This document shows, in pieces, positions 1 through 64,000 of a DNA stretch of 64,000 nt (within the stretch, counting starts at the first letter, position 1; every line of letters starts with the position of its first letter). The stretch lies in the NCBI GenBank assembly GCA_964457905.1, contig CAYWGA010000003.1, positions 684 to 64,683 of the forward strand, written 5' to 3'. The notes below the pieces were generated by a model. It was not told the DNA's origin and made no database searches. It worked only from the letters and a program-made list of their open reading frames with translations. Origin of the DNA: an uncultured bacterium (GTDB taxonomy: Bacteria > Krumholzibacteriota > Krumholzibacteriia > Krumholzibacteriales > Krumholzibacteriaceae). Both the position numbers and the translations under genes were made by a program.

Positions 1-909
1 GAGGGCAGGGAGACGATCGAGCTCAAGATCGTGAAGATCGTCAGGGCCGACGATGAGGAGGCGGCAAGAAAGATAGCTGAGAGCATGGGCGTCGTGGTCA
101 CCAGGCCCGATGACATGATCAAGATAGAAACAAGATATCCGAAGAAGGGTAAGGTCAAGAAGAGCATATTCTCCTTCTTCGTCGAGCGGGGCCAGTCGAT
201 GAGCATCTCGTTGACGCTCACCGTACCCGCCGGCATGGAAGTCATAGTGGCGTCCGCAAGCGGCGATGTCGAGGTCGCGCGCATTATATCCGATGTGAGC
301 GCATCCTCCGCCAGCGGTGATCTGATCCTCCGTGATATCGGCGGCGATCTGGAAGCCCAGGTCGCGAGCGGCGATATCACGGTAGAGGACGTGGCGGGTT
401 CCGTATCTCTGGGCAGCGCCGCGGGAAATATCGTCGTGAGGAACGTAGGCGGCGACGCCGAGATCAGTGTCGCTACCGGTGATGTGGAGATCACTTCCAT
501 AGTAGGGACTCTCGAACTGAATTCCTACACCGGTGATTCTGTCGTCGACGGAGTAGGCGCCGTCACTTATGAAGGAATAAACGGATCGGCGAGATTCATA
601 GATGTGCGCGGCGCTGTCGAAGCGTCCGCGGCGAGCGGCGACCTCAATTTCCGCGTCTCGCCTGTGACCCTTGTCGACTATCATATAACCGCATCGAGCG
701 GAAACATCATACTGCGTTTCCTCGAGGTGATGGAAGGTGGATTCGTGCTGAAGGCCGCGACGACCTCCGGTGAGATCAACGCGCGTCTGCCGATCACCGT
801 GACCAAAGTGGACAGAAACAGGATCGCCGGTATTGTCAGGGACGGCCATGCGAAGGTCTTCCTCGAAACGGCCAGCGGTAATATCACGATAGAAGAGCCA
901 GAGGAGTAG
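1..909 (+). CDS. DUF4097-like putative adhesin / beta-helix repeat protein (5' partial; frame is open from nt 1)
   Basis: Repeated GD(V/I)xV ... SGD(I/L) units typical of the DUF4097 right-handed beta-helix. The frame is open to the window edge. The stop at 907-909 is followed directly by the anti-sigma gene. Confidence 0.55.
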   Translation, partial: EGRETIELKIVKIVRADDEEAARKIAESMGVVVTRPDDMIKIETRYPKKGKVKKSIFSFFVERGQSMSISLTLTVPAGMEVIVASASGDVEVARIISDVSASSASGDLILRDIGGDLEAQVASGDITVEDVAGSVSLGSAAGNIVVRNVGGDAEISVATGDVEITSIVGTLELNSYTGDSVVDGVGAVTYEGINGSARFIDVRGAVEASAASGDLNFRVSPVTLVDYHITASSGNIILRFLEVMEGGFVLKAATTSGEINARLPITVTKVDRNRIAGIVRDGHAKVFLETASGNITIEEPEE

Positions 910-913
910 GAAG

Positions 914-1561
914 ATGAACTGCCGGCATTTCGAGATGCTGATCCAGAAATACTACGACGGTGAACTCGATGCCGTTGAAATGGCGGAGTATGAGAATCAT
1001 CTCGGGTCCTGCCCTTCGTGCATGGAACTCGATGCGCAGTTCGCTGCGGTATTCGGGGCTCTCGACGAGATTCCTCTCGCCGAACCCTCTCCCGGATTCG
1101 ACACGAACGTGATGGCCATGGTCGACGTGGCCCGGTACAGGAAGAGCGCGCTCAGCCGCGCCGGCGTCGCGATAAGAGGCGGATGGGACAGGTTACCGTT
1201 CCCTGCCAGGGTCGCCGGCGGGATCGCTGCGGTGTTCGGCCTCTTCATAGCTGTGTATACACCGATGATAGGTATGATCGCTGCGGCGACCGGAAAGGCC
1301 GCCACTTTCGTCGGTTCAGGACTCTATATAATGAGGCGGGTCATCGAGGATCCGTCTGTAATAGGGAATTATCTCGCGACATCTACAAATTACAGGCTAG
1401 CAGGCAAGATCCTGCTCGAGACCTTCGAGAAACAGGTGTCCGGCATCCAGCTGTCCCATATTGTGATTGCTGGGCTGTCGGCGGCAGTGCTGGTCGTTCT
1501 GGTAGTAAGGGCGACGCGTACGGCCTGGAGCAAGGGAGAGACTCATGTCAGCATTATTTAG
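914..1561 (+). CDS. zinc-finger (zf-HC2) anti-sigma factor, membrane-anchored
   Basis: N-terminal H-x3-C-x2-C motif (ENHLGSCPSC) followed by a hydrophobic transmembrane stretch. GAGGAG lies 7 nt upstream of the ATG. This is a classic partner of DUF4097 proteins. Confidence 0.6.
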   Translation: MNCRHFEMLIQKYYDGELDAVEMAEYENHLGSCPSCMELDAQFAAVFGALDEIPLAEPSPGFDTNVMAMVDVARYRKSALSRAGVAIRGGWDRLPFPARVAGGIAAVFGLFIAVYTPMIGMIAAATGKAATFVGSGLYIMRRVIEDPSVIGNYLATSTNYRLAGKILLETFEKQVSGIQLSHIVIAGLSAAVLVVLVVRATRTAWSKGETHVSII

Positions 1562-2963
1562 CGCAGTACTGGCGAAGGCAGTTGTTTTTATCTGCTCCTT
1601 TCTCCTGGTCTCGTCCGGCCTGACCGGCACCAGGACCAGCAACAAGACCTGCGGCTCCCACAGCCCCTTCAAGGTAGTGGCAGTGGCGCAGGAAGAGAAA
1701 GAGGCCGATTCCGCCGATACGACGAAGACGGAGAAGGCCGCAAAGCCGGATACCAGCGCAAAGCCCGCCGCACCGACCGCGACCAGGGTCTCGAAATCCA
1801 AGAAAGCCAAGAAGGAATCGGTGAAGATATCGATCTCCGATGAAGGCATAAAGGTCATGCCAAAGGACGGGGAAGAAAAAATTATTTTCGAGCTCGAAGC
1901 ACAGGAGCTCGGCCAGACCCTCGAAGATCTCGAGTATGACCTCGAATTTCTGCAGGACCTGCCCGAATCTATCGCGGCCAGGCTCCTCGAGGACGATGAC
2001 AGGGCCTATGTCAAGGTCAGAGGGAAGGACATCGTCAGGTTCGGCAAGGACATACATATAGACAGATATGAACTGGTGCAGGGCGATGTGGTCTGTATCG
2101 CGGGCGACATTATCATAGAGGGCAAGATTCGCGGCAACGTGGTCAATGTCTTTGGTGATACCGAACTGCGTGGTACTGCCGTCATCAACGGTGACGTCGT
2201 CACCGTGATGGGCGAGCTGAGCGAGTACAACAATCCGCATATCAGGGGTGAAACGGTCAGCGTGGCCGGCGGAGCCCCGAACATACACATACCGTTCCTT
2301 GCCTACGACACTGGAAACCTGTGGGGCGTCATCACGAGGATTGTCAAATTCGTGATCTTCACTCTCCTGCTCCTCATGATAATCTACTTCCTGCCCGACC
2401 GGATGAAGATCTCCTCCGACCATGTGTTCGGATCATTCTTCAAGTCGCTCGGTGTAGGTATCCTCGTGCTGCTCGTAGGTTCCGTAGTCGTACTTATCCT
2501 CGGGGTGGTCCTGAGCATTACGATCATCGGGATACCTGTAGCACTGCTTCTCGTGCTCTCCTACGGAGCGCTGCTGTTGCTCGGATACTTTGTCAGCGCC
2601 CTCGCGCTGGGCAGGCTTCTCTGCCAGAAGTTCGGGCCGAACGGCGCATCTCCTTTCCTCTGCGGCTTCATGGGACTGTTTGTGATCACTCTTCCCGGCT
2701 TTATAGCCGCGATGATGTGGGTCGTTCCGTTCCTGGCGCCGATACAGATCCTTCTGAAGACGATCGCGGTATTCTTCAGTTTCCTCGCTGTTACACTCGG
2801 CTCCGGGGCCCTGATAATCTCCAAGGCCGGAGCTCTGCCCCTTGAGCAGATACCCGAGGTTCCAGAGGTACCTGAGGCTCCCGCGGCGCCTGTCGAGACC
2901 GAAGTATACGGCACGCCTGAAGAGCCGGATGCGCCCGAATGGAAGGGTCCCGACGAGGATTGA
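1545..2963 (+). CDS. membrane protein with bactofilin-like (polymer-forming cytoskeletal) beta-helix segment, Lys-rich N-region and acidic Pro-rich tail
   Basis: GDVVCIAGDIIIEGKIRGNVVNVFGDTELRGTAVINGDVV is bactofilin-like. Several predicted TM helices follow. The gene overlaps the anti-sigma gene by 17 nt. Confidence 0.5.
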   Translation: MSALFSAVLAKAVVFICSFLLVSSGLTGTRTSNKTCGSHSPFKVVAVAQEEKEADSADTTKTEKAAKPDTSAKPAAPTATRVSKSKKAKKESVKISISDEGIKVMPKDGEEKIIFELEAQELGQTLEDLEYDLEFLQDLPESIAARLLEDDDRAYVKVRGKDIVRFGKDIHIDRYELVQGDVVCIAGDIIIEGKIRGNVVNVFGDTELRGTAVINGDVVTVMGELSEYNNPHIRGETVSVAGGAPNIHIPFLAYDTGNLWGVITRIVKFVIFTLLLLMIIYFLPDRMKISSDHVFGSFFKSLGVGILVLLVGSVVVLILGVVLSITIIGIPVALLLVLSYGALLLLGYFVSALALGRLLCQKFGPNGASPFLCGFMGLFVITLPGFIAAMMWVVPFLAPIQILLKTIAVFFSFLAVTLGSGALIISKAGALPLEQIPEVPEVPEAPAAPVETEVYGTPEEPDAPEWKGPDED

Positions 2964-3003
2964 TCCGGGGTTAGCGCTTTACTATTCTCCTTAGAATTGT
3001 TAT

Positions 3004-3046
3004 TATACGGGGAGACCTCATCCAAAATTCCCCGTATATACGGGAG
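3004..3046. repeat. direct plus inverted copies of TATACGGG(G)A in the intergenic region upstream of the Omp85 gene (candidate operator or attenuator)
   Basis: TATACGGGGA at 3004-3013, its exact reverse complement TCCCCGTATA at 3029-3038, and a second direct copy TATACGGGAG at 3037-3046. A 14-nt perfect palindrome CCCGTATATACGGG sits inside (3031-3044). Confidence 0.35.
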
Positions 3047-3063
3047 TCTGGAGCGCCCCGATA

Positions 3064-4449
3064 TTGCAGAACTTCATCGGTAAGCTATATCTATTGTCCG
3101 CGTTGGTTCTTGCTGCGGCGGTAGTGTGCGGTGGAACGGCGGCTGCAGGCGGCTTGTTAGCCTCGAGGGCGGCTGCGGTAGACGCATCCCGTGAGGCGCT
3201 CGAAGTCGAGGTCAGTCCTTTCAGGGGCAGTGTCGTCGACCAGATCATCGTCGAAGGAAACACTCATACGAACCGTTCGACGATCACCCGCGAGATGGCT
3301 ACGAAGGAAGGCGCGAATCTCGACGAGGATGTTCTTTACAGGGATCACTCCTATCTACGCGGCCTCGGATTCTTCTCCGAGGTCGATATCACTATCGACG
3401 AGACTTCGGTCGGACACTGCAACATCATCGTAAAAGTCTCGGAGCGCCCCGATCTCTTCATGAAATACCCGATGCCTTCCGTAGATTATGACCTTGTAAG
3501 GGGTGTCAGCTACGGCATCCGCTGGAAGATAAGGAACTTCCGCGGGACGGGGCAGGAGGTCTTCGTCGGCTTCAACAGGAGAAGAGATCATGAGCAGGGT
3601 GCCAGCGCTTCCTGGAGCATGCCGTGGGTCGGCAGCACCAGGATGAGGCTGAGTTTCCAGGGATTTACGAATCAGAAATTCACGATTCCCGAGAAAGCTG
3701 ACTTTGTAAAGGAACGTCACGGCGGCGGAGTTGCTATGGGACTGCCTCTGACGCAGAGCCTTCTGCGGCAGGTCTGGATCATGCCTAACATCATGGTAGA
3801 GAGCAGGACCTCGAGACTCGGCATCGATGAGCCCGCTAACCAGGATGGCACCTATGTGAGGCAGCTTCTTCTCATCACCGGCCTGACGCTGACATACGAC
3901 AGCAGGGACAACCGCATATCTCCGTTCAGCGGTTCGTATGCAGGAGCCTCGGTCCGCAGGTATACGAGTGTCGAGGGGATGAAACAGCAGTACTCCGTGA
4001 TGTCGCTGACAAGCGCGTTCTACGTGCCGGTGCGCGGCTTTGGTTCGCTCATCTTTGCGTTCGCCGGTGACAACCGGGACGGACAACTGCCATGGTTCTA
4101 CCAGATGGGCATGGGCGGGATGAACGACCTGAGGGGATTTCCCGAGAGTGATACGAGGGGTACGACCCGGCTGCTCACTACGATCCAGTGGAGAAGGAAT
4201 GTGTACGGGCCGAACGCCTTCGATATTCCTGTTATCGGCAAGTTCGATGTGGCACTCAATACGATCGCTTTCGTCGACAACGGCGCGCTGATGAACTCAC
4301 TCGACAATGTGCCGGATACGAGGTTCCATTCGACCGCCGGTTTCGGAATCGAGATCATCTCCCCGATCCAGGACATGGTCAGACTTGAGGTCGCTTTCAG
4401 TCAGTATGGAGAGCCGACTTACTACCTCGCCACCCGCAACAGGTTCTAG
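3064..4449 (+). CDS. Omp85-family outer membrane protein (single POTRA plus surface-antigen beta-barrel; BamA/TamA-like)
   Basis: Signal peptide, a POTRA-like N-region (IIVEGNTHTNRSTITREM ...) and a C-terminal barrel ending in an aromatic residue (...TRNRF). TTG start. Confidence 0.6.
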   Translation: MQNFIGKLYLLSALVLAAAVVCGGTAAAGGLLASRAAAVDASREALEVEVSPFRGSVVDQIIVEGNTHTNRSTITREMATKEGANLDEDVLYRDHSYLRGLGFFSEVDITIDETSVGHCNIIVKVSERPDLFMKYPMPSVDYDLVRGVSYGIRWKIRNFRGTGQEVFVGFNRRRDHEQGASASWSMPWVGSTRMRLSFQGFTNQKFTIPEKADFVKERHGGGVAMGLPLTQSLLRQVWIMPNIMVESRTSRLGIDEPANQDGTYVRQLLLITGLTLTYDSRDNRISPFSGSYAGASVRRYTSVEGMKQQYSVMSLTSAFYVPVRGFGSLIFAFAGDNRDGQLPWFYQMGMGGMNDLRGFPESDTRGTTRLLTTIQWRRNVYGPNAFDIPVIGKFDVALNTIAFVDNGALMNSLDNVPDTRFHSTAGFGIEIISPIQDMVRLEVAFSQYGEPTYYLATRNRF

Positions 4450-4786
4450 GCCCTGCCGGTCCCGGTTTTTCTGCGGATATTTCCCCAGTTTTTCATTCTC
4501 AACACTAATCCATTGTAATAAAAGTATTTAACCTTCTATTCGGGGCCTTTTGGACCGGATTCTATAGGGGAAATTCCCCATTTGAAGGGTGCTTCATTAC
4601 TTGAAATTCCTGCAGATCAATGTCTTATCAAGATTTACACGAATTCCTCAATCTCTACTCCAGTCAGGTGCCGCAACGTTAACATGTTGAATTACAACGA
4701 GTAAGCTTGAAGTAGATCTGTCGGTCCTGCCCGATTGCGAGGGGTCCTGTGCCTGCATGGCCGCTATCGGCCTGTGTCAGCAGGGT

Positions 4787-4803
4787 ACGGGGAACACCCA
4801 TTG
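4787..4803 (+). promoter_or_regulatory. weak candidate sigma-54 promoter (GGGAAC-N5-TTGCA; obeys the GG-N10-GC rule) 50 nt upstream of the T9SS metallopeptidase gene
   Basis: Sequence GGGGAACACCCATTGCA. The -12 element is perfect and the -24 element is partial. A 7-bp hairpin (CAAGGAT/ATCCTTG) follows. Confidence 0.2.
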
Positions 4804-4852
4804 CAGTTCCCATAGGCAAGGATTATTGCGATCCTTGTGCGCGGGCTTGTAT

Positions 4853-5938
4853 ATGGACAGGGAGAACCTGTTGAGAAATAAAGTAGTTATCTACATTGCA
4901 CTGGCAATCGCCGCCCCTCTTTTCGCCGTTCCGGGAACACTGGCAGCGGAGGATTTTACCCACTTCTATGCCCTGGATAACGGCTCAACAGTAACCGTTT
5001 ATCCTCCTGAAGGCATACTTTCGGAGATGACAGAGCGCGACGAGTCCGGAAACCTCGTGTTCTATCCAGAGGGTGGAGGGTTCTACTATCTGATAGAAGA
5101 TATCTCCAGCCCGCTGATAATGAACAAGGGAGCGGGCGAGTTCTTTCCGATGAGCGAAGACCTCGTAATGCAGGCTCTCAGGGAGATCGATATCGATGGA
5201 CGTGCTGTCGAGATGCATATCGATGTCTACATACTGCCGCTGCCGAGGCTCTATTTCATGAGCAGCACCTCGACCGGCTGCCGGATCTTTCTGTCGCCCG
5301 GAGTCTGGGATATCCCCGCATCGATAGTATCGAGTGTAGTGACGCACGAGTTCGGGCACTGCTATCAGAAGGCATACCTGCCCCATGATGATACGGAAGG
5401 GTGGACCCGGTATCTCGGCATCAGGGGGCTGCTCGATGATCCGGAAATCTCAGAAAGTTCGAGCCATATGAACAGGCCGAGCGAGATCTTCGCCGAGGAT
5501 TTCCGCGTGCTCTTCGGCGGGGAACTGGCTGATTATTCAGGAATGCTCGAGAATCCCGGCCTTGTTCATCCTGATGAAGTCGCCGGACTCAGGGATTTCA
5601 TGATCTCTCTTGCCGGTCCGGTCGGAACTGTCGATGTTCCGGCAGGCGGAGAAGTCATCGCATCGGTCGGAAACTACCCCAACCCGTTCAACCCGGTCAC
5701 AACGATCAGGGCCGCATTCAACGGGCAGGAGATCACCAGGGAAGTGAGCGTCAAGATCTACGCAGCGAACGGTTCCCTCGTCAGGGATCTCTGGTCGGGG
5801 ACCGTATCACAGCAGACTTTTGAAAAGACCTGGGACGGGATGAACGACTTCGGGAGCCGCGCCGCGAGTGGGATATATTTCTATCGAGTGACCGCAGGCT
5901 CCGATCTCCGCACAGGGAAGATGCTGCTCGTACGTTGA
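4853..5938 (+). CDS. secreted zinc metallopeptidase-like protein (HEXXH) with T9SS C-terminal sorting domain
   Basis: HEFGH motif. Signal peptide starts at the internal ATG (MDRENLL ...). The C-terminus YPNPFNPVTTI ... ASGIYFYRV is the T9SS CTD signature. The ORF track's upstream extension (4757) lacks a signal peptide. Confidence 0.6.
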   Translation: MDRENLLRNKVVIYIALAIAAPLFAVPGTLAAEDFTHFYALDNGSTVTVYPPEGILSEMTERDESGNLVFYPEGGGFYYLIEDISSPLIMNKGAGEFFPMSEDLVMQALREIDIDGRAVEMHIDVYILPLPRLYFMSSTSTGCRIFLSPGVWDIPASIVSSVVTHEFGHCYQKAYLPHDDTEGWTRYLGIRGLLDDPEISESSSHMNRPSEIFAEDFRVLFGGELADYSGMLENPGLVHPDEVAGLRDFMISLAGPVGTVDVPAGGEVIASVGNYPNPFNPVTTIRAAFNGQEITREVSVKIYAANGSLVRDLWSGTVSQQTFEKTWDGMNDFGSRAASGIYFYRVTAGSDLRTGKMLLVR

Positions 5939-5939
5939 G

Positions 5940-6983
5940 CTAGAGACCGTACTCGTCACGGTTGGCCCTCAGCTGACCGCACGCCGCTCCGATATCTCCA
6001 CCCTGGCTTCTTCTTACTGTGACCGCCGGCGCCGTGGGCAGCAGTATCTCGATAAACCTGTCGATAGATTCCTCGTCAGGACGCTTCAGGTCACAGCCCT
6101 CCCATTCATTGAACGGGATTATGTTTATCTTGAAGGGCCTGCCCGAGGTGAGAGAGGCGAGTTTCGCGGCGTCTCTCGGGGAATCGTTTACCCCCGCGAT
6201 CAGAACATACTCCAGGGTAGCTCTCATCTTTCTGCTGATAGCGTATTCTTCGGCAGCGGCCAGGGTCTCCTTTATGCCGACGGCTGCCGGCATCAGCCGC
6301 TTTCTCGTATCGTCGTCGACCGCGTTGAGCGATACGGCCAGACCGGCTTTAAGGCCGCTCTTCTCGAGTTCCCTGATCCGGACGGGCAGGCCGATTGTGC
6401 TGACCGTGATCCTCTTCTCGCGCAGGGCGAACCCGTCCTCGTGATTGAGTATCTCGAGAGCGGGGAAAACGTTCGCCGTATTAAGCAGAGGATCTCCCAT
6501 ACCCATGAAGACGATGTTGAATCTCCGGCGTGGAGGGATATGATGCAGCCTGAAGTATAGTATCTGGTCGAGTATCTCCCCGGTGGAAAGATCTCTCTCG
6601 AGACCGCCGGTGCCTGTCCTGCAGAATGAGCAGGCGAGCGGACAGCCAACCTGACTCGATACGCAAAGAGTAAATACTCCGCGCGCTTCCATCAGAACGA
6701 CCTCTATGACGGCGCCGTCCTCACATTCGAGCAGAAATTTCTGGCTTCCGTCAGAACCTGAGGATACACTTCCCGCCACACGCATCGCAGGAATGCGGAA
6801 GTGCTCGTTGAGCCTGGTACGCAGGGCGATAGAGAGGCTGGTCATTTCGTCGAACGAGGCGGCGCCCTTCTGCCAGATCCACTGCATGACCTGTCTCGTC
6901 CTGTGTCTCTGTTCGCCCATCTCCGCTATGGCGGCAGCGAGCTGCGGGGGCGAGAGGTTCTTTATATTGATCCTGTCAGGCAT
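5940..6983 (-). CDS. rlmN: 23S rRNA/tRNA (adenine-C2)-methyltransferase RlmN (radical SAM)
   Basis: CPLACSFC radical-SAM cysteine triad and a full-length RlmN-like sequence. Confidence 0.85.
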   Translation of the reverse strand: MPDRINIKNLSPPQLAAAIAEMGEQRHRTRQVMQWIWQKGAASFDEMTSLSIALRTRLNEHFRIPAMRVAGSVSSGSDGSQKFLLECEDGAVIEVVLMEARGVFTLCVSSQVGCPLACSFCRTGTGGLERDLSTGEILDQILYFRLHHIPPRRRFNIVFMGMGDPLLNTANVFPALEILNHEDGFALREKRITVSTIGLPVRIRELEKSGLKAGLAVSLNAVDDDTRKRLMPAAVGIKETLAAAEEYAISRKMRATLEYVLIAGVNDSPRDAAKLASLTSGRPFKINIIPFNEWEGCDLKRPDEESIDRFIEILLPTAPAVTVRRSQGGDIGAACGQLRANRDEYGL

Positions 6984-7205
6984 GTTTCCTTTCGGAAGTG
7001 ATGATAGTGAATATAATCGGAAAGCCCAAAGGGAAAAAGGAGGCGAGGTGCTGCGTCAATCGGGGGGATTATAGAAGAGTAAGGTATTCCCCCGGTGGAT
7101 TCACACTTGCCCGACACGAGGGAAAGTCATACAATCATGCTCACTGGCGGGAATGCTGTCAGCCTCGCAGTCGTATGTAAACATTTGAACGGGGGTAGCT
7201 TGCCG

Positions 7206-8582
7206 ATGAGCAAGAGAGTCCTGGTAGTAGATGATGAAACAAGTATAAGAACCTCGCTCGAGAAGCTTCTTTCTTATGAAAAATACAAGACGCTCTCCGC
7301 GCCCGACGGTCCTTCCGCAATCGAGATCGTGGCCGATGAGAGGGTCGATATAGTCCTGCTCGATATCAAGATGCCAGGCATGGACGGGCTCGAAGTGCTT
7401 CAGAAACTCAAGGAGATGAGGGAAGAGCTGCCGGTTATTATCATCTCCGGACACGGCAATATCTCCACTGCTGTCGAGGCTACCAAGCTGGGAGCCTTCG
7501 ACTTCATAGAAAAGCCGATTGATCTCGACAGGCTCCTGCTCACAGTAAGAAACGGGCTGACGCAGGGTACACTGAGCCAGCAGAACGTCGAACTCAGGGG
7601 AAGGATCCCGGGCGGTACGGAGATCGTCGGCGAACATCCATCGATCAAGGATATCCTCGAGACGATCAACCGTGTGGCTCCGACAGGAGCCAGGGTGCTG
7701 ATCATGGGAGAGAATGGTTCAGGCAAGGAGCTTGTCGCGAGAAAGCTGCACGAGCTCAGCAAAAGGAATACCGAATCGTTCATCGAGGTGAATTGCGCGG
7801 CCATCCCCGAGGAACTGATAGAGAGCGAGCTGTTCGGCCACGAGAAGGGATCGTTCACCGGCGCAGTATCAAAGAGGATCGGAAAGTTCGAGCTTGCCGA
7901 CGGAGGGTCGCTCTTTCTCGATGAAGTCGGTGACATGAGCCTTTCGGCACAGGCGAAGGTCCTTCGCGTCCTTCAGGAATCAGTGTTTGAAAGGGTCGGT
8001 GGGACAGAGACTAAAAAAGTCGACGTCAGGGTGATCGCCGCGTCCAACAAGAATCTCCTTGAGGAAGCGGGAAAGGGAAACTTCCGCGAGGACCTCTTTT
8101 ACAGACTCAATGTCGTTCCTGTCGAGATGCCGCCCCTGCGGGACCGCAGGTCCGACATACCGATGCTCGTTTCGCATTTTCTCGATCAGGTCGCCGTTGA
8201 GCTCGGGGCCGCTCCGAAGAAGGTAGACAAGAAAGCCCTTGAGCTGATGGTCGAATACTCCTGGCCGGGGAATGTCAGGGAGCTTAGAAACCTTATCGAG
8301 AGGCTCTGTATCCTGACGCTTACCGACAACATCACACGCGAGGACATGCCTCCTCTCGTGCTGACGAGGGAAGAGGATATGATGAAGGACCCGTTTGGAC
8401 TCCAGACGTACCAGGAGTTCAGGGACTTCACCGAGCGGGAGTTCCTCGTCAAGAAGCTGCGGGAGAACAACGGCAACGTATCGAAGACAGCGAGACAGCT
8501 CGGAATGCAGCGCAGCAATCTCTATAAAAAGCTCGAGAAGTACAGCATCGACCTGCGCGGAGACAAGGATGAAGTGGACTAG
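7206..8582 (+). CDS. sigma-54-dependent response regulator (NtrC family: REC + AAA+ sigma-54 activator + Fis-type HTH)
   Basis: REC domain (VLVVDDE ... DIKMPGMDG), GENGSGKE Walker A, GAFTGA-like loop (GSFTGA), and a C-terminal HTH. The start is set at the internal ATG, where the REC domain begins. No histidine kinase is adjacent. Confidence 0.85.
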   Translation: MSKRVLVVDDETSIRTSLEKLLSYEKYKTLSAPDGPSAIEIVADERVDIVLLDIKMPGMDGLEVLQKLKEMREELPVIIISGHGNISTAVEATKLGAFDFIEKPIDLDRLLLTVRNGLTQGTLSQQNVELRGRIPGGTEIVGEHPSIKDILETINRVAPTGARVLIMGENGSGKELVARKLHELSKRNTESFIEVNCAAIPEELIESELFGHEKGSFTGAVSKRIGKFELADGGSLFLDEVGDMSLSAQAKVLRVLQESVFERVGGTETKKVDVRVIAASNKNLLEEAGKGNFREDLFYRLNVVPVEMPPLRDRRSDIPMLVSHFLDQVAVELGAAPKKVDKKALELMVEYSWPGNVRELRNLIERLCILTLTDNITREDMPPLVLTREEDMMKDPFGLQTYQEFRDFTEREFLVKKLRENNGNVSKTARQLGMQRSNLYKKLEKYSIDLRGDKDEVD

Positions 8583-8828
8583 GGAGCACTCGGCCGCGAA
8601 AGTACTTACGGGCAGATTGCCGATAACTCGGAATAATTCGCATATATCTTACGTATGAGACAGTCTATCTTGCAAAAAATCTGACAAACCGGTCAACTTC
8701 TGATTTTTCATAGATTTTTCTTCCTAAAAATTTGACAGACGCCATTTCGGGAATTATTTTTAGACTGTGGGTGCTATGGGTGTGACGGGTCTTTTTGGAA
8801 CAGGGTAGTTCCATGAGGAGATTAGGTT

Positions 8829-9143
8829 ATGAAGAGAACGGTTCTTCTTCTCGCCATTCTGATGGCGGTTTCCCTTACTTCAGTATCGCAGGTCCATGCC
8901 TTGCCTGTAGCAGGCGAAAAGGCAGTGGCCGTATCCAGCTGGCTCTCATACTATTTTGCCAACTTCCTGAGAGCGCATCGTCACAACCTTGGCGAGGTTG
9001 ATGACAGGATCATCGTTGATACTGGAGACGACGTAATGCTTCGTGGGGACGCCGATGATTACGCGAATGGCAGAGCAGATGAAGAAAAGGATGTTGATCT
9101 TCTCGGCTCCGGTGACGACAAACGGAGTACGGGGATCAAGTAA
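8829..9143 (+). CDS. small secreted acidic protein (signal peptide, Asp-rich mature part), hypothetical
   Basis: MKRTVLLLAILMAVSLTSVSQVHA signal peptide. The mature part is about 80 aa and rich in D/E. A sigma-70-like TTGACA-N17-TATTTT lies upstream. Only 64 nt separate it from the next gene. Confidence 0.45.
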   Translation: MKRTVLLLAILMAVSLTSVSQVHALPVAGEKAVAVSSWLSYYFANFLRAHRHNLGEVDDRIIVDTGDDVMLRGDADDYANGRADEEKDVDLLGSGDDKRSTGIK

Positions 9144-9207
9144 ATACTAGCGGTCTACTTACGGGCTCTACCGGTAATTCGCCATTTGCCACTTAAGGAG
9201 TTAACCG

Positions 9208-12200
9208 ATGCCTGACGGCCCGCAAGGTAAAGAGAATTACGAATACGACAAGAACCAGCCGAGGCATAAGTTCAAGTCCACCGGCACGGAGGAAGAACTC
9301 GGCGACATGCATCTGTCGACCGAGAACTACTCCGTGGCGCTTGAGTATTATGACAAGGCCCTTCAGAAGGTCCAGACCGCTGGCAACGGTGCAAGCGATC
9401 TTGTCAGAGTCTATCGAAAAATAAGCGACTGTTACCGTAAAAAGGGACTACTGCGCGAAGCGATGTCTTTCCTCGACAGCGCCGCTACTCATTGTGAGGA
9501 AGAGGACCTTATAGGCAAGGGCACTATTGCGTGCCGGCGCGGGATAATCCTCTACGAACGCGGAGATGTCAAGCATGGTCTCAGGGAGGCCTGCTCAGCA
9601 TACAGGATCCTGCGCACGAGCGACGAGCACAGGGAAGTCGCTCATACGCAGCTTCTGATCGCGAACTGCTACGCCAGGCTGGGACGAAGCGACGAGGCTG
9701 AGCAGTATTTCCTCGACGCCCTGTCCTCTTACAGAAGGATAGGGGATACCGTCGGTGAGTCATACGTACTGAATAACCTCGGGCTGTTCCACAAGAACGC
9801 CTGCCGCTGGGGCAGGGCTCTCCAGTTTCTCGGCAGGGCGCTGGAGATCTGTGACGAAGTCGGCCTGACCCAGCACAGGGTCAGAGTGACGCTCAACATG
9901 GGCATCGTTCACCTGAAGAAACGTGACTTTGCCGGTGCCGAGAGCGCGTTCGTCTCCTCAAGGGATATGGCCAGGCGGATCGGCGACGATCTCAAGTACA
10001 CCAAGTCCACCCTTATGCTGGGCGTCAAGGAGACGAGAACGGGGAACCTGCTGGCTGCCGAGAAGCACCTTCTCGAGGCCCGGGTCACCGCCGAGCGGAG
10101 AAATTACCAGCGGGAGACAGCTCTTGCTGACGAGTTTATAGGCGACCTGATGTTCGAGAGAGGCGACCTTGAGGGCGCGCTCGAGAATTACACGATCGCC
10201 CTGAAGTCCGCTTCAAGGACAAATCCTCAGAGCGACGTTGTCGCCGAGGTGCAGCGCCGGATGATGAACGTCTACCTCGTCCAGAGAAAGGCCGAGGAAG
10301 CGCTTGCCATCGGCAGCCGCGCCATCGAGACGTGCCGGCGCAGCGGCGAGCTCCACGAGATCGGATACGTTGAGAGAATGATCGGCCAGGCTCTTGCCAT
10401 ACAGAAGAAAGAGACCGAGGCCGAGAAGAAGATAAACATGAGCATCAGGACCTTCCTGTCGGTCAACAACCCTTACGAAGCTCACAAGTCGGGGGTCATC
10501 CTCGGTGAGCAGCTGTTCCGCAGGGGAGACAGAAGGTCGGCAGTTATGGCGAGGAAACTCGTCGGTGAGACCGTTTCGTTCTTCGAAAGGAACGAGGAGT
10601 ACGCCGACCTGGCCGAGAGCCATTTCCTCCTCGCCAGGATCGAGGATATCCTCGGCAACAGGGACGAATGCCTGCTGCACCTTTTCGACGCGCAGCGGCT
10701 CGCGGAAGAACTTCACGACCGCAATCTCATCAGACGCCTGCGCCGGATGCGCAGGAAGATAGAGAGCGATGTGGCGGGACCGCACGGGGCGCCTGGCAAG
10801 GAATTCGGCCAGTCCGGTATGGACGGGACATTCCTGCAGGATCCCCAGTTGAAGTCGTATCTCGACTACATCCTCAGCGACCTGATGAGAAAGCTTTCCG
10901 CGGGTCATGGATTCGTCGCACTTACCGACGGTAATGGAAGCGAGCCGGTAGTGCTTGCCCGCCGCGGTATCGGTGACGTTGAGACGAAGGGGATCACCGA
11001 ATGGTTCCTCGCGAGGGACGAGGCTGATTCCACTGAGAAATTCCTCGTGACCGACACGGCCAATGATCGCCGGGTCAGGGAGATCTTCGGACAGCTTCCC
11101 GGTGGCGATTCTCCCGCATACTTCCATCCTCTCAGCAGGGGAGGGAGGAACTTCGGACTCCTGTTCTTCCAGTCGGAAGGGAACGAGGGAGCTCCGAGCG
11201 TCGGATCGATCTTCGAGATCGTTTCCACGTACGCCGGCTTTATCGACTTCCTCATCAGGGGATCGATCAAGGGCACCATGCCTCTGCCGGGCGGCAGCGC
11301 TGATGCTGACCACAGTTTCAGCGGGATCATAACGAGCGATGAGAAGATGCTCAGGATCCTCGAACTTGCCGGCAAAGTCGCTGTGAGTGACTCCACCGTT
11401 CTGCTCATGGGTGAGACGGGAACGGGCAAGGGCCTCGTGGCCCAGGCTATCCACGACATGAGCAAGAGGCGGGACAAGAAGTATATTCATGTTAACTGCG
11501 CCGCGCTTCCCGAGACCATTCTCGAGAGCGAACTTTTCGGTCACGTAAAGGGTTCCTTCACCGGGGCCATTTCGGACAAGAAGGGACTGCTCACTGAAGC
11601 GGACGGCGGAACGATATTCCTCGATGAGATCGGCAAGACTCCTCTTCCGATCCAGGGCAAGCTCCTTCAGTTCCTCGATACGAGGAAGGTCAGGCCTGTC
11701 GGCAGCAACGAGATGCAGGACGTCGATGTCAGGCTTATCTTCGCTTCCAAAGTCGACCTTCTGCAACTGTGCGGCGCCGGCCGGATGCTCGAGGACTTCT
11801 ACTACAGGATCAACGATTTTCCTTTGACGATTCCGCCTCTGCGCGAACGCAGCGGGGACATTCCTCTCCTGGCGAGCCACTACCTGCGGGCCGTCTGTTC
11901 CGCTATGGACAAGAAGATCATCGGGTTCAGCGACGACGCGGTCGAGTTTCTCAAGAGTTGTGACTGGCCTGGAAACGTCCGGGAACTCGGAAAGATCATC
12001 AAGCGCGCGGTCATACTGGCCGAGGACAACGGTGTGATCACTCCGCAACAGCTCGTCTTCGACCTTTCCGGTAACAGTTGCGAGACGATCGATTCGTCCG
12101 CATCCCTGCCGGACATGGTCAGGGAACTGGAGAGAAAGATCGTAGCGGAGGCTCTCGGCAGAAACGACTGGAACAGGAAGGCCGCCGCGGCCGACCTGGG

Positions 12201-12255
12201 CATCAGCTATCCTACTCTTCTCAAGAAGATCCGTGACTACGGACTCGTCGAGTAG
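9208..12255 (+). CDS. large TPR-repeat / GAF / sigma-54-interaction-domain transcriptional activator (enhancer-binding protein, 1015 aa)
   Basis: N-terminal TPR-like repeats, a central GAF-like region, GETGTGKG Walker A, GSFTGA motif, and a C-terminal Fis-type HTH. AAGGAG lies 7 nt upstream of the ATG. Confidence 0.8.
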   Translation: MPDGPQGKENYEYDKNQPRHKFKSTGTEEELGDMHLSTENYSVALEYYDKALQKVQTAGNGASDLVRVYRKISDCYRKKGLLREAMSFLDSAATHCEEEDLIGKGTIACRRGIILYERGDVKHGLREACSAYRILRTSDEHREVAHTQLLIANCYARLGRSDEAEQYFLDALSSYRRIGDTVGESYVLNNLGLFHKNACRWGRALQFLGRALEICDEVGLTQHRVRVTLNMGIVHLKKRDFAGAESAFVSSRDMARRIGDDLKYTKSTLMLGVKETRTGNLLAAEKHLLEARVTAERRNYQRETALADEFIGDLMFERGDLEGALENYTIALKSASRTNPQSDVVAEVQRRMMNVYLVQRKAEEALAIGSRAIETCRRSGELHEIGYVERMIGQALAIQKKETEAEKKINMSIRTFLSVNNPYEAHKSGVILGEQLFRRGDRRSAVMARKLVGETVSFFERNEEYADLAESHFLLARIEDILGNRDECLLHLFDAQRLAEELHDRNLIRRLRRMRRKIESDVAGPHGAPGKEFGQSGMDGTFLQDPQLKSYLDYILSDLMRKLSAGHGFVALTDGNGSEPVVLARRGIGDVETKGITEWFLARDEADSTEKFLVTDTANDRRVREIFGQLPGGDSPAYFHPLSRGGRNFGLLFFQSEGNEGAPSVGSIFEIVSTYAGFIDFLIRGSIKGTMPLPGGSADADHSFSGIITSDEKMLRILELAGKVAVSDSTVLLMGETGTGKGLVAQAIHDMSKRRDKKYIHVNCAALPETILESELFGHVKGSFTGAISDKKGLLTEADGGTIFLDEIGKTPLPIQGKLLQFLDTRKVRPVGSNEMQDVDVRLIFASKVDLLQLCGAGRMLEDFYYRINDFPLTIPPLRERSGDIPLLASHYLRAVCSAMDKKIIGFSDDAVEFLKSCDWPGNVRELGKIIKRAVILAEDNGVITPQQLVFDLSGNSCETIDSSASLPDMVRELERKIVAEALGRNDWNRKAAAADLGISYPTLLKKIRDYGLVE

Positions 12256-13240
12256 GGCTGCGACCTTTCCGATCTAATCCAGCCAATCAAACAACAGGGC
12301 GCTGAAGTAAGGGTGCATTTGGACCTTATTCATCTAAATTCAATATATTTCAATAAAATCAGGGAGTGGCACGGCCAGCACCGCGGTCATTCTGACGGAA
12401 TACCGGCATGGCCCGTTTTCAGGGGCAAGCTCGTTGTCTCTTCAATTTGTTCTCAGGCACAGCGTTACGACCGGACCGCGAGGTGTGTAAAGGGTCTTTA
12501 TTCTGAAATTCCGACGGTCACGGGACATAAGATTTAGCGCAAAAGTACTGCTCTGTAACATGTTGTATACAGGAGAGTTAGGCCATATCTACGTCCGGCT
12601 GCCGATCTGCGGTTTTGGAACGATGCTTGCCCTTTGATATAACCGGTATCGGTTGGCGAATGGGAAGTGGCAAAACCGGAGAGACGTAGAGATTTCGATC
12701 CCATAAGCTCTCTTATGAAGCTTGAAATAGGGTACAGGTGGGGTCTCTAGGGAATGAAATCTCAAACATCTCTCCGGTAATTTTTTATCCAAAAAAACAC
12801 CCGTAAAACACCTCATTATATAAATTAAACTTGACTCTGAGTGACCCAAATCATTTATACTTAGTATTGTCAGGGGTGTGAGATACCTAAGGAATGGCGA
12901 GATCCATAGGAATGCGAGTATGGACATCCCCTCCGGTGCTCGCGTCTCGTGCCCCTGGCGTTTTTGTATCCGCTCCAGGATCCCCTCACAGACCATCCCG
13001 AACCAGGACTGACTCCTGACACCTGGCCCTGGAAGAGCTTGAGCGCCTTTTATGATTCTGTCCTGTTTCGGGGACGAAGGTGTGGAATAGATACGACAAT
13101 TGACAGGCCTCACAGACATCCCCGGAAGCCCTGGTCCGCAGTCCCTCTGATCTTAGACTGATTTTTAACAACTTGCCGAATAACACTTTCCAAAATTCAA
13201 ACGGTCAATTTCGAACCGCTTTTTGAGCTTCATAAAAGCG

Positions 13241-13256
13241 TGGCACGGCAGTTGCG
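13241..13256 (+). promoter_or_regulatory. sigma-54 (RpoN) promoter, TGGCAC-N5-TTGCG
   Basis: Near-consensus -24/-12 elements, TGGCACggcagTTGCG. The predicted transcription start is about 13267, 3 nt before the ATG of the lipoprotein gene. Confidence 0.5.
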
Positions 13257-13269
13257 TTTACATGTCAAC

Positions 13270-14259
13270 ATGATGAGAGCAGGTAAGGCACATAAAGCAT
13301 CAAAAGTATTGGCTACGATCCTTATCGCTGGTTTTTTGTTCATATCCTCCTGCGCGGAGGATCAGATCGTTGAAGTGCCGGTGGAGGTCCCAGCGGATTG
13401 TCCTCCATCGGCACCTCGCGGTGTCTACGCAGTCAATCTTGATGGCTACGTATTGATCTGCTGGTATCCGAACCCCGAGGACGACATCGTGGGTTATGAC
13501 ATATGGAAGAACGACGAAGCTTATGGAACTTATGAATGGATCGGCGACGTAGACACTGAGTCTCCGGAGCCTTACGAATATTGTTTTGATTACGACATGC
13601 CGAACGGTACTCAGTCCTATTACGCGGTGACCGCATATGACAGTAACGACCAGATAAGTGACCTGAGCTACGAAGTGATAAGCGCAACGCCGAGGCCCGA
13701 AGGATTCATGGCTCTTTACGATGAGGCGGTGCACTCCGATTCCTGCGGCTATGATTTCTCTTCACAGAGCAACATAGCTCAGGACTGCACACTGCCTTCG
13801 ACCGACATAGTGTTCGATACGACAGGCGGAGTGAACACATTCACGGTCAATATGCCGAGCGTGATGATCCAGGATTACGGATATACTTACAGTTTCGACG
13901 ATATCAATTACGCGCCCGAACTGGGATGGTCCGATGCGGGCATGGTAGAAGTAATAGAGAGTCACTGCTATTTGATGAGGCTCGGCGAGGCTGACGGCCA
14001 GCACTACGTGAAACTCTGGATCTACAGTGTCGGCGATGGTGCAGTCGATTTCTGGTGGGCATATCAGACCGATCCTTACAACCCGGACCTGATGCCCGGA
14101 CAGCCCGAAAGCAGCACAACGATTACATCCGGTTCCGAAACAACCGGTGGAATAAAGATTATGAATGGTTTTCCGAATGGTCGACGAGTCGTCCCGACGT
14201 CAAACTCGGGCAAACAGGACGAAGATAGAATCCTGCAGCGGCAGAACACCTTACCTTAA
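13270..14259 (+). CDS. lipoprotein with Fn3-like W-Y-P-N-P-E region, hypothetical
   Basis: MMRAGKAHKASKVLATILIAGFLFISSC is a lipoprotein signal ending in a lipobox Cys. The ORF track's GTG start at 13240 lies inside the sigma-54 -24 element and is therefore rejected. Confidence 0.55.
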   Translation: MMRAGKAHKASKVLATILIAGFLFISSCAEDQIVEVPVEVPADCPPSAPRGVYAVNLDGYVLICWYPNPEDDIVGYDIWKNDEAYGTYEWIGDVDTESPEPYEYCFDYDMPNGTQSYYAVTAYDSNDQISDLSYEVISATPRPEGFMALYDEAVHSDSCGYDFSSQSNIAQDCTLPSTDIVFDTTGGVNTFTVNMPSVMIQDYGYTYSFDDINYAPELGWSDAGMVEVIESHCYLMRLGEADGQHYVKLWIYSVGDGAVDFWWAYQTDPYNPDLMPGQPESSTTITSGSETTGGIKIMNGFPNGRRVVPTSNSGKQDEDRILQRQNTLP

Positions 14260-14303
14260 GCTGGCACTTAAATAAGGTTCCGTTACCCGGAAGGTCGACC
14301 GAA

Positions 14304-14372
14304 GGGGAGAGTGAAGAAAGCGATTGCTGAACAGGGGCGGCAAGAGATCTTCACTCTCCCCGACTTTTTTCT
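14304..14372 (+). terminator. rho-independent terminator (14-bp perfect stem GGGGAGAGTGAAGA/TCTTCACTCTCCCC plus T-run)
   Basis: Inverted repeat at 14304-14317 and 14348-14361, followed by GACTTTTTTCTC. Confidence 0.7.
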
Positions 14373-14424
14373 CATACCTCATTTGGCTTGATGAGTCCCG
14401 GACATAACCTTATTATTCATCGTC

Positions 14425-17400
14425 ATGCGTATACCTGCATTATTGATAAGGATATTCATCGCCGCTTTCGCAGCGGCCGCTTTCTCAGGTACCGTCACGG
14501 CCGCACAGGACGTGAACGATATCCCTGCGATGCCTAAGGGGAGGCCTGCCGGCATTTATCAGCAGGAGGCGCTCTCAGGACTGCTCGCGGGAAGCTTCGA
14601 CACACCTGACACCCTCCGGCTGCTCGTGATAAGGGTTTCCTTCTCCGATATGGATTTCACTTCCCCTCCGCATGATTCGCTCTATTTTGCCAACGAGATG
14701 AGGCATACCTGGGAATACTTCAGGGGAGCCTCAGTCGGCGCGTTCGGCCTCGGATGGGAGATCGCTGCCGGAGTGACCACGCTCAGCTTCGATGCGGCCT
14801 ACTACGGCCAGGACGATATCTGGGAGGAGAGGGTTGCGGAGATATTGATGGAAGCGGTCGCGAAGAATGACGACGAGATCGATTTCTCTCTCTTTGACGC
14901 TTTCGCTCTGATCCATCCGGGAGCGGGGCAGGAGACGGATTTCTCAGGCGATTCCCCGTGGCAGCTCTGGTCCGGATTTATCGACCCTGTCGAGATGGAG
15001 GCTGTTCTTGCCGATACCCTGGGAACGCCCGGGGTCCCCACGAACGACCTGGTGGCGGGAGACACCTTCTACGTAGATAACGTCATGGTCCTGCCGGAGA
15101 ACTCATCTCAGGACGGACTCGTATTCGGGTCCCTCGGTATTTATGCCTACCAGGTCGGGATGAGGCTCGGGATGATCCCGATGTACGACACGACTCCTTC
15201 GGGCTATCCCGATTCCCAGGGGATAGGGGCGTTCGGCCTTATGGGCTACGGCCTCTACAACGCTTCAGGTTTCATACCGGCATTTCCATGCGCTTTTCAC
15301 AGATACCTGATGGGGTGGATCGAGTCCGTACCGATCGAGTATGCCGGCCCGATCGATCTCAGAGACATCAATTCATACATTCCGTCGGATACTTCTCTGG
15401 CAAGGATCGAGATAAATCCTACCGAATACTTTCTGATATCCAACAGGGTGCACGACGGGAACATGAACGGCCGGTTCGATTTCGGCGACGTTAACAGCGA
15501 TGGTATCCCTGCCAATGAAGATACTCTCCTCGGCGCCGAGTTCGATTTCTTCCTCACCGCTACCACGAATCCGTTCGATTACGTGGATGTCGGCGGCGAA
15601 CAGGTCAAGATCGTCGATACGGGCAGCGGTATAATAATCTGGCACATAGACGAGACTATAATAAGGAACCAGCTGAGCATCGGCCGATATCCCAACGACA
15701 ATCCCGGCATCAGCGGCGTGGACCTCGAGGAGGCCGACGGCGTGCAGGACCTCGACAAGCCCGGCGGAAGCCATGCCTTCGGCAGCTGGGGCGATTCATA
15801 CAGGGCGGGGTGGTACGACGGATTCGGGCCGGAGACGATGCCGGCGAGTTTCGCAAATACCGGGACACCCACCGGAGTGGGCATAACTGCCCTTTCCGTT
15901 CCGGGTCCGGTGATGAGTATCTCGGTTTACCTGGGCGAGGATCTTCCCCGCGTGACGGGGGAGATCGACGGGACCGTGATGGGGCTTCCGCCGATCGTCG
16001 TGAACCTCGATACTGACCCGGAAGAGGAACTGATCCAGGCCGCCGACACGGGGAAGATATACATAGCATGGGATGCCGGCGTGGAGTCGTGGGATGGCTC
16101 GTTTGATCTTGCTGTCGATATACCGGGAGCTGTCTGGTCGGGGGCGCCGATAGCAGCGGACCTCGATGGAACGCCTCCGATGGAGATACTGGCCGGGTCC
16201 AGTGACGGAAGGATACACGCGTACAGGACAGACGGCACGCCTTATCCGATCGATACCGATGAGTCAACAGGATCACTGGATGTAAAAGGAAATATCGTGA
16301 GCATGCCGATGGCTTTCGAGGCGGATGGAGACCCCGGGCTCGAAACTGTGTTTCTCGTTTCAGACGGAGACACGTCATGGATGTATATCGTCGGCCATGC
16401 TCACGCGAATGATCTGGACGGAGGATTCATCACCGGCAACGGGGTCTTCGGTATTGTCATCACTTCAGGCAGGGTGATCGCTCATCCGGTCCTCTGCGTC
16501 GACGACAGCAATCCGGATGCCGGCGGATTCTGCACCGCCGCAAGCGGCCCTGACGGGTATATGAGATTCATACATATCGAGCTTTCACACGATTCCCCCG
16601 GACTGGCCGTGACCTCCTGGAGCATGGAGGGGAGTTACGAGCCGGAGGATCTGATCCTTCCCGCAGCCGGCGATATAGACGGCAACGGCACCGATGACAT
16701 GGTCCTGGCGATTCCGGGCGGAGACATCGTCTATTTTGATATCAACAGGGGCGCTGAGGCGTCAGCTCTCGATCTGGTACGGCCATCACCGCCTTCGCTG
16801 GCCGATATAGACGGGGACGGTATCCTTGAGACGATGATCCGCGGCCGTGAGGGGCTGTTCCTCCTTACAGGTTTCGGAACGACCGTATCGGGATGGCCGG
16901 TAGGACTCGAAGAATATCTTGTCGTGCTCGAACCGGACACGACGCCCGCCCAGCCTGCGGCTGCCGACGTGGATGGAGATGGAGATCTCGAGGCGGTCTT
17001 CAACGTCGCCGGAGAGCTGCGTGCATACAGTTTCGATGCCAGGCTCGAGGATGGGTGGCCGCTGCGGGGCGAAGGCGATAATTCGATTACGCCCGCTTTT
17101 TCATCGGGCGCCGGTTCAAAGATGTTCATATATACTTCCGGTGGATCCGGCGGGATAGCGGGGCCTAACCAGACAGGGACTGTCTTCTTCCCCGGGGTCT
17201 CTACAGTGTCGCGTATCGATCCCGGAACTTCGTGGGACGGTACGGGGGCATGGCCGGCATACCGCATGGATCCCCTCGGCACATCGAGGCAACTTAAGCC
17301 GGGCGGCGATAACACCGCAGGCCCGCTTGTCGATGAGAATTCGATGATATGTTATCCAAATCCTGCGACAGGGTCCTCCTTCAATCTGCGTTTGACTGTT

Positions 17401-17616
17401 TCAGGCATGGCCGATGTGACTGTAAGGCTCTTCAACCTTGAGGGTGCCGAGGTCTATTCCTCCAGCTCGAAACATGAGTGGTCAGGAGGCAGCGTGCCGT
17501 TCGAGACCAGCGTGCCGACAGAAGGCCTAGCGAGCGGAATATATCTCGTACATATAAGTGTGAAGGGCGAGGGAGAGGACTGGAGCGGTTCGAGAAAGGT
17601 CGCGATACTCAAGTAA
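14425..17616 (+). CDS. large secreted FG-GAP/VCBS-repeat protein with T9SS C-terminal sorting domain
   Basis: Signal peptide. Several DxDGDGxxE/D calcium-binding FG-GAP-like repeats (DIDGDGILE, DVDGDGDLE, DIDGNGTDD). The C-terminus is a T9SS CTD (ICYPNPATG ... SGIYLVHI). Confidence 0.7.
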   Translation: MRIPALLIRIFIAAFAAAAFSGTVTAAQDVNDIPAMPKGRPAGIYQQEALSGLLAGSFDTPDTLRLLVIRVSFSDMDFTSPPHDSLYFANEMRHTWEYFRGASVGAFGLGWEIAAGVTTLSFDAAYYGQDDIWEERVAEILMEAVAKNDDEIDFSLFDAFALIHPGAGQETDFSGDSPWQLWSGFIDPVEMEAVLADTLGTPGVPTNDLVAGDTFYVDNVMVLPENSSQDGLVFGSLGIYAYQVGMRLGMIPMYDTTPSGYPDSQGIGAFGLMGYGLYNASGFIPAFPCAFHRYLMGWIESVPIEYAGPIDLRDINSYIPSDTSLARIEINPTEYFLISNRVHDGNMNGRFDFGDVNSDGIPANEDTLLGAEFDFFLTATTNPFDYVDVGGEQVKIVDTGSGIIIWHIDETIIRNQLSIGRYPNDNPGISGVDLEEADGVQDLDKPGGSHAFGSWGDSYRAGWYDGFGPETMPASFANTGTPTGVGITALSVPGPVMSISVYLGEDLPRVTGEIDGTVMGLPPIVVNLDTDPEEELIQAADTGKIYIAWDAGVESWDGSFDLAVDIPGAVWSGAPIAADLDGTPPMEILAGSSDGRIHAYRTDGTPYPIDTDESTGSLDVKGNIVSMPMAFEADGDPGLETVFLVSDGDTSWMYIVGHAHANDLDGGFITGNGVFGIVITSGRVIAHPVLCVDDSNPDAGGFCTAASGPDGYMRFIHIELSHDSPGLAVTSWSMEGSYEPEDLILPAAGDIDGNGTDDMVLAIPGGDIVYFDINRGAEASALDLVRPSPPSLADIDGDGILETMIRGREGLFLLTGFGTTVSGWPVGLEEYLVVLEPDTTPAQPAAADVDGDGDLEAVFNVAGELRAYSFDARLEDGWPLRGEGDNSITPAFSSGAGSKMFIYTSGGSGGIAGPNQTGTVFFPGVSTVSRIDPGTSWDGTGAWPAYRMDPLGTSRQLKPGGDNTAGPLVDENSMICYPNPATGSSFNLRLTVSGMADVTVRLFNLEGAEVYSSSSKHEWSGGSVPFETSVPTEGLASGIYLVHISVKGEGEDWSGSRKVAILK

Positions 17617-17664
17617 ATACTGATATCGGAGGATTTACGGCACGGGCGCCTTGTTGCGTTGATG

Positions 17665-17693
17665 TTGACCCGGGCGGCTTTATTTACTACAAT
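17665..17693 (+). promoter_or_regulatory. sigma-70-like promoter TTGACC-N17-TACAAT upstream of the PorV/PorQ-like gene
   Basis: The -35 and -10 hexamers have 17-nt spacing. The promoter lies after the preceding gene's stop. Confidence 0.35.
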
Positions 17694-17722
17694 ATATGGA
17701 GATGGCTATGAATGGAGGAAAG

Positions 17723-18643
17723 ATGTTCCGCAAGTCAGTATTACTGGCCGCAGCACTTTTAATATCGATGACGGTCTTTGCCTCGGCGGGAGAGCCGGGC
17801 TCTTCCGGTTTCACATTTCTCAGGCTGGGAAACGGAGCGAGAGCTGGAGGTATGGGTGAAGCATTCACCGCCGTCGCCGACGACGCGACCAGTATCTACT
17901 ACAACCCAGCGGGAATGGCGGCTGTCGAGGAAGTAGAGCTCACCCTGACCCATACCGAATGGCTGATGGACATAAGGTTCGAGCAGGCAACCGTAGCGAA
18001 CGAGATGTGGGGCGGGGTAGGGGGGCTGAGCTTTACGGGCCTCTATTACGGCAGCATGGACAGGTACGGCGAGTACCCGTCTCTTACTCCGGACGGGACC
18101 TTCTCTCCATACGATATGGCGCTGTCACTCGGATACGCGAGGGATATCATCCCCAACGTCGCCATCGGAGCGGCATTCAAGATGATCTATTCGAAGATCG
18201 ATTTCGAATCGGCCACCGGATATGCTTTTGACCTCGGTGTAACCCACAGGTCGAAGATCGAGGGCCTTATCATCGCCGCGTCGATGCTGAACCTCGGGCC
18301 CCAGACCAGTTTTGTGGAAGAGAAGTTCTATCCTCCCTTCCAGCTGAGGCTCGGCGGCGCTTATGAGATCAGGAAAGAGGCTCTGCGCGGCGGGATCATC
18401 CTGGCCGCGGACGTGATCTTCCCCAACGATAACGATACCAAGACACATTTCGGCCTCGAGTACGCCTACGAGAAGATGCTTATGGTGAGGTTAGGCTACA
18501 AGGCCGGGTATGACGTCCAGGGCGCTACGATGGGAGCCGGTATCGCGTGGAAGAGCCTGAGGTTCGATTACGCTTACATGCCGGTCGATTTCGAGCTGGG
18601 CGACGCTCACAGGTTCTCTCTGACCGTGTCACCTTCGCTCTGA
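17723..18643 (+). CDS. FadL/OmpP1-like small outer-membrane beta-barrel, PorV/PorQ family (T9SS-associated)
   Basis: Signal peptide MFRKSVLLAAALLISMTVFASA. The N-terminal GxGARAGGMGEAFTAVADDATSIYYNPAG matches the FadL/PorV family signature. The gene lies immediately downstream of T9SS cargo. The start is chosen downstream of the promoter. Confidence 0.55.
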   Translation: MFRKSVLLAAALLISMTVFASAGEPGSSGFTFLRLGNGARAGGMGEAFTAVADDATSIYYNPAGMAAVEEVELTLTHTEWLMDIRFEQATVANEMWGGVGGLSFTGLYYGSMDRYGEYPSLTPDGTFSPYDMALSLGYARDIIPNVAIGAAFKMIYSKIDFESATGYAFDLGVTHRSKIEGLIIAASMLNLGPQTSFVEEKFYPPFQLRLGGAYEIRKEALRGGIILAADVIFPNDNDTKTHFGLEYAYEKMLMVRLGYKAGYDVQGATMGAGIAWKSLRFDYAYMPVDFELGDAHRFSLTVSPSL

Positions 18644-19365
18644 TAACTCTCCAGGGTGAAAACTCCACCTTCAAGACGCGCGTAGGAGAAGTGTGTCTCC
18701 CAGTCGCCGAGGATTATGAAGGTCCTCCCGTCGATGTCCTCGATCCGTGGCAGGTGGACATGACCCATCACGAAGGCGTCGTTCCCGTCATTGAAGAAAT
18801 GTTCCCCGGCCATTCCTGCAAGCCTATCGGCATATCTGCCGGTCCAGCTGTGAGTGATTCCCTTGCTTGTCCTGGAGAAGGCGCCGGCAAAAGCGTAAAG
18901 CAGATCGGGATGGAAGAGTTTCGCGAAACATATTACCGGCCTGCTCCGTATAACGGCTTTAAGCGCCTTGTATCCGTAGTCGCAGGGAAGAAGATTGTCG
19001 CCGTGAGTGATCATCACTTGCCGGCCCTGGATCTCGTGGACGATCGATGCGGGGAGGATCCTGACGCCGAGCGTATCGGGCAGATAGGAGCCGAACCAGT
19101 GGTCATGGTTGCCGCCGGTGATGAAGACCTCCGTGCCGCTTTCAGCGAGCCTGCCGATCGCATCGAGTATGTCGCCGTAATACTTCGGGATCACGCTGCG
19201 GTACTCGAACCAGAAGTCGAATATGTCGCCGACGAGATAGAGACGCGAAGCGCCTTCAATAGAAGCGAGGAAATCACGGAAGAGGGCCCGCTTCTTCTTT
19301 TCATGCGGATCCTGACTTGAATACTTGAAATGTGCGTCTGACAGAAAGTATACTGTATCGCTCAA
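18607..19365 (-). CDS. lpxH: UDP-2,3-diacylglucosamine hydrolase-like metallophosphoesterase (LpxH family)
   Basis: LSDAHF ... GDIFDFW ... GNHD metallophosphoesterase motifs at LpxH-like size (252 aa). Convergent with the PorV-like gene; their 3' ends overlap by 37 nt. Confidence 0.65.
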   Translation of the reverse strand: MSDTVYFLSDAHFKYSSQDPHEKKKRALFRDFLASIEGASRLYLVGDIFDFWFEYRSVIPKYYGDILDAIGRLAESGTEVFITGGNHDHWFGSYLPDTLGVRILPASIVHEIQGRQVMITHGDNLLPCDYGYKALKAVIRSRPVICFAKLFHPDLLYAFAGAFSRTSKGITHSWTGRYADRLAGMAGEHFFNDGNDAFVMGHVHLPRIEDIDGRTFIILGDWETHFSYARLEGGVFTLESYQSEGDTVRENL

Positions 19366-19471
19366 GTGTTGCTCTCCCCGTGTATCAACCGGTTTCGAGG
19401 ATATATGTCAGAGTAGCCGTTAAAATTCAAGATTTTTTACCCCCGGCGCTGCCGGTGAAGGAGGCCCGACA

Positions 19472-19801
19472 ATGGATGATCTATGGAGCAAGGTTAAGAT
19501 GAACCTCGTGGAGTGGTACGAGACAGCGTATGACAAGACTGATGAACTGGCCCGAATCGGCAAGAAAAAGGTAGAGATAACAGGCCTGAACAGGTCGATA
19601 GAGAAACACTTCTCCGAGATGGGCGGAAGGGTGTATGACCTTGTCGTGGAGCAGGGGCACCGCGGCAACAAGACCGCCGATGACGTCGTGGTCCATCAGC
19701 ATGTAGCCGAGGTCAGGGAACTGGAGAAGAGGCTAAAGGAGAAGGAAGAGGAGATCGAGTCGATAAAGGAAGACAAGAAGCAGGGCAAAAAAGCGGAATA
19801 A
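19472..19801 (+). CDS. small charged coiled-coil protein, hypothetical
   Basis: GAAGGAGG RBS. C-terminal KEKEEEIESIKEDKK coiled coil. Confidence 0.4.
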   Translation: MDDLWSKVKMNLVEWYETAYDKTDELARIGKKKVEITGLNRSIEKHFSEMGGRVYDLVVEQGHRGNKTADDVVVHQHVAEVRELEKRLKEKEEEIESIKEDKKQGKKAE

Positions 19802-20129
19802 ACGCACTGAATAGCGTTTTTGGACGGAATAGCGTAACTTATCAAATATAGGGGTATTATACTATTGACAGACTTACAGGTTTCGTGTAAACTGTCTTAC
19901 GTATTGGTTTCAGGTGCCTTAGTGAGCCTGGTCGGGCCGCCGGGCACCAACAACTTGTACAGCCCCACCAAAAAAAATTGAACAATTCGTCAACTAGTGT
20001 GTATACAGAAATAGGAGCAATTAAGAAGAACTCTTAATTAGCTCGGGCGAAAGGGAAAAGGGGCAAGGGAAACTGTAGAGAAGATGGCTGGAAAACGAGG
20101 AATCTTAGGCAGCCACCTTTACATAACCG

Positions 20130-20149
20130 CTAAATGTGAGTACATTTAG
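20130..20149. promoter_or_regulatory. perfect 8-4-8 palindrome CTAAATGT-GAGT-ACATTTAG immediately upstream of the sigma-factor gene (candidate operator)
   Basis: The two arms are exact reverse complements. It sits about 10 nt before the RBS/start of the sigma-70-family gene, inside a 356-nt AT-rich leader that carries several TTGACA-like -35 boxes. Confidence 0.3.
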
Positions 20150-20157
20150 ACAGGGGA

Positions 20158-21030
20158 GTGAATAGGATGTACCCGGAAGGAAGAGATAGCGAGTACCTGG
20201 GCGAGAAGAGTCTCGATCTCTACCTGAAAGAAATCAACAACACTTCTTTGCTCACCAGAGCAGAGGAAAGGGATCTTGCTGAAAGAATCAGGGCTGGAGA
20301 AGAGGGAGCGCTTCACGCGCTGGTAAAGGCGAACCTCAGGTTCGTAGTATCCATAGCGAAGCAGTATGTCAACCAGGGTCTGTCCCTGGCCGATCTCATC
20401 AACGAGGGCAACATGGGCCTGATAAAGGCTGCCCACAGGTTCGATGAGAAGCGTGGATTCAAGTTCATATCCTATGCGGTATGGTGGATCAGACAGGCGA
20501 TGCTTCAGGCTCTGGCCGAGCAGTCCCGTATAGTAAGGCTTCCGCTGAACCGTGCCGGTACCCTGTACAGGATCGGCAAGGTATCCAGGCAGCTCGATCA
20601 GGAGCTCGGAAGGACACCAGAGGTAGAGGAGATCGCGGAGAGGCTCAAGCTGTCCAAGGAAGAGGTCAGGGATACCATGCAGATAGCGAACAGCCATCTG
20701 TCCCTGGACGCCTCCTTCAATAACGACCAGGAAGAGAACTCTCTAGTCGACTACCTGGCTGATGATACCCAGGCGCCGCCTGACGAGATGACGTATTCCA
20801 ATGCTCTGAGTGACGATATGCAGAAAGCACTCAGCACCCTGACCGAAAGGGAACAGACCATTCTCGGCCTGTATTTCGGGCTTGAGGGCGAAGAGCCGCT
20901 CACACTCGAGGAAATAGGGCAGAAAATGAGCCTGACGAGGGAAAGGATCCGCCAGATCAAGGAAAAGGCGATCCTGAGGCTGAGGCACAGCACCAGGAGC
21001 AAATATCTCGAGGGATACGTAGAAGGCTAG
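20158..21030 (+). CDS. RNA polymerase sigma factor, sigma-70 family (RpoD/RpoS-like, 290 aa)
   Basis: Regions 2-4 conserved (LVKANLRFVVSIAKQY, GLSLADLINEGNMGLIKAAHRFD, ISYAVWWIRQAM). A C-terminal HTH is present. Confidence 0.8.
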   Translation: MNRMYPEGRDSEYLGEKSLDLYLKEINNTSLLTRAEERDLAERIRAGEEGALHALVKANLRFVVSIAKQYVNQGLSLADLINEGNMGLIKAAHRFDEKRGFKFISYAVWWIRQAMLQALAEQSRIVRLPLNRAGTLYRIGKVSRQLDQELGRTPEVEEIAERLKLSKEEVRDTMQIANSHLSLDASFNNDQEENSLVDYLADDTQAPPDEMTYSNALSDDMQKALSTLTEREQTILGLYFGLEGEEPLTLEEIGQKMSLTRERIRQIKEKAILRLRHSTRSKYLEGYVEG

Positions 21031-21059
21031 GCGTATCAACAAGATAGATGAGACCCCGA

Positions 21060-21099
21060 GGCGGGGAGGAGTTGTTGAGACTCCTTCCCGCCCTTTTTA
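21060..21099 (+). terminator. rho-independent terminator after the sigma-factor gene
   Basis: 13-bp stem GGCGGGGAGGAGT/ACTCCTTCCCGCC with one mismatch, followed by CTTTTT. Confidence 0.6.
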
Positions 21100-21218
21100 T
21101 ATCTGCCTGATGGTACGTGATTTGCAGAAAAACGGGTGGTAAATACTCCTTGACAGGGAGTGGACTCAAACGTAGTTTCTGGTATCAACGGGAATCATTT
21201 AACGCTTTGACCGGAAAA

Positions 21219-22136
21219 ATGGACAAATATTTTACTTTCATGTACGTCCGCGAGGACAACGCGGGCGTGCGGACGATCCGTATACGCAGGGTCGCCGCCT
21301 TCGCGGCAGGCCTCTGTCTCATCGCGCTCCTGGCGTCGACCGTCATAGTAGGCGTTCGTTATGCCGGGATCAGGGTCGATTCGGACCGGATGGCCGGTCT
21401 GGATCGTGAGAACGAGCAGCTGCGCTTACGGCTCTCCTCCTTCGAGACCGAACTGGACGGCCTGAAGGGGAAGATGGACAGTAATTATGATCTCCAGAAC
21501 CGGGCGAGGCTGATGGCCAGCCTCGATCCCCTGTCGGAGGACGTATGGCAGGTCGGAGTCGGTGGTCCCGAACCTCAGCTTCTCGAGCGCGAGCTCGGCG
21601 CGGCGGATCTTGTATTTACCGGGCTGGAGAGCGACCTCGATATGCTTGTCAGGCAGACCGAACTCCAGAAACAGAGCTTCGACGAGATCATCGGCATCCT
21701 CGAGGAAGAGGCGTCGATGCGAGACTGTACTCCCTCGATAAGGCCGCTCAAGGGTGGATTCCTCTCGAGCAGATTCGGCCGGAGGATGGATCCTTTCACA
21801 GGCAGGATCACCCGTCACAGGGGCGTCGACTATTTCGCGAGGACAGGGACACCTGTAATGGCCTCCGCGAACGGTGTCATAACGATGGCGAAAAAGAACG
21901 GCAGCATGGGACTCACCGTAGAGGTGAACCATGGAAACGGATTCAAGACCCGCTACGCTCATCTGGCCAAGCTGCACGTCAGGCGAGGCAAGCGGATCAA
22001 GCGCGGAGAGATCCTTGGAGTCGTTGGAAATACCGGAAGATCGACAGGGCCCCATCTTCATTACGAAGTGATCTTCAGGAAACAGCACAGGGATCCCCTG
22101 AACTATATCATTCCAGAGGGCGTCTTCTTCGACTGA
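21219..22136 (+). CDS. M23 family metallopeptidase with N-terminal TM and coiled coil (EnvC/NlpD-like, catalytic residues intact)
   Basis: HxxxD (HRGVD) and HxH (HLH) LytM motifs, a coiled coil and a TM anchor. The start is set downstream of the terminator, at the ATG preceding the TM segment. Confidence 0.75.
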   Translation: MDKYFTFMYVREDNAGVRTIRIRRVAAFAAGLCLIALLASTVIVGVRYAGIRVDSDRMAGLDRENEQLRLRLSSFETELDGLKGKMDSNYDLQNRARLMASLDPLSEDVWQVGVGGPEPQLLERELGAADLVFTGLESDLDMLVRQTELQKQSFDEIIGILEEEASMRDCTPSIRPLKGGFLSSRFGRRMDPFTGRITRHRGVDYFARTGTPVMASANGVITMAKKNGSMGLTVEVNHGNGFKTRYAHLAKLHVRRGKRIKRGEILGVVGNTGRSTGPHLHYEVIFRKQHRDPLNYIIPEGVFFD

Positions 22137-22233
22137 CCCGCTCCCCTGAAGTAAAATACTGTTGTGCCACGATCACTCGGCCGGACTGCGCACGTCCGGG
22201 TGCCGGTGTTTATCATGGCGGAGGAAAGATGAC

Positions 22234-23571
22234 ATGAAGCATTTTCTGCGTATCATAATATTCACGATAACGGCCTGGGCCGTTATTCCTGTTTCGGCAG
22301 CCAGCGGTGAGCCGGCCCCGCCGAGAAGAGAAGTCGTGAGTCTTCGTCACTGGACGGCACCCGATCATACGAGGATCGTCCTCGACATGAGCAGCGAATG
22401 TACCTACGAGGTCACAGAGCGCGACGGCCCCTACAGGATAGTGATCGACATCCCTAAAGGACGTCTGGCGGCAGGACTGCGCAAGTTCGATGTCGGCGAC
22501 GGGGTGATCGACAGGGTGAGGGTCAACCGGCTCTCGAACGGAGCCCAGGTCGTGCTCGACCTCCCCGCTGAATCCAATTACAAGCATTTCGCGCTGAAGC
22601 CCAACAATATTCATCCGCGTCACAGGATCGTCATCGATGTCAAGAAGCCGATAACGGTGACCGAGAAACGCAGGAAGACCGAGAAAGCGAGGAAGGTCGC
22701 CCAGAGCGGCGACTATGTCGTGATCATCGATCCGGGGCATGGCGGAAGCGCGCCGGGCGCTTCATCGAGATATGGTCCGTCCGAGAAATATTATACGCTG
22801 CCTCTCTCGAGAATGATTGCCGAGGAGATCGAGAAGCATGAGGGATTCAAGGCTGTGCTTACACGGAACGGCGATTATGATGTTGACTGGCACAGGAGGA
22901 TAGAGATAGCAAGGCAGCATGGCGGCCACTGCTTTGTGAGCGTACATATGAACGGTAACAAGAACCGCAGGATCAGGGGGTCGGAGGTCTATTTCCTCTC
23001 TCCCGAGGGTGCGACCGATATGCATGCTACAGCCGTGGCTGAACGTGAGAACATGCAGGTGACGATGGAGGACCGGGGGGAGCTGATCGAGGGTGACGCG
23101 GGACAGATCCTTTTCGAGATGATGCGGAACAAGGCCCTCAACCAGAGCTCCATACTGGCGGAACATCTTGCCGGTGAGTTCAAACAGGTAGGCTCGATAC
23201 CGTTCCATGACGTCAGGCAGGCTAACTTCATAGTCCTCCGGGGAACGACGATGCCGTCGGCCCTCGTCGAGGTTGCTTATCTCTCGAACAAGAGCGACGT
23301 AACACAGATAAAAAAGAAATCAGTGCAGCGTAAGGTTGCAAAGGCGGTGGCCTCCGGCGTAGTATCATACCTGCTGGAGAATCCGCCGGAGAATATGGAG
23401 AAGAGGCCGGCAAGGCTTGCGGTCCATACTGTCTCGAAGGGCGAGACGCTCTCCGGTATCGCGCACAGATACAGTTGCTCGGTAAAGGATATCAGGACGC
23501 TGAACAGTATCGGAAGCAAGTCGCTGATAAGGCCGGGACAGAAACTTACCGTCTACGCGAAGGCGGACTAG
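22234..23571 (+). CDS. N-acetylmuramoyl-L-alanine amidase (Amidase_3) with N-terminal AMIN domain and C-terminal LysM (AmiC-like)
   Basis: Signal peptide, then an AMIN-like beta domain. Amidase_3 core (VVIIDPGHGG ... H ... E). C-terminal LysM (HTVSKGETLSGIAHRY ... PGQKL). Confidence 0.75.
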   Translation: MKHFLRIIIFTITAWAVIPVSAASGEPAPPRREVVSLRHWTAPDHTRIVLDMSSECTYEVTERDGPYRIVIDIPKGRLAAGLRKFDVGDGVIDRVRVNRLSNGAQVVLDLPAESNYKHFALKPNNIHPRHRIVIDVKKPITVTEKRRKTEKARKVAQSGDYVVIIDPGHGGSAPGASSRYGPSEKYYTLPLSRMIAEEIEKHEGFKAVLTRNGDYDVDWHRRIEIARQHGGHCFVSVHMNGNKNRRIRGSEVYFLSPEGATDMHATAVAERENMQVTMEDRGELIEGDAGQILFEMMRNKALNQSSILAEHLAGEFKQVGSIPFHDVRQANFIVLRGTTMPSALVEVAYLSNKSDVTQIKKKSVQRKVAKAVASGVVSYLLENPPENMEKRPARLAVHTVSKGETLSGIAHRYSCSVKDIRTLNSIGSKSLIRPGQKLTVYAKAD

Positions 23572-23599
23572 AGGAAAACGCAACAGGGATGGAGGCTTC

Positions 23600-24583
23600 T
23601 TGAGCTTCGACAGGATCATCAAGGCTCTTACACGTAATCTCGGCGCGAAGATAGTCTCGCTTATCTTCGCTTTCTTCCTTTGGCTGCATGTCACCGCGCA
23701 GCAGGGAGAGAACCAGTCCTTCAGGGTGCCTCTCTCGCTGGCAGGTGCGGCGGACAGTCTGACGATAACCCATGATGTCCCCGAGTTCGTCGAGGTCACG
23801 ATCCGGGGTTCGAGAAGCAACCTGATGAAGCTCAGGCTCTTCGGCAGGCTCGAGGCCTCCGTCGATCTGTCCAAGGCGGTCAAGGGCCGCAACAATGTAT
23901 CTCTCTCGGCGGCGATGATAAACCTGCCTGAACAGATAGACCCCAGGGAAGTGACGATCGATAATCCGAAGACGCTTGTCCTTAACTTCGAGGAAGTAGT
24001 CACCAAATCGGTGCCTGTCAGGATTGCCTACAGGGGAGAGATACCTGACGACGTGATAATCGACGGCTCGCCGGTGATCATACCGGCGAGGGTAAAGATA
24101 ACCGGCGCCTCAAGTGTAGTGGGCGGGATAGAGGCTCTTTCCACACGCGAGATCGATATCAGGGGACGAAGGGGAGAATACACGGAGGAGATCGAACTCT
24201 TGCTGGGCGGAATGGACATACGGGTCGTGCCGGACAAGGTGCTGATCGAGATGTCGATCCACAAGAGGGCGATCCGCACACTGGCCAACATACCCCCGAC
24301 GATGCTCGGGGACGATGAGACCCTTTCTGTGGAATACTCCCCGCGCGTCGTCTCTCTTACTATAGAAGGGCCGGAAGAGATCATCAGGGAGATAACGACC
24401 GAGGATGTTTCGGTCATCCTCGATCTGACCGGCAGGGCGCCCGGTACGTATGTGATCGAGCCTGAAGTGATCGTACCCAACGGAATCGAGAGATATTTCC
24501 TCGACACTGATAACTTTGAGATAACGATTCTTCCAGCCGGGAGCGGCAGCGGAGAGGACAAGCAGGGCGGCAAAGATGGCTGA
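23600..24583 (+). CDS. YbbR-like domain protein (CdaR-type)
   Basis: N-terminal TM followed by repeated YbbR-like beta domains. TTG start with GGAGG upstream. Confidence 0.6.
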   Translation: MSFDRIIKALTRNLGAKIVSLIFAFFLWLHVTAQQGENQSFRVPLSLAGAADSLTITHDVPEFVEVTIRGSRSNLMKLRLFGRLEASVDLSKAVKGRNNVSLSAAMINLPEQIDPREVTIDNPKTLVLNFEEVVTKSVPVRIAYRGEIPDDVIIDGSPVIIPARVKITGASSVVGGIEALSTREIDIRGRRGEYTEEIELLLGGMDIRVVPDKVLIEMSIHKRAIRTLANIPPTMLGDDETLSVEYSPRVVSLTIEGPEEIIREITTEDVSVILDLTGRAPGTYVIEPEVIVPNGIERYFLDTDNFEITILPAGSGSGEDKQGGKDG

Positions 24584-25490
24584 TACTCCAGGAACCGGTG
24601 GAAACAGCATGCTCTCTTCCTATGTCGGAAGATGGTTGTCGCTGCTGATGCTCGTGCTTCTTGTAACGCTGGCCGCGGCAGCGCTTTTCCTCGAGCCTGA
24701 CTATCCCGCACATGTCCCGCTCCGTATAGGAGTCAGCGCTTTTGATTCGGTCTCGGCCGGTCCCGCTCTGCGTTCATTCGCGGCAAGCGTAAGGGAACAG
24801 GACGGCGGAGATATAACCTGGGTGTGGCTCGGGCAGGGGGGCGAACCGGCCGGATGCGACTTTTATATAATGACATCTCTCCAGAATCTCTCCTATAGCG
24901 AGGGAAACGGGGGCAAGTGCCTTCTTCTCGGGAGCAGCAGGGGTGACGGGTCCCTTTCAATGGGTGCGGTGATCGTTCGAAGCGACTCCGAGCCTGATTG
25001 GTCCCGCACCGCCTTTATCTCGACGGCTTCAACCTCGGGATTCATCTCGCCGCTTGCCGCGATCGCTGAGAGCGGCGTCGCGTTGCCGGCAGTGTCGTAC
25101 GAGACAGTATCAGACGGATGCCCTGTATGCGGGGAAGCCGTCGCGTACGGTGTGCTCCTCGGCAGCTACAGCGCCGGCGGGATCTCACTTGAAGAACTGA
25201 GAAGGATGGAAGGGAGCGGAGCGATCGAACCGGGAGCGCTCCGGGTCCTCTTTACCGGCCCTGAACTCCCGGAGATACTGCTCGTCTCAGATCCCTCGAC
25301 CGAGGAATGGAAGTCGAGCGGATTCGCCGGAAGGCTTCCCCGTATAACCGGCAGACTCTCCGATCCCCTCAAGAGGGAGATGACCCGTCTCGGTATGGCC
25401 GCGTTCCGGGAGCCTGAAGAAGGCGAACTCGACCTGCTCGGAGCCGTTCCCGGAGAAATCTGGGAAGCGGCCGGCTATCACTTCCCTTGA
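24576..25490 (+). CDS. membrane-anchored periplasmic protein, hypothetical (possibly substrate-binding-like). Alternative start at 24609.
   Basis: N-terminal TM/signal anchor (LSLLMLVLLVTLAAAALFL). The 24576 start overlaps the YbbR gene by 8 nt. Confidence 0.4.
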   Translation: MADTPGTGGNSMLSSYVGRWLSLLMLVLLVTLAAAALFLEPDYPAHVPLRIGVSAFDSVSAGPALRSFAASVREQDGGDITWVWLGQGGEPAGCDFYIMTSLQNLSYSEGNGGKCLLLGSSRGDGSLSMGAVIVRSDSEPDWSRTAFISTASTSGFISPLAAIAESGVALPAVSYETVSDGCPVCGEAVAYGVLLGSYSAGGISLEELRRMEGSGAIEPGALRVLFTGPELPEILLVSDPSTEEWKSSGFAGRLPRITGRLSDPLKREMTRLGMAAFREPEEGELDLLGAVPGEIWEAAGYHFP

Positions 25491-25568
25491 ACGGGAGCGG
25501 GTGAAACCGCTATATTCCCCGGGACGGACAATGAACTGGCGCCTGTTTCCTCCGGAGGACCGTGAGGT

Positions 25569-25973
25569 TTGAGCTGGAATATCAGAAGATGGCTTCCACT
25601 TATAGCGTGGATCGTAATGATCTTCGCGCTGTCGTCGATCCCCGGATTATCTTCGGACGATGTAAAGCTTCCCACAGGGTTCGACAAGCTGATCCACTTC
25701 ATCGAGTACGCTGTATTCGCGCTGCTCTACTACCGGGGCCTCAGCTATGGTGGGGTGAGGGTAAGATGGAGCATCGTGTTGATAGTGATAGCGTCGGGAA
25801 TCGCCGTTGCGGCCCTCGACGAGATGTACCAGAGTTATATACCGCGCCGCGACTCGAGCCTGTATGACCTCGTTATGGATTCGGCGGGGATAGTCACCGG
25901 AACGTTCGCGGCGGTGCTGAGACATATTGTACAGATAAGACGGGCCGCAGAGAGAAAGGCCAAAGAGGAATGA
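25569..25973 (+). CDS. VanZ family membrane protein
   Basis: Small 4-TM protein with the VanZ-like DKLIHF ... EY motif. TTG start. Overlaps hisS by 4 nt. Confidence 0.55.
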   Translation: MSWNIRRWLPLIAWIVMIFALSSIPGLSSDDVKLPTGFDKLIHFIEYAVFALLYYRGLSYGGVRVRWSIVLIVIASGIAVAALDEMYQSYIPRRDSSLYDLVMDSAGIVTGTFAAVLRHIVQIRRAAERKAKEE

Positions 25974-27235
25974 GATTCAAGAGACCGAGAGGAACACAGG
26001 ACTTTTTCGGAGACAGGATGCGCTCGTGGGCAAAAGTCGAGGAGAGGCTCGCCGGCCTCGCGGGAAGGTATGGATACAGTGAGATCCGTACACCGGTATT
26101 CGAGGTCTCCGAACTCTTCGTCCGTGCTGTCGGAGAGGCGACCGATATCGTCTCGAAAGAGATGTACGTGTTTGCCGACAAGAAGGGCCGCAGCCTGACC
26201 CTCAGGCCGGAGAATACCGCACCTGTCATGCGTGCCTTCATAGAGAACGGCCTGCACAGGTCCGGGGGCATTACAAAGTTCTGGTACCAGGGACCCATGT
26301 TCAGGTACGACAGGCCGCAGGCGGGGAGATACCGCCAGTTTCACCAGTTCGGAGCGGAAGCGATCGGCCATGCCGGTCCGGCTGTCGATGCCGAGATCAT
26401 CGATCTCAGTCTCGCCATATACAGGATGTTCGGATTCACCGGGCTCGAGGTAAGGCTCAATAGTGTCGGCTGTCCGGTCTGCAGGCCGGGATTCCGGGAG
26501 ATCCTGACCAGTGCGCTCGTATCTATGAAGGACGAACTGTGCGACACCTGCGGCGAGCGTGCCGCCCTGAACCCTATGCGGATATTCGACTGCAAGGAAT
26601 GCGGTGATATCAAGGAAAAGCTGCCGGTGATCACCGATCACCTCTGCGACGAATGCTCCGAACATTTCTCGGGCCTTCAGTCGATCCTTCGCGGAATGGA
26701 TGTGGATTTCATGCTCGATCCCCTTCTCGTGAGGGGACTCGATTATTATACGAAGACAGCGTACGAGGTCCTTCACCCGGGACTCGGAGGACAGAACGCC
26801 CTTTGCGGAGGCGGCCGGTACGACGGGCTCGCCGAGGAATGCGGCGGGGGGAAGATCCCGGCAGTCGGTTTCTCGGCAGGGATGGAGCGGCTCATGGAGA
26901 ACCTTCCCGAGGAGTTCGCAGGGAAGCTCGGGCTTGACCCGGTCGACGCGGTTTTTATACTTCCCGAAGAGTCGGCTTCCGCTGAGGTATTGAGGATAGC
27001 GGGAGAGCTGCGCTCCTCCGGGGTGAGCGTTTCCGTAGATCTGTCCGGACGTTCGATGAAGAAGCAGATGAAAGTGGCCTCGGAATCAGGCGCGGCCTTC
27101 GCCGTGATAATAGGCCCTGAAGAGATAGAGAAAAAGGAAGCCGCGGTCAAGATCCTGGCGAGCGGAGGGCAGGAGAGTGTTCCTTTCGCCGGGCTGACAG
27201 CGTGGATGATCCAGGAGAGGAAGAAAGTTGACTGA
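25970..27235 (+). CDS. hisS: histidine--tRNA ligase
   Basis: Class II aaRS motifs. The conserved HisRS N-terminus RGTQDFFGD and the RSLTLRPE motif are present. Confidence 0.9.
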   Translation: MRFKRPRGTQDFFGDRMRSWAKVEERLAGLAGRYGYSEIRTPVFEVSELFVRAVGEATDIVSKEMYVFADKKGRSLTLRPENTAPVMRAFIENGLHRSGGITKFWYQGPMFRYDRPQAGRYRQFHQFGAEAIGHAGPAVDAEIIDLSLAIYRMFGFTGLEVRLNSVGCPVCRPGFREILTSALVSMKDELCDTCGERAALNPMRIFDCKECGDIKEKLPVITDHLCDECSEHFSGLQSILRGMDVDFMLDPLLVRGLDYYTKTAYEVLHPGLGGQNALCGGGRYDGLAEECGGGKIPAVGFSAGMERLMENLPEEFAGKLGLDPVDAVFILPEESASAEVLRIAGELRSSGVSVSVDLSGRSMKKQMKVASESGAAFAVIIGPEEIEKKEAAVKILASGGQESVPFAGLTAWMIQERKKVD

Positions 27236-29033
27236 TACACCGACATATCATTTCGGCGAGGAGTGGAAGAGGACCGCGCAGTGCGGAAAGCTCAGGGCCG
27301 GCGACGAGGGGATAGAGGTCACACTGGCCGGCTGGGTCAGGAAGGTGCGCGAGTTCGGCGACCTGACCTTTGTCGACATGTGGGACCGCAGCGGGCTCGT
27401 GCAGCTCGTTGTCGAGGTGGGCGACGAGAAGAATCACGCAATCTTCCGGTCGCTTCGCAACGAGGATGTCATCGCTGTCCGGGGTAAGGTAAGGAAGCGG
27501 CCGGCCGACATGGTCAATTCCGCCATGGGTACAGGCGAGGTAGAGGTGGAGGTCTCAGGCGCGGAGATATTCAACCGGAGCAAGGTGCCTCCCTTCAACG
27601 TGACGGACAAGTCCCAGGCAAGCGACGAGATGAGGCTGAAGTACAGGTATCTCGACCTGCGCCGTGACTCGATGCAGTCGAACCTGAAGATGCGCCATGA
27701 TATCGCCCTCAAGACGAGGGAGTTCCTCTCCGGTGAGGATTTCATCGAGGTCGAGACACCGATGCTCGTAAGGCGGACCCCGGAAGGGGCGAGGGACTAT
27801 ATCGTCCCCAGCAGGCTCCAGCCGGGAAGGTTCTATGCCCTGCCGCAGTCCCCGCAGCTCTACAAACAGATACTGATGGTCTCGGGAGTCGACCGGTATT
27901 TCCAGCTCGCCAGGTGCCTGCGCGACGAGGACCTGCGGGCCGACCGCCAGCCCGAGCACACACAGATAGACATAGAGATGAGTTTTATCTCGGAGAGCGA
28001 TATCTTCCCGCTCGCCGAGAGACTGATGAAAAAGCTGTTCAGCGAGGTGGCCGGGATCGAACTGGAGCCCCCCTTTCCAATCATCGACTACAGCGAGGCG
28101 ATGCTGAAGTACGGCACCGACAAGCCCGACCTGAGATTTGGCCTCGAGATATCAGATTGCTCCGATATCTTCAAGGGGAGCGGATTCTCCGCTTTCGCGT
28201 CGGTGATCGAAAAGAACGGGGCGGTCAGGGGAATATCCTGGCCTGGAGGCGCCGGACAGTCGAAGAGCCAGATCAAGAAACTCGAGAAGCTCGTCAGGGG
28301 CGCGGGGGCCGGAGGGCTCGCAACGATAAACGTCGATGAAAATGGTATCGAGTCCCCGATCGCGAAATTCCTCGGCGAACAGGAGATAAACGCTCTCCTC
28401 GAGAGATTCGGCGTATCCGCATCGTCTCCGTCCCTGATCATGCTTGTAGCTGGGGAGACAGAGGTAGTCGAGAAATCACTAGGAACGCTCAGGACGAATA
28501 TCGGGGCCGGACTCATCGAGGGTGACCGGTCGATGAGGTTCCTCTGGGTCAACCGCTTCCCTCTCTTCATGCCTTCGGGCGATGCGGGATGGGAGCCTGC
28601 TCATCACATATTCTCGATGCCGCTGGAGGAGGACATACCGAAGATCGACACAGATCCGGGAGCCGTCCACGGACATCTCTACGATCTTGTCTGTAACGGC
28701 ACGGAACTCGGTTCCGGCTCGATCAGGATCCACATGCGGGAGCTTCAGGAGAGGCTTTTTGCGGTGATAGGGATAGGCCTGGAAGAGGCAGAGCGCAAGT
28801 TCGGGTTCCTCCTGGAGGCCTTTGAGCTCGGTGCGCCTCCCCACGGGGGACTTGCCATAGGAGTCGACCGGCTGGCCATGATAATGGCCGGAGAGAGCTC
28901 CATAAGGGATTTTATAGCGTTTCCGAAGACGCAGAGCGCCACTTCACTTATGGAAGGGGCGCCTTCGGAGATCGAGGAAGGTATCCTCGAGGAACTGCAT
29001 ATAGAGGTAACGGAAAGGAACGACAGGGAATGA
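27228..29033 (+). CDS. aspS: aspartate--tRNA ligase
   Basis: OB-fold N-terminus (CG.LR ... V.L.GWV), the FYALPQSPQLYKQ and QLARCLRDEDLRADRQPEHTQIDIEMSF motifs, and the C-terminal class II motif 3. Overlaps hisS by 8 nt. Confidence 0.9.
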   Translation: MTDTPTYHFGEEWKRTAQCGKLRAGDEGIEVTLAGWVRKVREFGDLTFVDMWDRSGLVQLVVEVGDEKNHAIFRSLRNEDVIAVRGKVRKRPADMVNSAMGTGEVEVEVSGAEIFNRSKVPPFNVTDKSQASDEMRLKYRYLDLRRDSMQSNLKMRHDIALKTREFLSGEDFIEVETPMLVRRTPEGARDYIVPSRLQPGRFYALPQSPQLYKQILMVSGVDRYFQLARCLRDEDLRADRQPEHTQIDIEMSFISESDIFPLAERLMKKLFSEVAGIELEPPFPIIDYSEAMLKYGTDKPDLRFGLEISDCSDIFKGSGFSAFASVIEKNGAVRGISWPGGAGQSKSQIKKLEKLVRGAGAGGLATINVDENGIESPIAKFLGEQEINALLERFGVSASSPSLIMLVAGETEVVEKSLGTLRTNIGAGLIEGDRSMRFLWVNRFPLFMPSGDAGWEPAHHIFSMPLEEDIPKIDTDPGAVHGHLYDLVCNGTELGSGSIRIHMRELQERLFAVIGIGLEEAERKFGFLLEAFELGAPPHGGLAIGVDRLAMIMAGESSIRDFIAFPKTQSATSLMEGAPSEIEEGILEELHIEVTERNDRE

Positions 29034-29160
29034 CAGGGCATTATCAGGCACAGGTCTTGCACAAACGACGTAAAAGGCTTTTTGCTTGACATGCAGACTG
29101 TACGGCATTAATGTTCCTGTAAGTTGTTATAGTACATAACGACAGGGAGGACAAAAGGTT

Positions 29161-29451
29161 ATGAAATCAGCACGTGGATGGCTGATGTTGACGCTCATGA
29201 TTGGGCTGTTTGCAGGAATTTCTGCCGGTTGCGGACCCGCACCTCCGTGCGATACGAGCCTCGTGACCCTTGACGAGACCCGTCTGGACGCGGAGAGCTA
29301 CGAGCAGGAAGCGGCCGAGACGGGCAAAAGGGTTGCGGACCTGGAGACGAGACTCGCCGCCAAGCGCGGAGATATCGAAGCTATCGAGGACAAGCCCGAA
29401 GAGCTCGAGAAAAAGGTATACGAACTGAAAAAAGGCAGCGGCAGGGAATAG
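29161..29451 (+). CDS. small lipoprotein with coiled coil, hypothetical
   Basis: Lipobox (AGISAGC). A TTGACA-N17-TAATGT promoter-like sequence lies upstream. Confidence 0.45.
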   Translation: MKSARGWLMLTLMIGLFAGISAGCGPAPPCDTSLVTLDETRLDAESYEQEAAETGKRVADLETRLAAKRGDIEAIEDKPEELEKKVYELKKGSGRE

Positions 29452-29464
29452 GCGCTGAACGGAG

Positions 29465-30181
29465 ATGGGAATAATGAACAAAAGATTTTTGATTGCGCTG
29501 GTGTTCATTCCTCTGATCATCGTACTGGCCGCGGGCTGCAGCAGGCACACGCCCAGGGATATCGACATCAGCGAGGGCGAGTACTACGAGGACGAGGAAT
29601 ACCAGAAACTTTCGGAGAAGCAGAGAGAGCAGTACTGCGCTGGTCTGGCGTCGGAGCTAGACACACTCGAGACACGCTCAGAGACGGGCCAGGCCCAGCT
29701 CGAGCAGAACAAGACAGATATCCAGACCCTTACAAAGGATCTGCGGGACTCTGAGAGGGAATACTCGAGACTGCGCAACACCGTCGACGAGCTGACGCTT
29801 CAGCTTCAGGAACTCGTTTCGCTTCCCAAGGAATACAAGCTCATATACGGCGAGTGTCTCTGGACAGTAGCCGGGTACGAGCAGATCTACGGCGACCCTC
29901 TCAAGTGGACGAGACTCTGGAGAGGGAACACCGGTATGATCGAGGATCCTGACTGGGTCCTGGCTGGATGGACACTCCAGGTTCCCAGGCACTGGCCCCG
30001 CAAGCACATGGTCCAGCAGGACGAGTGGCTTGCCAAAATCGCCGGTTACTGGGAAGTATATGACAACTATCGCCAGTGGCCCGTTCTTTTCGAGGCTAAC
30101 CGGGACAGGATCGACGATCCTGACCTGATCTTCGCCGAGCAGGAACTGGTAGTTCCCAGGGAATTTCCTGCTTCGGATTAA
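29465..30181 (+). CDS. lipoprotein with coiled coil and two LysM-like peptidoglycan-binding repeats
   Basis: Lipobox (LAAGC). Two repeats of (Y/W) ... W ... D(P)D(W/L) ... L ... VP resemble LysM-like domains. Confidence 0.5.
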   Translation: MGIMNKRFLIALVFIPLIIVLAAGCSRHTPRDIDISEGEYYEDEEYQKLSEKQREQYCAGLASELDTLETRSETGQAQLEQNKTDIQTLTKDLRDSEREYSRLRNTVDELTLQLQELVSLPKEYKLIYGECLWTVAGYEQIYGDPLKWTRLWRGNTGMIEDPDWVLAGWTLQVPRHWPRKHMVQQDEWLAKIAGYWEVYDNYRQWPVLFEANRDRIDDPDLIFAEQELVVPREFPASD

Positions 30182-30265
30182 GCGAGCCGGTAATACAGAT
30201 CTACCATACAAGACTCTTGGTCCGCGCAGGCGGGTCAGGAGTTTTGTTTTAAAGAGGAACGGTCC

Positions 30266-31276
30266 GTGAAACAGAAATCGAGAAAGAGAGTGCTCTCCCT
30301 GTCAGGCGTTGATGCGCTGAAATTCCTCGGCGTCGGCGACAGGAACCTCGAACTTATCGAGGAGCACTTCGAGCAGGACATAGTCGTTCGCGGCGACGAG
30401 ATCATCATCACCGGCGAGAGCAAGCGGATCGATGAACTGACCTCGGTCCTGCAGACCCTGATCAGCATAGCGGCCGGCGGCCGTGCCGTTACCGAGGGTG
30501 ACGTGATGACCGTGCTTCGCGGAGGCGAGGAAAGTTCGAAGAAGATAGGTTCGCTCGACGATACGGTCGTCTACTACTCCACTTCCAGAAGGAAGAGCAT
30601 CGTCCCGAGAAGCGTCCGGCAGAAGGAATATGTCACCGGTGTTCAAGGTCATGATATCGTGTTCGCGATCGGACCCGCCGGGACGGGCAAGACTTACCTC
30701 GCGGTCGCGATGGCCCTTGCCGCAATCAAGAGCGGGGAGATCGAGAAGATCTTCCTGTCGCGGCCCGTCGTCGAGGCCGGAGAGAACCTCGGATTCCTGC
30801 CCGGGGACCTTCAGGAGAAGATCGATCCTTATATCAGGCCCATATTCGACGCCCTGCATGATATGATCGGACGGGAAAAGACCCAGAGAATGATCGACAC
30901 CGGTGTTCTCGAGATAGCGCCCCTGGCCTATATGCGTGGAAGAACGCTGAACGACGCTTTTGCCGTCCTTGATGAGGCGCAAAACAGTACGATAGGCCAG
31001 ATGAAAATGTTCCTTACGAGACTCGGTGTAAACTCGAAGGCGATCGTGACAGGCGACGTTACCCAGATCGACCTGGCCGACCCGGCGAAATCGGGGCTCG
31101 TGGCAGTTTCCGATATCCTTGACGGGGTGGAGGGTATAAAATTCGTATGGTTCGGTGAGGAAGATGTGGTGAGGCACAGACTGGTGAAGAAGATCATAAA
31201 GGCCTTCAGCCGGATCAAGCCGGCAGTCGGCCCCGGGTCCGGCGGCAAAGGTGAACCGGAGGCTTCCGATGAATGA
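30266..31276 (+). CDS. PhoH family ATPase (PhoH/YbeZ)
   Basis: GPAGTGKTYLAV Walker A and a conserved PhoH core. GTG start with AGAGGA RBS. Confidence 0.85.
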   Translation: MKQKSRKRVLSLSGVDALKFLGVGDRNLELIEEHFEQDIVVRGDEIIITGESKRIDELTSVLQTLISIAAGGRAVTEGDVMTVLRGGEESSKKIGSLDDTVVYYSTSRRKSIVPRSVRQKEYVTGVQGHDIVFAIGPAGTGKTYLAVAMALAAIKSGEIEKIFLSRPVVEAGENLGFLPGDLQEKIDPYIRPIFDALHDMIGREKTQRMIDTGVLEIAPLAYMRGRTLNDAFAVLDEAQNSTIGQMKMFLTRLGVNSKAIVTGDVTQIDLADPAKSGLVAVSDILDGVEGIKFVWFGEEDVVRHRLVKKIIKAFSRIKPAVGPGSGGKGEPEASDE

Positions 31277-33569
31277 CCAGCCGACAAACGGAGAAAACGG
31301 TAGTCCTATTGATGGATTGCGCAAGTGGTTCTCCGCTCTGCGTCCCGGTACGTGGAAGGACGACAACCGTCTGCTCCCCGCGATCTATATCGTGATCTTC
31401 GTCATCCTTTCGGTCCTCCTTTTCCCGCCTACCAAGAAGACCAGGGAAGTGGCATTCGCAGAGGGCCAGATCGCCGACGTCGACGTGATCGCTCCGCTCG
31501 ATATCGCTGTTCCGCTGAGTGGACAGGAGGTCGAGATCAACAGGGCGAGAGCCGCTGTCAGCGTCCCGCCCGTATACAGGATGAGGGCAGAGGTGCTCGA
31601 ACACCTGCCCGGTGACCTGACCGTCCTGATGGAGAGGATCAAGGAAGTCGCCCTGGCCGATACGATCCCTCCTGAAGAACGCGCGGAGATGATGAAGGAG
31701 ATGGTCCCGGCGCTGGAGAGAGAGCCGGTTGAACTGCTCCTGATCAGGGATACCCGAAAGAAGATCCTCAATGACGGGCTCGCCGTCCAGAGACAACTCC
31801 TGGAACGCGGGATCATTAATGACGCTTCTCCGTTGAGACGGAGGGACTATCCGCACATCTCGCTGATCGACGGCGAATCGGAGAGTCTCAAGCCGGCGAA
31901 CGGCCTGCTCGAACAGGGTCAGCTCGAAGCTGTGATACTGGGCAGGGCGGAACGTGTCTTCCCCGGCAGCGACGATGCGCAGCAGCTCTTTTACGCGATA
32001 GTCCGTTCGCATCTCGTTCCCAACATGATCTACGATTCCGATGAGACGATGCGGCGCAGGGATGCGGCGATGGCCGAGGTCAAGGATGTTTACGAGGTCT
32101 CCAAGAACCAGAGGATCATCGCGAAACATGACAAGGTGACGAAGAAACAGGTAGTAGAGCTCGAGGCTCTCGAGGAATACCTGACGCAGGAGGAACTCAA
32201 GACATCCCCGGCAAAGAGGATACTGCTCTTTATCGGCAAGATAGTTCGGATACTCCTTCTTATCGCGCTCTTTGTCGCGGCACTTTACCGGTTCGACCGT
32301 TCCCTCGTCAGGGAGATGGAGAAGGTAACCCTGACATTCATGATACTTCTGTTCTACCTGCTGATGACGGCGCTTGTGGTCAGGCTGCCCTTCCTCAGTA
32401 CATACCTTATACCGGTCGCATTCGTGTCGCTTGTGGCGACGGCCTTCTTCGGTTCGATGACAGCGCTTATATTCACCCTGTTCGCGTCGCTCCTGCTGAT
32501 AACTCACGCCGAACTTCCCGGAAGCCTGGTTTTCGTATCGATACTGGCCGGCTCGGCGGCGATATACAGTATCGCCCATCTTCGTGAAAGACGTAATTTC
32601 TACACGATATTCCTCTATGTCTCTCTCGCGTATATCACCGGGATCTCGAGTTTCGGGGTCTCCGGCGCGTTCGGCCTCAGCGAGTTCCTTCTCGGTTCCC
32701 TGTGGGGGATCGCCAACGCCTTCGCCTGTACAATACTTGTGATGTTCCTCATGCCTATCTTCGAGTCGCTGTTCAGCGTGACCACGAACTTCACCCTGAT
32801 GGAACTGAGCGATCTCAACAGGCCTCTCCTCAAGAGACTTATTATCGAGGCGCCCGGGACATACCATCATTCACTGATGGTAGGCAACATGGTCGAGGCT
32901 GTGGCCGAGGACGTCAAGGCGAACGGACTGCTCGCAAGGGTGTCTGCTTACTATCACGACATCGGAAAACTCGCCAAGCCGGAGTACTTCTTCGAGAACA
33001 AGGGCGAGAACTTCAACAAGCATGAGAAGCTCGCTCCCACGATGTCGGCGCTGATACTCGCGTCGCACGTAAAGGAAGGGATCGACCTCGCGAAGAAGGA
33101 AAAGATGCCGAAGGTAGTGATGGACGGTATCCGCGAACATCACGGAACGACTGTCATGGCCTTTTTCTACAACAAGGCACTGGAGTACGACTCTCACGAC
33201 AGTGTGAATGTCGACGATTTCAGATATCCGGGCCCCAGGCCCCAGTCGAAGGAGACCGCTTTGATCATGCTCGCCGATTCGTGTGAGGCGGCGGTCAGGT
33301 CGCTCAAGGAACCCACGGCGCCGAGGATAAGGGCGCTTGTGTCAAAGATCTTCGCGACGAGGATGGGTGACGGGGAACTGGATAACAGCGGATTGACCCT
33401 TAACGACATCGCGGTGATAAGAGAGAAGTTCATTCAATTCCTCACCGGTATCTTCCATCCGCGGGTTCAGTATCCCTCGCGTGATAATCCGGACGGGGAG
33501 GAGGAGCGCGGCGTTGAGGATAACGGCAGGCAGCAACAGTCCGTCGGTGACAGGAAAAAGAGAGTTTGA
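31251..33569 (+). CDS. 7TM receptor with intracellular HD-GYP-type (HDIG) hydrolase domain, PgpH/YqfF-like (putative c-di-AMP phosphodiesterase). Alternative start at 31269.
   Basis: Multiple TM helices, then an HD domain (YHDIGK ... HH). The position between phoH and ybeY is conserved. Confidence 0.75.
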   Translation: MNRRLPMNDQPTNGENGSPIDGLRKWFSALRPGTWKDDNRLLPAIYIVIFVILSVLLFPPTKKTREVAFAEGQIADVDVIAPLDIAVPLSGQEVEINRARAAVSVPPVYRMRAEVLEHLPGDLTVLMERIKEVALADTIPPEERAEMMKEMVPALEREPVELLLIRDTRKKILNDGLAVQRQLLERGIINDASPLRRRDYPHISLIDGESESLKPANGLLEQGQLEAVILGRAERVFPGSDDAQQLFYAIVRSHLVPNMIYDSDETMRRRDAAMAEVKDVYEVSKNQRIIAKHDKVTKKQVVELEALEEYLTQEELKTSPAKRILLFIGKIVRILLLIALFVAALYRFDRSLVREMEKVTLTFMILLFYLLMTALVVRLPFLSTYLIPVAFVSLVATAFFGSMTALIFTLFASLLLITHAELPGSLVFVSILAGSAAIYSIAHLRERRNFYTIFLYVSLAYITGISSFGVSGAFGLSEFLLGSLWGIANAFACTILVMFLMPIFESLFSVTTNFTLMELSDLNRPLLKRLIIEAPGTYHHSLMVGNMVEAVAEDVKANGLLARVSAYYHDIGKLAKPEYFFENKGENFNKHEKLAPTMSALILASHVKEGIDLAKKEKMPKVVMDGIREHHGTTVMAFFYNKALEYDSHDSVNVDDFRYPGPRPQSKETALIMLADSCEAAVRSLKEPTAPRIRALVSKIFATRMGDGELDNSGLTLNDIAVIREKFIQFLTGIFHPRVQYPSRDNPDGEEERGVEDNGRQQQSVGDRKKRV

Positions 33570-33585
33570 CCGTGCGGCCGCATCG

Positions 33586-33990
33586 ATGGAGACGCTCGGC
33601 TCGAGGGGCGCCGGCAGCCGTCAGGTCGATGTCACCCTCATAGGCGCACGGCGCATGGCCCTGCTCAACCGGGAATACAAGGGCAGGCGGGGCACCACGG
33701 AGATACTTACCTTCGTCTACGATGACGTTTTATCCCCCGGAGACGAGGATGCAGCTGGTGAGATTCTGATCTGCTGGAAGAAGCTCGCAGCGTCAGCCGC
33801 GAGGCTCGGCGTCTCGAAGAGAGCTTACCTGCTCAGGCTCGTAGCTCACGGACTCTCCCACATCGAGGGATTCTCTCACGGTGATGACGTAAAGGCTGAG
33901 TTGATGGAAAAGCGTGAGATCGAGATCCTCGAAGGAATGGTCCCGGTGAGGGATATGAAAAGGATGTTCGGCGGGCAGACAGAGAAATAA
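33586..33990 (+). CDS. ybeY: rRNA maturation endoribonuclease YbeY
   Basis: H-x-x-x-H-x5-H zinc motif (HGLSHIEGFSHGDD). The start is chosen at the first ATG after the PgpH stop; the ORF track's longer form overlaps PgpH. Confidence 0.75.
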   Translation: METLGSRGAGSRQVDVTLIGARRMALLNREYKGRRGTTEILTFVYDDVLSPGDEDAAGEILICWKKLAASAARLGVSKRAYLLRLVAHGLSHIEGFSHGDDVKAELMEKREIEILEGMVPVRDMKRMFGGQTEK

Positions 33991-35252
33991 TGCAGCCACT
34001 CATTTTATATACGATCACGTTTATGCTCCTGGCATTAGCCCAGTTCCTTACAGCTGGCGGGTTCACGGCCTTCACTAAGGTCTCCCGCATGAGCGAGGAC
34101 AGGGTCTTTCCCAGGGGGGCCGGCTCCAACAACTGTCCGAGGATGATCCATCGCGGACGTCTTCATGCGGCGATAATACTGATCGCTGTACAGATAATTC
34201 TGATCATCACCCTTTCCCGCGTCCTGCCCGCCGAAGCGGGCGCAATACTCGAATGGTCAGCGGGAAAACATTACCTCGCGGTGGCGGCTGTGCCGGCAGC
34301 GGGCGTGATCCTGATGGTGATAGCCGCTCTGGCCGGTATCGGTCTTGCGGTAAGGCATCCGGCAGGGATGGCAAGACTCGTATCGTACCCGTTCTGTCCG
34401 GTCTATCTGCTGCTTCGGCCCTTTTCCAGCCTGCTTCTGAGGATCATATCTCTCGTCTTCCCCGATCTGCCCGGTGAGCTTGCCTCGCCGTTCATGCTTA
34501 TCCATCATCCCGAGGAGCCTGGTGAGGGCTTTATCGAGGAGAACGGCAGCCGGCTCGTGCACAGTATCGTCGAGTTCGGGGAGAAGAAGGTGCGCGAGGT
34601 AATGGTGCCGAGGATAGATGTCTTCGCCATAGAGAGCGGGATGACGATGACAGAGGTACGCGAACTGCTCGCCGGCGCGGGACACTCGCGAGTGCCGGTC
34701 TACGACGGGAGTATCGACAGGATCGTCGGCATGCTTTACGTCAAGGATCTCGTTCCGGTAGCTGACGGTGAAGAGGACAGGGGGATCGAGCATCTGACGA
34801 GGGAACCTTATTTCGTTCCGGAAGGCAAGAAGATCGATGACCTTCTCAAGGAATTCCAGATCAAGAAGATGCATATGGCGATAGTCGTCGATGAATATGG
34901 AGGGACATCCGGCATAGTCACGCTCGAGGATATCCTCGAGGAGATCGTCGGTGAGATAAGGGACGAGTTCGATCACGAGGCGCCTCTTGTCAGGAAGGCC
35001 GGCGAAGGAAGGTATGTAGTAGAGGGCAGGACCTCCCTGGACGACCTCAGTGAGGTGCTCGGAAGGGAACTGGTCTCGGAGGACGTCGACACGCTCGGAG
35101 GATTCCTGTACAATATCTTGGGCAGGGTGCCGGAAGAGGGAGAGGAGTTCGATTACGAAGGGATGACCTTCCGGATCGAACGGCTCGAAGGACAGAGAAT
35201 AGCTGAAGTCGTGCTGACCCTTGCGGGAGCGGACAGGGAAGGGAAGGAATAG
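33990..35252 (+). CDS. HlyC/CorC (CNNM) family transporter: DUF21 + CBS pair + CorC_HlyC
   Basis: N-terminal DUF21 TM domain, two CBS domains, and a C-terminal transporter-associated domain. The start overlaps the ybeY stop (TAATG). Confidence 0.8.
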
Positions 35253-35256
35253 AAAG

Positions 35257-35886
35257 ATGTTTGTCTGGTTGAGGAGAAAATTCATAACGGGAGTGATTAT
35301 CCTTCTTCCTACCATACTGACGGGCTGGATACTTTTCCGCCTGTTCCGATCGGTCGACAGCATTCTCAGGCCGGTCGTCACTAAATATCCTTTTCTTGAT
35401 CTGCCTGGCCTGGGTTTCTTCGCAGTCATTCTGATCCTTCTGCTGGTAGGGATATTCGCGGGTAACTTCATCGGGCGGCGTATCATTCTCTGGGTAGAGA
35501 AGGGGATCAACCAGATCCCGCTGGTCAGCTGGATGTATAAAGCGTTCAAACAGATGAGCGAGGTATTCCTGCATGAGAGGAGGACCGCGTTTCGAAGGGC
35601 GATTGTCCTAGAATATCCACGCAGAGGGGTATATGCGGTAGGATTTGTTACATCGACCTGGAACTACAGCGATTCCGGCGGTGCTGACAGGGTCTTTTTA
35701 AATGTCTTTCTCCCCACGACCCCCATACCGACCTCGGGCCTCTTTCTCATGATACCCGAGGAGGATACTATCCCGATGGACTGTTCCGTCGACGAAGCCT
35801 TGAAGATGGTAATATCAGGCGGCGCCATCGTCACCACCATACCTGCCATACCTGCGCCGGACGGAGAAGGCCCCGAACACGAATAA
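35257..35886 (+). CDS. DUF502 family membrane protein
   Basis: Two N-terminal TM helices and a DUF502-like core. The start is set at the ATG just after the CorC stop. Confidence 0.55.
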   Translation: MFVWLRRKFITGVIILLPTILTGWILFRLFRSVDSILRPVVTKYPFLDLPGLGFFAVILILLLVGIFAGNFIGRRIILWVEKGINQIPLVSWMYKAFKQMSEVFLHERRTAFRRAIVLEYPRRGVYAVGFVTSTWNYSDSGGADRVFLNVFLPTTPIPTSGLFLMIPEEDTIPMDCSVDEALKMVISGGAIVTTIPAIPAPDGEGPEHE

Positions 35887-35969
35887 ATCCTTGACTGTAG
35901 ACCATTTCCACTTCATTCTGTTCACCTGCTGATGGAGCCCGTTACACGGGATCAAGTGCTGAAGTAAGG

Positions 35970-37334
35970 ATGAATATGGACGAGAATCTCGATCTCAAGG
36001 TCGATTTGATCAGGGAGATATTCGAATCGGGGAACCTGACCAGGTTCGCCGGAGCTCTCGAGGGTATGCGTGCGCCCGACGCGGCCGAAGTGCTGATGGC
36101 CCTGTCCGACGAGATCCATGTCCCTCTCTTCAAGTCGATGGGCCAGGATATGGCCAGCGAGGTCCTTACCCTCGTAGACGAGGGGATCGCCCGCGAGATA
36201 CTCAAGCTCCTCACGATAGACGAGATCGTTCCTCTTATCGACCTGATGGCGAGCGATGACGCCACCGATATTATAAATCTCCTCAATTCCGATACCGCCG
36301 GAGCGGTGCTGCGCCGGATCAGCCGCGAGGATTACGAGGATGTCTCCGAGCTCCTCAAGTTCGACGAGGAGTCGGCGGGAGGACTGATGGCGAGGGAGCT
36401 CGTCACGGTCCGGGCGGGCAAATCGATATCCGATGTGATATCCACGATCCGCAGCGAGCTCGACAGTATCGAGCACATCCAGTACATATATGTCGTCGAC
36501 AGCGAGGGAGTCCTTCTCGGTACTATCCCCGTGATCAACCTGCTTGTCACCGACCCCGCCAAGAAGGTCGAAGAGGTCATGGAGCGAGATGTCCTGACGG
36601 TGACCGCCGATACCGACCAGGAAGAGGTCGCGGCGATGTTCTCCAAGTACGATCTTTATTCGATGCCGGTCGTCGATGAGAACGGCAGGCTCGCCGGCCG
36701 CATCACTGTCGATGACATCATCGACGTCATAGAGGAAGAAGCGACCGAGGATATCACGATGATGGCCGGTACGGGAGAAGAGGAGTTCTACGAGAGGTCG
36801 CCGGTGAAACTTTCCAGGGCGAGGCTGCCCTGGCTCCTGACGGGACTTCTCGGCGGGATCGCGTCCGCCGTGATAATGAACAGCTTCAAGGAATCACTCG
36901 AATCGGTCCTGACGCTCGCTTTCTTTGTCCCCGTCATCATGGCGATGGGCGGGAACGTCGGAATCCAGTCATCGGCGATCGTAGTCAGGGAACTGGCCCT
37001 CGGCGGGCTGAGTGTCTCCCAGACGGGGGGGAAGCTGCTTCGCGAACTGAAGGTCTCGATAATCAACGGTCTCGTAATCGGCATTGTTCTGCTCATAGCG
37101 GTGACTATATGGCAGCAGGACTACAGGCTCGGCCTTCTGCTCGGGATCTGCATGTTCATCATCATACTCTGGGCTACGGTCATGGGCGCCTTCATCCCGC
37201 TGATGCTCAAGAAAGCCAATATCGATCCGGCGCTCGCAACCGGCCCTTTCATCACGACATTCAATGATATTCTCGGAATAGCCATTTATCTCGGCGTAGC
37301 CACTCTTTTCCTCGAATGGCTGGGGAAGGTCTGA
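35970..37334 (+). CDS. mgtE: magnesium transporter MgtE
   Basis: MgtE N-domain, two CBS domains, and a C-terminal 5-TM MgtE channel domain. Confidence 0.85.
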   Translation: MNMDENLDLKVDLIREIFESGNLTRFAGALEGMRAPDAAEVLMALSDEIHVPLFKSMGQDMASEVLTLVDEGIAREILKLLTIDEIVPLIDLMASDDATDIINLLNSDTAGAVLRRISREDYEDVSELLKFDEESAGGLMARELVTVRAGKSISDVISTIRSELDSIEHIQYIYVVDSEGVLLGTIPVINLLVTDPAKKVEEVMERDVLTVTADTDQEEVAAMFSKYDLYSMPVVDENGRLAGRITVDDIIDVIEEEATEDITMMAGTGEEEFYERSPVKLSRARLPWLLTGLLGGIASAVIMNSFKESLESVLTLAFFVPVIMAMGGNVGIQSSAIVVRELALGGLSVSQTGGKLLRELKVSIINGLVIGIVLLIAVTIWQQDYRLGLLLGICMFIIILWATVMGAFIPLMLKKANIDPALATGPFITTFNDILGIAIYLGVATLFLEWLGKV

Positions 37335-37352
37335 CGGACGGGATGGTGAGAG

Positions 37353-38102
37353 GTGAGCGGTATCCTCAAGGACAGGGCCGTCATTCTGAAAACATGGGAG
37401 TATGGTGAGACAAGCCTGATAGTCTCTGCTCTTACACGAGCAGGGGGGAAGGCTAATTTTCTCGCCAAGGGGGCGAAACGGACAAAAAGCCCGATGCATG
37501 GAAGGTTCCGGACGGGTAATGTCGGCGATATCGTATATTACGACAAGCCGGGAAGAGCGCTGAAGCTGATAAAGGAATTCTCCGCCGGCCCCCTGTTCGA
37601 TTCGATGGAAGCCGGGTTTGAGTGTCTCTGTATATTCCAGGCCGGACTCGAACTCGCCGGCAGGGCTTCTGCGGGAGACGAACAGGAAGGCGCGGTGTTC
37701 GATCTGGTCGAGGCTTTCATCGCGAGCCTCACAGGGGGCGATGACCCGTGGGCGGCCTTCTTCGTTCTCGAGACGACGCTGCTCGCCGCTTCGGGGCTCA
37801 TGCCGGAGATCGAACTGTGCGACCGTTGTAAAAAAGAACTTGCGGGATGCGGGTTTTCTGTAAATCCTACGAGTGGCGCCGTCGAGTGCGGCGGCTGCAC
37901 GACGGGCGAGGGAACACTTTCGCCGGAGTCGTGCGCTTTGCTCGAGAGGATGACGTCGGCGGGATTCGCCGGTCTCAGTGAACTTAAGGTTAATGCCGAG
38001 GCCCGCAGGGAGATCGGCACACTTCTTCATCGGATGTTGATGCACCACATGGACGGATACAGGCTTCCCGGTTCACTCGGGATGCTGAAAGGAGCAGGTT
38101 GA
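37353..38102 (+). CDS. recO: DNA repair protein RecO
   Basis: N-terminal OB fold ([19 protein letters not shown]) and a C-terminal Cys4 zinc finger (CDRC ... CGGC). Confidence 0.8.
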
Positions 38103-39004
38103 GGATGACATTCCAGGAACTTGTGGCCACCCTCAACGAATTCTGGTCGGCTAAAGGCTGCCTCATCATTACGCCGTACAACTCCGAGGTCGGAGCGGGC
38201 ACGATGAATCCAGGCACTTTCCTCAGGGTCCTCGGGCCCGAACCGTGGAAGGCCGCTTACATCGAGCCGAGCAAGAGGCCCAATGACGGCAGATTCGGAG
38301 AGAACCCGAACAGGGTGCAACAGTTCAACCAGTACCAGGTTATCCTCAAGCCGTCACCTGACAATGTACTTCCTCTATATATAGAGAGCATGAAAGCGAT
38401 CGGTATAGATCCGGATATGCACGACATCCGGCTACTCGAGGACGACTGGGAGTCCCCGACCCTCGGGGCGTCGGGCCTTGGATGGGAGGTCTGGCTCGAC
38501 GGGATGGAGATCACGCAGTTCACCTACTTCCAGCAGGCTGGGGGTCTGGAGCTCGAACCGATCTCCGCCGAGATCACCTATGGGCTCGAGAGGATCGCGA
38601 TGTACATCCAGAAGGTCGATGACATCATGGAGATCGAATGGCACGACGGGGTGAAGTGGGGGGAACTGAACATGCAGGCCGAGCGGGAGTTCAGCGCGTT
38701 CCATTTCGAGCATGCCGACACCGAGATGTACTTCGGTATCTTCGAGAAATTCCAGGGCGAGGCGCGGAGGATGCTCGAAGCGGGACTGATCCTTCCCGCG
38801 TACGACTACGTTCTGAAATGTTCGCATATATTCAATATCCTCGACGCGAGGGGCGCGATTAGCGTCTCCGAGAGGACGAGCTACATAGGCAGGATAAGGG
38901 ACCTTGCGCGGAGGACCGCCGAGGCCTACGTGGCCGAAAGAGAAAGACTCGGGTTCCCCATGCTTCGTGACAAGAAAAAAACCGGAGGAAAGGTTTCGCG
39001 ATGA
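38099..39004 (+). CDS. glyQ: glycine--tRNA ligase alpha subunit
   Basis: Highly conserved GlyQ sequence ([16 protein letters not shown] ... YQVILKPSP). Overlaps recO by 4 nt. Confidence 0.9.
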
Positions 39005-41166
39005 AGAACGACTTCCTGCTTGAGATCGGATGCGAGAACCTGCCCAGCGGATATATCGATGGTGCGCTGCGCCAGCTCGAGGAGAGATTCTCGAAAGAGA
39101 TGAACTCACTCAAGATAGAATACGACTCCCTCTATGTTACCGGCACGCCCAACCGTCTGGTCGTTCATCTCAAGGGCCTGCCCGTGAAACAGGAAGGATC
39201 GGTCACGACCGTCACCGGGCCTCCCGTATCGGTCGCCGTGGCCGACGACGGTAGCTGGACGAAGGCCGCCGAGGGGTTTGCCAGGAAACAGGGCGTGAGT
39301 GCAGATGACCTCACCCGGCTCAAGACCGACAAGGGAGAATACCTTGCCGTCAAGGTCACTGAAAAGGGAAGGCCGGTCGATGTCGTCCTGAAGGAGCAGG
39401 TCCCCCTCTGGATATCAGCCCTCCGTTTCCCCAAGGTGATGAAATGGGACAGGACGGACCTGAGATTCGCCAGGCCGGTGCGATGGGTCATGGCGCTGCT
39501 TGGTGAAAAACCGCTGAAGTTCAAACTGGGCCGGCTGACATCCGCTCCGGCGACGAGGCTCTCTCCCTACTTCGAGGAGAGCGTGCCGGTCGAGGGGCAG
39601 GACCATTATTTCAGGCTGCTCAGCAAGGCGCGGATAATACTGGATCGCGGGAAGAGAGAAGAGAAGGTTCGCAAAGAGGCGAACAGTGCCGCCGTGGAAA
39701 CGGGAGGGATCCTGGTCGATGACGCGGAACTCTACTCGATGGTCGCCAATCTTGTCGAGTCCCCGGTCGCGATGGCCGGCTCATTCGACAGGAAGTTCCT
39801 CGAACTGCCCCGCGAGGTGATAGTGACCGCGTTGAAGAGTCATCAGCGGTACTTCTCCGTACAGACGAAGTCGGGGAAGCTGAGGGCGAATTTCATAGCG
39901 TTCGCCGATGGAGCGAGGAAGAACAAGGCGGAGATACTCAAAGGATATGAGAGAGTACTGCAGGCGAGACTTGCAGACGCTGGGTTCTACTACAGGGAAG
40001 ACACCTCGGTGCCCCTGGAGAAGATGTCCGAGCGTCTCGACGGCATCGTCTGGCTCGAGGGGCTCGGGACCCTTGCCGACAAGGCCGCCCGTACCGCCTC
40101 TCTTGCCGGCTGGATATGTGAAGCGTGGAAGCCCGGCGACGACGGACTTGCCGCGAGAGTCAAGCGCGCTGCCCGTCTCGCGAAGGCCGATCTGGCAAGC
40201 GAGATGGTAAAGGACGGCAAGGAGTTCACGAAGCTCCAGGGTTATATCGGCAGGGAATACGCGCTGGCGGCAGGCGAGGATGGCGAAGTCGCCGACGCTG
40301 TCTACGAACACTACCTTCCGAAGTTCTCGGGTGACTCGCTGCCCGCAACCGATACGGGAACGGTGCTTGCGCTCGCCGACAGGCTCGATACGATTTCGGG
40401 ATGTTTCATCCAGGGGTTCGAGCCGACAGGGTCGCAGGATCCATATGCGCTGAGGCGCCAGGCGGTAGGAATACTCCGGATCTGTTCGGAGAAAGGGATA
40501 CCGCTCGAGATCCCCGAAACGCTCGCTTTCAGTCTCGGACAGTTCGGGGAGGAGGCCATCGGCTCATCGGGCAGGCCGGCTGGCGACCTGATGGACGGCA
40601 TGACCGATCTCTTCTCGCAGAGGCTCAACTCGATCCTTCGCTCCGAGGGAAACGATTATGACCTCGTCGCCGCGGTGCTCACAGCGCCATGGCAGTATTC
40701 ATCCGCTGTCGAGGGAATGGCGGCAAGCCTCGCAAAGATGAGGAAAGCGGGAAGACTCCAGGATTTCGCTCTCGCCATGAAGCGTGTCGTCAACATCCTC
40801 CCGAAGGAATACAGGCGGCCCGCTACTAAAGATGAAGGTGACGCCGCACTCATCGAACTCTCGGACGGCGGCAGTGCGGGTGGATCTATCGACCAGGCCC
40901 TCTTTGCCGAGAAATCGGAGAAGAGTCTCTTCGCGGCAGCTTCGAAGGCAGCCGACGAGCTGCTGGCCCTCGGATCATCCGGGCTGGACGGAAGTATCGG
41001 GATCCTCCACGGGCTCGTACCCGAGGTGAACTCGTTTTTCGACGAAGTCCTTGTAAATTGTGAGGACGAGTCTGTCAAAAAGAACAGGATAGCCTTTCTA
41101 CTGGCTCTCAGCAGGATTTCCGGGCGTTTCTGCAATTTTATGGAGATAGTCGCTGACCAGGGGTAG
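39001..41166 (+). CDS. glyS: glycine--tRNA ligase beta subunit
   Basis: GlyS length and domain order. Overlaps glyQ by 4 nt. Confidence 0.85.
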
Positions 41167-41263
41167 TAAGATTATTTTACATTCTGTCCTTTTTTGGCAC
41201 GGTATCATCTCCGCTGAGAACCTGTAATCCTCATAATTGCCTTATTCTAGGTGTATTTGCCGA

Positions 41264-41293
41264 TTGACAAACAGCCCCTTCCTGTGATAAAAT
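41264..41293 (+). promoter_or_regulatory. sigma-70-like promoter TTGACA-N17/18-(A)TAAAAT with a long (~260 nt) leader before the giant secreted-protein gene
   Basis: Consensus -35 hexamer and an AT-rich -10 element. A GGGGGGA RBS lies at the gene start. Confidence 0.35.
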
Positions 41294-41557
41294 CCTCAGG
41301 ATCTCAGAGTAGACGCTTGGTCGTGCCCTTAAGGGCGAACCTTCGTGGTGCGCATGGTTTCCACTACGCCGACCGCCGTTGGAGAGCCAGACTTACTCGA
41401 CATAATTTTGGAGCTCAACGGGAGATATTCCATGCACGGGCCAGCCGGATCACGCAAAGGAGACTTCGAGACGATCCAGTCAGAAGGTTCCAACAGCATC
41501 ACTACTGAGATAATGATAGTTACTGGTTTATTCTCTTAACGCTGGGGGGAATAAATA

Positions 41558-44500
41558 ATGAGGAAAGCCTTAGTAGTATTACTGGGCGTTTGCCTCCTTG
41601 CCCTGTTTGTCGGTTCCGTGTCGGCGCGTGAGATCGACAGAAGCGGCATTCGTGCCATGAAGGACGTCTCCGAGAACCCTGCTCTCATCGATGCGGGTCT
41701 CCAGACTCTCATGGCCTCTGCTGCTGCTGACACATACTGCATCGTATGGTACGACTTCGAGCAGATGGTATGGCAGGGTTGGACGAGCACTGATAACACG
41801 GCTCAGGTAGATATGTTTTTCCACGTTGACGATTTCGCCGGTCTCGGCGGCGGTGACTTCGGTCGCCTCGTGCCGATCGAAGGAACAAAGTCACTGTGGT
41901 GCGGTACCCCTCCGGGAACCGACTTCTACATGTGTTCGTGGTACAACGCTCCTGGTTATGGTAATGGTTGGAATCAGATCACTTATTCGGATCCCTTCTC
42001 CTTTGTCGGGCTCCTGACCTGGTCCTTTACCATTGTTGTCGATTCAGAGCCTGACTGGGATCAGACCCTGATCGAGTACGACGCTGGTGACGACAACTGG
42101 GTGGAGATCACTCGTTACGACGGAGTAGACACTCTGTACGTAGCCGAGCAGCTTCTCCTTGCCCAGGCTGCCACCAAGCTTCGTTATCACTTCATCGCCG
42201 ATGGCGCCTGGTCGGATCAGGATGGTCTCTACGACACCGATGGTGCTTGCATCATCGATGAGATCGAGATCACAGATTCCGGCGGCGTAATTGACTATGA
42301 GGACTTCGAGAGTTATGCCGATGGTGCCCAGGGTATCCTCGGAATCTGGCATACGGCAATAGAAGACGCCTTTGGCGACTATGCTGGTCTCGCGAACAAC
42401 CTCGTTGATAAAGATCCCTGCTCCGATAACTTCGGTACGCAGGTCATGTTCTTCAACGGTTCTTCGTATCCCAGTGCCGATTATCCCGGACTCTTCGATA
42501 CTCCGTTCTGCACGGGTCCCGGCGGAATCTCCGCTCCGTGTCAGGATCAGGCAATTACATCGCCTGTCATCGACATGTCGATGTACTCAATGGCTTGTGA
42601 TGAGACCCAGGACACCGCGATACCTGCTGGCGACGCTTCGCAGCTTGGTGGCGCAGTCCTGAGATTCACCGCATACCGCGATATTCCGCTGTCGAACCTC
42701 GTGTTCTACACCTGGTCAGTCCGTAACATCGATGAAACGGGTTGCCCGGGACAGTGGATGGACCGTAACTTTGTCTACTACGGTGGTGACAAGGATTACA
42801 TCTTCGGCGGCTTCGATGTCTCCGACCTCGTTGGTCCGGACCCGATGCAGATCACCGTTGGTGTATCCGATATGTGTGACGCCTGGTACGGTGTCTATGG
42901 TGACTGCGCGGCTCATACGCCTTCACCTTGGATTGACAATGTACGGATGTACCGCTACAAGACAATCGGTCCGTCCTGGAGCGTTCGTAACCTGGATCTC
43001 TTTCAGGATACGTTCCCCCAGGAAGTTCTTGCTAGCAGCGACCCGATGGAAGAGTTCTGCCGCGTCGATATGTCGAACGACATCGCCCCTGGCGAAGAGT
43101 TCACACGCATCGATCCGGGCGACTCAGCTGTCGTACAGGTTGCGGCTCCTCTCGCTGGCGGCCTCGATACCCTGGCCACCGGTGAAGCAAGAGTCTACTG
43201 CCTCGTTAACACCACATTCCTCGGTCTCGACGGAAAGCCGGACCTCTTCGGCCCGACGCTTGCGGGAACCTACGGAACGTACGTAATTGACGACGGCAAC
43301 TGGACGACCTTCCTTATGGAGCCTGCCGCTACTTCGGCCGGCAACATTGCACCCGACAAGTACTGCATCGATCTCAATGACTCGCTGTTCACACGCGGTT
43401 ATATGATCGAGTATTACTTTACGGCATACGAGTTCGGCGGCGCCTCCTCGAACTTCCCCGCATCTGCGCAGGAAGCCGACGGCAATCGCTATGAGCTCAC
43501 CTGTCTGCCGACCCTGAGGGTCGTTCCGGGCGTACTGTACTGCGACGATTTCCACAACCGTGGAACGTTCGTTGGAACACCTGAGCAGTACTTCTGGCCT
43601 GCGTTCGAGGCTGTCGTTTCAGCCCCGATCGATATGCCGGACAGGTACGACACCAACGGACCGTCCTCCGGTGTCAGCAACGGCATTGGCGCCTACACTT
43701 CGGTGACGGACGCCTCGTCGATATTCTGTACCGCCTACGAGAAGGTCATCCACGACTCCGGCGATCTCAACTCGGTAACGATTACCGAGGGTACCGAGAA
43801 CTCCGACAAGTCGAACGATGCCCAGCTGCTCGTAGACTGGATGAACGTTTCCGAGCACAAGGTCGGACTCCTTGTAATGGGCGACCAGGTCGCCTACGAC
43901 CTTTCACTGTCAGCTGCTGCCGTCTCTCTTGAGCTCGTCAGCACGATCTGCGGTGTCACGCTCGACAACAGCAGTTACTACGACATGACCGGTGGCCGCG
44001 AAGCCGGCGGCGTTGTAACTCCTCTCATCACTGGTACAACAGGCGGCCCGTACGCTGGACTTTCGTACTATGCCTACGGGGGCTGCCCGGTCGTCAACAA
44101 CTTCGACGTTCTCGAGATCACAGGCCCTGGCCAGTACGCGCTTGAGTATCCTATATACAACAGCCTGTCGTACTATGCTGGTATCTACACAGACCAGCTG
44201 AACAACGCCAGCCAGCCTCTCAGGACCGTCTGGGTCGGACACAGCTTCCAGATCATCCGTAATGCCTCGAACACCGTCGCTGCCAGGAACGAGTTCCTGC
44301 AGATGACGTATAATCTCTTCGAGAATCCTGTCGGTGTGGATATAACCGACAGCGAGCCGACTCCGATGGCATACGGCCTCGCGCAGAACTTCCCCAACCC
44401 GTTCAACCCGTCGACGCGGATCCAGTTTGCGATGCCCACCAAGGGTCACGTAAGCCTGAAGATCTACAACGTGGCTGGACAGTTGGTCAAGACTCTGCAG

Positions 44501-44647
44501 AATGGTGTCATGGATGCTGGTTCTCATGAGCTCACCTGGGATGGATCGAACAACCTGGGTAGCAACGTTGCTTCTGGCGTTTACTTCTACAAAATAAACG
44601 CTGGCGACAACTACGAGAACATGAAGAAGATGGTTCTTCTCAGGTAG
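41558..44647 (+). CDS. giant secreted protein (1029 aa) with T9SS C-terminal sorting domain, hypothetical
   Basis: Signal peptide. Cys-rich and Asp-rich regions. The C-terminus is NFPNPFNPSTRIQF ... SGVYFYKI (T9SS CTD). Confidence 0.7.
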   Translation: MRKALVVLLGVCLLALFVGSVSAREIDRSGIRAMKDVSENPALIDAGLQTLMASAAADTYCIVWYDFEQMVWQGWTSTDNTAQVDMFFHVDDFAGLGGGDFGRLVPIEGTKSLWCGTPPGTDFYMCSWYNAPGYGNGWNQITYSDPFSFVGLLTWSFTIVVDSEPDWDQTLIEYDAGDDNWVEITRYDGVDTLYVAEQLLLAQAATKLRYHFIADGAWSDQDGLYDTDGACIIDEIEITDSGGVIDYEDFESYADGAQGILGIWHTAIEDAFGDYAGLANNLVDKDPCSDNFGTQVMFFNGSSYPSADYPGLFDTPFCTGPGGISAPCQDQAITSPVIDMSMYSMACDETQDTAIPAGDASQLGGAVLRFTAYRDIPLSNLVFYTWSVRNIDETGCPGQWMDRNFVYYGGDKDYIFGGFDVSDLVGPDPMQITVGVSDMCDAWYGVYGDCAAHTPSPWIDNVRMYRYKTIGPSWSVRNLDLFQDTFPQEVLASSDPMEEFCRVDMSNDIAPGEEFTRIDPGDSAVVQVAAPLAGGLDTLATGEARVYCLVNTTFLGLDGKPDLFGPTLAGTYGTYVIDDGNWTTFLMEPAATSAGNIAPDKYCIDLNDSLFTRGYMIEYYFTAYEFGGASSNFPASAQEADGNRYELTCLPTLRVVPGVLYCDDFHNRGTFVGTPEQYFWPAFEAVVSAPIDMPDRYDTNGPSSGVSNGIGAYTSVTDASSIFCTAYEKVIHDSGDLNSVTITEGTENSDKSNDAQLLVDWMNVSEHKVGLLVMGDQVAYDLSLSAAAVSLELVSTICGVTLDNSSYYDMTGGREAGGVVTPLITGTTGGPYAGLSYYAYGGCPVVNNFDVLEITGPGQYALEYPIYNSLSYYAGIYTDQLNNASQPLRTVWVGHSFQIIRNASNTVAARNEFLQMTYNLFENPVGVDITDSEPTPMAYGLAQNFPNPFNPSTRIQFAMPTKGHVSLKIYNVAGQLVKTLQNGVMDAGSHELTWDGSNNLGSNVASGVYFYKINAGDNYENMKKMVLLR

Positions 44648-44683
44648 TACCGGGCAACCGGGAATCCTATGAGGATTCGCTTC

Positions 44684-44718
44684 GGAGGCCGGGGTTTCGA
44701 CTCCGGCCTCCTTTTTTT
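44684..44718 (+). terminator. rho-independent terminator (GGAGGCCGG/CCGGCCTCC stem plus T7)
   Basis: Perfect 9-bp GC-rich stem, a 10-nt loop, and seven T residues. Confidence 0.75.
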
Positions 44719-44813
44719 GCGTCCGTTCCTCCCTCTTTCAGGGGTGATTTCCCGGGACCGTGAGATTCCTGCCTGAAATGGCCTTTCAGATGCGCTGAAC
44801 CGCCCGAAATATA

Positions 44814-44843
44814 TTGACATGCGGAATTCCAGATACATATATT
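44814..44843 (+). promoter_or_regulatory. sigma-70-like promoter TTGACA-N17-ATATAT upstream of the lipoprotein paralog pair
   Basis: Consensus -35 hexamer and an AT-rich -10 element, about 50 nt before the ATG. Confidence 0.3.
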
Positions 44844-44894
44844 ACATGTAGGTTTGGAGAGAAATATATCCTTATGAAATAGTCCCAAAGAAGG

Positions 44895-46856
44895 GTGGAA
44901 ATGAAGCGTTTCAACTCAAGGAATATTATAGGATTAATAATGCTTTCGGCCCTGGTCCTTCTTGTCATGTTTCCGGCATGCAGGCAGGAACAGGATCCGC
45001 TGGACAGGAACAGGGCGCCGGAGACAGTTCTTACAGTAGCCCCTCCTGAGACCACAAACGCGGAATACAGGGTCCATATGTACTGGTACGGTGAGGACAA
45101 GGACGGGATAGTCACCCGGTTCATGTGGTACCGTTCCGATACCCTCAGGACCCTCAGGCCGGACCTCGAGCCAGAACTCGATCTGCTCGACTGGAATCCC
45201 GAAGCGAGGAAAGACGATTACGAAACAGGTACGTTCACAACGACGAGCGATACGGTTCTCGTATTCACCGGATTCGGTATCACGACTGGCGCCATGTTGA
45301 ACAGGCAGGCATTTCACATCGTTGCGGTGGATGACGGCGGGAGAATGGACAAGACGCCGGCCAGGGTGCAGTTCTTCGCGAGGGTCAATTGTATTCCGGA
45401 AGTCAAGTTCTGGTTCGCGAGTGAGACTGTCGGCAGCAAACCGTATGTCCCCGGTGATTTTGATACTATCAGTATGTTCGAGCCGTTCTGTATACGGTTT
45501 ATCGGCGAGACCTGCAACAATCTGATCAACGGATACCAGTGGATCTACGGAGGAAGCGTATACCCTGATTATAACAATGATGGAGTACCCGACTGGTACA
45601 TACCCACATATGAACCCCCGGAGACCGTGCAGGTATGCATCGAGAACCAGGGAGCGACGCGTGTCTCTGAGGGTGATTTCTACTTCAGAGTAACAGCGAG
45701 AGACGAGGCGGGAGCAAGATCAAAGGCTGATATCGTCACTGGCGAGGGTGTCTTCCAGGTCGTGGTCAACCATGATCCGGACACAGATATCCTGTTCGCG
45801 GAGAATTTCTATACCGATCAGGCAGGAGTGCAGCATGAGGTGCTGATCGACTTTGACGACGCCGATCCTGATACGATGCCTTACAACTCCAGGCTGAGGA
45901 TGCATTATCTCGGCTGGGATGACCCCAAAGACAGCCTTGAATATACCGATCCGCCGATACCTATGAGGTTTCAGTTCAAGTTCGAGCGCTGGGGATTCGG
46001 CCTGAGCGGTGGTGTGTCGAGCCACAAACCTGCCTGGATGCCTGAGCAGAGGGCGGAGGACACAAACTGCAATTCCAATGAGGATTCGACGACGATGATG
46101 ATCGGGACCTACGATTATCTCTTCCTGTCCAAGGCATTCGACGAGCAGTACCGCTATGACCATACGCCCGACACGGTCCAGTTCGTCGGCAGTTTCCCGC
46201 CGGGAATAGACAAGATCTCCATGGCGTTTGATTCGATTCCGTATACTCCGGGGCTCGAGCTGGCCGACATCAAGGGCGATACTGTCTATATTGCGTTCGG
46301 ACAACCGCTGGCCCCCAGGCCGGAAGAGGACTATGTCTCGCCGTATCTTGCCCAGTACGACGCTGTAAACCAAGTATTCAACATGTTCTTTAAACTCTAC
46401 ATAGACGGGGCCGGACATGATGATTACAGGGATCCTCCCGAATCGGGAATCAAGGGCTGGTGGTTCTCGATCGATGCGGAAGAGGAGTATTACTACCGCG
46501 GTGAGGAAGAGTGGCTATACGACTTTGACCCTGACACGATACTTCAGAGTATCAGTTTCAGGCTTGTAGTTCCGCAAGATCAGGATTTTACCGCTTACCC
46601 TCGCCCCGATTCGATGTTCGTGAACAATCAGCCCCTGTGGATGGGGGATCAGGATCTGACGGTCGTCGGGTCGGATCTTCATTCCTCGGAGCTCTTCAAC
46701 GAGGCCATCAGAGGAATCAGCCCGAAATATGTCGATCTTGATCCCTGCAATGAACTCCTCACTCCAGGCAGATGGATCAATCAGGACCGTGGCGTCGCCA
46801 ACTATGCCAGGACGGATACGTACAACGGCTGGTTCTATATGAAGCTGGTGTACTAG
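44895..46856 (+). CDS. large lipoprotein (653 aa), hypothetical; paralog of the next gene
   Basis: Lipobox (MFPAC). Shares the Y-x-V-H-x-Y-W-x-G-x-D-x-D-G and F-x-x-x-A-V-D blocks with the 46866 protein. Confidence 0.6.
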   Translation: MEMKRFNSRNIIGLIMLSALVLLVMFPACRQEQDPLDRNRAPETVLTVAPPETTNAEYRVHMYWYGEDKDGIVTRFMWYRSDTLRTLRPDLEPELDLLDWNPEARKDDYETGTFTTTSDTVLVFTGFGITTGAMLNRQAFHIVAVDDGGRMDKTPARVQFFARVNCIPEVKFWFASETVGSKPYVPGDFDTISMFEPFCIRFIGETCNNLINGYQWIYGGSVYPDYNNDGVPDWYIPTYEPPETVQVCIENQGATRVSEGDFYFRVTARDEAGARSKADIVTGEGVFQVVVNHDPDTDILFAENFYTDQAGVQHEVLIDFDDADPDTMPYNSRLRMHYLGWDDPKDSLEYTDPPIPMRFQFKFERWGFGLSGGVSSHKPAWMPEQRAEDTNCNSNEDSTTMMIGTYDYLFLSKAFDEQYRYDHTPDTVQFVGSFPPGIDKISMAFDSIPYTPGLELADIKGDTVYIAFGQPLAPRPEEDYVSPYLAQYDAVNQVFNMFFKLYIDGAGHDDYRDPPESGIKGWWFSIDAEEEYYYRGEEEWLYDFDPDTILQSISFRLVVPQDQDFTAYPRPDSMFVNNQPLWMGDQDLTVVGSDLHSSELFNEAIRGISPKYVDLDPCNELLTPGRWINQDRGVANYARTDTYNGWFYMKLVY

Positions 46857-46865
46857 GGATAATAC

Positions 46866-49178
46866 ATGACTACCGAGCCCGTGGGTACGAGTTCCGGGTC
46901 TCAGGAGGTTGAAGGTCTAATGCGAAAAATACTGCTCTCTGCCTTGATTATCTCGTTCCTGGCCGCGATAGCGATGCTGGCTGGATGCGGCAATGAGGTC
47001 TATACCGGCGAACCGGACGAGAACGATAAGCCAGAGATCTGGCTTTCCAGTGGTCCGGTCGAGGGAGATACGACCGGTTACCAGGTGCATTTCTACTGGA
47101 GCGGCTGGGATCCTGACGGTGAGATAGAGTATTTTGAGTTCGTAGTATCGGAAGGGGACCCGATAGGGTTCAATCCGGCCGATACAGCGGGACTCGATAA
47201 ATGGACCGTTACTTCGGTACATGACAGCGTGTTCCGTGTTCCCGCGGATGATAATCCAAGGCCCTGGGAACCGAATCCGCTTTATACAAAGTATGACAAG
47301 ACGCACACGTTCTTTATAAGAGCGGTCGATATGGAGGGCAAAAGGTCGGATCCGGCTCACAGGTCGTTTACCGCATGGACCCTTGCTCCGACTATACAGA
47401 TCGACAGACCGGTAGGTACGACTCGTACATACAGCACCGTTATAACGTTCGGATGGACAGGCAATGACCCGATCGACAGCCCGAACAATTCGCAGGATCC
47501 TGATTCGATCCGCTACCTCTGGTCACAGATCGTGAACAGAGAGGGAATTTACGACGCTACCTTCAATATCATCGACGATCTTAACCGGGATCCCGAGTAT
47601 TACGAGCCTTTATGGGGCCCCTGGGTCTTTTACCGCGCCGAGGGAGATTCAGGCAAGCAGACGATACTGGGCGACGATGAGATCCTCGAGATAAGCAGGA
47701 GCCACATATTCGCTCTCCAGGCCAAGGACGACGCGGGCGCTGTGACAGCCGTGTTCCAGAAGGACAGGAACGTAAGGCAGTTCCTCGTTTCGGACAAATC
47801 CGGCCCTCTGCTGCAGGTTACAGAAACATATCTTGGCAGTAACAGGTTCCTCGGACCCGACATGAATTATGTGCAGAGCGATCTGCCTCCCGGTGTGCCT
47901 CTGAACTTCAGATGGGACGCTAACGCTGATGATTACGGCGGCGAGATCCAGAGCTACCGGTACGGCTGGGATATTCAGCAGCTCGATGATCCTGCCCAGT
48001 GGGCCGTTGCCGCGAGCCCGTTTATAAAGACCGCGGCGACGCAGACCTATTATTCCGGGGTCCACAGGTTCCTCGTGGAGGTCGTCGACAACGGACAGAA
48101 GATCACCTATGGAAAGGTAGAGGTCACGATCATTCCCTTCTCGATGGAGAGGAATCTGCTCTGGGTAGATGATTATCCTCTTGGCGGGTATATTCCGTCG
48201 ATGACAGATCCATCAGAGGCTGTGCACGATACCTTCTGGGTCAATATCTGCCAGAGAACTCCCGATTTCAGGCCCGACAGGGATGTTTACGATGTATCGT
48301 CCCAGAACTCGAGACCGCCTGAGATGGAGCAGATCGGGCATTACGCAAATATCATCTGGACATACAGCTCATCGATCAGTACGGCGTGGAGGCAGATCAT
48401 TCCGTTCGTTCCTGAGTCGATGATCGGTACGGGAACACAGCTTACAATCAATTACCTGTCACTCTTCCTCGCGAAGGGTGGACATCTGCTCTCATCTGGA
48501 AGGGCCGACAGGCCCGGCGGCGGAGTCGTCGATGCGTTCCCTCAGCCGCCTCTGCTTCCAGCGTCATTCAAGTATGACATGGCGGGCTTGGTATCGGAGG
48601 ATACTAGCGGTGTCAACTCGATGCCGTACAAGGATTACTGCATCAGCGTCGTCGACAAGGTTTCGGGAGTCTTCCACAGCGGCGAGGATATGGCGCCGAA
48701 TGTCAACAGGAACCTTGACAGGGACGGGGCGAGATATATGGTCAAGGATACTGAAGATACCGGTGAGGACGGCATCTCGGATTATCCCGGCTTCCCTGAT
48801 ACCCTGCTTCTGGATGATCATGTGATCTGCCAGAACTGTTTCTTCAATCCCCAGATCCGTGGGTTCACATATGTAGAGATCTATGATCCGCAGTACTGGA
48901 TGGACTTCAGGCTCATCCCTTCTTCCTTGTCATGTTATCACGCTATGTACAGGATGAGAGCGCGTTCGACGATCTCTCCGGTCGACGAGCAGGCGACCGG
49001 CGTGATCATAACCAAGTACCGTATCAGCTTCGAGGAAGATATCGCGAACGGCAAGCCGGTAACGATCCTTCCGGCTGACAGTTTCCACTTCGGTTTTCCG
49101 CTGTGGTTCTTCGAGCGCGATAAGGTCGATCAGTTGATGAATGAGATATTTGCCGAGTGGCAGATTCTGGATGAATAG
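46866..49178 (+). CDS. large lipoprotein (770 aa), hypothetical; paralog of the previous gene
   Basis: Lipobox (MLAGC). The paralogous motif blocks are YQVHFYWSGWDPDGEIEYF and FFIRAVDMEGKRSDP. Confidence 0.6.
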   Translation: MTTEPVGTSSGSQEVEGLMRKILLSALIISFLAAIAMLAGCGNEVYTGEPDENDKPEIWLSSGPVEGDTTGYQVHFYWSGWDPDGEIEYFEFVVSEGDPIGFNPADTAGLDKWTVTSVHDSVFRVPADDNPRPWEPNPLYTKYDKTHTFFIRAVDMEGKRSDPAHRSFTAWTLAPTIQIDRPVGTTRTYSTVITFGWTGNDPIDSPNNSQDPDSIRYLWSQIVNREGIYDATFNIIDDLNRDPEYYEPLWGPWVFYRAEGDSGKQTILGDDEILEISRSHIFALQAKDDAGAVTAVFQKDRNVRQFLVSDKSGPLLQVTETYLGSNRFLGPDMNYVQSDLPPGVPLNFRWDANADDYGGEIQSYRYGWDIQQLDDPAQWAVAASPFIKTAATQTYYSGVHRFLVEVVDNGQKITYGKVEVTIIPFSMERNLLWVDDYPLGGYIPSMTDPSEAVHDTFWVNICQRTPDFRPDRDVYDVSSQNSRPPEMEQIGHYANIIWTYSSSISTAWRQIIPFVPESMIGTGTQLTINYLSLFLAKGGHLLSSGRADRPGGGVVDAFPQPPLLPASFKYDMAGLVSEDTSGVNSMPYKDYCISVVDKVSGVFHSGEDMAPNVNRNLDRDGARYMVKDTEDTGEDGISDYPGFPDTLLLDDHVICQNCFFNPQIRGFTYVEIYDPQYWMDFRLIPSSLSCYHAMYRMRARSTISPVDEQATGVIITKYRISFEEDIANGKPVTILPADSFHFGFPLWFFERDKVDQLMNEIFAEWQILDE

Positions 49179-50547
49179 AATAGAAGGAGGAGTAGTGATT
49201 TCCATTCGTTGGGTCAAAATTCTCTTGTTATTTGCCGTTCTGGCTGTCGGTCTCTTTGGTTCAGCCAGGGCACAGAGCGAAATAGATACGATGGTACTTG
49301 TACCCCAGGCGCCCGATTCGTTCTATGTTGAGAGGCGCGGTTCGGATATCGTCATCGGCTGGTATCCTCCTCCTGACAGCACGGGAAAAGTCATCGGCTC
49401 GAGGGACTTTACTAACTGGTACGGCCAGCATACTTCAGGAGATGGAGTCGATATATCCTTCGCCGGCTTCTATTCTAATGGCTGGGTCGACAGGCAGGTG
49501 CTCGTTGAAAAATTTGACAGGCTGACCTATGAGGTCGGAGTCACACCGAGTATTCCTCTGAGGATATCCACCGTGGATATGTTTGACAGGACCTACGAGA
49601 AGATCATCAACATCGGCGTGGATAATGGCCCCGATTTTGAAGATTACACTCCGGGAGACCCTATCGAGATGACTCTCGAGCAGATCGGACTTCCGCCCGG
49701 TACGGAGCCCGATGTGCTCGAGCTGGGATTCAATATTCATTTCAGTGCCGGCCTGATCGATACGAGCCAGTACGGACAGGCAGCGGAGTTCCGTCTTGAC
49801 GTTCAGGATTTCACGGGATTCCACGTATGGCGTGGACTGACGCCTTACCCGAGCGACATGCAGGCAATAGTCGAGCTCGATAAAGAGGATTACTTCAAGG
49901 TGTCGGATATCGAAGGTCTCGAGGATGTGCCCGAGAAATGGAAGTGGCTCTGGGAGTACTTCAATGACAATATTACGGGCGCCTGGCCGAAGCTGGACGG
50001 ACAGGGCCGCTGGTACTACGAGTGGATAGACAAAAACGCATTTGCGGGATTCACCTATTACTATAATGTGACGACCTATGACAGGGGATATTTCAAGGGA
50101 TTCAACACCCACAACAAGCAGGATAACTTCATCTGTGATGAGGACATTGAGAATCCCGAGACCCCGGGATTCCCGGTCGACTGTGATTCGATGAGTATCG
50201 CGTTCGAGATGTCTGTCGATACTGGAACGGATATGAACAGTATATACGCTGTGCCGAATCCTTACCGAACAGGGACTTCGGAACAGACGACGTCTTACTA
50301 TCACAACTATCCGGACAATTCGATCAAGTTTTTCAATATGCCCAACGAGTCGCAGATCAAGATATATACGGTATCGGGTGATCTCGTATGGGAGGGCTCG
50401 CACTACAGCGAGGACGGCTCGGACGGTATTCTGAGCTGGGACGTGACGAACAGGGGCGGAGTGGATGTCGGATCTGGAGTCTACGTATTCCGGGTGGAAG
50501 CTCCGAACGGTGACGATGTCTATGGCAGGATCGTGGTAATCCGCTGA
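49171..50547 (+). CDS. secreted Fn3-like protein with T9SS-type C-terminal domain, hypothetical. Alternative GTG start at 49195 after GGAGG.
   Basis: Signal peptide (ILLLFAVLAVGLFGSARA). W-Y-P-P-P-D Fn3-like motif. C-terminal block YAVPNPYR ... SGVYVFRV. Confidence 0.55.
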   Translation: MNRIEGGVVISIRWVKILLLFAVLAVGLFGSARAQSEIDTMVLVPQAPDSFYVERRGSDIVIGWYPPPDSTGKVIGSRDFTNWYGQHTSGDGVDISFAGFYSNGWVDRQVLVEKFDRLTYEVGVTPSIPLRISTVDMFDRTYEKIINIGVDNGPDFEDYTPGDPIEMTLEQIGLPPGTEPDVLELGFNIHFSAGLIDTSQYGQAAEFRLDVQDFTGFHVWRGLTPYPSDMQAIVELDKEDYFKVSDIEGLEDVPEKWKWLWEYFNDNITGAWPKLDGQGRWYYEWIDKNAFAGFTYYYNVTTYDRGYFKGFNTHNKQDNFICDEDIENPETPGFPVDCDSMSIAFEMSVDTGTDMNSIYAVPNPYRTGTSEQTTSYYHNYPDNSIKFFNMPNESQIKIYTVSGDLVWEGSHYSEDGSDGILSWDVTNRGGVDVGSGVYVFRVEAPNGDDVYGRIVVIR

Positions 50548-50570
50548 TCCGGGCCATTTCGGAAGGTATG

Positions 50571-50604
50571 ATGACCGCTCCGTTTACGGGGCGGTCATTT
50601 TTTT
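50571..50604 (+). terminator. rho-independent terminator ending the four-gene secreted-protein block
   Basis: Stem ATGACCGC/GCGGTCAT with a 12-nt loop, followed by TTTTTTTCGTTTTT. Confidence 0.65.
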
Positions 50605-50707
50605 CGTTTTTCGTGATTGCAGGAAGACAGGCCGGGGGGTTGACATCCCGTGTTCTTTCATTCAGAATCCGGTCCGGAACGATACGGTTTAAACGCTGGG
50701 CCTACAG

Positions 50708-51637
50708 GTGGTGACCATGTTAAGGACGAACAAGCAGTATCTTGTTGAGAAAGCAGTTGCCGGGAAGATCTCCAGCCCGAGGATCCCCCTGAAGAATCCA
50801 TGGCTCATCGATCCCGGCGGAATACCGCATGTGATGCCCGGTACGGGAGGGATCACGTACAACGTATCTGTTGGTGACTCGGCGCTTGATTTTGTGGGGG
50901 ACCATATAGAGCCCGGGGTCAGTGTGACCCTGAAGAGTTCCGAGGCGGAGAGAAGTGTTCTGGGCGGCCTCAGTATCCTGACCTGCATCGGGAACGAAGC
51001 GATGGTCATGTCCGGCCCGGCTGCCGGCAAGAAGGGGATAGTCACCGGAAAGCACGGCGGTGTTGAACATGTGATCATCGATTTCGCCCGAACAATACTC
51101 GACAAGCTCGCGATCGGAGATACTATACAGATCAGGTCACAGGGCCAGGGACTTGAACTGAAGGACTATCCCGATGTGCACGTCATGAATATCGATCCGG
51201 GTCTTCTCGGAAAGCTCGGAATAACCAACCGGAACAAACAGATGATCATTCCTGTCACGCACGTCATACCGGCCTCGATAATGGGTTCGGGTCTCGGCTC
51301 AAGACACAGTTACAGCGGTGATTATGATATTCAGCTGGGGGAGAAGGAAACGATAAGAAAATTCGGGCTGCAGAACCTGCGGATAGGTGATGTGGTAGCG
51401 ATAAACGATGCGGACTGCAGGTACGGCAGGACTATCAGGTCCGGCGCGACGAGCATAGGCGTTATCGTGCATGGAGCCTGTATAACGAGCGGGCACGGTC
51501 CCGGAGTGACCGTTCTTATGACTACCGTGGAAAAGCTTATTGTACCCAAGTTAGAGGAGGGCGCGAATATTTCGATATACCTGGGAATCGGCCGGGAGAA
51601 GAAGAACAAGCGTCCTCGAAGCAGGAAAAGACACTGA
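50708..51637 (+). CDS. conserved hypothetical protein (DUF4438-like, about 300 aa) with Lys/Arg-rich tail
   Basis: Cytoplasmic, no signal peptide, Gly-rich beta-type repeats. The assignment to DUF4438 is from memory of family size and composition only. Confidence 0.45.
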   Translation: MVTMLRTNKQYLVEKAVAGKISSPRIPLKNPWLIDPGGIPHVMPGTGGITYNVSVGDSALDFVGDHIEPGVSVTLKSSEAERSVLGGLSILTCIGNEAMVMSGPAAGKKGIVTGKHGGVEHVIIDFARTILDKLAIGDTIQIRSQGQGLELKDYPDVHVMNIDPGLLGKLGITNRNKQMIIPVTHVIPASIMGSGLGSRHSYSGDYDIQLGEKETIRKFGLQNLRIGDVVAINDADCRYGRTIRSGATSIGVIVHGACITSGHGPGVTVLMTTVEKLIVPKLEEGANISIYLGIGREKKNKRPRSRKRH

Positions 51638-51655
51638 CACAGGAGGTGCCGTTCG

Positions 51656-52201
51656 ATGCCGCAGTGGAAGGAAATACTGCCGGAACTGGACTGGATCGCG
51701 GACAGCGATCTGAGGGATCTTGTCGAGAAAGTATGGGAAGATGCCTTTCAGCTGGGTGGATGGGAGGATGGCGATCTCGATTCGATCCCGTTTACCCTTC
51801 TTGTCCCGGACACGGACATCAACCTTTTCGACCATACGAGGATAGTCACGCATCTGGCCAGGCAGATCGCCGGGCCGCTGAAGGAGATGCAGGGCCTGGA
51901 CATCAATGACGACTATCTCATCGCGGGTGCCCTTCTGCACGATGTGGGCAAACTGCTCGAATACGAGAAAAAAGATGGCAAGGTCGTCGTTGCCAGGAGC
52001 GGCAGGCTTCTGCGCCACCCGCTGTCCGGCATGGGCCTGACTGTCAAGTGGGGCCTCCCCGAGGATATCAGCCACTCGATAGCGGTCCATTCGCGGGAGG
52101 GTGAGAGGTCGCCCCGCAGCGTGGAGGCTACCGTCATCCATCACGCTGACTTCATAATGTTCCATACGTTCAAGAGCAAGAGGGAATTCCCCGACATCTG
52201 A
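51656..52201 (+). CDS. HD-domain phosphohydrolase (181 aa)
   Basis: H ... HD(V)GK ... H ... D pattern (ALLHDVGK). Confidence 0.6.
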   Translation: MPQWKEILPELDWIADSDLRDLVEKVWEDAFQLGGWEDGDLDSIPFTLLVPDTDINLFDHTRIVTHLARQIAGPLKEMQGLDINDDYLIAGALLHDVGKLLEYEKKDGKVVVARSGRLLRHPLSGMGLTVKWGLPEDISHSIAVHSREGERSPRSVEATVIHHADFIMFHTFKSKREFPDI

Positions 52202-52211
52202 CAGGGGAGCG

Positions 52212-53939
52212 ATGCGCATTTACAACAGGCTCACAGCGGGCTCGATCATCTTTGCAGCCGCGTTGACGGCTTTATCACCGGGCATCGATCCGGGAAACGC
52301 CGCCGGCCGTGCGGAGTACGGTAAGGGACTCGAACGGGTCCTGCAGACAATCAATCAGGATGAGACAGTTCCCGTGTGGATCTTCTTTGCCGCAGCCTCT
52401 GACAAGGCCGCGGCTTTTTCACACCGGGCCTCTGGCAGGATTCTGAAACGAGGCATGACCGGAGGCGCCCTCCGCCCGCCGGGGCGTGCTTCGGTCGAAT
52501 CGGTCATTCCGTTTGTCGAGCGCATCAGGCACAGTTCCTCGTATTTCAACGCCGTCAGCGCTGATGTAAAGGCTGAGATGATCCCTGAGATCCTTGCGCT
52601 GGATGGAGTGGTGAAGGTCGATATTGTAAGGACCTACAGGCGCGGAAGGGATCCGGAACCCACCACTTATGATGATCTAGCCCCGCGAGCTCCTGCGAGC
52701 CCCCAGATCGGGATCTACGGAGACAGTTTCAACCAGCTCTATATGATAGAAGCGGTCGATCTTCTCGAGATGGGATACAACGGTTCGGGCGATTCAGGCT
52801 CGGCAGGCCAGGTCATGATCGGGATACTCGACAGCGGTTTTCTTCTCGACCACTACGCCTTTGATCGCCTCGATGTCCATGCGCAGTGGGATTTCGTCAA
52901 TGATGATCCCGTAGCGGAGAATGAACCTGGGGACAACCCCGAGCAGGACAGGCACGGCACCCTCGTGCTCGGAACGATCGCCGGATACGGGGAGGGCGAG
53001 CTGATAGGGCCTGCCTGGGGGGCGGTCTACCTTCTCGCGAAGACCGAGATCATCGGTGAGGAGATAGAGGTAGAGGAGGATAACTGGATCGCCGGACTGG
53101 AGTGGTGCGACAGTATCGGGGCGGATATAGTGACGAGTTCGCTCGGGTACGTGCTCTGGTACGAAGAGGATGATCTCGACGGGGAGATAGCACTCTGTAC
53201 AATCGCCGCGAACAGGGCCGCTTCCAGAGGCATCATCGTCTGCAATGCCATAGGTAATTACGGCTGGAACGGACCGACATCACTGATAGCTCCTTCCGAT
53301 GCCGACAGTGTGATCGCCGTCGGCGGCGTATACGCCGATGGAAGCCTCTGGGGATCGAGTTCAAGGGGACCTACAGCGGACGGCAGGATCAAGCCTGACG
53401 TGATGGCCCAGGGGGCAGCTGTATTGAGCGTTGCCTGGCCCTTCGATTACGGTTACGGTAATTACAGCGGCACATCTTTCGCGACTCCGCTTGTCGCTGG
53501 ACTGTGCGCACAGATACTCGAGATACACCCCGACTGGACCCCGATACAGATGAGAGACTCCCTCCGGGTCCACGCCTCCAACAGTGAGTCACCGGACAAC
53601 AGCATGGGGTGGGGGATCGCTGCGGGTCTCGCGACGGCAGGTATTCTCCCCGACGGCGCACCCGGCGTTACTTTTTCCAACGGGTACCCGAATCCTTTCG
53701 ACGACTACATATCATTCGACCTCTATTCGAGCAGATGGACCTTTGTAACCGCCCGGATCTACGACCACACGGGCCGGCTGGTCAGGACGCTTCTCGAAGA
53801 GGAATCACTCCTCTTCAGAGCGACTGTCGTCTGGGATGGAACAAACAACTCCGGACGACAGGTTGCCAGCGGGGTCTACTTTGCCGAGTTTGTCTCACCT
53901 CAAGTCAGGTCGGTCCTGAAGATCGTAAGGATGAGGTAA
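52212..53939 (+). CDS. S8 family subtilisin-like serine peptidase with T9SS C-terminal sorting domain
   Basis: Catalytic triad contexts ILDSGF (Asp), HGTLVLG (His) and GTSFATPLVAG (Ser). C-terminal block YPNPFDD ... SGVYFAEF. Confidence 0.8.
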   Translation: MRIYNRLTAGSIIFAAALTALSPGIDPGNAAGRAEYGKGLERVLQTINQDETVPVWIFFAAASDKAAAFSHRASGRILKRGMTGGALRPPGRASVESVIPFVERIRHSSSYFNAVSADVKAEMIPEILALDGVVKVDIVRTYRRGRDPEPTTYDDLAPRAPASPQIGIYGDSFNQLYMIEAVDLLEMGYNGSGDSGSAGQVMIGILDSGFLLDHYAFDRLDVHAQWDFVNDDPVAENEPGDNPEQDRHGTLVLGTIAGYGEGELIGPAWGAVYLLAKTEIIGEEIEVEEDNWIAGLEWCDSIGADIVTSSLGYVLWYEEDDLDGEIALCTIAANRAASRGIIVCNAIGNYGWNGPTSLIAPSDADSVIAVGGVYADGSLWGSSSRGPTADGRIKPDVMAQGAAVLSVAWPFDYGYGNYSGTSFATPLVAGLCAQILEIHPDWTPIQMRDSLRVHASNSESPDNSMGWGIAAGLATAGILPDGAPGVTFSNGYPNPFDDYISFDLYSSRWTFVTARIYDHTGRLVRTLLEEESLLFRATVVWDGTNNSGRQVASGVYFAEFVSPQVRSVLKIVRMR

Positions 53940-54080
53940 ATCAACCTCCTTTTTAATCTTGATAATCCGCGTTCTTTCGGATAAATTCCGAGAGTGTGGA
54001 ATGGAATGATTGTTAAATCGTAATGTGTTGATAATGCTATAGATATGAATACCCCATGATAAAAGCGACAGGAGGTCCTC

Positions 54081-56834
54081 ATGGCTGACAAGCATGTATA
54101 TTACTTCGGAGGCGAGGAAGCCGAAGGCAATGCCGGAATGCGCAACCTTCTCGGCGGCAAGGGAGCCAACTTGGCGGAGATGGCCAGCACGGGCATTCCA
54201 GTCCCTGCAGGATTCACGATCTCTACCGAGGTCTGTGTATCGTTCTACAAAAACGGCGGAAAGTATCCTGACGGGCTCGAAGCAAATGTAGTGTCAGCGA
54301 TCGAAAAAGTTGAGAAGACGATGGGCGCTAAATTCGGCGACGCGTCAGATCCTCTGCTTCTGTCCGTACGTTCGGGTGCCAGGGTGAGCATGCCGGGTAT
54401 GATGGATACGGTCCTGAACCTCGGGCTCAATCTTGAAACGGTCGAAGGGCTGTCTAAGAAGAGCGGCGATGAGCGGTTTGCCTGGGACTGTTTCAGGCGC
54501 TTCGTCCAGATGTACGGCGATGTCGTCCTTGAGATGACGCCGAGCGGCAAGGACGCAAGGGACCCGTTCGAAGAGATCCTGCACGCGAAAAAGGAAGAGG
54601 TCGGTGCCGACCAGGACATGGATCTCAGCGTGGACGACCTCAAGGATCTCGTCGTGCGTTACAAGGCTATGATACTCGAGCAGGCCGGAGTGGAGTTCCC
54701 CGAAGATCCCCGCGAGCAGTTGTGGAACGCGATCGGAGCGGTCTTCAACTCCTGGAACAATGACAGGGCAAATACTTACAGGCGGATCAACGGTATTCCC
54801 GATGACTGGGGCACGGCTGTTAATGTCCAGTCGATGGTATACGGCAACCTCGGAGACGATTCGGGGACCGGTGTGGCATTTACAAGGAATCCGGCGACCG
54901 GCGAGAACCTCTTCTACGGCGAGTACCTGATGAAGGCCCAGGGAGAGGATGTAGTCGCGGGTATCAGGACGCCTCATCCGATAAACATCACCCAGAAGGG
55001 CGATGTCGAGGTCGAATCTCTCGAGGAAGAGATGCCAGAGATCTACGCCGAACTCGACGCGATACGTCTGAAACTCGAGGACCATTACCGGGATATGCAG
55101 GATCTCGAGTTCACGATACAGAACGGACAACTGTGGATCCTCCAGACCAGGGCAGGCAAGAGGACAGGCTTCGCGGCTATCAAGATCGCGATCGACATGG
55201 TCCGCGAGAAGCTCATTACGAAGGAAGAGGCGATCCGAAGGATCGATCCCGAGCAGCTCAACCAGCTTCTCAGGCCGGTATTCGATCCAGGCCAGAAAAA
55301 GAAGGCGACAGAAGAGGGCCGTCTCATGGCAAAGGGGATCAACGCGGGGCCGGGAGCCGCTACGGGCAAGGTAGTGTTCAATGCCGAGGATGCCGAACAG
55401 TGGGCCGCTGACGGAGAAGAAGTGATCCTCGTGAGGATCGAGACCAGCCCTGAGGATATCCGCGGTATGAATGCCGCATCGGGTATCCTTACCTCCGCCG
55501 GTGGATCTACATCCCATGCCGCGCTTGTCGCGAGGCAGATGGGCAAGGTCTGCGTCGTCGGCGCCAGGGAGATAGTGATAGATTACAGGTCGAGAACCCT
55601 CGAATCGGGCGGCACAAAGCTCTCTGAAGGCGATTACATCTCGATCGACGGATCTACCGGTGAAGTGATGGCCGGCATGATCAAGACGAAGCCGTCCGAA
55701 GTGGTCCAGGTCCTTATAGACAAGACTATGGACGCGAAGGATTCGGAGGTCTACCGGGACTATGAGGAACTGACAGGCTGGGCAGACAGCCTCAGGACTA
55801 TGAAGGTCAGGGCCAACGCCGATCGTCCCGATCAGGCTGCCGCTGCCGTCGCCTTCGGTGGTGAGGGGATAGGCCTCTGCCGTACAGAGCACATGTTCTT
55901 CGAAGGCAAGAGGATCGACTGGGTGAGACGCATGATCCTTGCCGCGGACGAGGCGGGAAGAAAAGAGGCCCTCGCGAAGCTGCTCCCGATGCAGCAGGAG
56001 GACTTCCACGGGATATTCGAGGCCATGGGAGAGAGGCCGGTTACCGTACGTACTCTTGATCCGCCGCTTCACGAGTTCCTTCCCCACGAGAAGGAAGATA
56101 TCGATGAGCTGGCCGGCAAGATGGGTGTGGACCCGGGTGTGCTCTCCGACAAGGTCACGTCCCTCAAGGAGGCAAACCCGATGCTCGGCCACAGGGGCTG
56201 CAGGCTCGGGATCGTATACCCTGAGATAACAGAGATGCAGGTAAGGGCGATATTCGAGGCGGCCTGTGACCTGGCGTCAAAAGGAAAGAAAGTATCACCG
56301 GAGATAATGATACCTCTCGTGGGAAGCGCTAAAGAGTTCGAGCTCCAGGAGGAGGTCGTAAGGCGCGTGGCGGCAGAGGTATTCAAGGATCGCGGTGTCG
56401 AGGTAGATTATCTCGTCGGTACGATGATCGAGATCCCGAGGGCGGCACTGACAGCCGATGCCATAGCGGTGAAAGCGGAGTTCTTCTCGTTCGGGACAAA
56501 CGACCTGACCCAGACTACCCTGGGTATCAGCAGGGACGATGCCGGCAAGTTTATCAGCGACTATATCGAAAAGGGTGTCTGGCCCGCCGATCCGTTCCAG
56601 AAACTCGATCAGGAGGGAGTAGGCACCCTGATCAAAATAGGCGTGGAACTGGGCAGGGGAGCCAGGAAGGACCTCAAGGTAGGGATCTGCGGCGAGCACG
56701 GCGGTGAACCATCATCGATAGGATTCTGTCAGAGGACAGGGTTCGATTATGTCAGCTGCTCCCCCTACAGGATCCCGGTTGCGATACTTGCCGCTGCTCA
56801 GGCGGCCCTGGAGGGAGCCGGGGAAGGGAGCTGA
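54081..56834 (+). CDS. ppdK: pyruvate, phosphate dikinase
   Basis: PPDK N-terminal ATP-grasp domain, the central phospho-His domain (GGSTSHAALVAR) and the C-terminal PEP-utilising TIM barrel. GGAGG RBS. Confidence 0.9.
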   Translation: MADKHVYYFGGEEAEGNAGMRNLLGGKGANLAEMASTGIPVPAGFTISTEVCVSFYKNGGKYPDGLEANVVSAIEKVEKTMGAKFGDASDPLLLSVRSGARVSMPGMMDTVLNLGLNLETVEGLSKKSGDERFAWDCFRRFVQMYGDVVLEMTPSGKDARDPFEEILHAKKEEVGADQDMDLSVDDLKDLVVRYKAMILEQAGVEFPEDPREQLWNAIGAVFNSWNNDRANTYRRINGIPDDWGTAVNVQSMVYGNLGDDSGTGVAFTRNPATGENLFYGEYLMKAQGEDVVAGIRTPHPINITQKGDVEVESLEEEMPEIYAELDAIRLKLEDHYRDMQDLEFTIQNGQLWILQTRAGKRTGFAAIKIAIDMVREKLITKEEAIRRIDPEQLNQLLRPVFDPGQKKKATEEGRLMAKGINAGPGAATGKVVFNAEDAEQWAADGEEVILVRIETSPEDIRGMNAASGILTSAGGSTSHAALVARQMGKVCVVGAREIVIDYRSRTLESGGTKLSEGDYISIDGSTGEVMAGMIKTKPSEVVQVLIDKTMDAKDSEVYRDYEELTGWADSLRTMKVRANADRPDQAAAAVAFGGEGIGLCRTEHMFFEGKRIDWVRRMILAADEAGRKEALAKLLPMQQEDFHGIFEAMGERPVTVRTLDPPLHEFLPHEKEDIDELAGKMGVDPGVLSDKVTSLKEANPMLGHRGCRLGIVYPEITEMQVRAIFEAACDLASKGKKVSPEIMIPLVGSAKEFELQEEVVRRVAAEVFKDRGVEVDYLVGTMIEIPRAALTADAIAVKAEFFSFGTNDLTQTTLGISRDDAGKFISDYIEKGVWPADPFQKLDQEGVGTLIKIGVELGRGARKDLKVGICGEHGGEPSSIGFCQRTGFDYVSCSPYRIPVAILAAAQAALEGAGEGS

Positions 56835-56948
56835 CCTATCCGGAGTGGTGACAGGGAAAAGGGGACCCCTGACTGCAGCAGCAGGCTGAAGAGATCGATA
56901 CTCGGTTTCCTCGCGGTTGCGGTCGTCCTGCTGGCAGGCTGTTGTGCG

Positions 56949-57635
56949 GTGCTGGCTCTGGCCGGGATGCCTGAACTCTCGGTCGGCATTGTTCTATGGA
57001 CCGTTCCGGTGATCGGTGTCTTCATCATATTCTCCCTGAGAAATATGCACCTTTTCCGCAGCCCGGATGGCAGCGAAGTCTGCCGTTTCGAGGCAGCGAA
57101 CATTCTTACAGCGATGAGGATATTCCTCGTGCCGCCTGTTCTGGTACTCCTTAATCACGGATATATGATGCCGGGCGCCATTCTCTGGCTGGCTGCCGAA
57201 CTCACCGATGTCGCGGACGGATTCGTCGCGCGCAGGTTCAGGCAGGAGACGGCATTCGGCCTGATGATAGATCCTGTGGGCGATATCATGGCGACGATCG
57301 CGGTGTTTACCTGGCTGTTTATCAGCGGAAGGGTCCCCAGCTGGCTGTTCGCGCTTCTTGTCGCGAGATATGTACAGTTCTTCGCGGGGTTGGCTATCCT
57401 CTCTCTTACTGGCAGACTTCCCAAGCTTCGTGCTACTATTGCGGGCAAGGCGGTCGGAGTCGTGCAGGCATCGATAATACTGTTTTTACTGCTGCGGACG
57501 GCGCTAGGTGATCATCCGCGGCTTGCATCGTACGATTATATACTTTTCCCGGTTCTGGGAGCGGCGTTCCTCTGTGTTATCGTCTCACAGACGGCCATAG
57601 GCCTGAAGGCGGTAAGGAATCACGACGCTTCCTGA
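56949..57635 (+). CDS. CDP-alcohol phosphatidyltransferase family protein
   Basis: D-G-x2-A-R-x8-G-x3-D-x3-D motif (DVADGFVARRFRQETAFGLMIDPVGD). Multi-TM. GTG start. Confidence 0.6.
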   Translation: MLALAGMPELSVGIVLWTVPVIGVFIIFSLRNMHLFRSPDGSEVCRFEAANILTAMRIFLVPPVLVLLNHGYMMPGAILWLAAELTDVADGFVARRFRQETAFGLMIDPVGDIMATIAVFTWLFISGRVPSWLFALLVARYVQFFAGLAILSLTGRLPKLRATIAGKAVGVVQASIILFLLLRTALGDHPRLASYDYILFPVLGAAFLCVIVSQTAIGLKAVRNHDAS

Positions 57636-57642
57636 CAGGAGG

Positions 57643-58140
57643 TTGAAGATGGATCTGGGCGGCGACCTCGCAGTAATGGATCCCGCAATGATATTTCAGG
57701 TGACCGGTATCTGCGGCCTGACCGGGAAGATGAAATTAATCACTATAGACAACGTGGCCAGCTTCTGGTTCAGGGAGGGCGGGCTCCTCTTCGCAACTAT
57801 CGATACAGGAAAGAAGATGATAGGCGAGTTCCTGATCGAGAACGATACGATATCAAGAAAACAGCTCGATGAGGCCCTGGATCAGATAAAGAAGGAAGAT
57901 GGAAAGAAGAGGATTGGGAATATCCTCATCGATCGCGGCTATCTCGAACTGGAAACCCTTGAGAGCGCGATCCATGCGCAGATCAAGGAAGTGGTATACG
58001 AGGTCCTTCCCTGGAACAGCGGGCAGTTCGTCTTCTTCTCGGGAGTAGAGCCTGAGAACGAGGATATCCTGCTCGACATCAGGATGGATCACCTGATACT
58101 CGAAGGACTGAAACGAATAGATGAGGCAGCCAGGGATTGA
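57643..58140 (+). CDS. DUF4388 domain protein
   Basis: Single-domain 165-aa cytoplasmic protein with a DUF4388-like pattern (GxL..I.L.E.LQ...G ... GxI.F..G). Lies 8 nt after the previous gene. Confidence 0.45.
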   Translation: MKMDLGGDLAVMDPAMIFQVTGICGLTGKMKLITIDNVASFWFREGGLLFATIDTGKKMIGEFLIENDTISRKQLDEALDQIKKEDGKKRIGNILIDRGYLELETLESAIHAQIKEVVYEVLPWNSGQFVFFSGVEPENEDILLDIRMDHLILEGLKRIDEAARD

Positions 58141-59075
58141 TAGTGTCCCGAAGCATCCGGCAGTACCTTAATATAATAAGACGGCTGACATCAGTACCAG
58201 CCGCACTCGCCATCCTTTCTGTCGCCGCATCCGCAGACATGCCGGAGCGGTTCGACGGAACGATATCATCCACAAGATCGACAGCGCTGGGCGGGGCATT
58301 CTCTCCGCTCGCCGACGATGTGACCGCGCTGGTAATAAATCCTGCCGGTCTGATCACCACTGGCGGTTTCGCCCTGTACGCCGATTACATGGAGACGGGA
58401 GGCGGAGAAGGGCCGTACGAGGGAAAGCTCTTCGGCGCAGCCGAGCTCTGGGGGATCATATTCGGTGTCGCCGGCTCGAGTAAGAGCTATGAGGACGGCA
58501 CAGTCGAGAGCCAGTTCTCGGGCGGCTTCGCGATTAATATCATGTCCGGAGCGGCAGGGTCGTTCATTTCGATCGGTGGAGCGCTCAGAGCTGGACGGGT
58601 GGCGTTCGACATCGATGATCCGTGTATCCCGTGCGGTGTTCCCGGCGGGAGGTATTCATACAATGCGCTGACCGCCGACCTCGGTATGATGATAAGGCCC
58701 CTTCCTTTTATATCGCTCTCGTTATCCACAGAAAATATATCCGAGACAGGCTTCGGCTCAGGTGACTATTACATCCCGTGGGACAGGACCGTGCGGTACG
58801 GTGTCGCGTGGCTGCACGAGGACAGGTTCACCGTCTCATGGGAGAGCAGGCACATTGGTGACAAGGTGACGAACCATTTCGGGTTCGGCCTGCGGACTGC
58901 TGTTCCTCTCGAGATCATGGCGGGGATGACCTCGGAGTGTGTCTATGGAGGTGCGAGGTGGGACGGCGGGAGATGGAGGGCATCCCTGGTCTTCGGCCAG
59001 GAGGATGAGAACGTCATCACGACTGGCGCCTCGATCGAGATATTCTTCAACCGACCGGCAGGGATATATCAGTGA
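58137..59075 (+). CDS. FadL/PorV/PorQ-like small outer-membrane beta-barrel (second copy in window)
   Basis: Signal peptide. The N-terminal motif ALGGAFSPLADDVTALVINPAGL is equivalent to the FadL/PorV signature in the 17723 gene. Overlaps its neighbour by 4 nt. Confidence 0.5.
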   Translation: MIVSRSIRQYLNIIRRLTSVPAALAILSVAASADMPERFDGTISSTRSTALGGAFSPLADDVTALVINPAGLITTGGFALYADYMETGGGEGPYEGKLFGAAELWGIIFGVAGSSKSYEDGTVESQFSGGFAINIMSGAAGSFISIGGALRAGRVAFDIDDPCIPCGVPGGRYSYNALTADLGMMIRPLPFISLSLSTENISETGFGSGDYYIPWDRTVRYGVAWLHEDRFTVSWESRHIGDKVTNHFGFGLRTAVPLEIMAGMTSECVYGGARWDGGRWRASLVFGQEDENVITTGASIEIFFNRPAGIYQ

Positions 59076-60610
59076 ACCGGGCGAGCGGCATAAGTGTTCT
59101 TCTTGTGATCGGCGTGGCGCTGGTGTCTCTGTCACTACCGGCGTGGTGCGAGGAGAGCGCGGCCTCGGAGCCGGACTCTTCGTTGAGTTACCGGTGGGGA
59201 GCGGTCTATACGAGCCTGATAGAGTTAAGAGAGAAGGGCTATTATTTCCCCTGGAACGATCCATCCTCTCACTCGTATCTGACTGATCGTGTATCCCTGA
59301 TGTTTGATGCTGAATATGCGAAAAGTCTCCATTTTTTTATAAAGGGGACTACAGGAGTCCGGGGAGGTCCCAAGGATGAGGGAGTTTATCAAAGCCGATT
59401 CTATATCGACCAGGGACATATCTCCGCAAACTGGCAGGACCGGGTTACGGGAAAACTGTTTATCAGGGAAAGAGCATTCCGCAACCGGAACAGGTTGATC
59501 TACATCGTATCGAACGACTCGTGGCTGATCAGGCAGCGTGGAGAAGGATACGATATCGCCGTGATGACTCCGGGTCCGTTCCTGCTCACTTATACCGGCG
59601 CAGTTTTCAGGGATTCACGGGAGCAGAAACAGTACTTCGGACTGCCTCCTGGAGATATGGAGGGTGCATTTCTCAACCTCTTCGAGGGAGGGATTCAGCG
59701 CGATTTTTGGCACGCGGGGCTGACAATCTCAGATGTCAGGTCGAATAAACCACATAGTTACCTTGAAATGTATTCAGCTATGTATGGACTGGACGCCGGA
59801 GTCGGCCTTGCGGGCGGCAGGATAAACCTGGAATTTGCGCGTTCCGCGGCCAGCTGGAGCGACTTCGAAGACGATCTCTTCGGATTTGACTTCGAGGCTA
59901 TGGAATGGGGAAATATAAGTGCTGGGCTCCCCGAGGATGGTGTGCTGGCGGCCGAGTGGACCGGATTGGCCATACATACCGAAGGTGCCGGCAGATTCGG
60001 GATTACTCCCGGATACCGTTACTCGGGATCTTGGTACAGGGATTATATCGGAGAAGTCAATCGTGCGATCGTTGAAAGCTATATCGAGACATGGTGGAAG
60101 CACCCGAAGCTCGCATCTCTAGTTACGGTCAAGGCAGGAGACAGGTACGACTACAGGACAGGGAAAGGAGGAGGCGTGCTGGAGACCTCTGTCTGGACGA
60201 GGCTGAAAGGAGGGCTCGAGACGACGGCGAGAGCCTTCTTCGCGGAAGGATACCGCCCTGTAATGATAGTCTCCACGGTCGATGACAACAACCTGACTCG
60301 TCTGCAGATGACAGCGAGGCTCGATGATACGGGAGGGGAGAGCGAGTTTTCATTCCTAACGGAGGTCGGTGTCAATCTGGGAAGGAGATGGACGCTCGGT
60401 GGCTCGGTCTACCTTGAGAGGTCAGTTTCAGGATTCTATTCAGCCGATATCGAGATGAGGGGGAGCAAGAGGTTCGTGTTCAAAGCCTCTGCAGGTACTT
60501 ATAATCCGGGCAGGACCTATGCCAGTCTTAACTACGATCCCTCTCTACCGGCAACCAATAAAGTTATGACGATCTCGTTCTACACGAGGATCTGGCTCGG
60601 AGGAATATAA
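59072..60610 (+). CDS. large secreted/outer-membrane protein (512 aa), hypothetical
   Basis: Signal peptide and beta-rich aromatic composition. Translationally coupled to its neighbours. Confidence 0.5.
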   Translation: MNRASGISVLLVIGVALVSLSLPAWCEESAASEPDSSLSYRWGAVYTSLIELREKGYYFPWNDPSSHSYLTDRVSLMFDAEYAKSLHFFIKGTTGVRGGPKDEGVYQSRFYIDQGHISANWQDRVTGKLFIRERAFRNRNRLIYIVSNDSWLIRQRGEGYDIAVMTPGPFLLTYTGAVFRDSREQKQYFGLPPGDMEGAFLNLFEGGIQRDFWHAGLTISDVRSNKPHSYLEMYSAMYGLDAGVGLAGGRINLEFARSAASWSDFEDDLFGFDFEAMEWGNISAGLPEDGVLAAEWTGLAIHTEGAGRFGITPGYRYSGSWYRDYIGEVNRAIVESYIETWWKHPKLASLVTVKAGDRYDYRTGKGGGVLETSVWTRLKGGLETTARAFFAEGYRPVMIVSTVDDNNLTRLQMTARLDDTGGESEFSFLTEVGVNLGRRWTLGGSVYLERSVSGFYSADIEMRGSKRFVFKASAGTYNPGRTYASLNYDPSLPATNKVMTISFYTRIWLGGI

Positions 60611-60612
60611 AG

Positions 60613-62550
60613 GTGAATCGTTTCGAGTCTGCAATTCTAATCCTCTTATGCGCATCGGCTATTGCAATGACCGCGCCGGTGCCGGTATGGGCCTCAATCG
60701 AGGTCGACGAGGAGGAGGTAGTATTCAGGCTGGATGATCAGGGCGCCGCCAAGGTATTTCTCACGGGTGATTTCAACAACTGGAACCCGAAGATGGACAG
60801 CATGGTAAAGCGCGGCGGTGCATGGGAACTCAGGCTCTACCTGGTCCCTGGAAGGTACAGATACATGTTTGTCGTCGACGGGGTGAACCTGCCCGACCCG
60901 GACAACCCGAACAAGGACGCTGACGGAAACACCTTCTTTATATTCGTAGAGGAGGAGGGTGTCTATAAGATCGTCTATGAGGTCACCGAAACAGGTGAGA
61001 GGAAGATAGATGAGAAATACGAGCCATATGGAGCCATGACAGCTACGGCTGTGGAGGATTACGGTCTCTTTACGGCATCAGCAGGAGTAGATGGTGAGAT
61101 AGACGGAACCATCCACGGCAATATCCTGATCGGAGCGGAATACGAGACTACTGCGGAGGAACCGATCAAAGCGTACCTGGTAAGGGCGAAGGGCGAATGG
61201 GTAACTGAGAAGTTCCAACTCGGAGCCTTCCACAGGTCCGGCAGAATCGGATTCGATGATCCCCTGTCGCTTTTCACGGATGTCGGTCCATACGCATATC
61301 CGCTCGATCTCTTCTGCAGAGGCGCCGAAGCATCGGCCGGATGGGAGAACTCGATCGAGGGGCGGATCTTCTTTGCCAACAGGATCGACTCGTACAAGTC
61401 AGGATTGAATCTTTTTCACTCATACCCGACATTCGAATATAGATCTCCAGTAGATAAGGACATGATAGGTGCTGATATCAAGGGCTCTTTCGGATCCTTC
61501 CGGCTTGAATACCTGCTGCGCTATGACAATGGACCTGAAATGTACTATGAGTTCGAGGATGGAACGGATGTTATGGGTTACGGTAAAAGGACCTCACACG
61601 GACTCTTGTTCGAATTCGGCAAGGATGACTGGCCGGTTCTGAAGCTCCAACATCTTTCGGGCGCTACAAGTCTTGAAGCTGGCCAGATCATTTACCCCGA
61701 TACACTTGAAACGGGGAAGGGCCCTTCGGACTATGATAGGGACTGGAAGGAAGGATATCGGGCCCTTGCGGGGATCTCATGGTCGAAGGGGCCGTTGTGG
61801 ATGCAGCTCGAGTGGCAGAGGACGACAATGGAACGGAAGCTTGACCACGAATACTACTGGGACGATGCGGAGATGGATATATATGGTGCTGGATTAAAAT
61901 ACGACACAAAAATGATGAACATCGGTTTCGATATCGACTTTATCGATTTCAGTGGTTCAGGCGGGCAGGGATTGACATTCTGGCTGAGCGGCTCGAATTT
62001 CTGGCTCGACGGAGATATGATCAGGACGGAGCTTCTCCAATTTCTTGAGTCGAAGAGGATGTGGAGGACCGTGCTTGAGCTAGAGGAAAGCGGAGTCGAT
62101 GTTATCCCCGGGCCCTATCGTCTGGAGGGCTATCTTAAAGCAAAGGCTAACTGGGATACGGAGGAATCGAGGAGTATGTTCGAGATATCAGGAGGGAAGG
62201 GTATCCGCGCCGGTTCGTATCTATCACTTCATACGGACCTGAGGTATGTCTCCTACAGCGACGATCGCTGGGTAGGTGAGAGCAACTTCTTCGATATCTG
62301 GGCAGGGCTTCGAGGTTCGCTCGGGGGTTCAGGATGGGCAGCGCTGGGAATAGGAGTAGCCCCTCACAGGTTCGACAGATGGTACTTCGGCTTCACTGGA
62401 GACGGGAGGGAGAACTACCTTCTCGACCAGGATTTCTTCGAAACCCATAGCTGGACCGCAGATCCTGATCCGCTGGGTTCATTGGGAGAGGCGGAGAAAC
62501 AACTCTCCGAAGAGTGGAGATTGAGCTTTGAAGCGGGATTTTCCTTCTGA
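60613..62550 (+). CDS. outer-membrane beta-barrel protein with N-terminal CBM48/AMPK-type glycogen-binding (E-set) domain
   Basis: Signal peptide, then VVFRLDDQGAAKVFLTGDFNNWNP ... PGRYRYMFVVDGVNLPDPDNP (CBM48 signature). A long beta-rich body ends in the C-terminal ...GFSF typical of OM barrels. Confidence 0.55.
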   Translation: MNRFESAILILLCASAIAMTAPVPVWASIEVDEEEVVFRLDDQGAAKVFLTGDFNNWNPKMDSMVKRGGAWELRLYLVPGRYRYMFVVDGVNLPDPDNPNKDADGNTFFIFVEEEGVYKIVYEVTETGERKIDEKYEPYGAMTATAVEDYGLFTASAGVDGEIDGTIHGNILIGAEYETTAEEPIKAYLVRAKGEWVTEKFQLGAFHRSGRIGFDDPLSLFTDVGPYAYPLDLFCRGAEASAGWENSIEGRIFFANRIDSYKSGLNLFHSYPTFEYRSPVDKDMIGADIKGSFGSFRLEYLLRYDNGPEMYYEFEDGTDVMGYGKRTSHGLLFEFGKDDWPVLKLQHLSGATSLEAGQIIYPDTLETGKGPSDYDRDWKEGYRALAGISWSKGPLWMQLEWQRTTMERKLDHEYYWDDAEMDIYGAGLKYDTKMMNIGFDIDFIDFSGSGGQGLTFWLSGSNFWLDGDMIRTELLQFLESKRMWRTVLELEESGVDVIPGPYRLEGYLKAKANWDTEESRSMFEISGGKGIRAGSYLSLHTDLRYVSYSDDRWVGESNFFDIWAGLRGSLGGSGWAALGIGVAPHRFDRWYFGFTGDGRENYLLDQDFFETHSWTADPDPLGSLGEAEKQLSEEWRLSFEAGFSF

Positions 62551-62574
62551 TAGAATCGTTTTTTCGGAGGATGG

Positions 62575-62967
62575 ATGAAGATACCTGTTATATTGAGAGT
62601 ACTCACTGTGGCCTCCGTGCTGCTTCTGGCGGCCGGGTCATGCAGCTATATAGATAAGTCGGTCGAATCTCCCGTGCTGAAAGAGGGGACCGTCGAGTTC
62701 AGGTATACATCCTCTTCAGCCAAAACGCTCCAGGTTGCCGGCGACTGGAACAACTGGGGAGAGGGTGACGCCGAGCAGGGTGAGGTGCTCGTTGGCCTGA
62801 TGGAAAAAGGCAAGGGTGACATCTGGAGCCTGACACAGGAACTGCCGCCGGGAAGACATCGTTACTATTTTCTATTGAACGAGACTCAGAGGATTCTTGA
62901 TCCAGCCAATCCGAGAGTCGCGGACGATCCATGGGGAGGGAAGGCAAATCTGCTGATTGTGCCGTAA
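62575..62967 (+). CDS. small lipoprotein consisting of one CBM48/AMPK-type glycogen-binding domain
   Basis: Lipobox (LAAGSC). VEFRY ... VAGDWNNWGEG ... PGRHRYYFLLNE ... DPANP. Confidence 0.6.
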   Translation: MKIPVILRVLTVASVLLLAAGSCSYIDKSVESPVLKEGTVEFRYTSSSAKTLQVAGDWNNWGEGDAEQGEVLVGLMEKGKGDIWSLTQELPPGRHRYYFLLNETQRILDPANPRVADDPWGGKANLLIVP

Positions 62968-62969
62968 TC

Positions 62970-63356
62970 ATGAGAAAATTCAGAATAATCGTGATCCTCG
63001 TTCTAGCTGCCGCAGCTCTTTATTCTACCGGATGCGGGGTGGCCGGGGGCCCGGCCGGGAGCGTCGAGCCTACCGCCGGTCCACAGGTCACGCCTGAAGG
63101 CGTGAGATTTTCCCTCTATTCCACCAAGATAAAGAAGGTCAATATCGCCGGGACCTTCAATAACTGGTCGATGACGGCCGATCCTCTCTATGACAGGGAC
63201 GGGTCCGGGATGTGGGCGATCGTGCTGCCGCTTCCTCCTGGAAAGTACGAGTACAAGTTCATCATCGACAGTGAAGAATGGATTCCTGATCCGGCAAATC
63301 CGACGACCACCGATGACGGCTTCGGTGGATACAACTCTGTCATATCGGTGGAATGA
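62970..63356 (+). CDS. small lipoprotein consisting of one CBM48/AMPK-type glycogen-binding domain (paralog)
   Basis: Lipobox (YSTGC). VRFSLY ... IAGTFNNWSM ... PGKYEYKFIIDSEEWIPDPANP. The start is set at the ATG giving a proper signal peptide. Confidence 0.6.
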   Translation: MRKFRIIVILVLAAAALYSTGCGVAGGPAGSVEPTAGPQVTPEGVRFSLYSTKIKKVNIAGTFNNWSMTADPLYDRDGSGMWAIVLPLPPGKYEYKFIIDSEEWIPDPANPTTTDDGFGGYNSVISVE

Positions 63357-63423
63357 CAGCCCCCCGGATTTCGCCTGAATTCTTAACATCCTCTAAATCG
63401 GAGGCTTACAGAGTGACATATTG

Positions 63424-63452
63424 TTGCAATTTGCCGCGGTATGTGCTAATTT
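63424..63452 (+). promoter_or_regulatory. sigma-70-like promoter TTGCAA-N17-TAATTT followed by about 275 nt with no ORF before the next gene
   Basis: Hexamers with 17-nt spacing. The downstream region contains a small hairpin (CGGCC-ATGAAAA-GGCCG). No ORF was detected there. Confidence 0.25.
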
Positions 63453-63727
63453 GTCCTGAATCGTCTGCTGTATTCTGCGGCGCTGAGTCTCGGCATGGAA
63501 AAGAGATTCATGTGTCTACGGTGGATAATCGGCCATGAAAAGGCCGATATTTGGGCCGCTTTTAGTTCAACATATTGTAGAAACAGCAGTTAGCGAGCCC
63601 CAATCATACCCCTGAGCCTGAAAAGGGCACTGGGTAGGTATGTCCCCATACGGACGGATAAGCTTCATCTGGGCCGGTTAAGACGGTTCCGAATGTGGCA
63701 TATACCTTGCCCCTGTATAGGTGAATC

Positions 63728-64000
63728 ATGTCCGGACCGATTCATAATGCTTCCGCTGGAAGACCGGCAAAAAAGCCGGAGAAAAGGCTCCTGAAGGGGC
63801 TTCTGCTAGCAGTATGCCTTCTTGGGGGAATTCTCTTTTCTACGGCGGCGCATGCCCAGAGCGGCACAGCGATCATAATCCCCTCGACAGATGTAACTGC
63901 CGGCTCTTCAGGGACCTGGACGATCAGGTACACGGCAGCGAACAACTTCTCGACTGGTGTCGTGAGGCTGGTGATCCCGTCCGGATGGTCCACTCCTCAG
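63728..64000 (+). CDS. secreted protein, hypothetical (3' partial, runs off the window)
   Basis: ATG followed by a K-rich n-region and signal peptide (LLLAVCLLGGILFSTAAHA). The frame is open to nt 64000. Confidence 0.4.
   Translation, partial: MSGPIHNASAGRPAKKPEKRLLKGLLLAVCLLGGILFSTAAHAQSGTAIIIPSTDVTAGSSGTWTIRYTAANNFSTGVVRLVIPSGWSTPQ

Follow-up and report, generated by a model that had tools for sequence, protein, structure and literature searches.

Within the 64-kb stretch of DNA analysed here (the window), a conserved Krumholzibacteria regulatory module was found of which the central outputs are probably small RNAs. As read from the sequence, it runs from a sigma-70 promoter through an operon for a small secreted protein and for a sigma-54 activator with tetratricopeptide repeats (TPR activator), two small RNA genes (RNA1 and RNA2), a lipoprotein gene and a structured RNA element (RNA3) to the genes of a T9SS cargo protein and of a barrel of the PorV/PorQ family (Table 1). 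We consider it fairly likely, from sequence analysis, that RNA1 and the TPR activator are linked by sRNA-mediated feedback as in LuxO-Qrr, with the mechanism set out below.

Table 1 Features of the sigma-54 island (window coordinates)
Feature	Position	Strand	Characteristics
NtrC-type response regulator/sigma-54 activator	7206..8582	+	REC PF00072, PF00158, HTH_8 PF02954; orphan within the window
Sigma-70-type promoter of the small-protein/TPR-activator operon	8732..8760	+	TTGACA 8732-8737, 17-nt spacer, TATTTT 8755-8760
Small secreted protein, 104 aa	8829..9143	+	Sec signal peptide, invariant GDADDYANG motif
RNA1-complementary initiation region of the TPR activator	9171..9212	+	CCGGT 9171-9175, TTTGCCACTT 9185-9194, SD AAGGAG 9195-9200, AACCGATGCC 9203-9212 over ATG 9208
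Sigma-54 activator (TPR activator), 1015 aa	9208..12255	+	TPR (PF13424, PF17874), sub-threshold GAF-like region, PF00158, PF02954
Enhancer-like region upstream of RNA1 promoter	12425..12567	.	palindromes GCAAGctcGTTGTC 12425-12438, TAAAGggtCTTTA 12488-12500, TGTAACatgTTGTA 12554-12567
Sigma-54 promoter of RNA1	12616..12630	+	TGGAAC-gatgc-TTGC; predicted transcription start ~12642
RNA1, ~145 nt putative sRNA	~12642..12786	+	5' seed GGUAUCGGUU 12645-12654, invariant AGGUGGGGUCUCU, 13-bp closing helix then U-run
Sigma-70-type promoter of RNA2	12831..12861	+	TTGACT 12831-12836, TATACT 12856-12861
RNA2, ~97 nt putative sRNA	~12869..12965	+	three-way junction, 15-bp closing stem, U-run; ends predicted
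Candidate enhancer of lipoprotein promoter	13059..13098	.	TGTCC-N8-GGACG 13059-13076, TGTGG-N8-CGACA 13081-13098
Sigma-54 promoter of lipoprotein gene	13241..13256	+	TGGCACggcagTTGCG, TGGCAC-ggcag-TTGCG; predicted start ~13267, 0-3-nt leader
Lipoprotein, 329 aa	13270..14259	+	FN3-like N-terminal part; no named family
RNA3, structured 3' element of lipoprotein transcript	14233..14372	+	strong terminator GGGGAGAGUGAAG...CUUCACUCUCCCC + U6
Sigma-70-like promoter of cargo gene	14388..14416	+	TTGATG-N17-TATTAT, conserved in 5 loci
T9SS cargo protein, 1063 aa	14425..17616	+	M6-like metalloprotease domain, FG-GAP repeat (PF13517), type A sorting domain
PorV/PorQ-family outer-membrane barrel, 315 aa	17696..18643	+	NF033709, 197.6 bits vs cutoff 90

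The sigma-54 island and its two activators

In the window, the genes and the TGGCAC-N5-TTGC promoter are at the positions given in the original prediction. More than 20 contigs of this uncultivated clade show the arrangement in synteny, and among the syntenic loci compared it is kept as a whole, including the ~1-kb gap in front of the lipoprotein gene, down to 42% lipoprotein identity. A strict sigma-54 pattern, allowing at most one mismatch, matched four times in the 64-kb window compared to 0.97 expected. When a clade-adapted sigma-54 regex was also run on the related loci (20 kb each), three -24/-12 promoters were found at the same syntenic positions in nearly every locus covering them, and these are nearly the sole matches per 20-kb locus. 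The GG and GC dinucleotides are spaced exactly 10 nt apart, as in sigma-54 promoters, at 13241-13256, 12616-12630 and 21111-21126. Two intact activators flank sigma-54 promoters: both match PF00158 (E = 8e-71 and 5e-61) and PF02954, and both have the hallmarks of the NtrC family, being a Walker A motif (GENGSGK and GETGTGK in the two proteins) and a GSFTGA loop. The reality of the sigma-54 regulatory island and of its two enhancer-binding proteins is supported, and the initial description holds for the two activators, the conserved lipoprotein promoter, the cargo and the barrel, but not for the activator sites, the single transcription unit and the empty gap.

The gene of the NtrC-type regulator is syntenic in all related loci. 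Its REC-AAA-HTH architecture, predicted together with the lack of a kinase nearby, is borne out by the Pfam domains, and neither a histidine kinase nor rpoN was found among the scanned ORFs of the 64-kb window. With the exception of L010, every related locus has the TPR activator gene upstream of its lipoprotein homologue. L010 lacks both TPR activator and sRNA and retains only a kinase, an NtrC-type regulator and the sigma-54 promoter of the lipoprotein gene; conversely, TPR activator and sRNA occur together in lineage A and in lineage B (L009, L023, L028 and L029). Of the TPR, GAF, AAA and HTH domains claimed for this protein, Pfam recovers all but the GAF domain, for which, and hence for a "GAF-sensed" circuit, there is a sub-threshold match (GAF_2/PF13185, 18-21.5 bits compared to a cutoff of 28.6). 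This GAF-like region has no sequence match in the PDB and its single-sequence AlphaFold model has a pLDDT of 41.5, too low for use; the TPR part does find PDB matches, the weak ones including Rap proteins.

The 104-aa protein with its signal peptide was correctly foreseen as an open reading frame and is syntenic across loci at 33-78% identity, searches of Pfam and NCBIfam giving no match. Across 7 loci (alignment A6), the promoter of its operon shows no variation in the TTTGAC and TA..TTT columns. The two direct repeats noticed upstream of this gene, described as containing TTGACAG(A/G)C, are both conserved. Their positions are 8676-8689 and 8726-8742; the first reads CTGACAAAC instead of that motif, and the second, proposed as an activator site, is the -35 box of the conserved TTGACA-N17-TATTTT sigma-70 promoter.

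RNA1, RNA2 and predicted pairing with the activator mRNA

The gap downstream of the TPR activator (12256-13269), regarded as non-coding, is indeed free of protein genes but holds two conserved sRNA genes. Of the 25 distinct sequences, 22 carry the RNA1 promoter motif TGG(A/T)A(C/T)-N5-TTGC, the exceptions being L018 (ATGC) and L059 and L061 (both TTGA), and the spacing of the promoter to the RNA1 5' end is near-constant across the alignment. The fold derived from these sequences (alignment A4, n=25) comprises 38 pairs (95.8% paired), 15 of which show compensatory changes, and the observed covariation was reached by none of 500 shuffles. On the plus strand its covariance model reaches 169 bits, compared to 28 bits on the minus strand, and the seed GGUAUCGGUU is invariant in all 25 sequences. 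RNA1 has the features of a sigma-54-dependent sRNA, with start and end predicted. Nowhere in the window does an Rfam family attain its gathering score; within the gap, RNA1 and RNA2 remain without match at E <= 10, where a single noise hit was obtained, and there is no covariance-model match to Qrr (RF00378) or another described sRNA family.

Upstream of the RNA1 promoter, the enhancer-like region at 12425-12567 contains blocks conserved in 11-27 loci, and its palindromes may be activator binding sites; the conserved TAAAG-N3-CTTTA at 12488-12500 is a candidate enhancer, and lineage B likewise has a palindrome, TAAA(N)-N1-3-(N)TTTA, in front of its sRNA promoter. Also found ahead of RNA1 are variable GC-rich hairpins that are possibly transcribed.

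For RNA2, the -35 TTGAC occurs in all 23 sequences covering the promoter region and the -10 box fits TA...T in most. The fold (alignment A5, n=23) has 32 pairs (99.6% paired), 6 with compensatory changes, invariant loops AUGGCGAGA and CAUCCCC (12925-12931), a covariation reached by 0-1 of 500 shuffles and a covariance model scoring 121 bits compared to 18 bits on the opposite strand. Target prediction for RNA2 named no neighbouring gene consistently. Three GGA motifs are present, mostly within the predicted stems P2 and P3; a sponge of the CsrB/RsmY type was rejected, as the GGA motifs of RNA2 are for the most part not in exposed loops and RNA1 has GGGA instead of repeated A(N)GGA loops.

Positions -5..+5 of the TPR activator, AACCGAUGCC, match the seed GGUAUCGGUU by 9 Watson-Crick pairs and one G-U pair. 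Within the 64-kb window this complementary 10-mer has a single occurrence (0.18 expected), and all lineage-A loci containing (A/G/T)ACCGATGCC have it at the start of the activator. The predicted duplex energy is -42 kcal/mol and, among the local initiation regions tested, that of the activator came first in 7/7 loci; only the 10-bp core of the pairing is universal. As both partners are invariant, there is no pair-by-pair covariation within lineage A. Lineage B carries a different sigma-54 sRNA in the same position, the hairpin loop of which, UCCCGUGCGU, fits codons 3-6 of the TPR activator of that lineage with perfect complementarity, with 'CGCACGGGA' found once per locus. By rough estimates, the chance of such a seed-target match is ~0.01 and ~0.003 in the two lineages. 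RNA1 looks built to pair with the activator start codon.

Alternatively, RNA1 and RNA2 could be genuine RNAs acting elsewhere, on distant mRNAs or by protein titration, the complementarity to the activator being coincidental or secondary, which we regard as rather unlikely. In whole-locus energy and alignment scans the activator site is not at the top, other sites giving equal or stronger duplexes, and it ranks poorly in L006, L008 and L024. Moreover, AGGUGGGGUCUC, the most conserved motif and common to the sRNAs of lineages A and B, has no complement in the window, RNA1 nt 10-18 are also complementary to the 5' UTR of a sigma-factor gene, and RNA2 combines several GGA motifs with the lack of a consistent neighbouring target. 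Against this, the unrelated seeds of two lineages each fit their own activator start, the RNA1 seed is invariant and located at the extreme 5' end, and the placement of the RNA2 GGA motifs, mostly in predicted stems, does not favour titration.

Transcription units of the lipoprotein, cargo and barrel genes

The sigma-54 promoter predicted on the start of the lipoprotein gene is conserved in every locus covering the region, including L009 and L010. It ends 14 nt before the ATG at 13270. The lipoprotein has 210 homologues, mostly in Krumholzibacteria; its N-terminus MMRAGKAHKASKVLATILIAGFLFISSC contains a putative lipobox (...FISSC), of which Cys28 is invariant in 13 aligned homologues. The tandem palindromes upstream, with centres 22 bp apart and ~165 bp from the promoter, are conserved in lineage A, and TGTCC-N8-GGACA is also found in L009, while it is absent from the lipoprotein upstream region of L010. 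These palindromes and the one at 12488-12500 are better candidates for activator sites than the TTGACA repeats initially put forward, of which the third, TTGACAGGC at 13100-13108, is not conserved.

RNA3 was found in 19 distinct sequences and is kept with or without coding overlap; its terminator stem covaries, one pair being AU in 11 and GC in 8 of them. In Rfam it gave no credible match, only weak sub-threshold miRNA/snoRNA-like matches to the hairpin. Beyond it, the cargo gene starts 8 nt past the -10 box of its own promoter. The claim of an FG-GAP T9SS cargo protein was confirmed by the repeat and by a sorting domain above threshold (residues 977-1047; TIGR04183 25.0 compared to a cutoff of 23, PF18962 27.5 compared to 27), while the metalloprotease model NF052323 scores 188 bits, below its cutoff, and an HExxH motif was not found in the protein. 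The barrel likewise turned out to be PorV/PorQ-like, the equivalog models of PorV and PorQ both scoring below their cutoffs.

These results bear on the original idea that the two activators drive one sigma-54 operon of lipoprotein, cargo and PorV-like genes, with the gap serving only as enhancer DNA and the TTGACAG-type repeats as activator sites. The promoter at 13241 is real, the genes are syntenic on the same strand, and read-through of the terminator is possible. However, the lipoprotein gene is set apart from the cargo gene by a strong conserved terminator and by a promoter belonging to the latter, so that lipoprotein, cargo and PorV-like genes do not form one simple sigma-54 operon; the gap contains two promoter-to-terminator RNA units with covarying structure, and of the repeats, TTGACA at 8732 is a -35 box and the one at 13100 is not conserved. 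This makes the single operon quite improbable. That the conserved block in the gap is a processed lipoprotein 5' leader, an activator 3' UTR or a small coding region is highly improbable, since the minus-strand open frame that crosses it in the window and in L001 (where it is a called gene) and the possibly transcribed hairpins upstream are outweighed by stop codons in all frames in 9/11 loci, a fixed-distance promoter and a stem with U-run for each RNA, the position of the lipoprotein promoter so close to the ATG, and covariance models favouring the plus strand by ~100-140 bits.

The proposed circuit and its relation to known systems

In the feedback loop that we propose, a signal would activate one of the enhancer-binding proteins, most likely the TPR protein, which is favoured because its gene always accompanies the sRNA. 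The activator would then turn on sigma-54 transcription of RNA1, the 5' end of which would pair over the start codon of the TPR activator and lower its translation, giving a negative feedback as in LuxO-Qrr; repression is assumed as the direction from the position of the site at the start codon. A further target of RNA1 may be a neighbouring gene for an RpoD-like sigma factor, in its long 5' UTR. The activator of the lipoprotein promoter, acting via the TGTCC-N8-GGACA enhancer, is probably the NtrC-type regulator, which would receive its input from a kinase encoded in another part of the genome; with regard to this pairing of activator and promoter, the regulator of L010 is only 43% identical to that of the window.

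In Vibrio, an sRNA gene adjoins the gene of the LuxO activator. The likeness to LuxO-Qrr consists of an NtrC-family sigma-54 activator, which here would turn on an sRNA, an adjacent sRNA gene and pairing with the activator mRNA, which is predicted here. Qrr sRNAs base-pair with the luxO mRNA (PMC3262071). There is no relation to Qrr in sequence or structure, as Rfam, including Qrr, gave no match at E <= 10. Moreover, Qrr sRNAs come as 4-5 paralogues and RNA1 as a single copy, LuxO is a phosphorelay response regulator whereas the likely activator here is a TPR/GAF-like sensor protein, and the host is not a Vibrio but a member of an uncultivated FCB-group phylum.

In Pseudomonas, crcZ lies directly 3' of cbrB. 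RNA1 is likewise located directly downstream of the TPR activator gene. CbrB-CrcZ/CrcY and NtrC-NrsZ of Pseudomonas/Azotobacter are examples of RpoN-dependent sRNAs under the control of NtrC-family activators (PMC6292655, PMC4253122). CrcZ, however, is a protein sponge with repeated A-rich motifs, whereas RNA1 has an invariant 5' seed, no such repeats and no homology to it. NfeR1 of Sinorhizobium, part of a mixed feedback loop with NtrBC, pairs with the initiation region of ntrB (PMC10746234). It differs in that NtrC represses it, that LsrB is its activator, that it is not sigma-54-dependent and that its target is a kinase gene, and it is unrelated to RNA1 in sequence.

The island resembles classical NtrC/NifA promoters in the GG/GC spacing of 10 nt, the tandem dyads of the TGT-N12-ACA type ~165 bp upstream and the two activator genes in cis, and differs from them in the 0-3-nt leader predicted for the lipoprotein promoter in this clade; in distant relatives the lipoprotein has a short leader with a Shine-Dalgarno sequence. 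With RRNPP systems (Rap/NprR/PlcR) there is only a likeness, in that the genes of a TPR sensor and of a small secreted protein are adjacent and probably share a transcript; here the output domain is of the sigma-54 AAA+ activator kind, the secreted protein is 104 aa long and the host is diderm. A self-contained quorum-like switch built from unrelated parts, in which the 104-aa protein or a GDADDYANG fragment would be the cue, the TPR domain the sensor (RRNPP logic fused to an AAA+ activator) and a sigma-54 sRNA acting back on the activator start codon the output, is a very doubtful extension of the feedback loop. The RNA families described here are new, while the regulatory logic that they would serve is already known.

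Gene content and conservation of the island

The layout of open reading frames in the original prediction was borne out by ORF calls and profile matches, and the island itself is real and conserved across related contigs (see table). Six contigs found through the lipoprotein share the same gene order, beginning with RlmN (minus strand) and extending to the genes for the M23 peptidase and the amidase. This synteny persists down to 42% lipoprotein identity, with a gap of 0.9-1.1 kb between the TPR activator and lipoprotein genes in all 6. Scanning genomes at the species level, and metagenomes, brought in many further loci (numbered with L below). The window is part of the chromosome of a Krumholzibacteriota-like member of the FCB group; the lipoprotein homologues bear the name Candidatus Krumholzibacteria in public records.

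Features of the sigma-54 island and its surroundings (window positions unless a related locus is named)
Feature	Position	Strand	Characteristics
NtrC-type regulator	7206-8582		REC + AAA+ + HTH_8
Small protein	8829-9143		104 aa, signal peptide
TPR activator	9208-12255		1015 aa; TPR repeats + sigma-54 AAA+ domain + HTH_8
Stretch without protein gene	12256-13269		
Candidate enhancer upstream of RNA1	12488-12500		TAAAG-N3-CTTTA TAAAGggtCTTTA, conserved
Sigma-54 promoter inside gap, upstream of RNA1	12616-12630		regex match 2 of 3
RNA1	~12642-12786	+	sigma-54 promoter, covarying fold, 13-bp helix then U-run at end
RNA2	~12869-12965	+	conserved promoter TTGACT…TATACT; three-way junction; 15-bp closing stem + U-run
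Candidate lipoprotein-promoter enhancer	13059-13098		tandem TGTCC-N8-GGACG + TGTGG-N8-CGACA, centres 22 bp apart, conserved
Sigma-54 promoter of lipoprotein gene	13241-13256		regex match 1 of 3
Lipoprotein (…FISSC)	13270-14259		
RNA3, ~140-nt conserved structured element at 3' end of lipoprotein gene	14233-14372		strong terminator, covarying stem
T9SS cargo	14425-17616		M6-like domain + FG-GAP repeat + T9SS type A sorting domain
PorV/PorQ-family barrel	17696-18643		NF033709, 197.6 bits vs cutoff 90
Promoter of the RpoD-like sigma gene UTR	19866-19894		TTGACA-N17-TAAACT; ATG 20167
UUCG(C/U)C(A/G)AC site	19986-19994		
Sigma-54 promoter	21111-21126		TGGTACgtgatTTGCA; regex match 3 of 3; positionally conserved; after RpoD-like gene + terminator, before M23 peptidase gene
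Sister-lineage RNA	L009 9385-9720; L023 4479-; L028 4306-; L029 9338-		sigma-54-driven, longer

Both activators possess a Walker A motif and a GSFTGA loop. No histidine kinase was found among the ORFs scanned in the 64-kb window, in line with the earlier remark that none lies near the NtrC-type regulator, and rpoN was not found there either; a tRNA/tmRNA scan found none. The GAF domain ascribed to the TPR activator did give a match, but a sub-threshold one in a Pfam scan of a sub-sequence. A PDB sequence search found no GAF, the GAF-like segment used as query in a homologue search returned one match only, and a single-sequence AlphaFold model was unusable (pLDDT 41.5). The T9SS cargo protein lacks an HExxH motif. 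Further T9SS-type cargo genes with FlgD_ig or Por_Secre_tail C-termini lie scattered through the window (4757-5938, 41558-44647 and 52212-53939), so that such cargo is common in this genome. In most relatives (L001, L002, L004, L006, L007) a Ppx-GppA phosphatase gene is located between rlmN and the NtrC-type regulator gene, which it overlaps in some, e.g. in L001 (L001 2973-3959); this gene is absent from the window (6984-7205), L008 and L009. The interpretation initially given to the island is partly right; of greater interest are the undescribed small RNAs that the island contains, one of them sigma-54-dependent.

Sigma-54 promoters and small RNA genes

A clade-adapted regular expression returned the same three sigma-54 promoter matches in nearly every locus covering them and almost nothing else. 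The lipoprotein promoter foreseen in the original prediction, TGGCACggcagTTGCG, is conserved in all loci and is also present, as TGGCACatcccTTGCT, in the distant L010, where a kinase and an NtrC-type regulator lie directly upstream. Because the ATG is located 14-15 nt past the -12 C in this clade, a 0-3-nt leader is predicted; in more distant relatives the lipoprotein gene is preceded by a short leader that contains a Shine-Dalgarno sequence. The cargo gene shows an equally tight promoter-to-ATG geometry, and near-leaderless starts may therefore be usual in this clade. The promoter at 21111-21126 is followed by a sigma-70-type promoter (TTGACA 21150-21155, N17, TAGTTT 21173-21178), both being situated upstream of M23 peptidase, amidase and YbbR genes, and the peptidase likely starts at ATG 21209, not at GTG 21117. 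Another sigma-54-like site, TGGCATataccTTGC (in the stretch 63696-63731), is found 20 nt before the gene for a secreted protein (ATG 63729) that continues beyond the window end.

The stretch between the TPR activator and the lipoprotein gene, described earlier as a non-coding gap, indeed holds no protein gene, but it is not empty, since conservation and covariation reveal two sRNA genes, RNA1 and RNA2, within it. Its alignment contains a near-invariant block of ~350 nt. The promoter TGG(A/T)A(C/T)-N5-TTGC precedes RNA1 in 22 of the 25 distinct sequences (the exceptions having ATGC in L018 and TTGA in L059 and L061); its spacing from the conserved 5' end of the RNA hardly varies. Across these 25 sequences 95.8% of the cells in the RNA1 fold are paired and compensatory changes are seen at 15 pairs, a value attained by none of 500 shuffles, while slid controls collapse. 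RNA2 has 6 compensatory pairs and two invariant loops, AUGGCGAGA and CAUCCCC. Covariance models favour the plus strand for both RNA1 (169 bits vs 28 bits on the minus strand) and RNA2 (121 vs 18 bits); the transcript ends remain predictions. A partial second copy of the RNA2 3' half was detected by nhmmer directly after RNA2 in L013 (4672-4742) and L014 (7963-8015).

Nothing credible was found in Rfam, either for the window at the gathering threshold or for the gap and the 3' element at E <= 10. The covariance models gave no matches in the distant L009, L010, L023 and L027-L031, whose lineages have different RNAs, or none, in place of RNA1 and RNA2. No literature combining Krumholzibacteriota with sigma-54 came up in a targeted search, and the top matches of a broader one included no Krumholzibacter paper. 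The RNAs form new families; for the regulatory logic, precedents are known. A coding role for the minus-strand ORF over the sRNA block (12589-13119, 176 aa) was rejected, stops occurring in all frames in 9 of 11 loci and no frame across RNA1 and RNA2 staying open across loci. In the public record for L001, a 196-aa gene is annotated in its place (9103-9693, minus strand); the ORF is not conserved and the annotation is probably mistaken.

Predicted pairing of RNA1 with the activator mRNA

The invariant 5' end of RNA1, GGUAUCGGUU, is complementary to AACCGAUGCC (9203-9212), which covers the TPR activator's AUG, through 9 Watson-Crick pairs and one G-U pair. Two more collinear blocks are present in the window (AAGUGGCAAA with UUUGCCACUU and ACCGG with CCGGU), giving a predicted duplex of -42 kcal/mol in all; these extended blocks are not universal and only the 10-bp core is general. 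The 10-mer AACCGAUGCC occurs once in the window (0.18 expected), and (A/G/U)ACCGAUGCC is found at the activator start in every locus of the window's own lineage (lineage A) that contains it. Among local initiation regions only, the activator's has the top rank both in the window (-33.9 vs -22.4 kcal/mol for the next) and in all six other loci. Whole-locus scans of duplex energy and pairing alignment, coding DNA included, did not consistently place the activator site on top, and duplex energy is for that reason not our main argument.

The strongest support for the predicted pairing comes from comparison with a sister lineage, lineage B (L009/L026, L023, L028, L029), which has no separate RNA2 and carries at the position of RNA1 a different sigma-54 RNA of ~310 nt that has only the AGGUGGGGUCUC motif in common with it. 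Its 5' hairpin loop UCCCGUGCGU is the perfect complement of codons 3-6 of its own activator (AUG UCU RAC GCA CGG GA; pair UCCCGUGCGU/ACGCACGGGA), and the 9-mer CGCACGGGA occurs once per sister-lineage locus. Seed and target co-vary between the lineages, the chance of a seed-target match being roughly estimated at ~0.01 and ~0.003 for the two. Since two unrelated seeds each match the start region of their own activator, we infer that RNA1 would pair over the TPR activator start and occlude its ribosome-binding region, repression being assumed from the position of the site. The sigma-54-dependent RNA1 is thus probably wired back onto the neighbouring activator. Such action would follow the same logic as that of Qrr on luxO, a precedent for an sRNA pairing with an activator mRNA (PMC3262071), and of NfeR1 on ntrB, a second one (PMC10746234). 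In L030 and L031, labelled Eisenbacteria, TGGCA(T/C)-N5-CTGCA is followed by a GGAGGGGGGAACCUCC hairpin, which may represent a third variant.

RNA1-RNA2 pairing was not significant (duplex energy ~1.2 sd under the shuffle mean), neither RNA2 nor the middle of RNA1 had a consistent target among neighbouring initiation regions in 6 loci, and complements of AGGUGGGGUCUC and of the C-rich loop of RNA2 were not above chance in the window. RNA1 nt 10-18, GUUGGCGAA, are complementary to a UUCG(C/U)C(A/G)AC site within the long, conserved 5' UTR (~260 nt; 19866-20170 with its promoter) of the RpoD-like sigma gene. Of 11 lineage-A loci, 9 have this site. Depending on the sub-lineage it takes one of two positions, both of which flank an invariant CCCCACC that is itself complementary to the invariant GGUGGGG of RNA1. 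The UUCG(C/U)C(A/G)AC site may be another target of RNA1 or, instead, the spacer of a second promoter.

Candidate enhancers, the lipoprotein-cargo boundary and implications

Conserved CAAG…CTTG-type and TGTAAC…GTTGTA palindromes accompany the TAAAG-N3-CTTTA element upstream of RNA1, and a related TAAA…TTTA palindrome occurs in lineage B. No consensus RNA fold was found in the 250 nt upstream of the RNA1 promoter, which are therefore taken as enhancer DNA. TGTCC-N8-GGACA, resembling the lipoprotein-promoter candidate, is also found in L009. The sRNA is found together with the TPR activator, and L010, which retains the NtrC-type regulator and the lipoprotein promoter, has neither. The TPR activator would accordingly be a candidate driver of RNA1 and the NtrC-type regulator of the lipoprotein gene; these weak predictions fit the co-occurrence pattern. 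Assigning the latter regulator to its promoter by way of L010 was discarded, the proteins being only 43% identical and the enhancer motif not common to both.

The direct repeats put forward as activator sites fared differently. The one at 8726-8742 includes the -35 box of the small-protein/activator operon's conserved promoter (TTGACA-N17-TATTTT). Of the other two, the copy at 8676-8689 is conserved and TTGACAGGC at 13100 is not. The 5' UTR of the small-protein gene (8765-8828) is strongly conserved and G-rich, and a covarying hairpin, GGAAC…GUUCC, immediately precedes its Shine-Dalgarno sequence.

RNA3 contains two almost unvarying segments, GUUACCCGGAAGGUCGACC and GAACAGGGGCGGCA. It may be an sRNA derived from the 3' UTR, or it may act as a conditional terminator in front of the T9SS cargo gene, which has its own conserved sigma-70-like promoter. 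Of the proposed sigma-54 unit of lipoprotein, cargo and PorV-like genes, the lipoprotein promoter stands, but control of the cargo and the PorV/Q barrel is unproven because the RNA3 terminator and the separate cargo promoter intervene.

To our knowledge, hardly anything has been learned of how genes are regulated in the Krumholzibacteriota and adjacent candidate phyla of the FCB group, none of which has a cultured representative. MAG annotation and the reading of metatranscriptomes can draw on two or three new families of structured RNA whose promoters and terminators are clear, and the three conserved sigma-54 promoters, together with their candidate enhancers, define the -24/-12 consensus of the clade. 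The predicted RNA1-activator pairing is short and specific and, with its sister-lineage counterpart, would provide evidence for the rise of such an sRNA feedback circuit outside the Proteobacteria.

Follow-up and report, generated by a model that had tools for sequence, protein, structure and literature searches.

Organization of the locus

The window (the whole stretch of DNA analysed, 64,000 nucleotides of an uncultured Krumholzibacteria genome) carries a tightly packed six-gene run in one direction, encoding in order a PATAN (DUF4388) protein, a small barrel, a middle barrel, a CBM48-fused barrel and two CBM48 lipoproteins. These genes, and the one on either side, are as follows.

56949..57635, + strand: CDP-alcohol phosphatidyltransferase, an inner-membrane enzyme (Pfam CDP-OH_P_transf PF01066, 1.8e-22)
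57643..58140, + strand: stand-alone cytoplasmic PATAN (DUF4388) protein, likely true start ATG 57649 (Pfam DUF4388, 7.9e-24)
58137..59075, + strand: small outer-membrane barrel, 312 aa, PorV/PorQ (FadL-like, T9SS shuttle/anchor) family (NCBIfam and family alignment)
59072..60610, + strand: middle outer-membrane barrel, 512 aa, predicted ~24 strands (structure prediction)
60613..62550, + strand: 645-aa outer-membrane protein with signal peptide, CBM48/E-set domain, predicted 22-strand barrel and terminal Phe (Pfam, structure prediction)
62575..62967, + strand: lipoprotein A, 130 aa, single CBM48 with an inserted loop (AMPK1_CBM; lipobox ...LAAGSC)
62970..63356, + strand: lipoprotein B, 128 aa, single CBM48 with a complete canonical alpha-glucan site (lipobox ...YSTGC)
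63728..64000, + strand: start of a giant secreted Ig-repeat protein (signal peptide and first 60 mature residues), clipped by the window end

The intergenic gaps, from the CDP-alcohol phosphatidyltransferase gene onward, were 7, -4, -4, +2, +24 and +2 nt, the last assuming that lipoprotein B starts at the internal ATG 62970 of an open reading frame spanning 62931-63356. An earlier reading made from the sequence alone (the sequence-only reading) had given the first gap as 8 nt; the ORF coordinates give 7 nt, and PATAN orthologues begin MDxGG, pointing to a start at 57649 and a gap of 13 nt. Its description of a tightly coupled six-gene envelope cluster was borne out by the ORFs, their spacing, Pfam and structure predictions, as was the architecture it claimed (a large barrel carrying a CBM48, CBM48 lipoproteins standing alone, DUF4388 and a barrel of the PorQ/PorV kind); like that reading, we found no description of a CBM48-barrel plus CBM48-lipoprotein architecture in the searchable literature. 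The sequence-only reading passed over three features: the c-di-GMP motif encoded by the first gene, the giant gene that lies downstream, and the tie between the small barrel and T9SS. Twelve other contigs carry the same six genes in identical order, with identities of 30-86%, and the cluster is therefore no chance arrangement. The CDP-alcohol phosphatidyltransferase gene is an accessory neighbour outside the cluster core; a homologue precedes the cluster in L002, L003, L005, L006, L009 and L011 and is absent in L001, L008, L010 and L012, and every NCBIfam match of the enzyme (pgsA and others) fell under its own cut-off.

The statement that the window is without a glycoside hydrolase also held, none being found among the ~45 window ORFs scanned; part of the scan covered the best 25 of 59 families, so that for the batch-scanned part only strong hits (E < 1e-18) are excluded. 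T9SS in this genome is indicated by Por_Secre_tail cargo encoded in the window.

Properties of the encoded proteins

The PATAN protein is without a signal peptide, and its gene was found in every related locus extending that far, where it overlaps or abuts the gene that follows. Its helical insertion holds a tandem MshEN-type c-di-GMP-binding motif: residues 60-113 matched NCBIfam NF053729 ("c-di-GMP motif, MshE-related") at 2.4e-11 (43.2 bits versus a cut-off of 38), the second motif, RIGNILIDRGYLELETLESAIHAQ, matches RLGxxLLxxGLLxxxxLxxxLxxQ, and the motif residues were invariant across 8 PATAN orthologues. With domain and insertion above the Pfam and NCBIfam thresholds, respectively, it resembles PATAN/MshEN receptors, whereas the PATAN proteins known so far work on heterocyst patterning or the motors of type IV pili; we know of no earlier description of a stand-alone PATAN gene in translational coupling with genes for outer-membrane barrels. 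Earlier work has noted that PATAN and GspE_N occur together (bioRxiv 10.1101/2021.06.11.447907).

The small barrel has a signal peptide (...AILSVAASA/DM) and matched NCBIfam weakly (PorQ 0.0028, PorV_fam 0.012; N-terminal motif only). In its family alignment 6 of the 8 members matched the PorV_fam/PorQ models, the best at 9.6e-42 (PorV_fam), and the L016 protein aligned with PorV_fam over residues 31-286 on profile positions 12-323 of 326. An HMM from window-type small barrels found those of two starch loci described below (L016 3e-13, L033 1e-9). The likeness to T9SS PorV/PorQ lies in the family matches and in the T9SS cargo of the window, whereas the window protein itself scores under the curated cut-offs. 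The middle barrel belongs to no curated family and was predicted (pLDDT 73) to have no other domain. No plug, TonB-dependent-receptor or maltoporin domain was found in the barrels by Pfam or NCBIfam.

For the 645-aa protein, the proposed N-terminal sandwich plus C-terminal barrel was recovered in the AF2 structure prediction (pLDDT 79.7, pTM 0.70), with a beta-sandwich at residues 26-121 followed by 22 long strands at 134-644. The CBM48/E-set domain occupies about residues 27-121 (DNA ~60691-60975) and was above the Pfam threshold for AMPK1_CBM (1e-10, residues 43-106) and likewise CBM_48. AMPK1_CBM was above threshold in all three CBM48 proteins, and the three CBM48 sequence blocks quoted earlier are present. 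Modelled loop lengths were 188 versus 43 residues, long loops alternating, a pattern that favours placing the barrel N-terminus, with its fused CBM48, on the periplasmic face, the domain being periplasmic or lumen-threaded; because of this, the surface capture role that had been proposed for the tethered CBM48 is doubtful.

The barrel-fused CBM48 is without two canonical sugar-contact residues (AMPK K126, W133) in 49 of 49 subfamily members, its surface being strongly conserved yet altered, and by known AMPK beta-CBM mutants the loss of both should abolish canonical binding. Lipoprotein A is barely over the AMPK1_CBM cut-off (4.4e-6, 27.2 bits versus 26.8), and the window copy has Y and R at the K126 and W133 positions, a degenerate sugar site; W is kept in some orthologues, and K and W both in starch-type loci. 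Lipoprotein B (AMPK1_CBM 3e-13, CBM_48 6.2e-12) alone in the window has the full site, with equivalents of W100, K126, W133 and N150, the same residues being found in four other aligned LipoB sequences (three distinct orthologues). A phmmer search of the PDB with lipoprotein B returned the AMPK beta2 CBM at 4.3e-11, and also SEX4, pullulanase and GlgB; a GH13 amylase from Krumholzibacteriota has three CBM48 modules, to which lipoprotein B was 48, 45 and 39% identical over 83 aa. The lipobox cysteine of both lipoproteins was conserved in orthologues. By contact residues, canonical glucan binding would be expected of lipoprotein B and not of the other two domains of the window. All three resemble AMPK beta, GH13 CBM48 and SEX4 in AMPK1_CBM score, and lipoprotein B also in the four residues; they differ in being free lipoproteins or on a barrel and not on a kinase scaffold or hydrolase, and the fused domain and window lipoprotein A differ from AMPK beta at K126 and W133.

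Homologous modules in starch loci and known systems

Clear starch/maltodextrin loci of other uncultured bacteria contain collinear homologous modules, each made up of a small barrel, a mid barrel, a CBM48-barrel and a CBM48 lipoprotein. For 10 of the 11 module loci with flanking sequence, neighbours include genes such as GH13, GH57, GH77, phosphorylase, MalEFGK and T9SS-tagged surface proteins; GDE also occurs among the alpha-glucan genes around these homologues. L016 has a GH57+CBM48+CBM20 enzyme, a solute-binding protein, two permeases, a T9SS-CTD protein whose GH57 match is weak and under threshold, a T9SS-CTD CBM48/CBM20 protein and a protein that combines Glucodextran_C and a CHU_C tail; L033 has two GH13 genes, of which one encodes three CBM48 modules, along with MalK and amylo-1,6-glucosidase; L108 and L109 run GH77, phosphorylase, MalE-MalF fusion, MalG, MalK, module, GH13 (two CBM48), GH57-like. 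The distant module of L019 (WOR-3) had no GH nearby. In starch-type loci the gene before the small barrel always encodes a conserved surface protein with a CTD (Big_1/Invasin_D3 domains occur in one of these proteins), and the taxonomically placed modules include the FCB-group candidate phyla Krumholzibacteriota and Eisenbacteria.

Gene order and sizes are equal between window-type and starch-type modules. The middle barrels aligned by hhalign at E 1.1e-6 and the large barrels at E 4.9e-6 (barrel only) or 99.4%, E 1.8e-21 (whole protein); barrel-only HMM matches were 2e-19 to 3e-25 for L108-L110, 8e-13 for L091 and 1e-23 for L039. By these profile scores, which are moderate, the two large barrels appear homologous to the starch-type ones. 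As judged from gene content, the alpha-glucan link is real for the module family.

The starch-type module resembles Bacteroides Sus (SusC/D/E/F/G) and Sus-like PULs as an outer-membrane apparatus beside amylases and an inner-membrane importer, and in its small, SusE/F-analogous lipoproteins of starch-binding beta-sandwich modules (weak Pfam matches to X25 and SusF_SusE were seen at L016/L033); its hosts are T9SS uncultured bacteria, some of them FCB-group candidate phyla. It differs in having no SusC-type TonB-dependent transporter (plug, TonB box, Pfam/NCBIfam match) and no SusD, in having three barrels, two of uncharacterised families, with a binding module at a barrel N-terminus, and in its link to T9SS-type parts; the window copy is also without a linked enzyme. 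The sequence-only reading had called the apparatus analogous to Sus and not homologous, which agrees with the absence of any SusC/SusD, TonB-dependent-receptor or maltoporin domain.

Starch-type relatives are flanked, as in the mal regulon, by MalE/F/G/K, GH77 (MalQ-like) and phosphorylase (MalP-like), and their barrels therefore hold the place of LamB in the E. coli regulon; by this analogy they are a probable TonB-independent glucan channel. They have no sequence match to the maltoporin family, the predicted strand numbers (22 and ~24) differ from those of LamB (18) and CymA, the cyclodextrin porin (14), and the module adds CBM48 domains and lipoproteins. The starch-type small barrel lies directly after a CHU_C-type (type B-like) CTD gene, as PorP/SprF genes follow their own cargo genes (PMC12618676). 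The window small barrel, unlike these pairs, is preceded by the cytoplasmic PATAN gene and not CTD cargo, and, unlike known T9SS attachment complexes, the module invariably has two more large barrels after the small one.

Function of the window copy

No GH13, GH57, GDE or Mal-transporter homologue was found within 10 kb upstream or ~9 kb downstream in 12 window-type loci. Alpha-glucan capture and import, as first proposed, finds support in the enzymes and importers around the wider module family, but the conserved neighbourhood of the window-type loci does not support it and counts in part against it. Downstream, where the sequence-only reading had suggested looking for GH13/GH57 genes, there is instead the giant gene, which followed the cluster on the same strand in 12 of 12 loci long enough (L001-L005, L008-L014). 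The giant-protein N-terminus in the window is 54% identical to the L005 orthologue (74 aa, E 5e-21), and orthologues are 4,171-4,954 aa with Big_1/Invasin_D3 repeats. The spacer is roughly 180-470 nt in orthologous loci and ~370 nt in the window. Because the whole 15-kb region (unk468, DUF4438, S8, PPDK, cluster, giant gene) is syntenic throughout the clade, linkage within it says little on function.

Most likely, the window cluster is a paralogue, now specialised, of an alpha-glucan envelope module that is analogous to Sus and previously undescribed. Four kinds of part make up that module: the small PorV/PorQ-like barrel, the barrel of ~500 aa, the 22-strand barrel with its fused CBM48, and at least one CBM48 lipoprotein. 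We give about an even chance to the fuller proposal, drawn from sequence comparison, that the five envelope genes represent a paralogue, rewired in this lineage, of a module that was ancestrally for alpha-glucan and that still binds glucan. The ancestral and commonest setting would be an alpha-glucan (starch, glycogen, maltodextrin) locus in T9SS-bearing uncultured bacteria, where T9SS-tagged amylases and the CTD-bearing surface protein, docked by the PorV/Q-like barrel, would work outside the cell, CBM48 modules would hold the glucan chain, and oligosaccharides would enter the periplasm via one or both large plug-less barrels and pass to the MalE-MalFGK importer, GH77 and phosphorylase. The window copy retains the module core, with the cytoplasmic PATAN and its MshEN-type c-di-GMP motif in place of the CTD-protein gene and no linked enzyme or importer; its complex may still bind alpha-glucan through lipoprotein B and serve to conduct or anchor the glucan at the outer membrane, while its expression or activity would be linked to c-di-GMP and the hydrolases would be encoded elsewhere.

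A possible though rather doubtful alternative is that the module was repurposed to display or anchor the giant Ig-repeat protein, alpha-glucan uptake being no longer its function. The PorV/Q-like barrel would be the shuttle or anchor and the larger barrels the base, CBM48 would make protein-protein or matrix-glucan contacts, and PATAN/MshEN would provide a c-di-GMP switch; adhesion is often under c-di-GMP receptor control. The constant position of the giant gene is consistent with this, as are the CTD-bearing surface proteins before the starch-type small barrels (one of them with Big_1/Invasin_D3 domains) and the fused CBM48, which has no sugar contacts yet is the most conserved part of its protein. 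Moreover, PorV/PorQ barrels are T9SS cargo shuttles or anchors whose genes lie beside those of their cognate cargo (PMC5562754, PMC12618676), and PATAN is a protein-interaction output domain (bioRxiv 10.1101/2021.06.11.447907). With the region syntenic as a whole, however, proximity to the giant gene carries no more weight than proximity to PPDK, and the spacer separates that gene from the operon; the 4,171-aa orthologue, the only one with a complete Pfam list, has Big_1, Invasin_D3, one faint Ig hit and nothing else, and so no T9SS C-terminal domain; apart from shared Ig repeats, no orthology was detectable between the giant proteins and the starch-locus CTD proteins; and the intact glucan site of lipoprotein B is under selection. 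The giant protein resembles intimin/invasin and giant Ig-repeat adhesins in its Big_1/Invasin_D3 repeats after a Sec signal peptide. It differs from inverse autotransporters, its orthologues having no barrel in the first 500 residues and being 4-5 thousand residues long, and the intimin barrel is unrelated to the separately encoded upstream barrels.

It is unlikely that the "CBM48" domains are generic E-set/Ig spacers in an operon for structural or porin-like outer-membrane proteins, resembling the starch modules by common ancestry alone. E-set folds are widely reused, key binding residues are missing in two of the three domains and lipoprotein A is only just over the Pfam threshold, but lipoprotein B has all main glycogen-binding-domain contacts and up to 48% identity to amylase CBM48, three paralogous CBM48 domains are retained in one operon over a range of 30-100% identity between loci, and the tie to alpha-glucan loci holds consistently at the level of the family.

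Export is very unlikely: barrels through which the cell secretes or anchors an alpha-glucan of its own making, as capsule or biofilm matrix, with periplasmic CBM48 steering polymer to the channel under c-di-GMP activation as in Pel, Pga, Bcs and NfrB, would suit the modelled periplasmic N-terminal CBM48, the NfrB glycosyltransferase-type c-di-GMP motif and the CDP-alcohol phosphatidyltransferase often upstream, but neither the cluster nor the 12 related loci hold a glycosyltransferase, synthase or polymerase, structural matches were no better than to unrelated barrels, and the homologous modules lie among catabolic genes, in loci that also encode importers, amylases, GH77 and phosphorylase.

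Domains and barrels encoded by the operon

The six genes of the outer-membrane cluster are listed below, together with the gene directly upstream.

Genes of the cluster (coordinates, strand, product and supporting match)
56949-57635, + strand, CDP-alcohol phosphatidyltransferase (Pfam)
57643-58140, + strand, PATAN/DUF4388 protein with an MshEN-type motif (Pfam 7.9e-24; NCBIfam 43.2 bits, cut-off 38)
58137-59075, + strand, small barrel, PorV/PorQ family (NCBIfam, at the level of the family)
59072-60610, + strand, predicted middle barrel of ~24 strands (AF2 pLDDT 73)
60613-62550, + strand, CBM48 with a predicted 22-strand barrel (AF2 pLDDT 79.7, pTM 0.70)
62575-62967, + strand, lipoprotein A with one CBM48 (Pfam 27.2 bits, cut-off 26.8)
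62970-63356, + strand, lipoprotein B with one CBM48 (Pfam 3e-13)

The intergenic gaps from 56949 to 63356 were, in order, 7, -4, -4, +2, +24 and +2 nt. The back-to-back spacing reported in the sequence-only reading was thus reproduced within the operon; the gap from the phosphatidyltransferase gene is 7 nt and not the 8 nt given there. The phosphatidyltransferase was rejected as a core part because the gene was missing in 4 of 10 related loci. About 370 nt after 63356 are gene-free, and are followed by a + strand gene with a signal peptide that starts at 63728 and leaves the window. Promoter and terminator pattern counts near the operon showed no excess over shuffled sequence, Rfam gave zero matches over 56000-64000, and G+C was even along the window (about 55%). 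The remainder of the window holds housekeeping genes; no strong match to a glycoside hydrolase appeared among the best 25 of the 59 families in the scan, in agreement with the earlier statement that the window has none.

The 645-aa protein was modelled as a beta-sandwich at residues 26-121 followed by 22 strands at 134-644 (AF2; moderate confidence), which, with its AMPK1_CBM score, bears out the proposal of a CBM48 domain at the N-terminus of an outer-membrane barrel. The 512-aa middle barrel was modelled with ~24 strands and no further domain (AF2; moderate confidence). The two proteins were ruled out as paralogues, as hhalign found no relation between them, and neither the middle barrels nor the barrel portions of the large proteins belonged to any NCBIfam family (18 sequences). 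In the 645-aa model the connections between strands came to 188 residues for the odd-numbered and 43 for the even-numbered. Barrels usually place long loops outward and short turns on the periplasmic side; by this rule strand 1 would begin on the periplasmic side, so that the fused CBM48 may be periplasmic, or may thread through the lumen like an autotransporter passenger. An acidic run, V-D-E-E-E-V-(V/I)-F, was invariant directly behind the point of signal-peptide cleavage in the alignment of CBM48-barrels from this and closely related clusters (60700-60726, residues 30-38), and was missing from the starch-locus relatives described below.

The small barrel (312 aa) has a signal peptide and an N-terminal G-G-A...NPAGL motif. 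PorV and PorQ are FadL-like barrels of 14 strands that act in the outer membrane as T9SS shuttles or anchors. The window protein by itself matched PorQ (0.0028) and PorV_fam (0.012) far under the cut-offs and through the N-terminal motif alone; PorV_fam was matched by 6 of the 8 aligned members of its family (best E 9.6e-42), one of them along the full length. The small barrel is therefore assigned as a putative PorV/PorQ member at the level of the family, the window protein alone being sub-threshold. A search of the small-barrel profile against PDB sequences found nothing.

The MshEN pattern is a tandem 24-residue RLGxxLLxxGLLxxxxLxxxLxxQ repeat. The PATAN protein matched PF14332 (DUF4388) over positions 2-121 of 122 (84.5 bits, cut-off 25), and its helical insertion exceeded the cut-off of NF053729, the NCBIfam MshE-related c-di-GMP-binding motif (43.2 bits against 38). 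Its second motif repeat, RIGNILIDRGYLELETLESAIHAQ, fitted the 24-residue pattern fully and the first repeat fitted partially; the MshEN-type motif residues were invariant in 8 PATAN orthologues. This suggests that an outer-membrane operon opens with a gene for a c-di-GMP receptor, a point absent from the sequence-only reading. According to earlier work, PATAN is an output domain for protein-protein contacts whose partners include components of type IV pilus motors, and it has been seen together with GspE_N (bioRxiv 10.1101/2021.06.11.447907; PMC12448109).

All three CBM48 copies claimed for the operon exceeded the AMPK1_CBM cut-off of 26.8 bits, with 42.1 bits (645 aa), 27.2 bits (130 aa, barely over) and 50.2 bits (128 aa); the 645-aa and 128-aa proteins also exceeded the CBM_48 threshold, and the lipobox cysteine was conserved in both small proteins. 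Sugar-contact residues were read from the alignment to the solved AMPK beta2 glycogen-binding domain.

Predicted sugar contacts (AMPK beta numbering)
W100 (FNNW): kept in lipoprotein B, in the barrel-fused domain and in window lipoprotein A
K126 (YKF): kept in lipoprotein B; M/R/A/Q/L in the barrel-fused domain; Y in window lipoprotein A
W133: kept in lipoprotein B; never W in the barrel-fused domain; R in window lipoprotein A
N150: kept in lipoprotein B; not consistently kept in the barrel-fused domain; kept in window lipoprotein A

The W100 equivalent was invariant across all CBM48 copies. Retention of the glucan-binding residues held for lipoprotein B, where the predicted site was complete in the window protein and in four other LipoB sequences (three distinct orthologues), whereas the barrel-fused domain and window lipoprotein A lacked K126 and W133. 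The loss from the barrel-fused domain extended to 49 of 49 sequences (27 aligned homologues and 22 full-length representatives from the exhaustive search); some lipoprotein A orthologues have W at the W133 position. Against the three CBM48 modules of a GH13 amylase from Krumholzibacteriota, lipoprotein B reached 48, 45 and 39% identity over 83 residues; it also gave sub-threshold NCBIfam matches to 'T9SS plug' (0.03) and 'lipo-invert tail' (0.011). Despite its lost contacts the barrel-fused CBM48 was the most conserved part of the 645-aa protein; it is kept by selection for some role, probably not canonical glucan binding.

Collinear, probably homologous modules within starch loci

The HMMs from this cluster and its close relatives (window-type) detected a collinear module in MAG AUK075 (L016), a Krumholzibacteriota MAG (L033), a WOR-3 MAG and an Eisenbacteria contig. 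These starch-type modules comprise a small barrel (~280-300 aa), a middle barrel (~470-560 aa), a CBM48-barrel (600-890 aa, in which CBM48 occurs once or twice) and a lipoprotein with CBM48 (128-165 aa). A metagenome scan for the starch-type small barrel, with a two-sequence alignment as query, added 28 loci, in several of which the window-family barrel-only HMM matched the CBM48-barrel at 2e-19 to 3e-25.

Comparison of the two locus types gave 3e-13 and 1e-9 for the small barrels (window-type HMM), and by hhalign E 1.1e-6 over 323 columns for the middle barrels, E 1.8e-21 (99.4% probability, whole length) for the large proteins and E 4.9e-6 over 374 columns for the large barrels alone. BLAST of the window CBM48-barrel against one starch-type relative was collinear at both ends. 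Profile E-values near 1e-6, taken with collinearity, indicate that the two large barrels are probably homologous across the locus types.

Alpha-glucan genes were found in 10 of the 11 starch-type loci that reach past the module, the exception being the WOR-3 locus, and the barrel-fused and lipoprotein CBM48 copies of the starch-type modules kept K126 and W133.

Gene content of starch-type loci
AUK075, before the module: T9SS-tagged protein with a sub-threshold GH57 match; T9SS-tagged CBM48/CBM20 protein; Glucodextran_C protein with a CHU_C tail
AUK075, after the module: GH57+CBM48+CBM20 protein, solute-binding protein, two permeases
Krumholzibacteriota MAG: CHU_C protein, module, two GH13 genes (one with three CBM48), MalK, amylo-1,6-glucosidase
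L108 and L109 (two further contigs), before the module: GH77, phosphorylase, MalE-MalF fusion, MalG, MalK, CHU_C-like protein
L108 and L109, after the module: CBM48/X25 protein, GH13 with two CBM48, GH57-like protein

The gene directly upstream of the starch-type small barrel encodes a conserved family of surface proteins bearing a T9SS C-terminal domain (CTD); in the window this place is taken by PATAN. Such genes lie at L016:4514-7672, L091:4583-9895, L098:2117-8176, L101:3-5723 and L108:8859-9932. Their products range from 358 to about 2,000 aa and share an N-terminal ~240 aa; the longer ones also have in common a C-terminal region of ~700 aa that includes Glucodextran_C and a T9SS tail of the CHU_C type, and one member of the family carries Big_1/Invasin_D3 domains. 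The CTD surface protein and the PorV-like barrel look like a cargo-shuttle gene pair. Their order, a CTD surface protein gene and then the small barrel, recalls the type B CTD cargo genes, which are known to pair with PorP/SprF shuttle genes (PMC12618676).

The window organism, which the source names of its homologues place in Candidatus Krumholzibacteria, itself uses T9SS, as shown by cargo in the window with Por_Secre_tail or FlgD_ig tails:

41558-44647, T9SS cargo candidate of 1,029 aa with C-terminal FlgD_ig, Por_Secre_tail and CHU_C matches
52212-53939, T9SS cargo candidate, an S8 subtilase with a FlgD_ig tail

Two more Por_Secre_tail proteins are encoded elsewhere in the window.

The cluster in related genomes and its giant neighbour

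The CBM48-barrel family is rare: a word-based search gave 38 full-length clusters, and an exhaustive search with a barrel-only query gave 49 representatives among 1.84 billion proteins. In 12 other contigs the common order was PATAN, small barrel, middle barrel, CBM48-barrel, lipoprotein A, lipoprotein B and then, about 180-470 nt further on, a giant protein gene, and the 645-aa protein was 30-86% identical across them. In these 12 loci no homologue of the GH13, GH57, amylo-1,6-glucosidase or Mal transporter genes was found, and the sole BLAST matches were of CBM48 to CBM48.

Wherever a related locus was long enough (12 loci), the giant gene came after the cluster (e.g., L001:13226-21932, L002:13227-21959 and L003:7117-15849, on three window-type contigs). 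Its orthologues are secreted proteins of 4,171-4,954 aa with Big_1/Invasin_D3 repeats, the one of 4,954 aa lying on contig_52490 of ERZ25039527, and the window ends within the gene, 63728-64000 coding for the 90 N-terminal residues. The one orthologue with a complete Pfam list showed Big_1/Invasin_D3 and nothing else, no CTD being among its domains. A homologue search with the giant-protein N-terminus returned contig-end fragments exclusively. On a 699 kb MAG contig (L010:13191-17809) the giant gene is broken into many short ORFs, which may represent assembly frameshift errors or gene decay.

From its genomic context, the module family most likely supplies the outer-membrane components of a system for the use of alpha-glucan, one that is not homologous to SusCD or maltoporin. 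In such a system the PorV/Q-like barrel would dock a T9SS-delivered surface protein, the CBM48 modules would hold the polymer, and one or two large plug-less barrels would form the conduit to a MalEFGK importer. The window cluster is a distinct subfamily, set apart from the starch-type modules by loss of the linked enzymes and importer, by two sugar contacts lost from both the barrel-fused domain and lipoprotein A, by an extra lipoprotein with an intact predicted glucan site, by a PATAN/c-di-GMP protein in place of the CTD protein gene and by the giant Ig-repeat neighbour. The alpha-glucan capture and import proposed in the sequence-only reading thus gains from the collinear homologues in starch loci and loses from the want of glycoside hydrolase and Mal homologues in the 12 window-type loci. 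For the window cluster we favour, with confidence that is about evenly balanced, the view that it has kept a role in binding or conducting alpha-glucan, linked to c-di-GMP, the enzymes being encoded elsewhere.

The main rival, which we regard as possible if doubtful, is that the module was repurposed into a platform that displays the giant adhesin. The giant gene is constant in its position after the cluster; this linkage was set aside as weak functional evidence, because the upstream genes (the 468-aa unknown, DUF4438, HD, S8 peptidase and PPDK) were equally syntenic, so that adjacency in this clade has little functional weight. The alpha-glucan role and the adhesin platform can both hold. 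Ranked under these two are the unlikely reading that the cluster has no glycan role whatever and the export of self-made glucan, which we consider very unlikely.

Known systems, significance and neighbouring genes

Two models, TonB-dependent systems of the SusCD type and channels of the maltoporin type, account for most of what is known of glycan capture and import at the outer membrane. The six proteins and their homologues gave no match to TonB_dep_Rec, Plug, CarboxypepD_reg-SusC or SusD, which upholds the view of the cluster as analogous and not homologous to Sus; similarity of fold to TonB-dependent-receptor barrels was confined to the barrel. There was likewise no Pfam or NCBIfam match to maltoporin (LamB) in the six proteins or their homologues, and maltoporin is an 18-strand trimeric barrel, whereas the models here have 22 and about 24 strands. 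The module may work like Sus or LamB, but it lacks the defining features of both families. The inverse autotransporters (intimin/invasin) join a 12-strand N-terminal barrel and a Big_1 passenger in one polypeptide; the giant orthologues have the Big_1/Invasin_D3 repeats but no barrel domain on record. A CBM48-fused outer-membrane barrel, or this gene set, was undescribed in the searchable literature (subscription journals lay outside the search), and to that extent the architecture is, as had been supposed, not a described system.

The comparative data point to a third arrangement, homologous to neither SusCD nor maltoporin, with uncharacterised barrel families and starch-binding modules that are barrel-fused or on lipoproteins, lying within complete starch/maltodextrin loci of uncultured bacteria. 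We tentatively raise the wider reading that this represents a novel type of machine for handling glycans at the outer membrane, a duplicate of which was rewired in Krumholzibacteria. The machine would work without TonB and be coupled to T9SS. Its three barrels would be a PorV/Q-like dock, one of ~24 strands and one of 22 strands that carries CBM48 at its N-terminus, and CBM48 lipoproteins would complete it; it would capture alpha-glucan chains and move them into the periplasm, the periplasmic CBM48 possibly acting as a ratchet, and would take the role of SusCD/LamB in uncultured T9SS-bearing bacteria, including FCB-group candidate phyla. In the rewired duplicate the barrel domain would present an altered ligand surface, the c-di-GMP-binding PATAN protein would provide a cytoplasmic input and the giant Ig-repeat fibre would be the surface partner; if true, attachment or feeding that depends on glucan would be tied to second-messenger signalling. 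Confirmation would alter the annotation of polysaccharide-utilisation capacity in candidate phyla without SusCD pairs, would provide a natural case in which a membrane barrel carries a fused carbohydrate-binding module, and would make the window paralogue a testable case of duplication and rewiring (sugar contacts lost; c-di-GMP receptor and giant adhesin neighbour gained). Failing confirmation, what is left is an operon that is conserved but functionally uncharacterised, from a little-studied phylum.

The contig CAZCEX010000542.1, 86% identical to the window barrel gene, is labelled 'uncultured Thermoanaerobaculia', and one homologue of the giant protein's N-terminus (P0070) is labelled 'Candidatus Bathyarchaeia archaeon'; both are probably mis-binned contigs of public MAGs. 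Upstream in the window, a DUF4438 protein and then a small HD-domain protein (50708-52201) form a pair that was kept in several related loci, upstream of S8 peptidase and PPDK. Three successive large + strand ORFs without a Pfam match lie at 44895-46856, 46866-49178 and 49141-50547 (653, 770 and 468 aa). The 468-aa ORF was kept upstream of the cluster in all related loci, and a homologue, 39% identical, adjoins a PorV-family small barrel on the minus strand of an Elusimicrobia MAG (L018 15003-15275 and 14033-15004).
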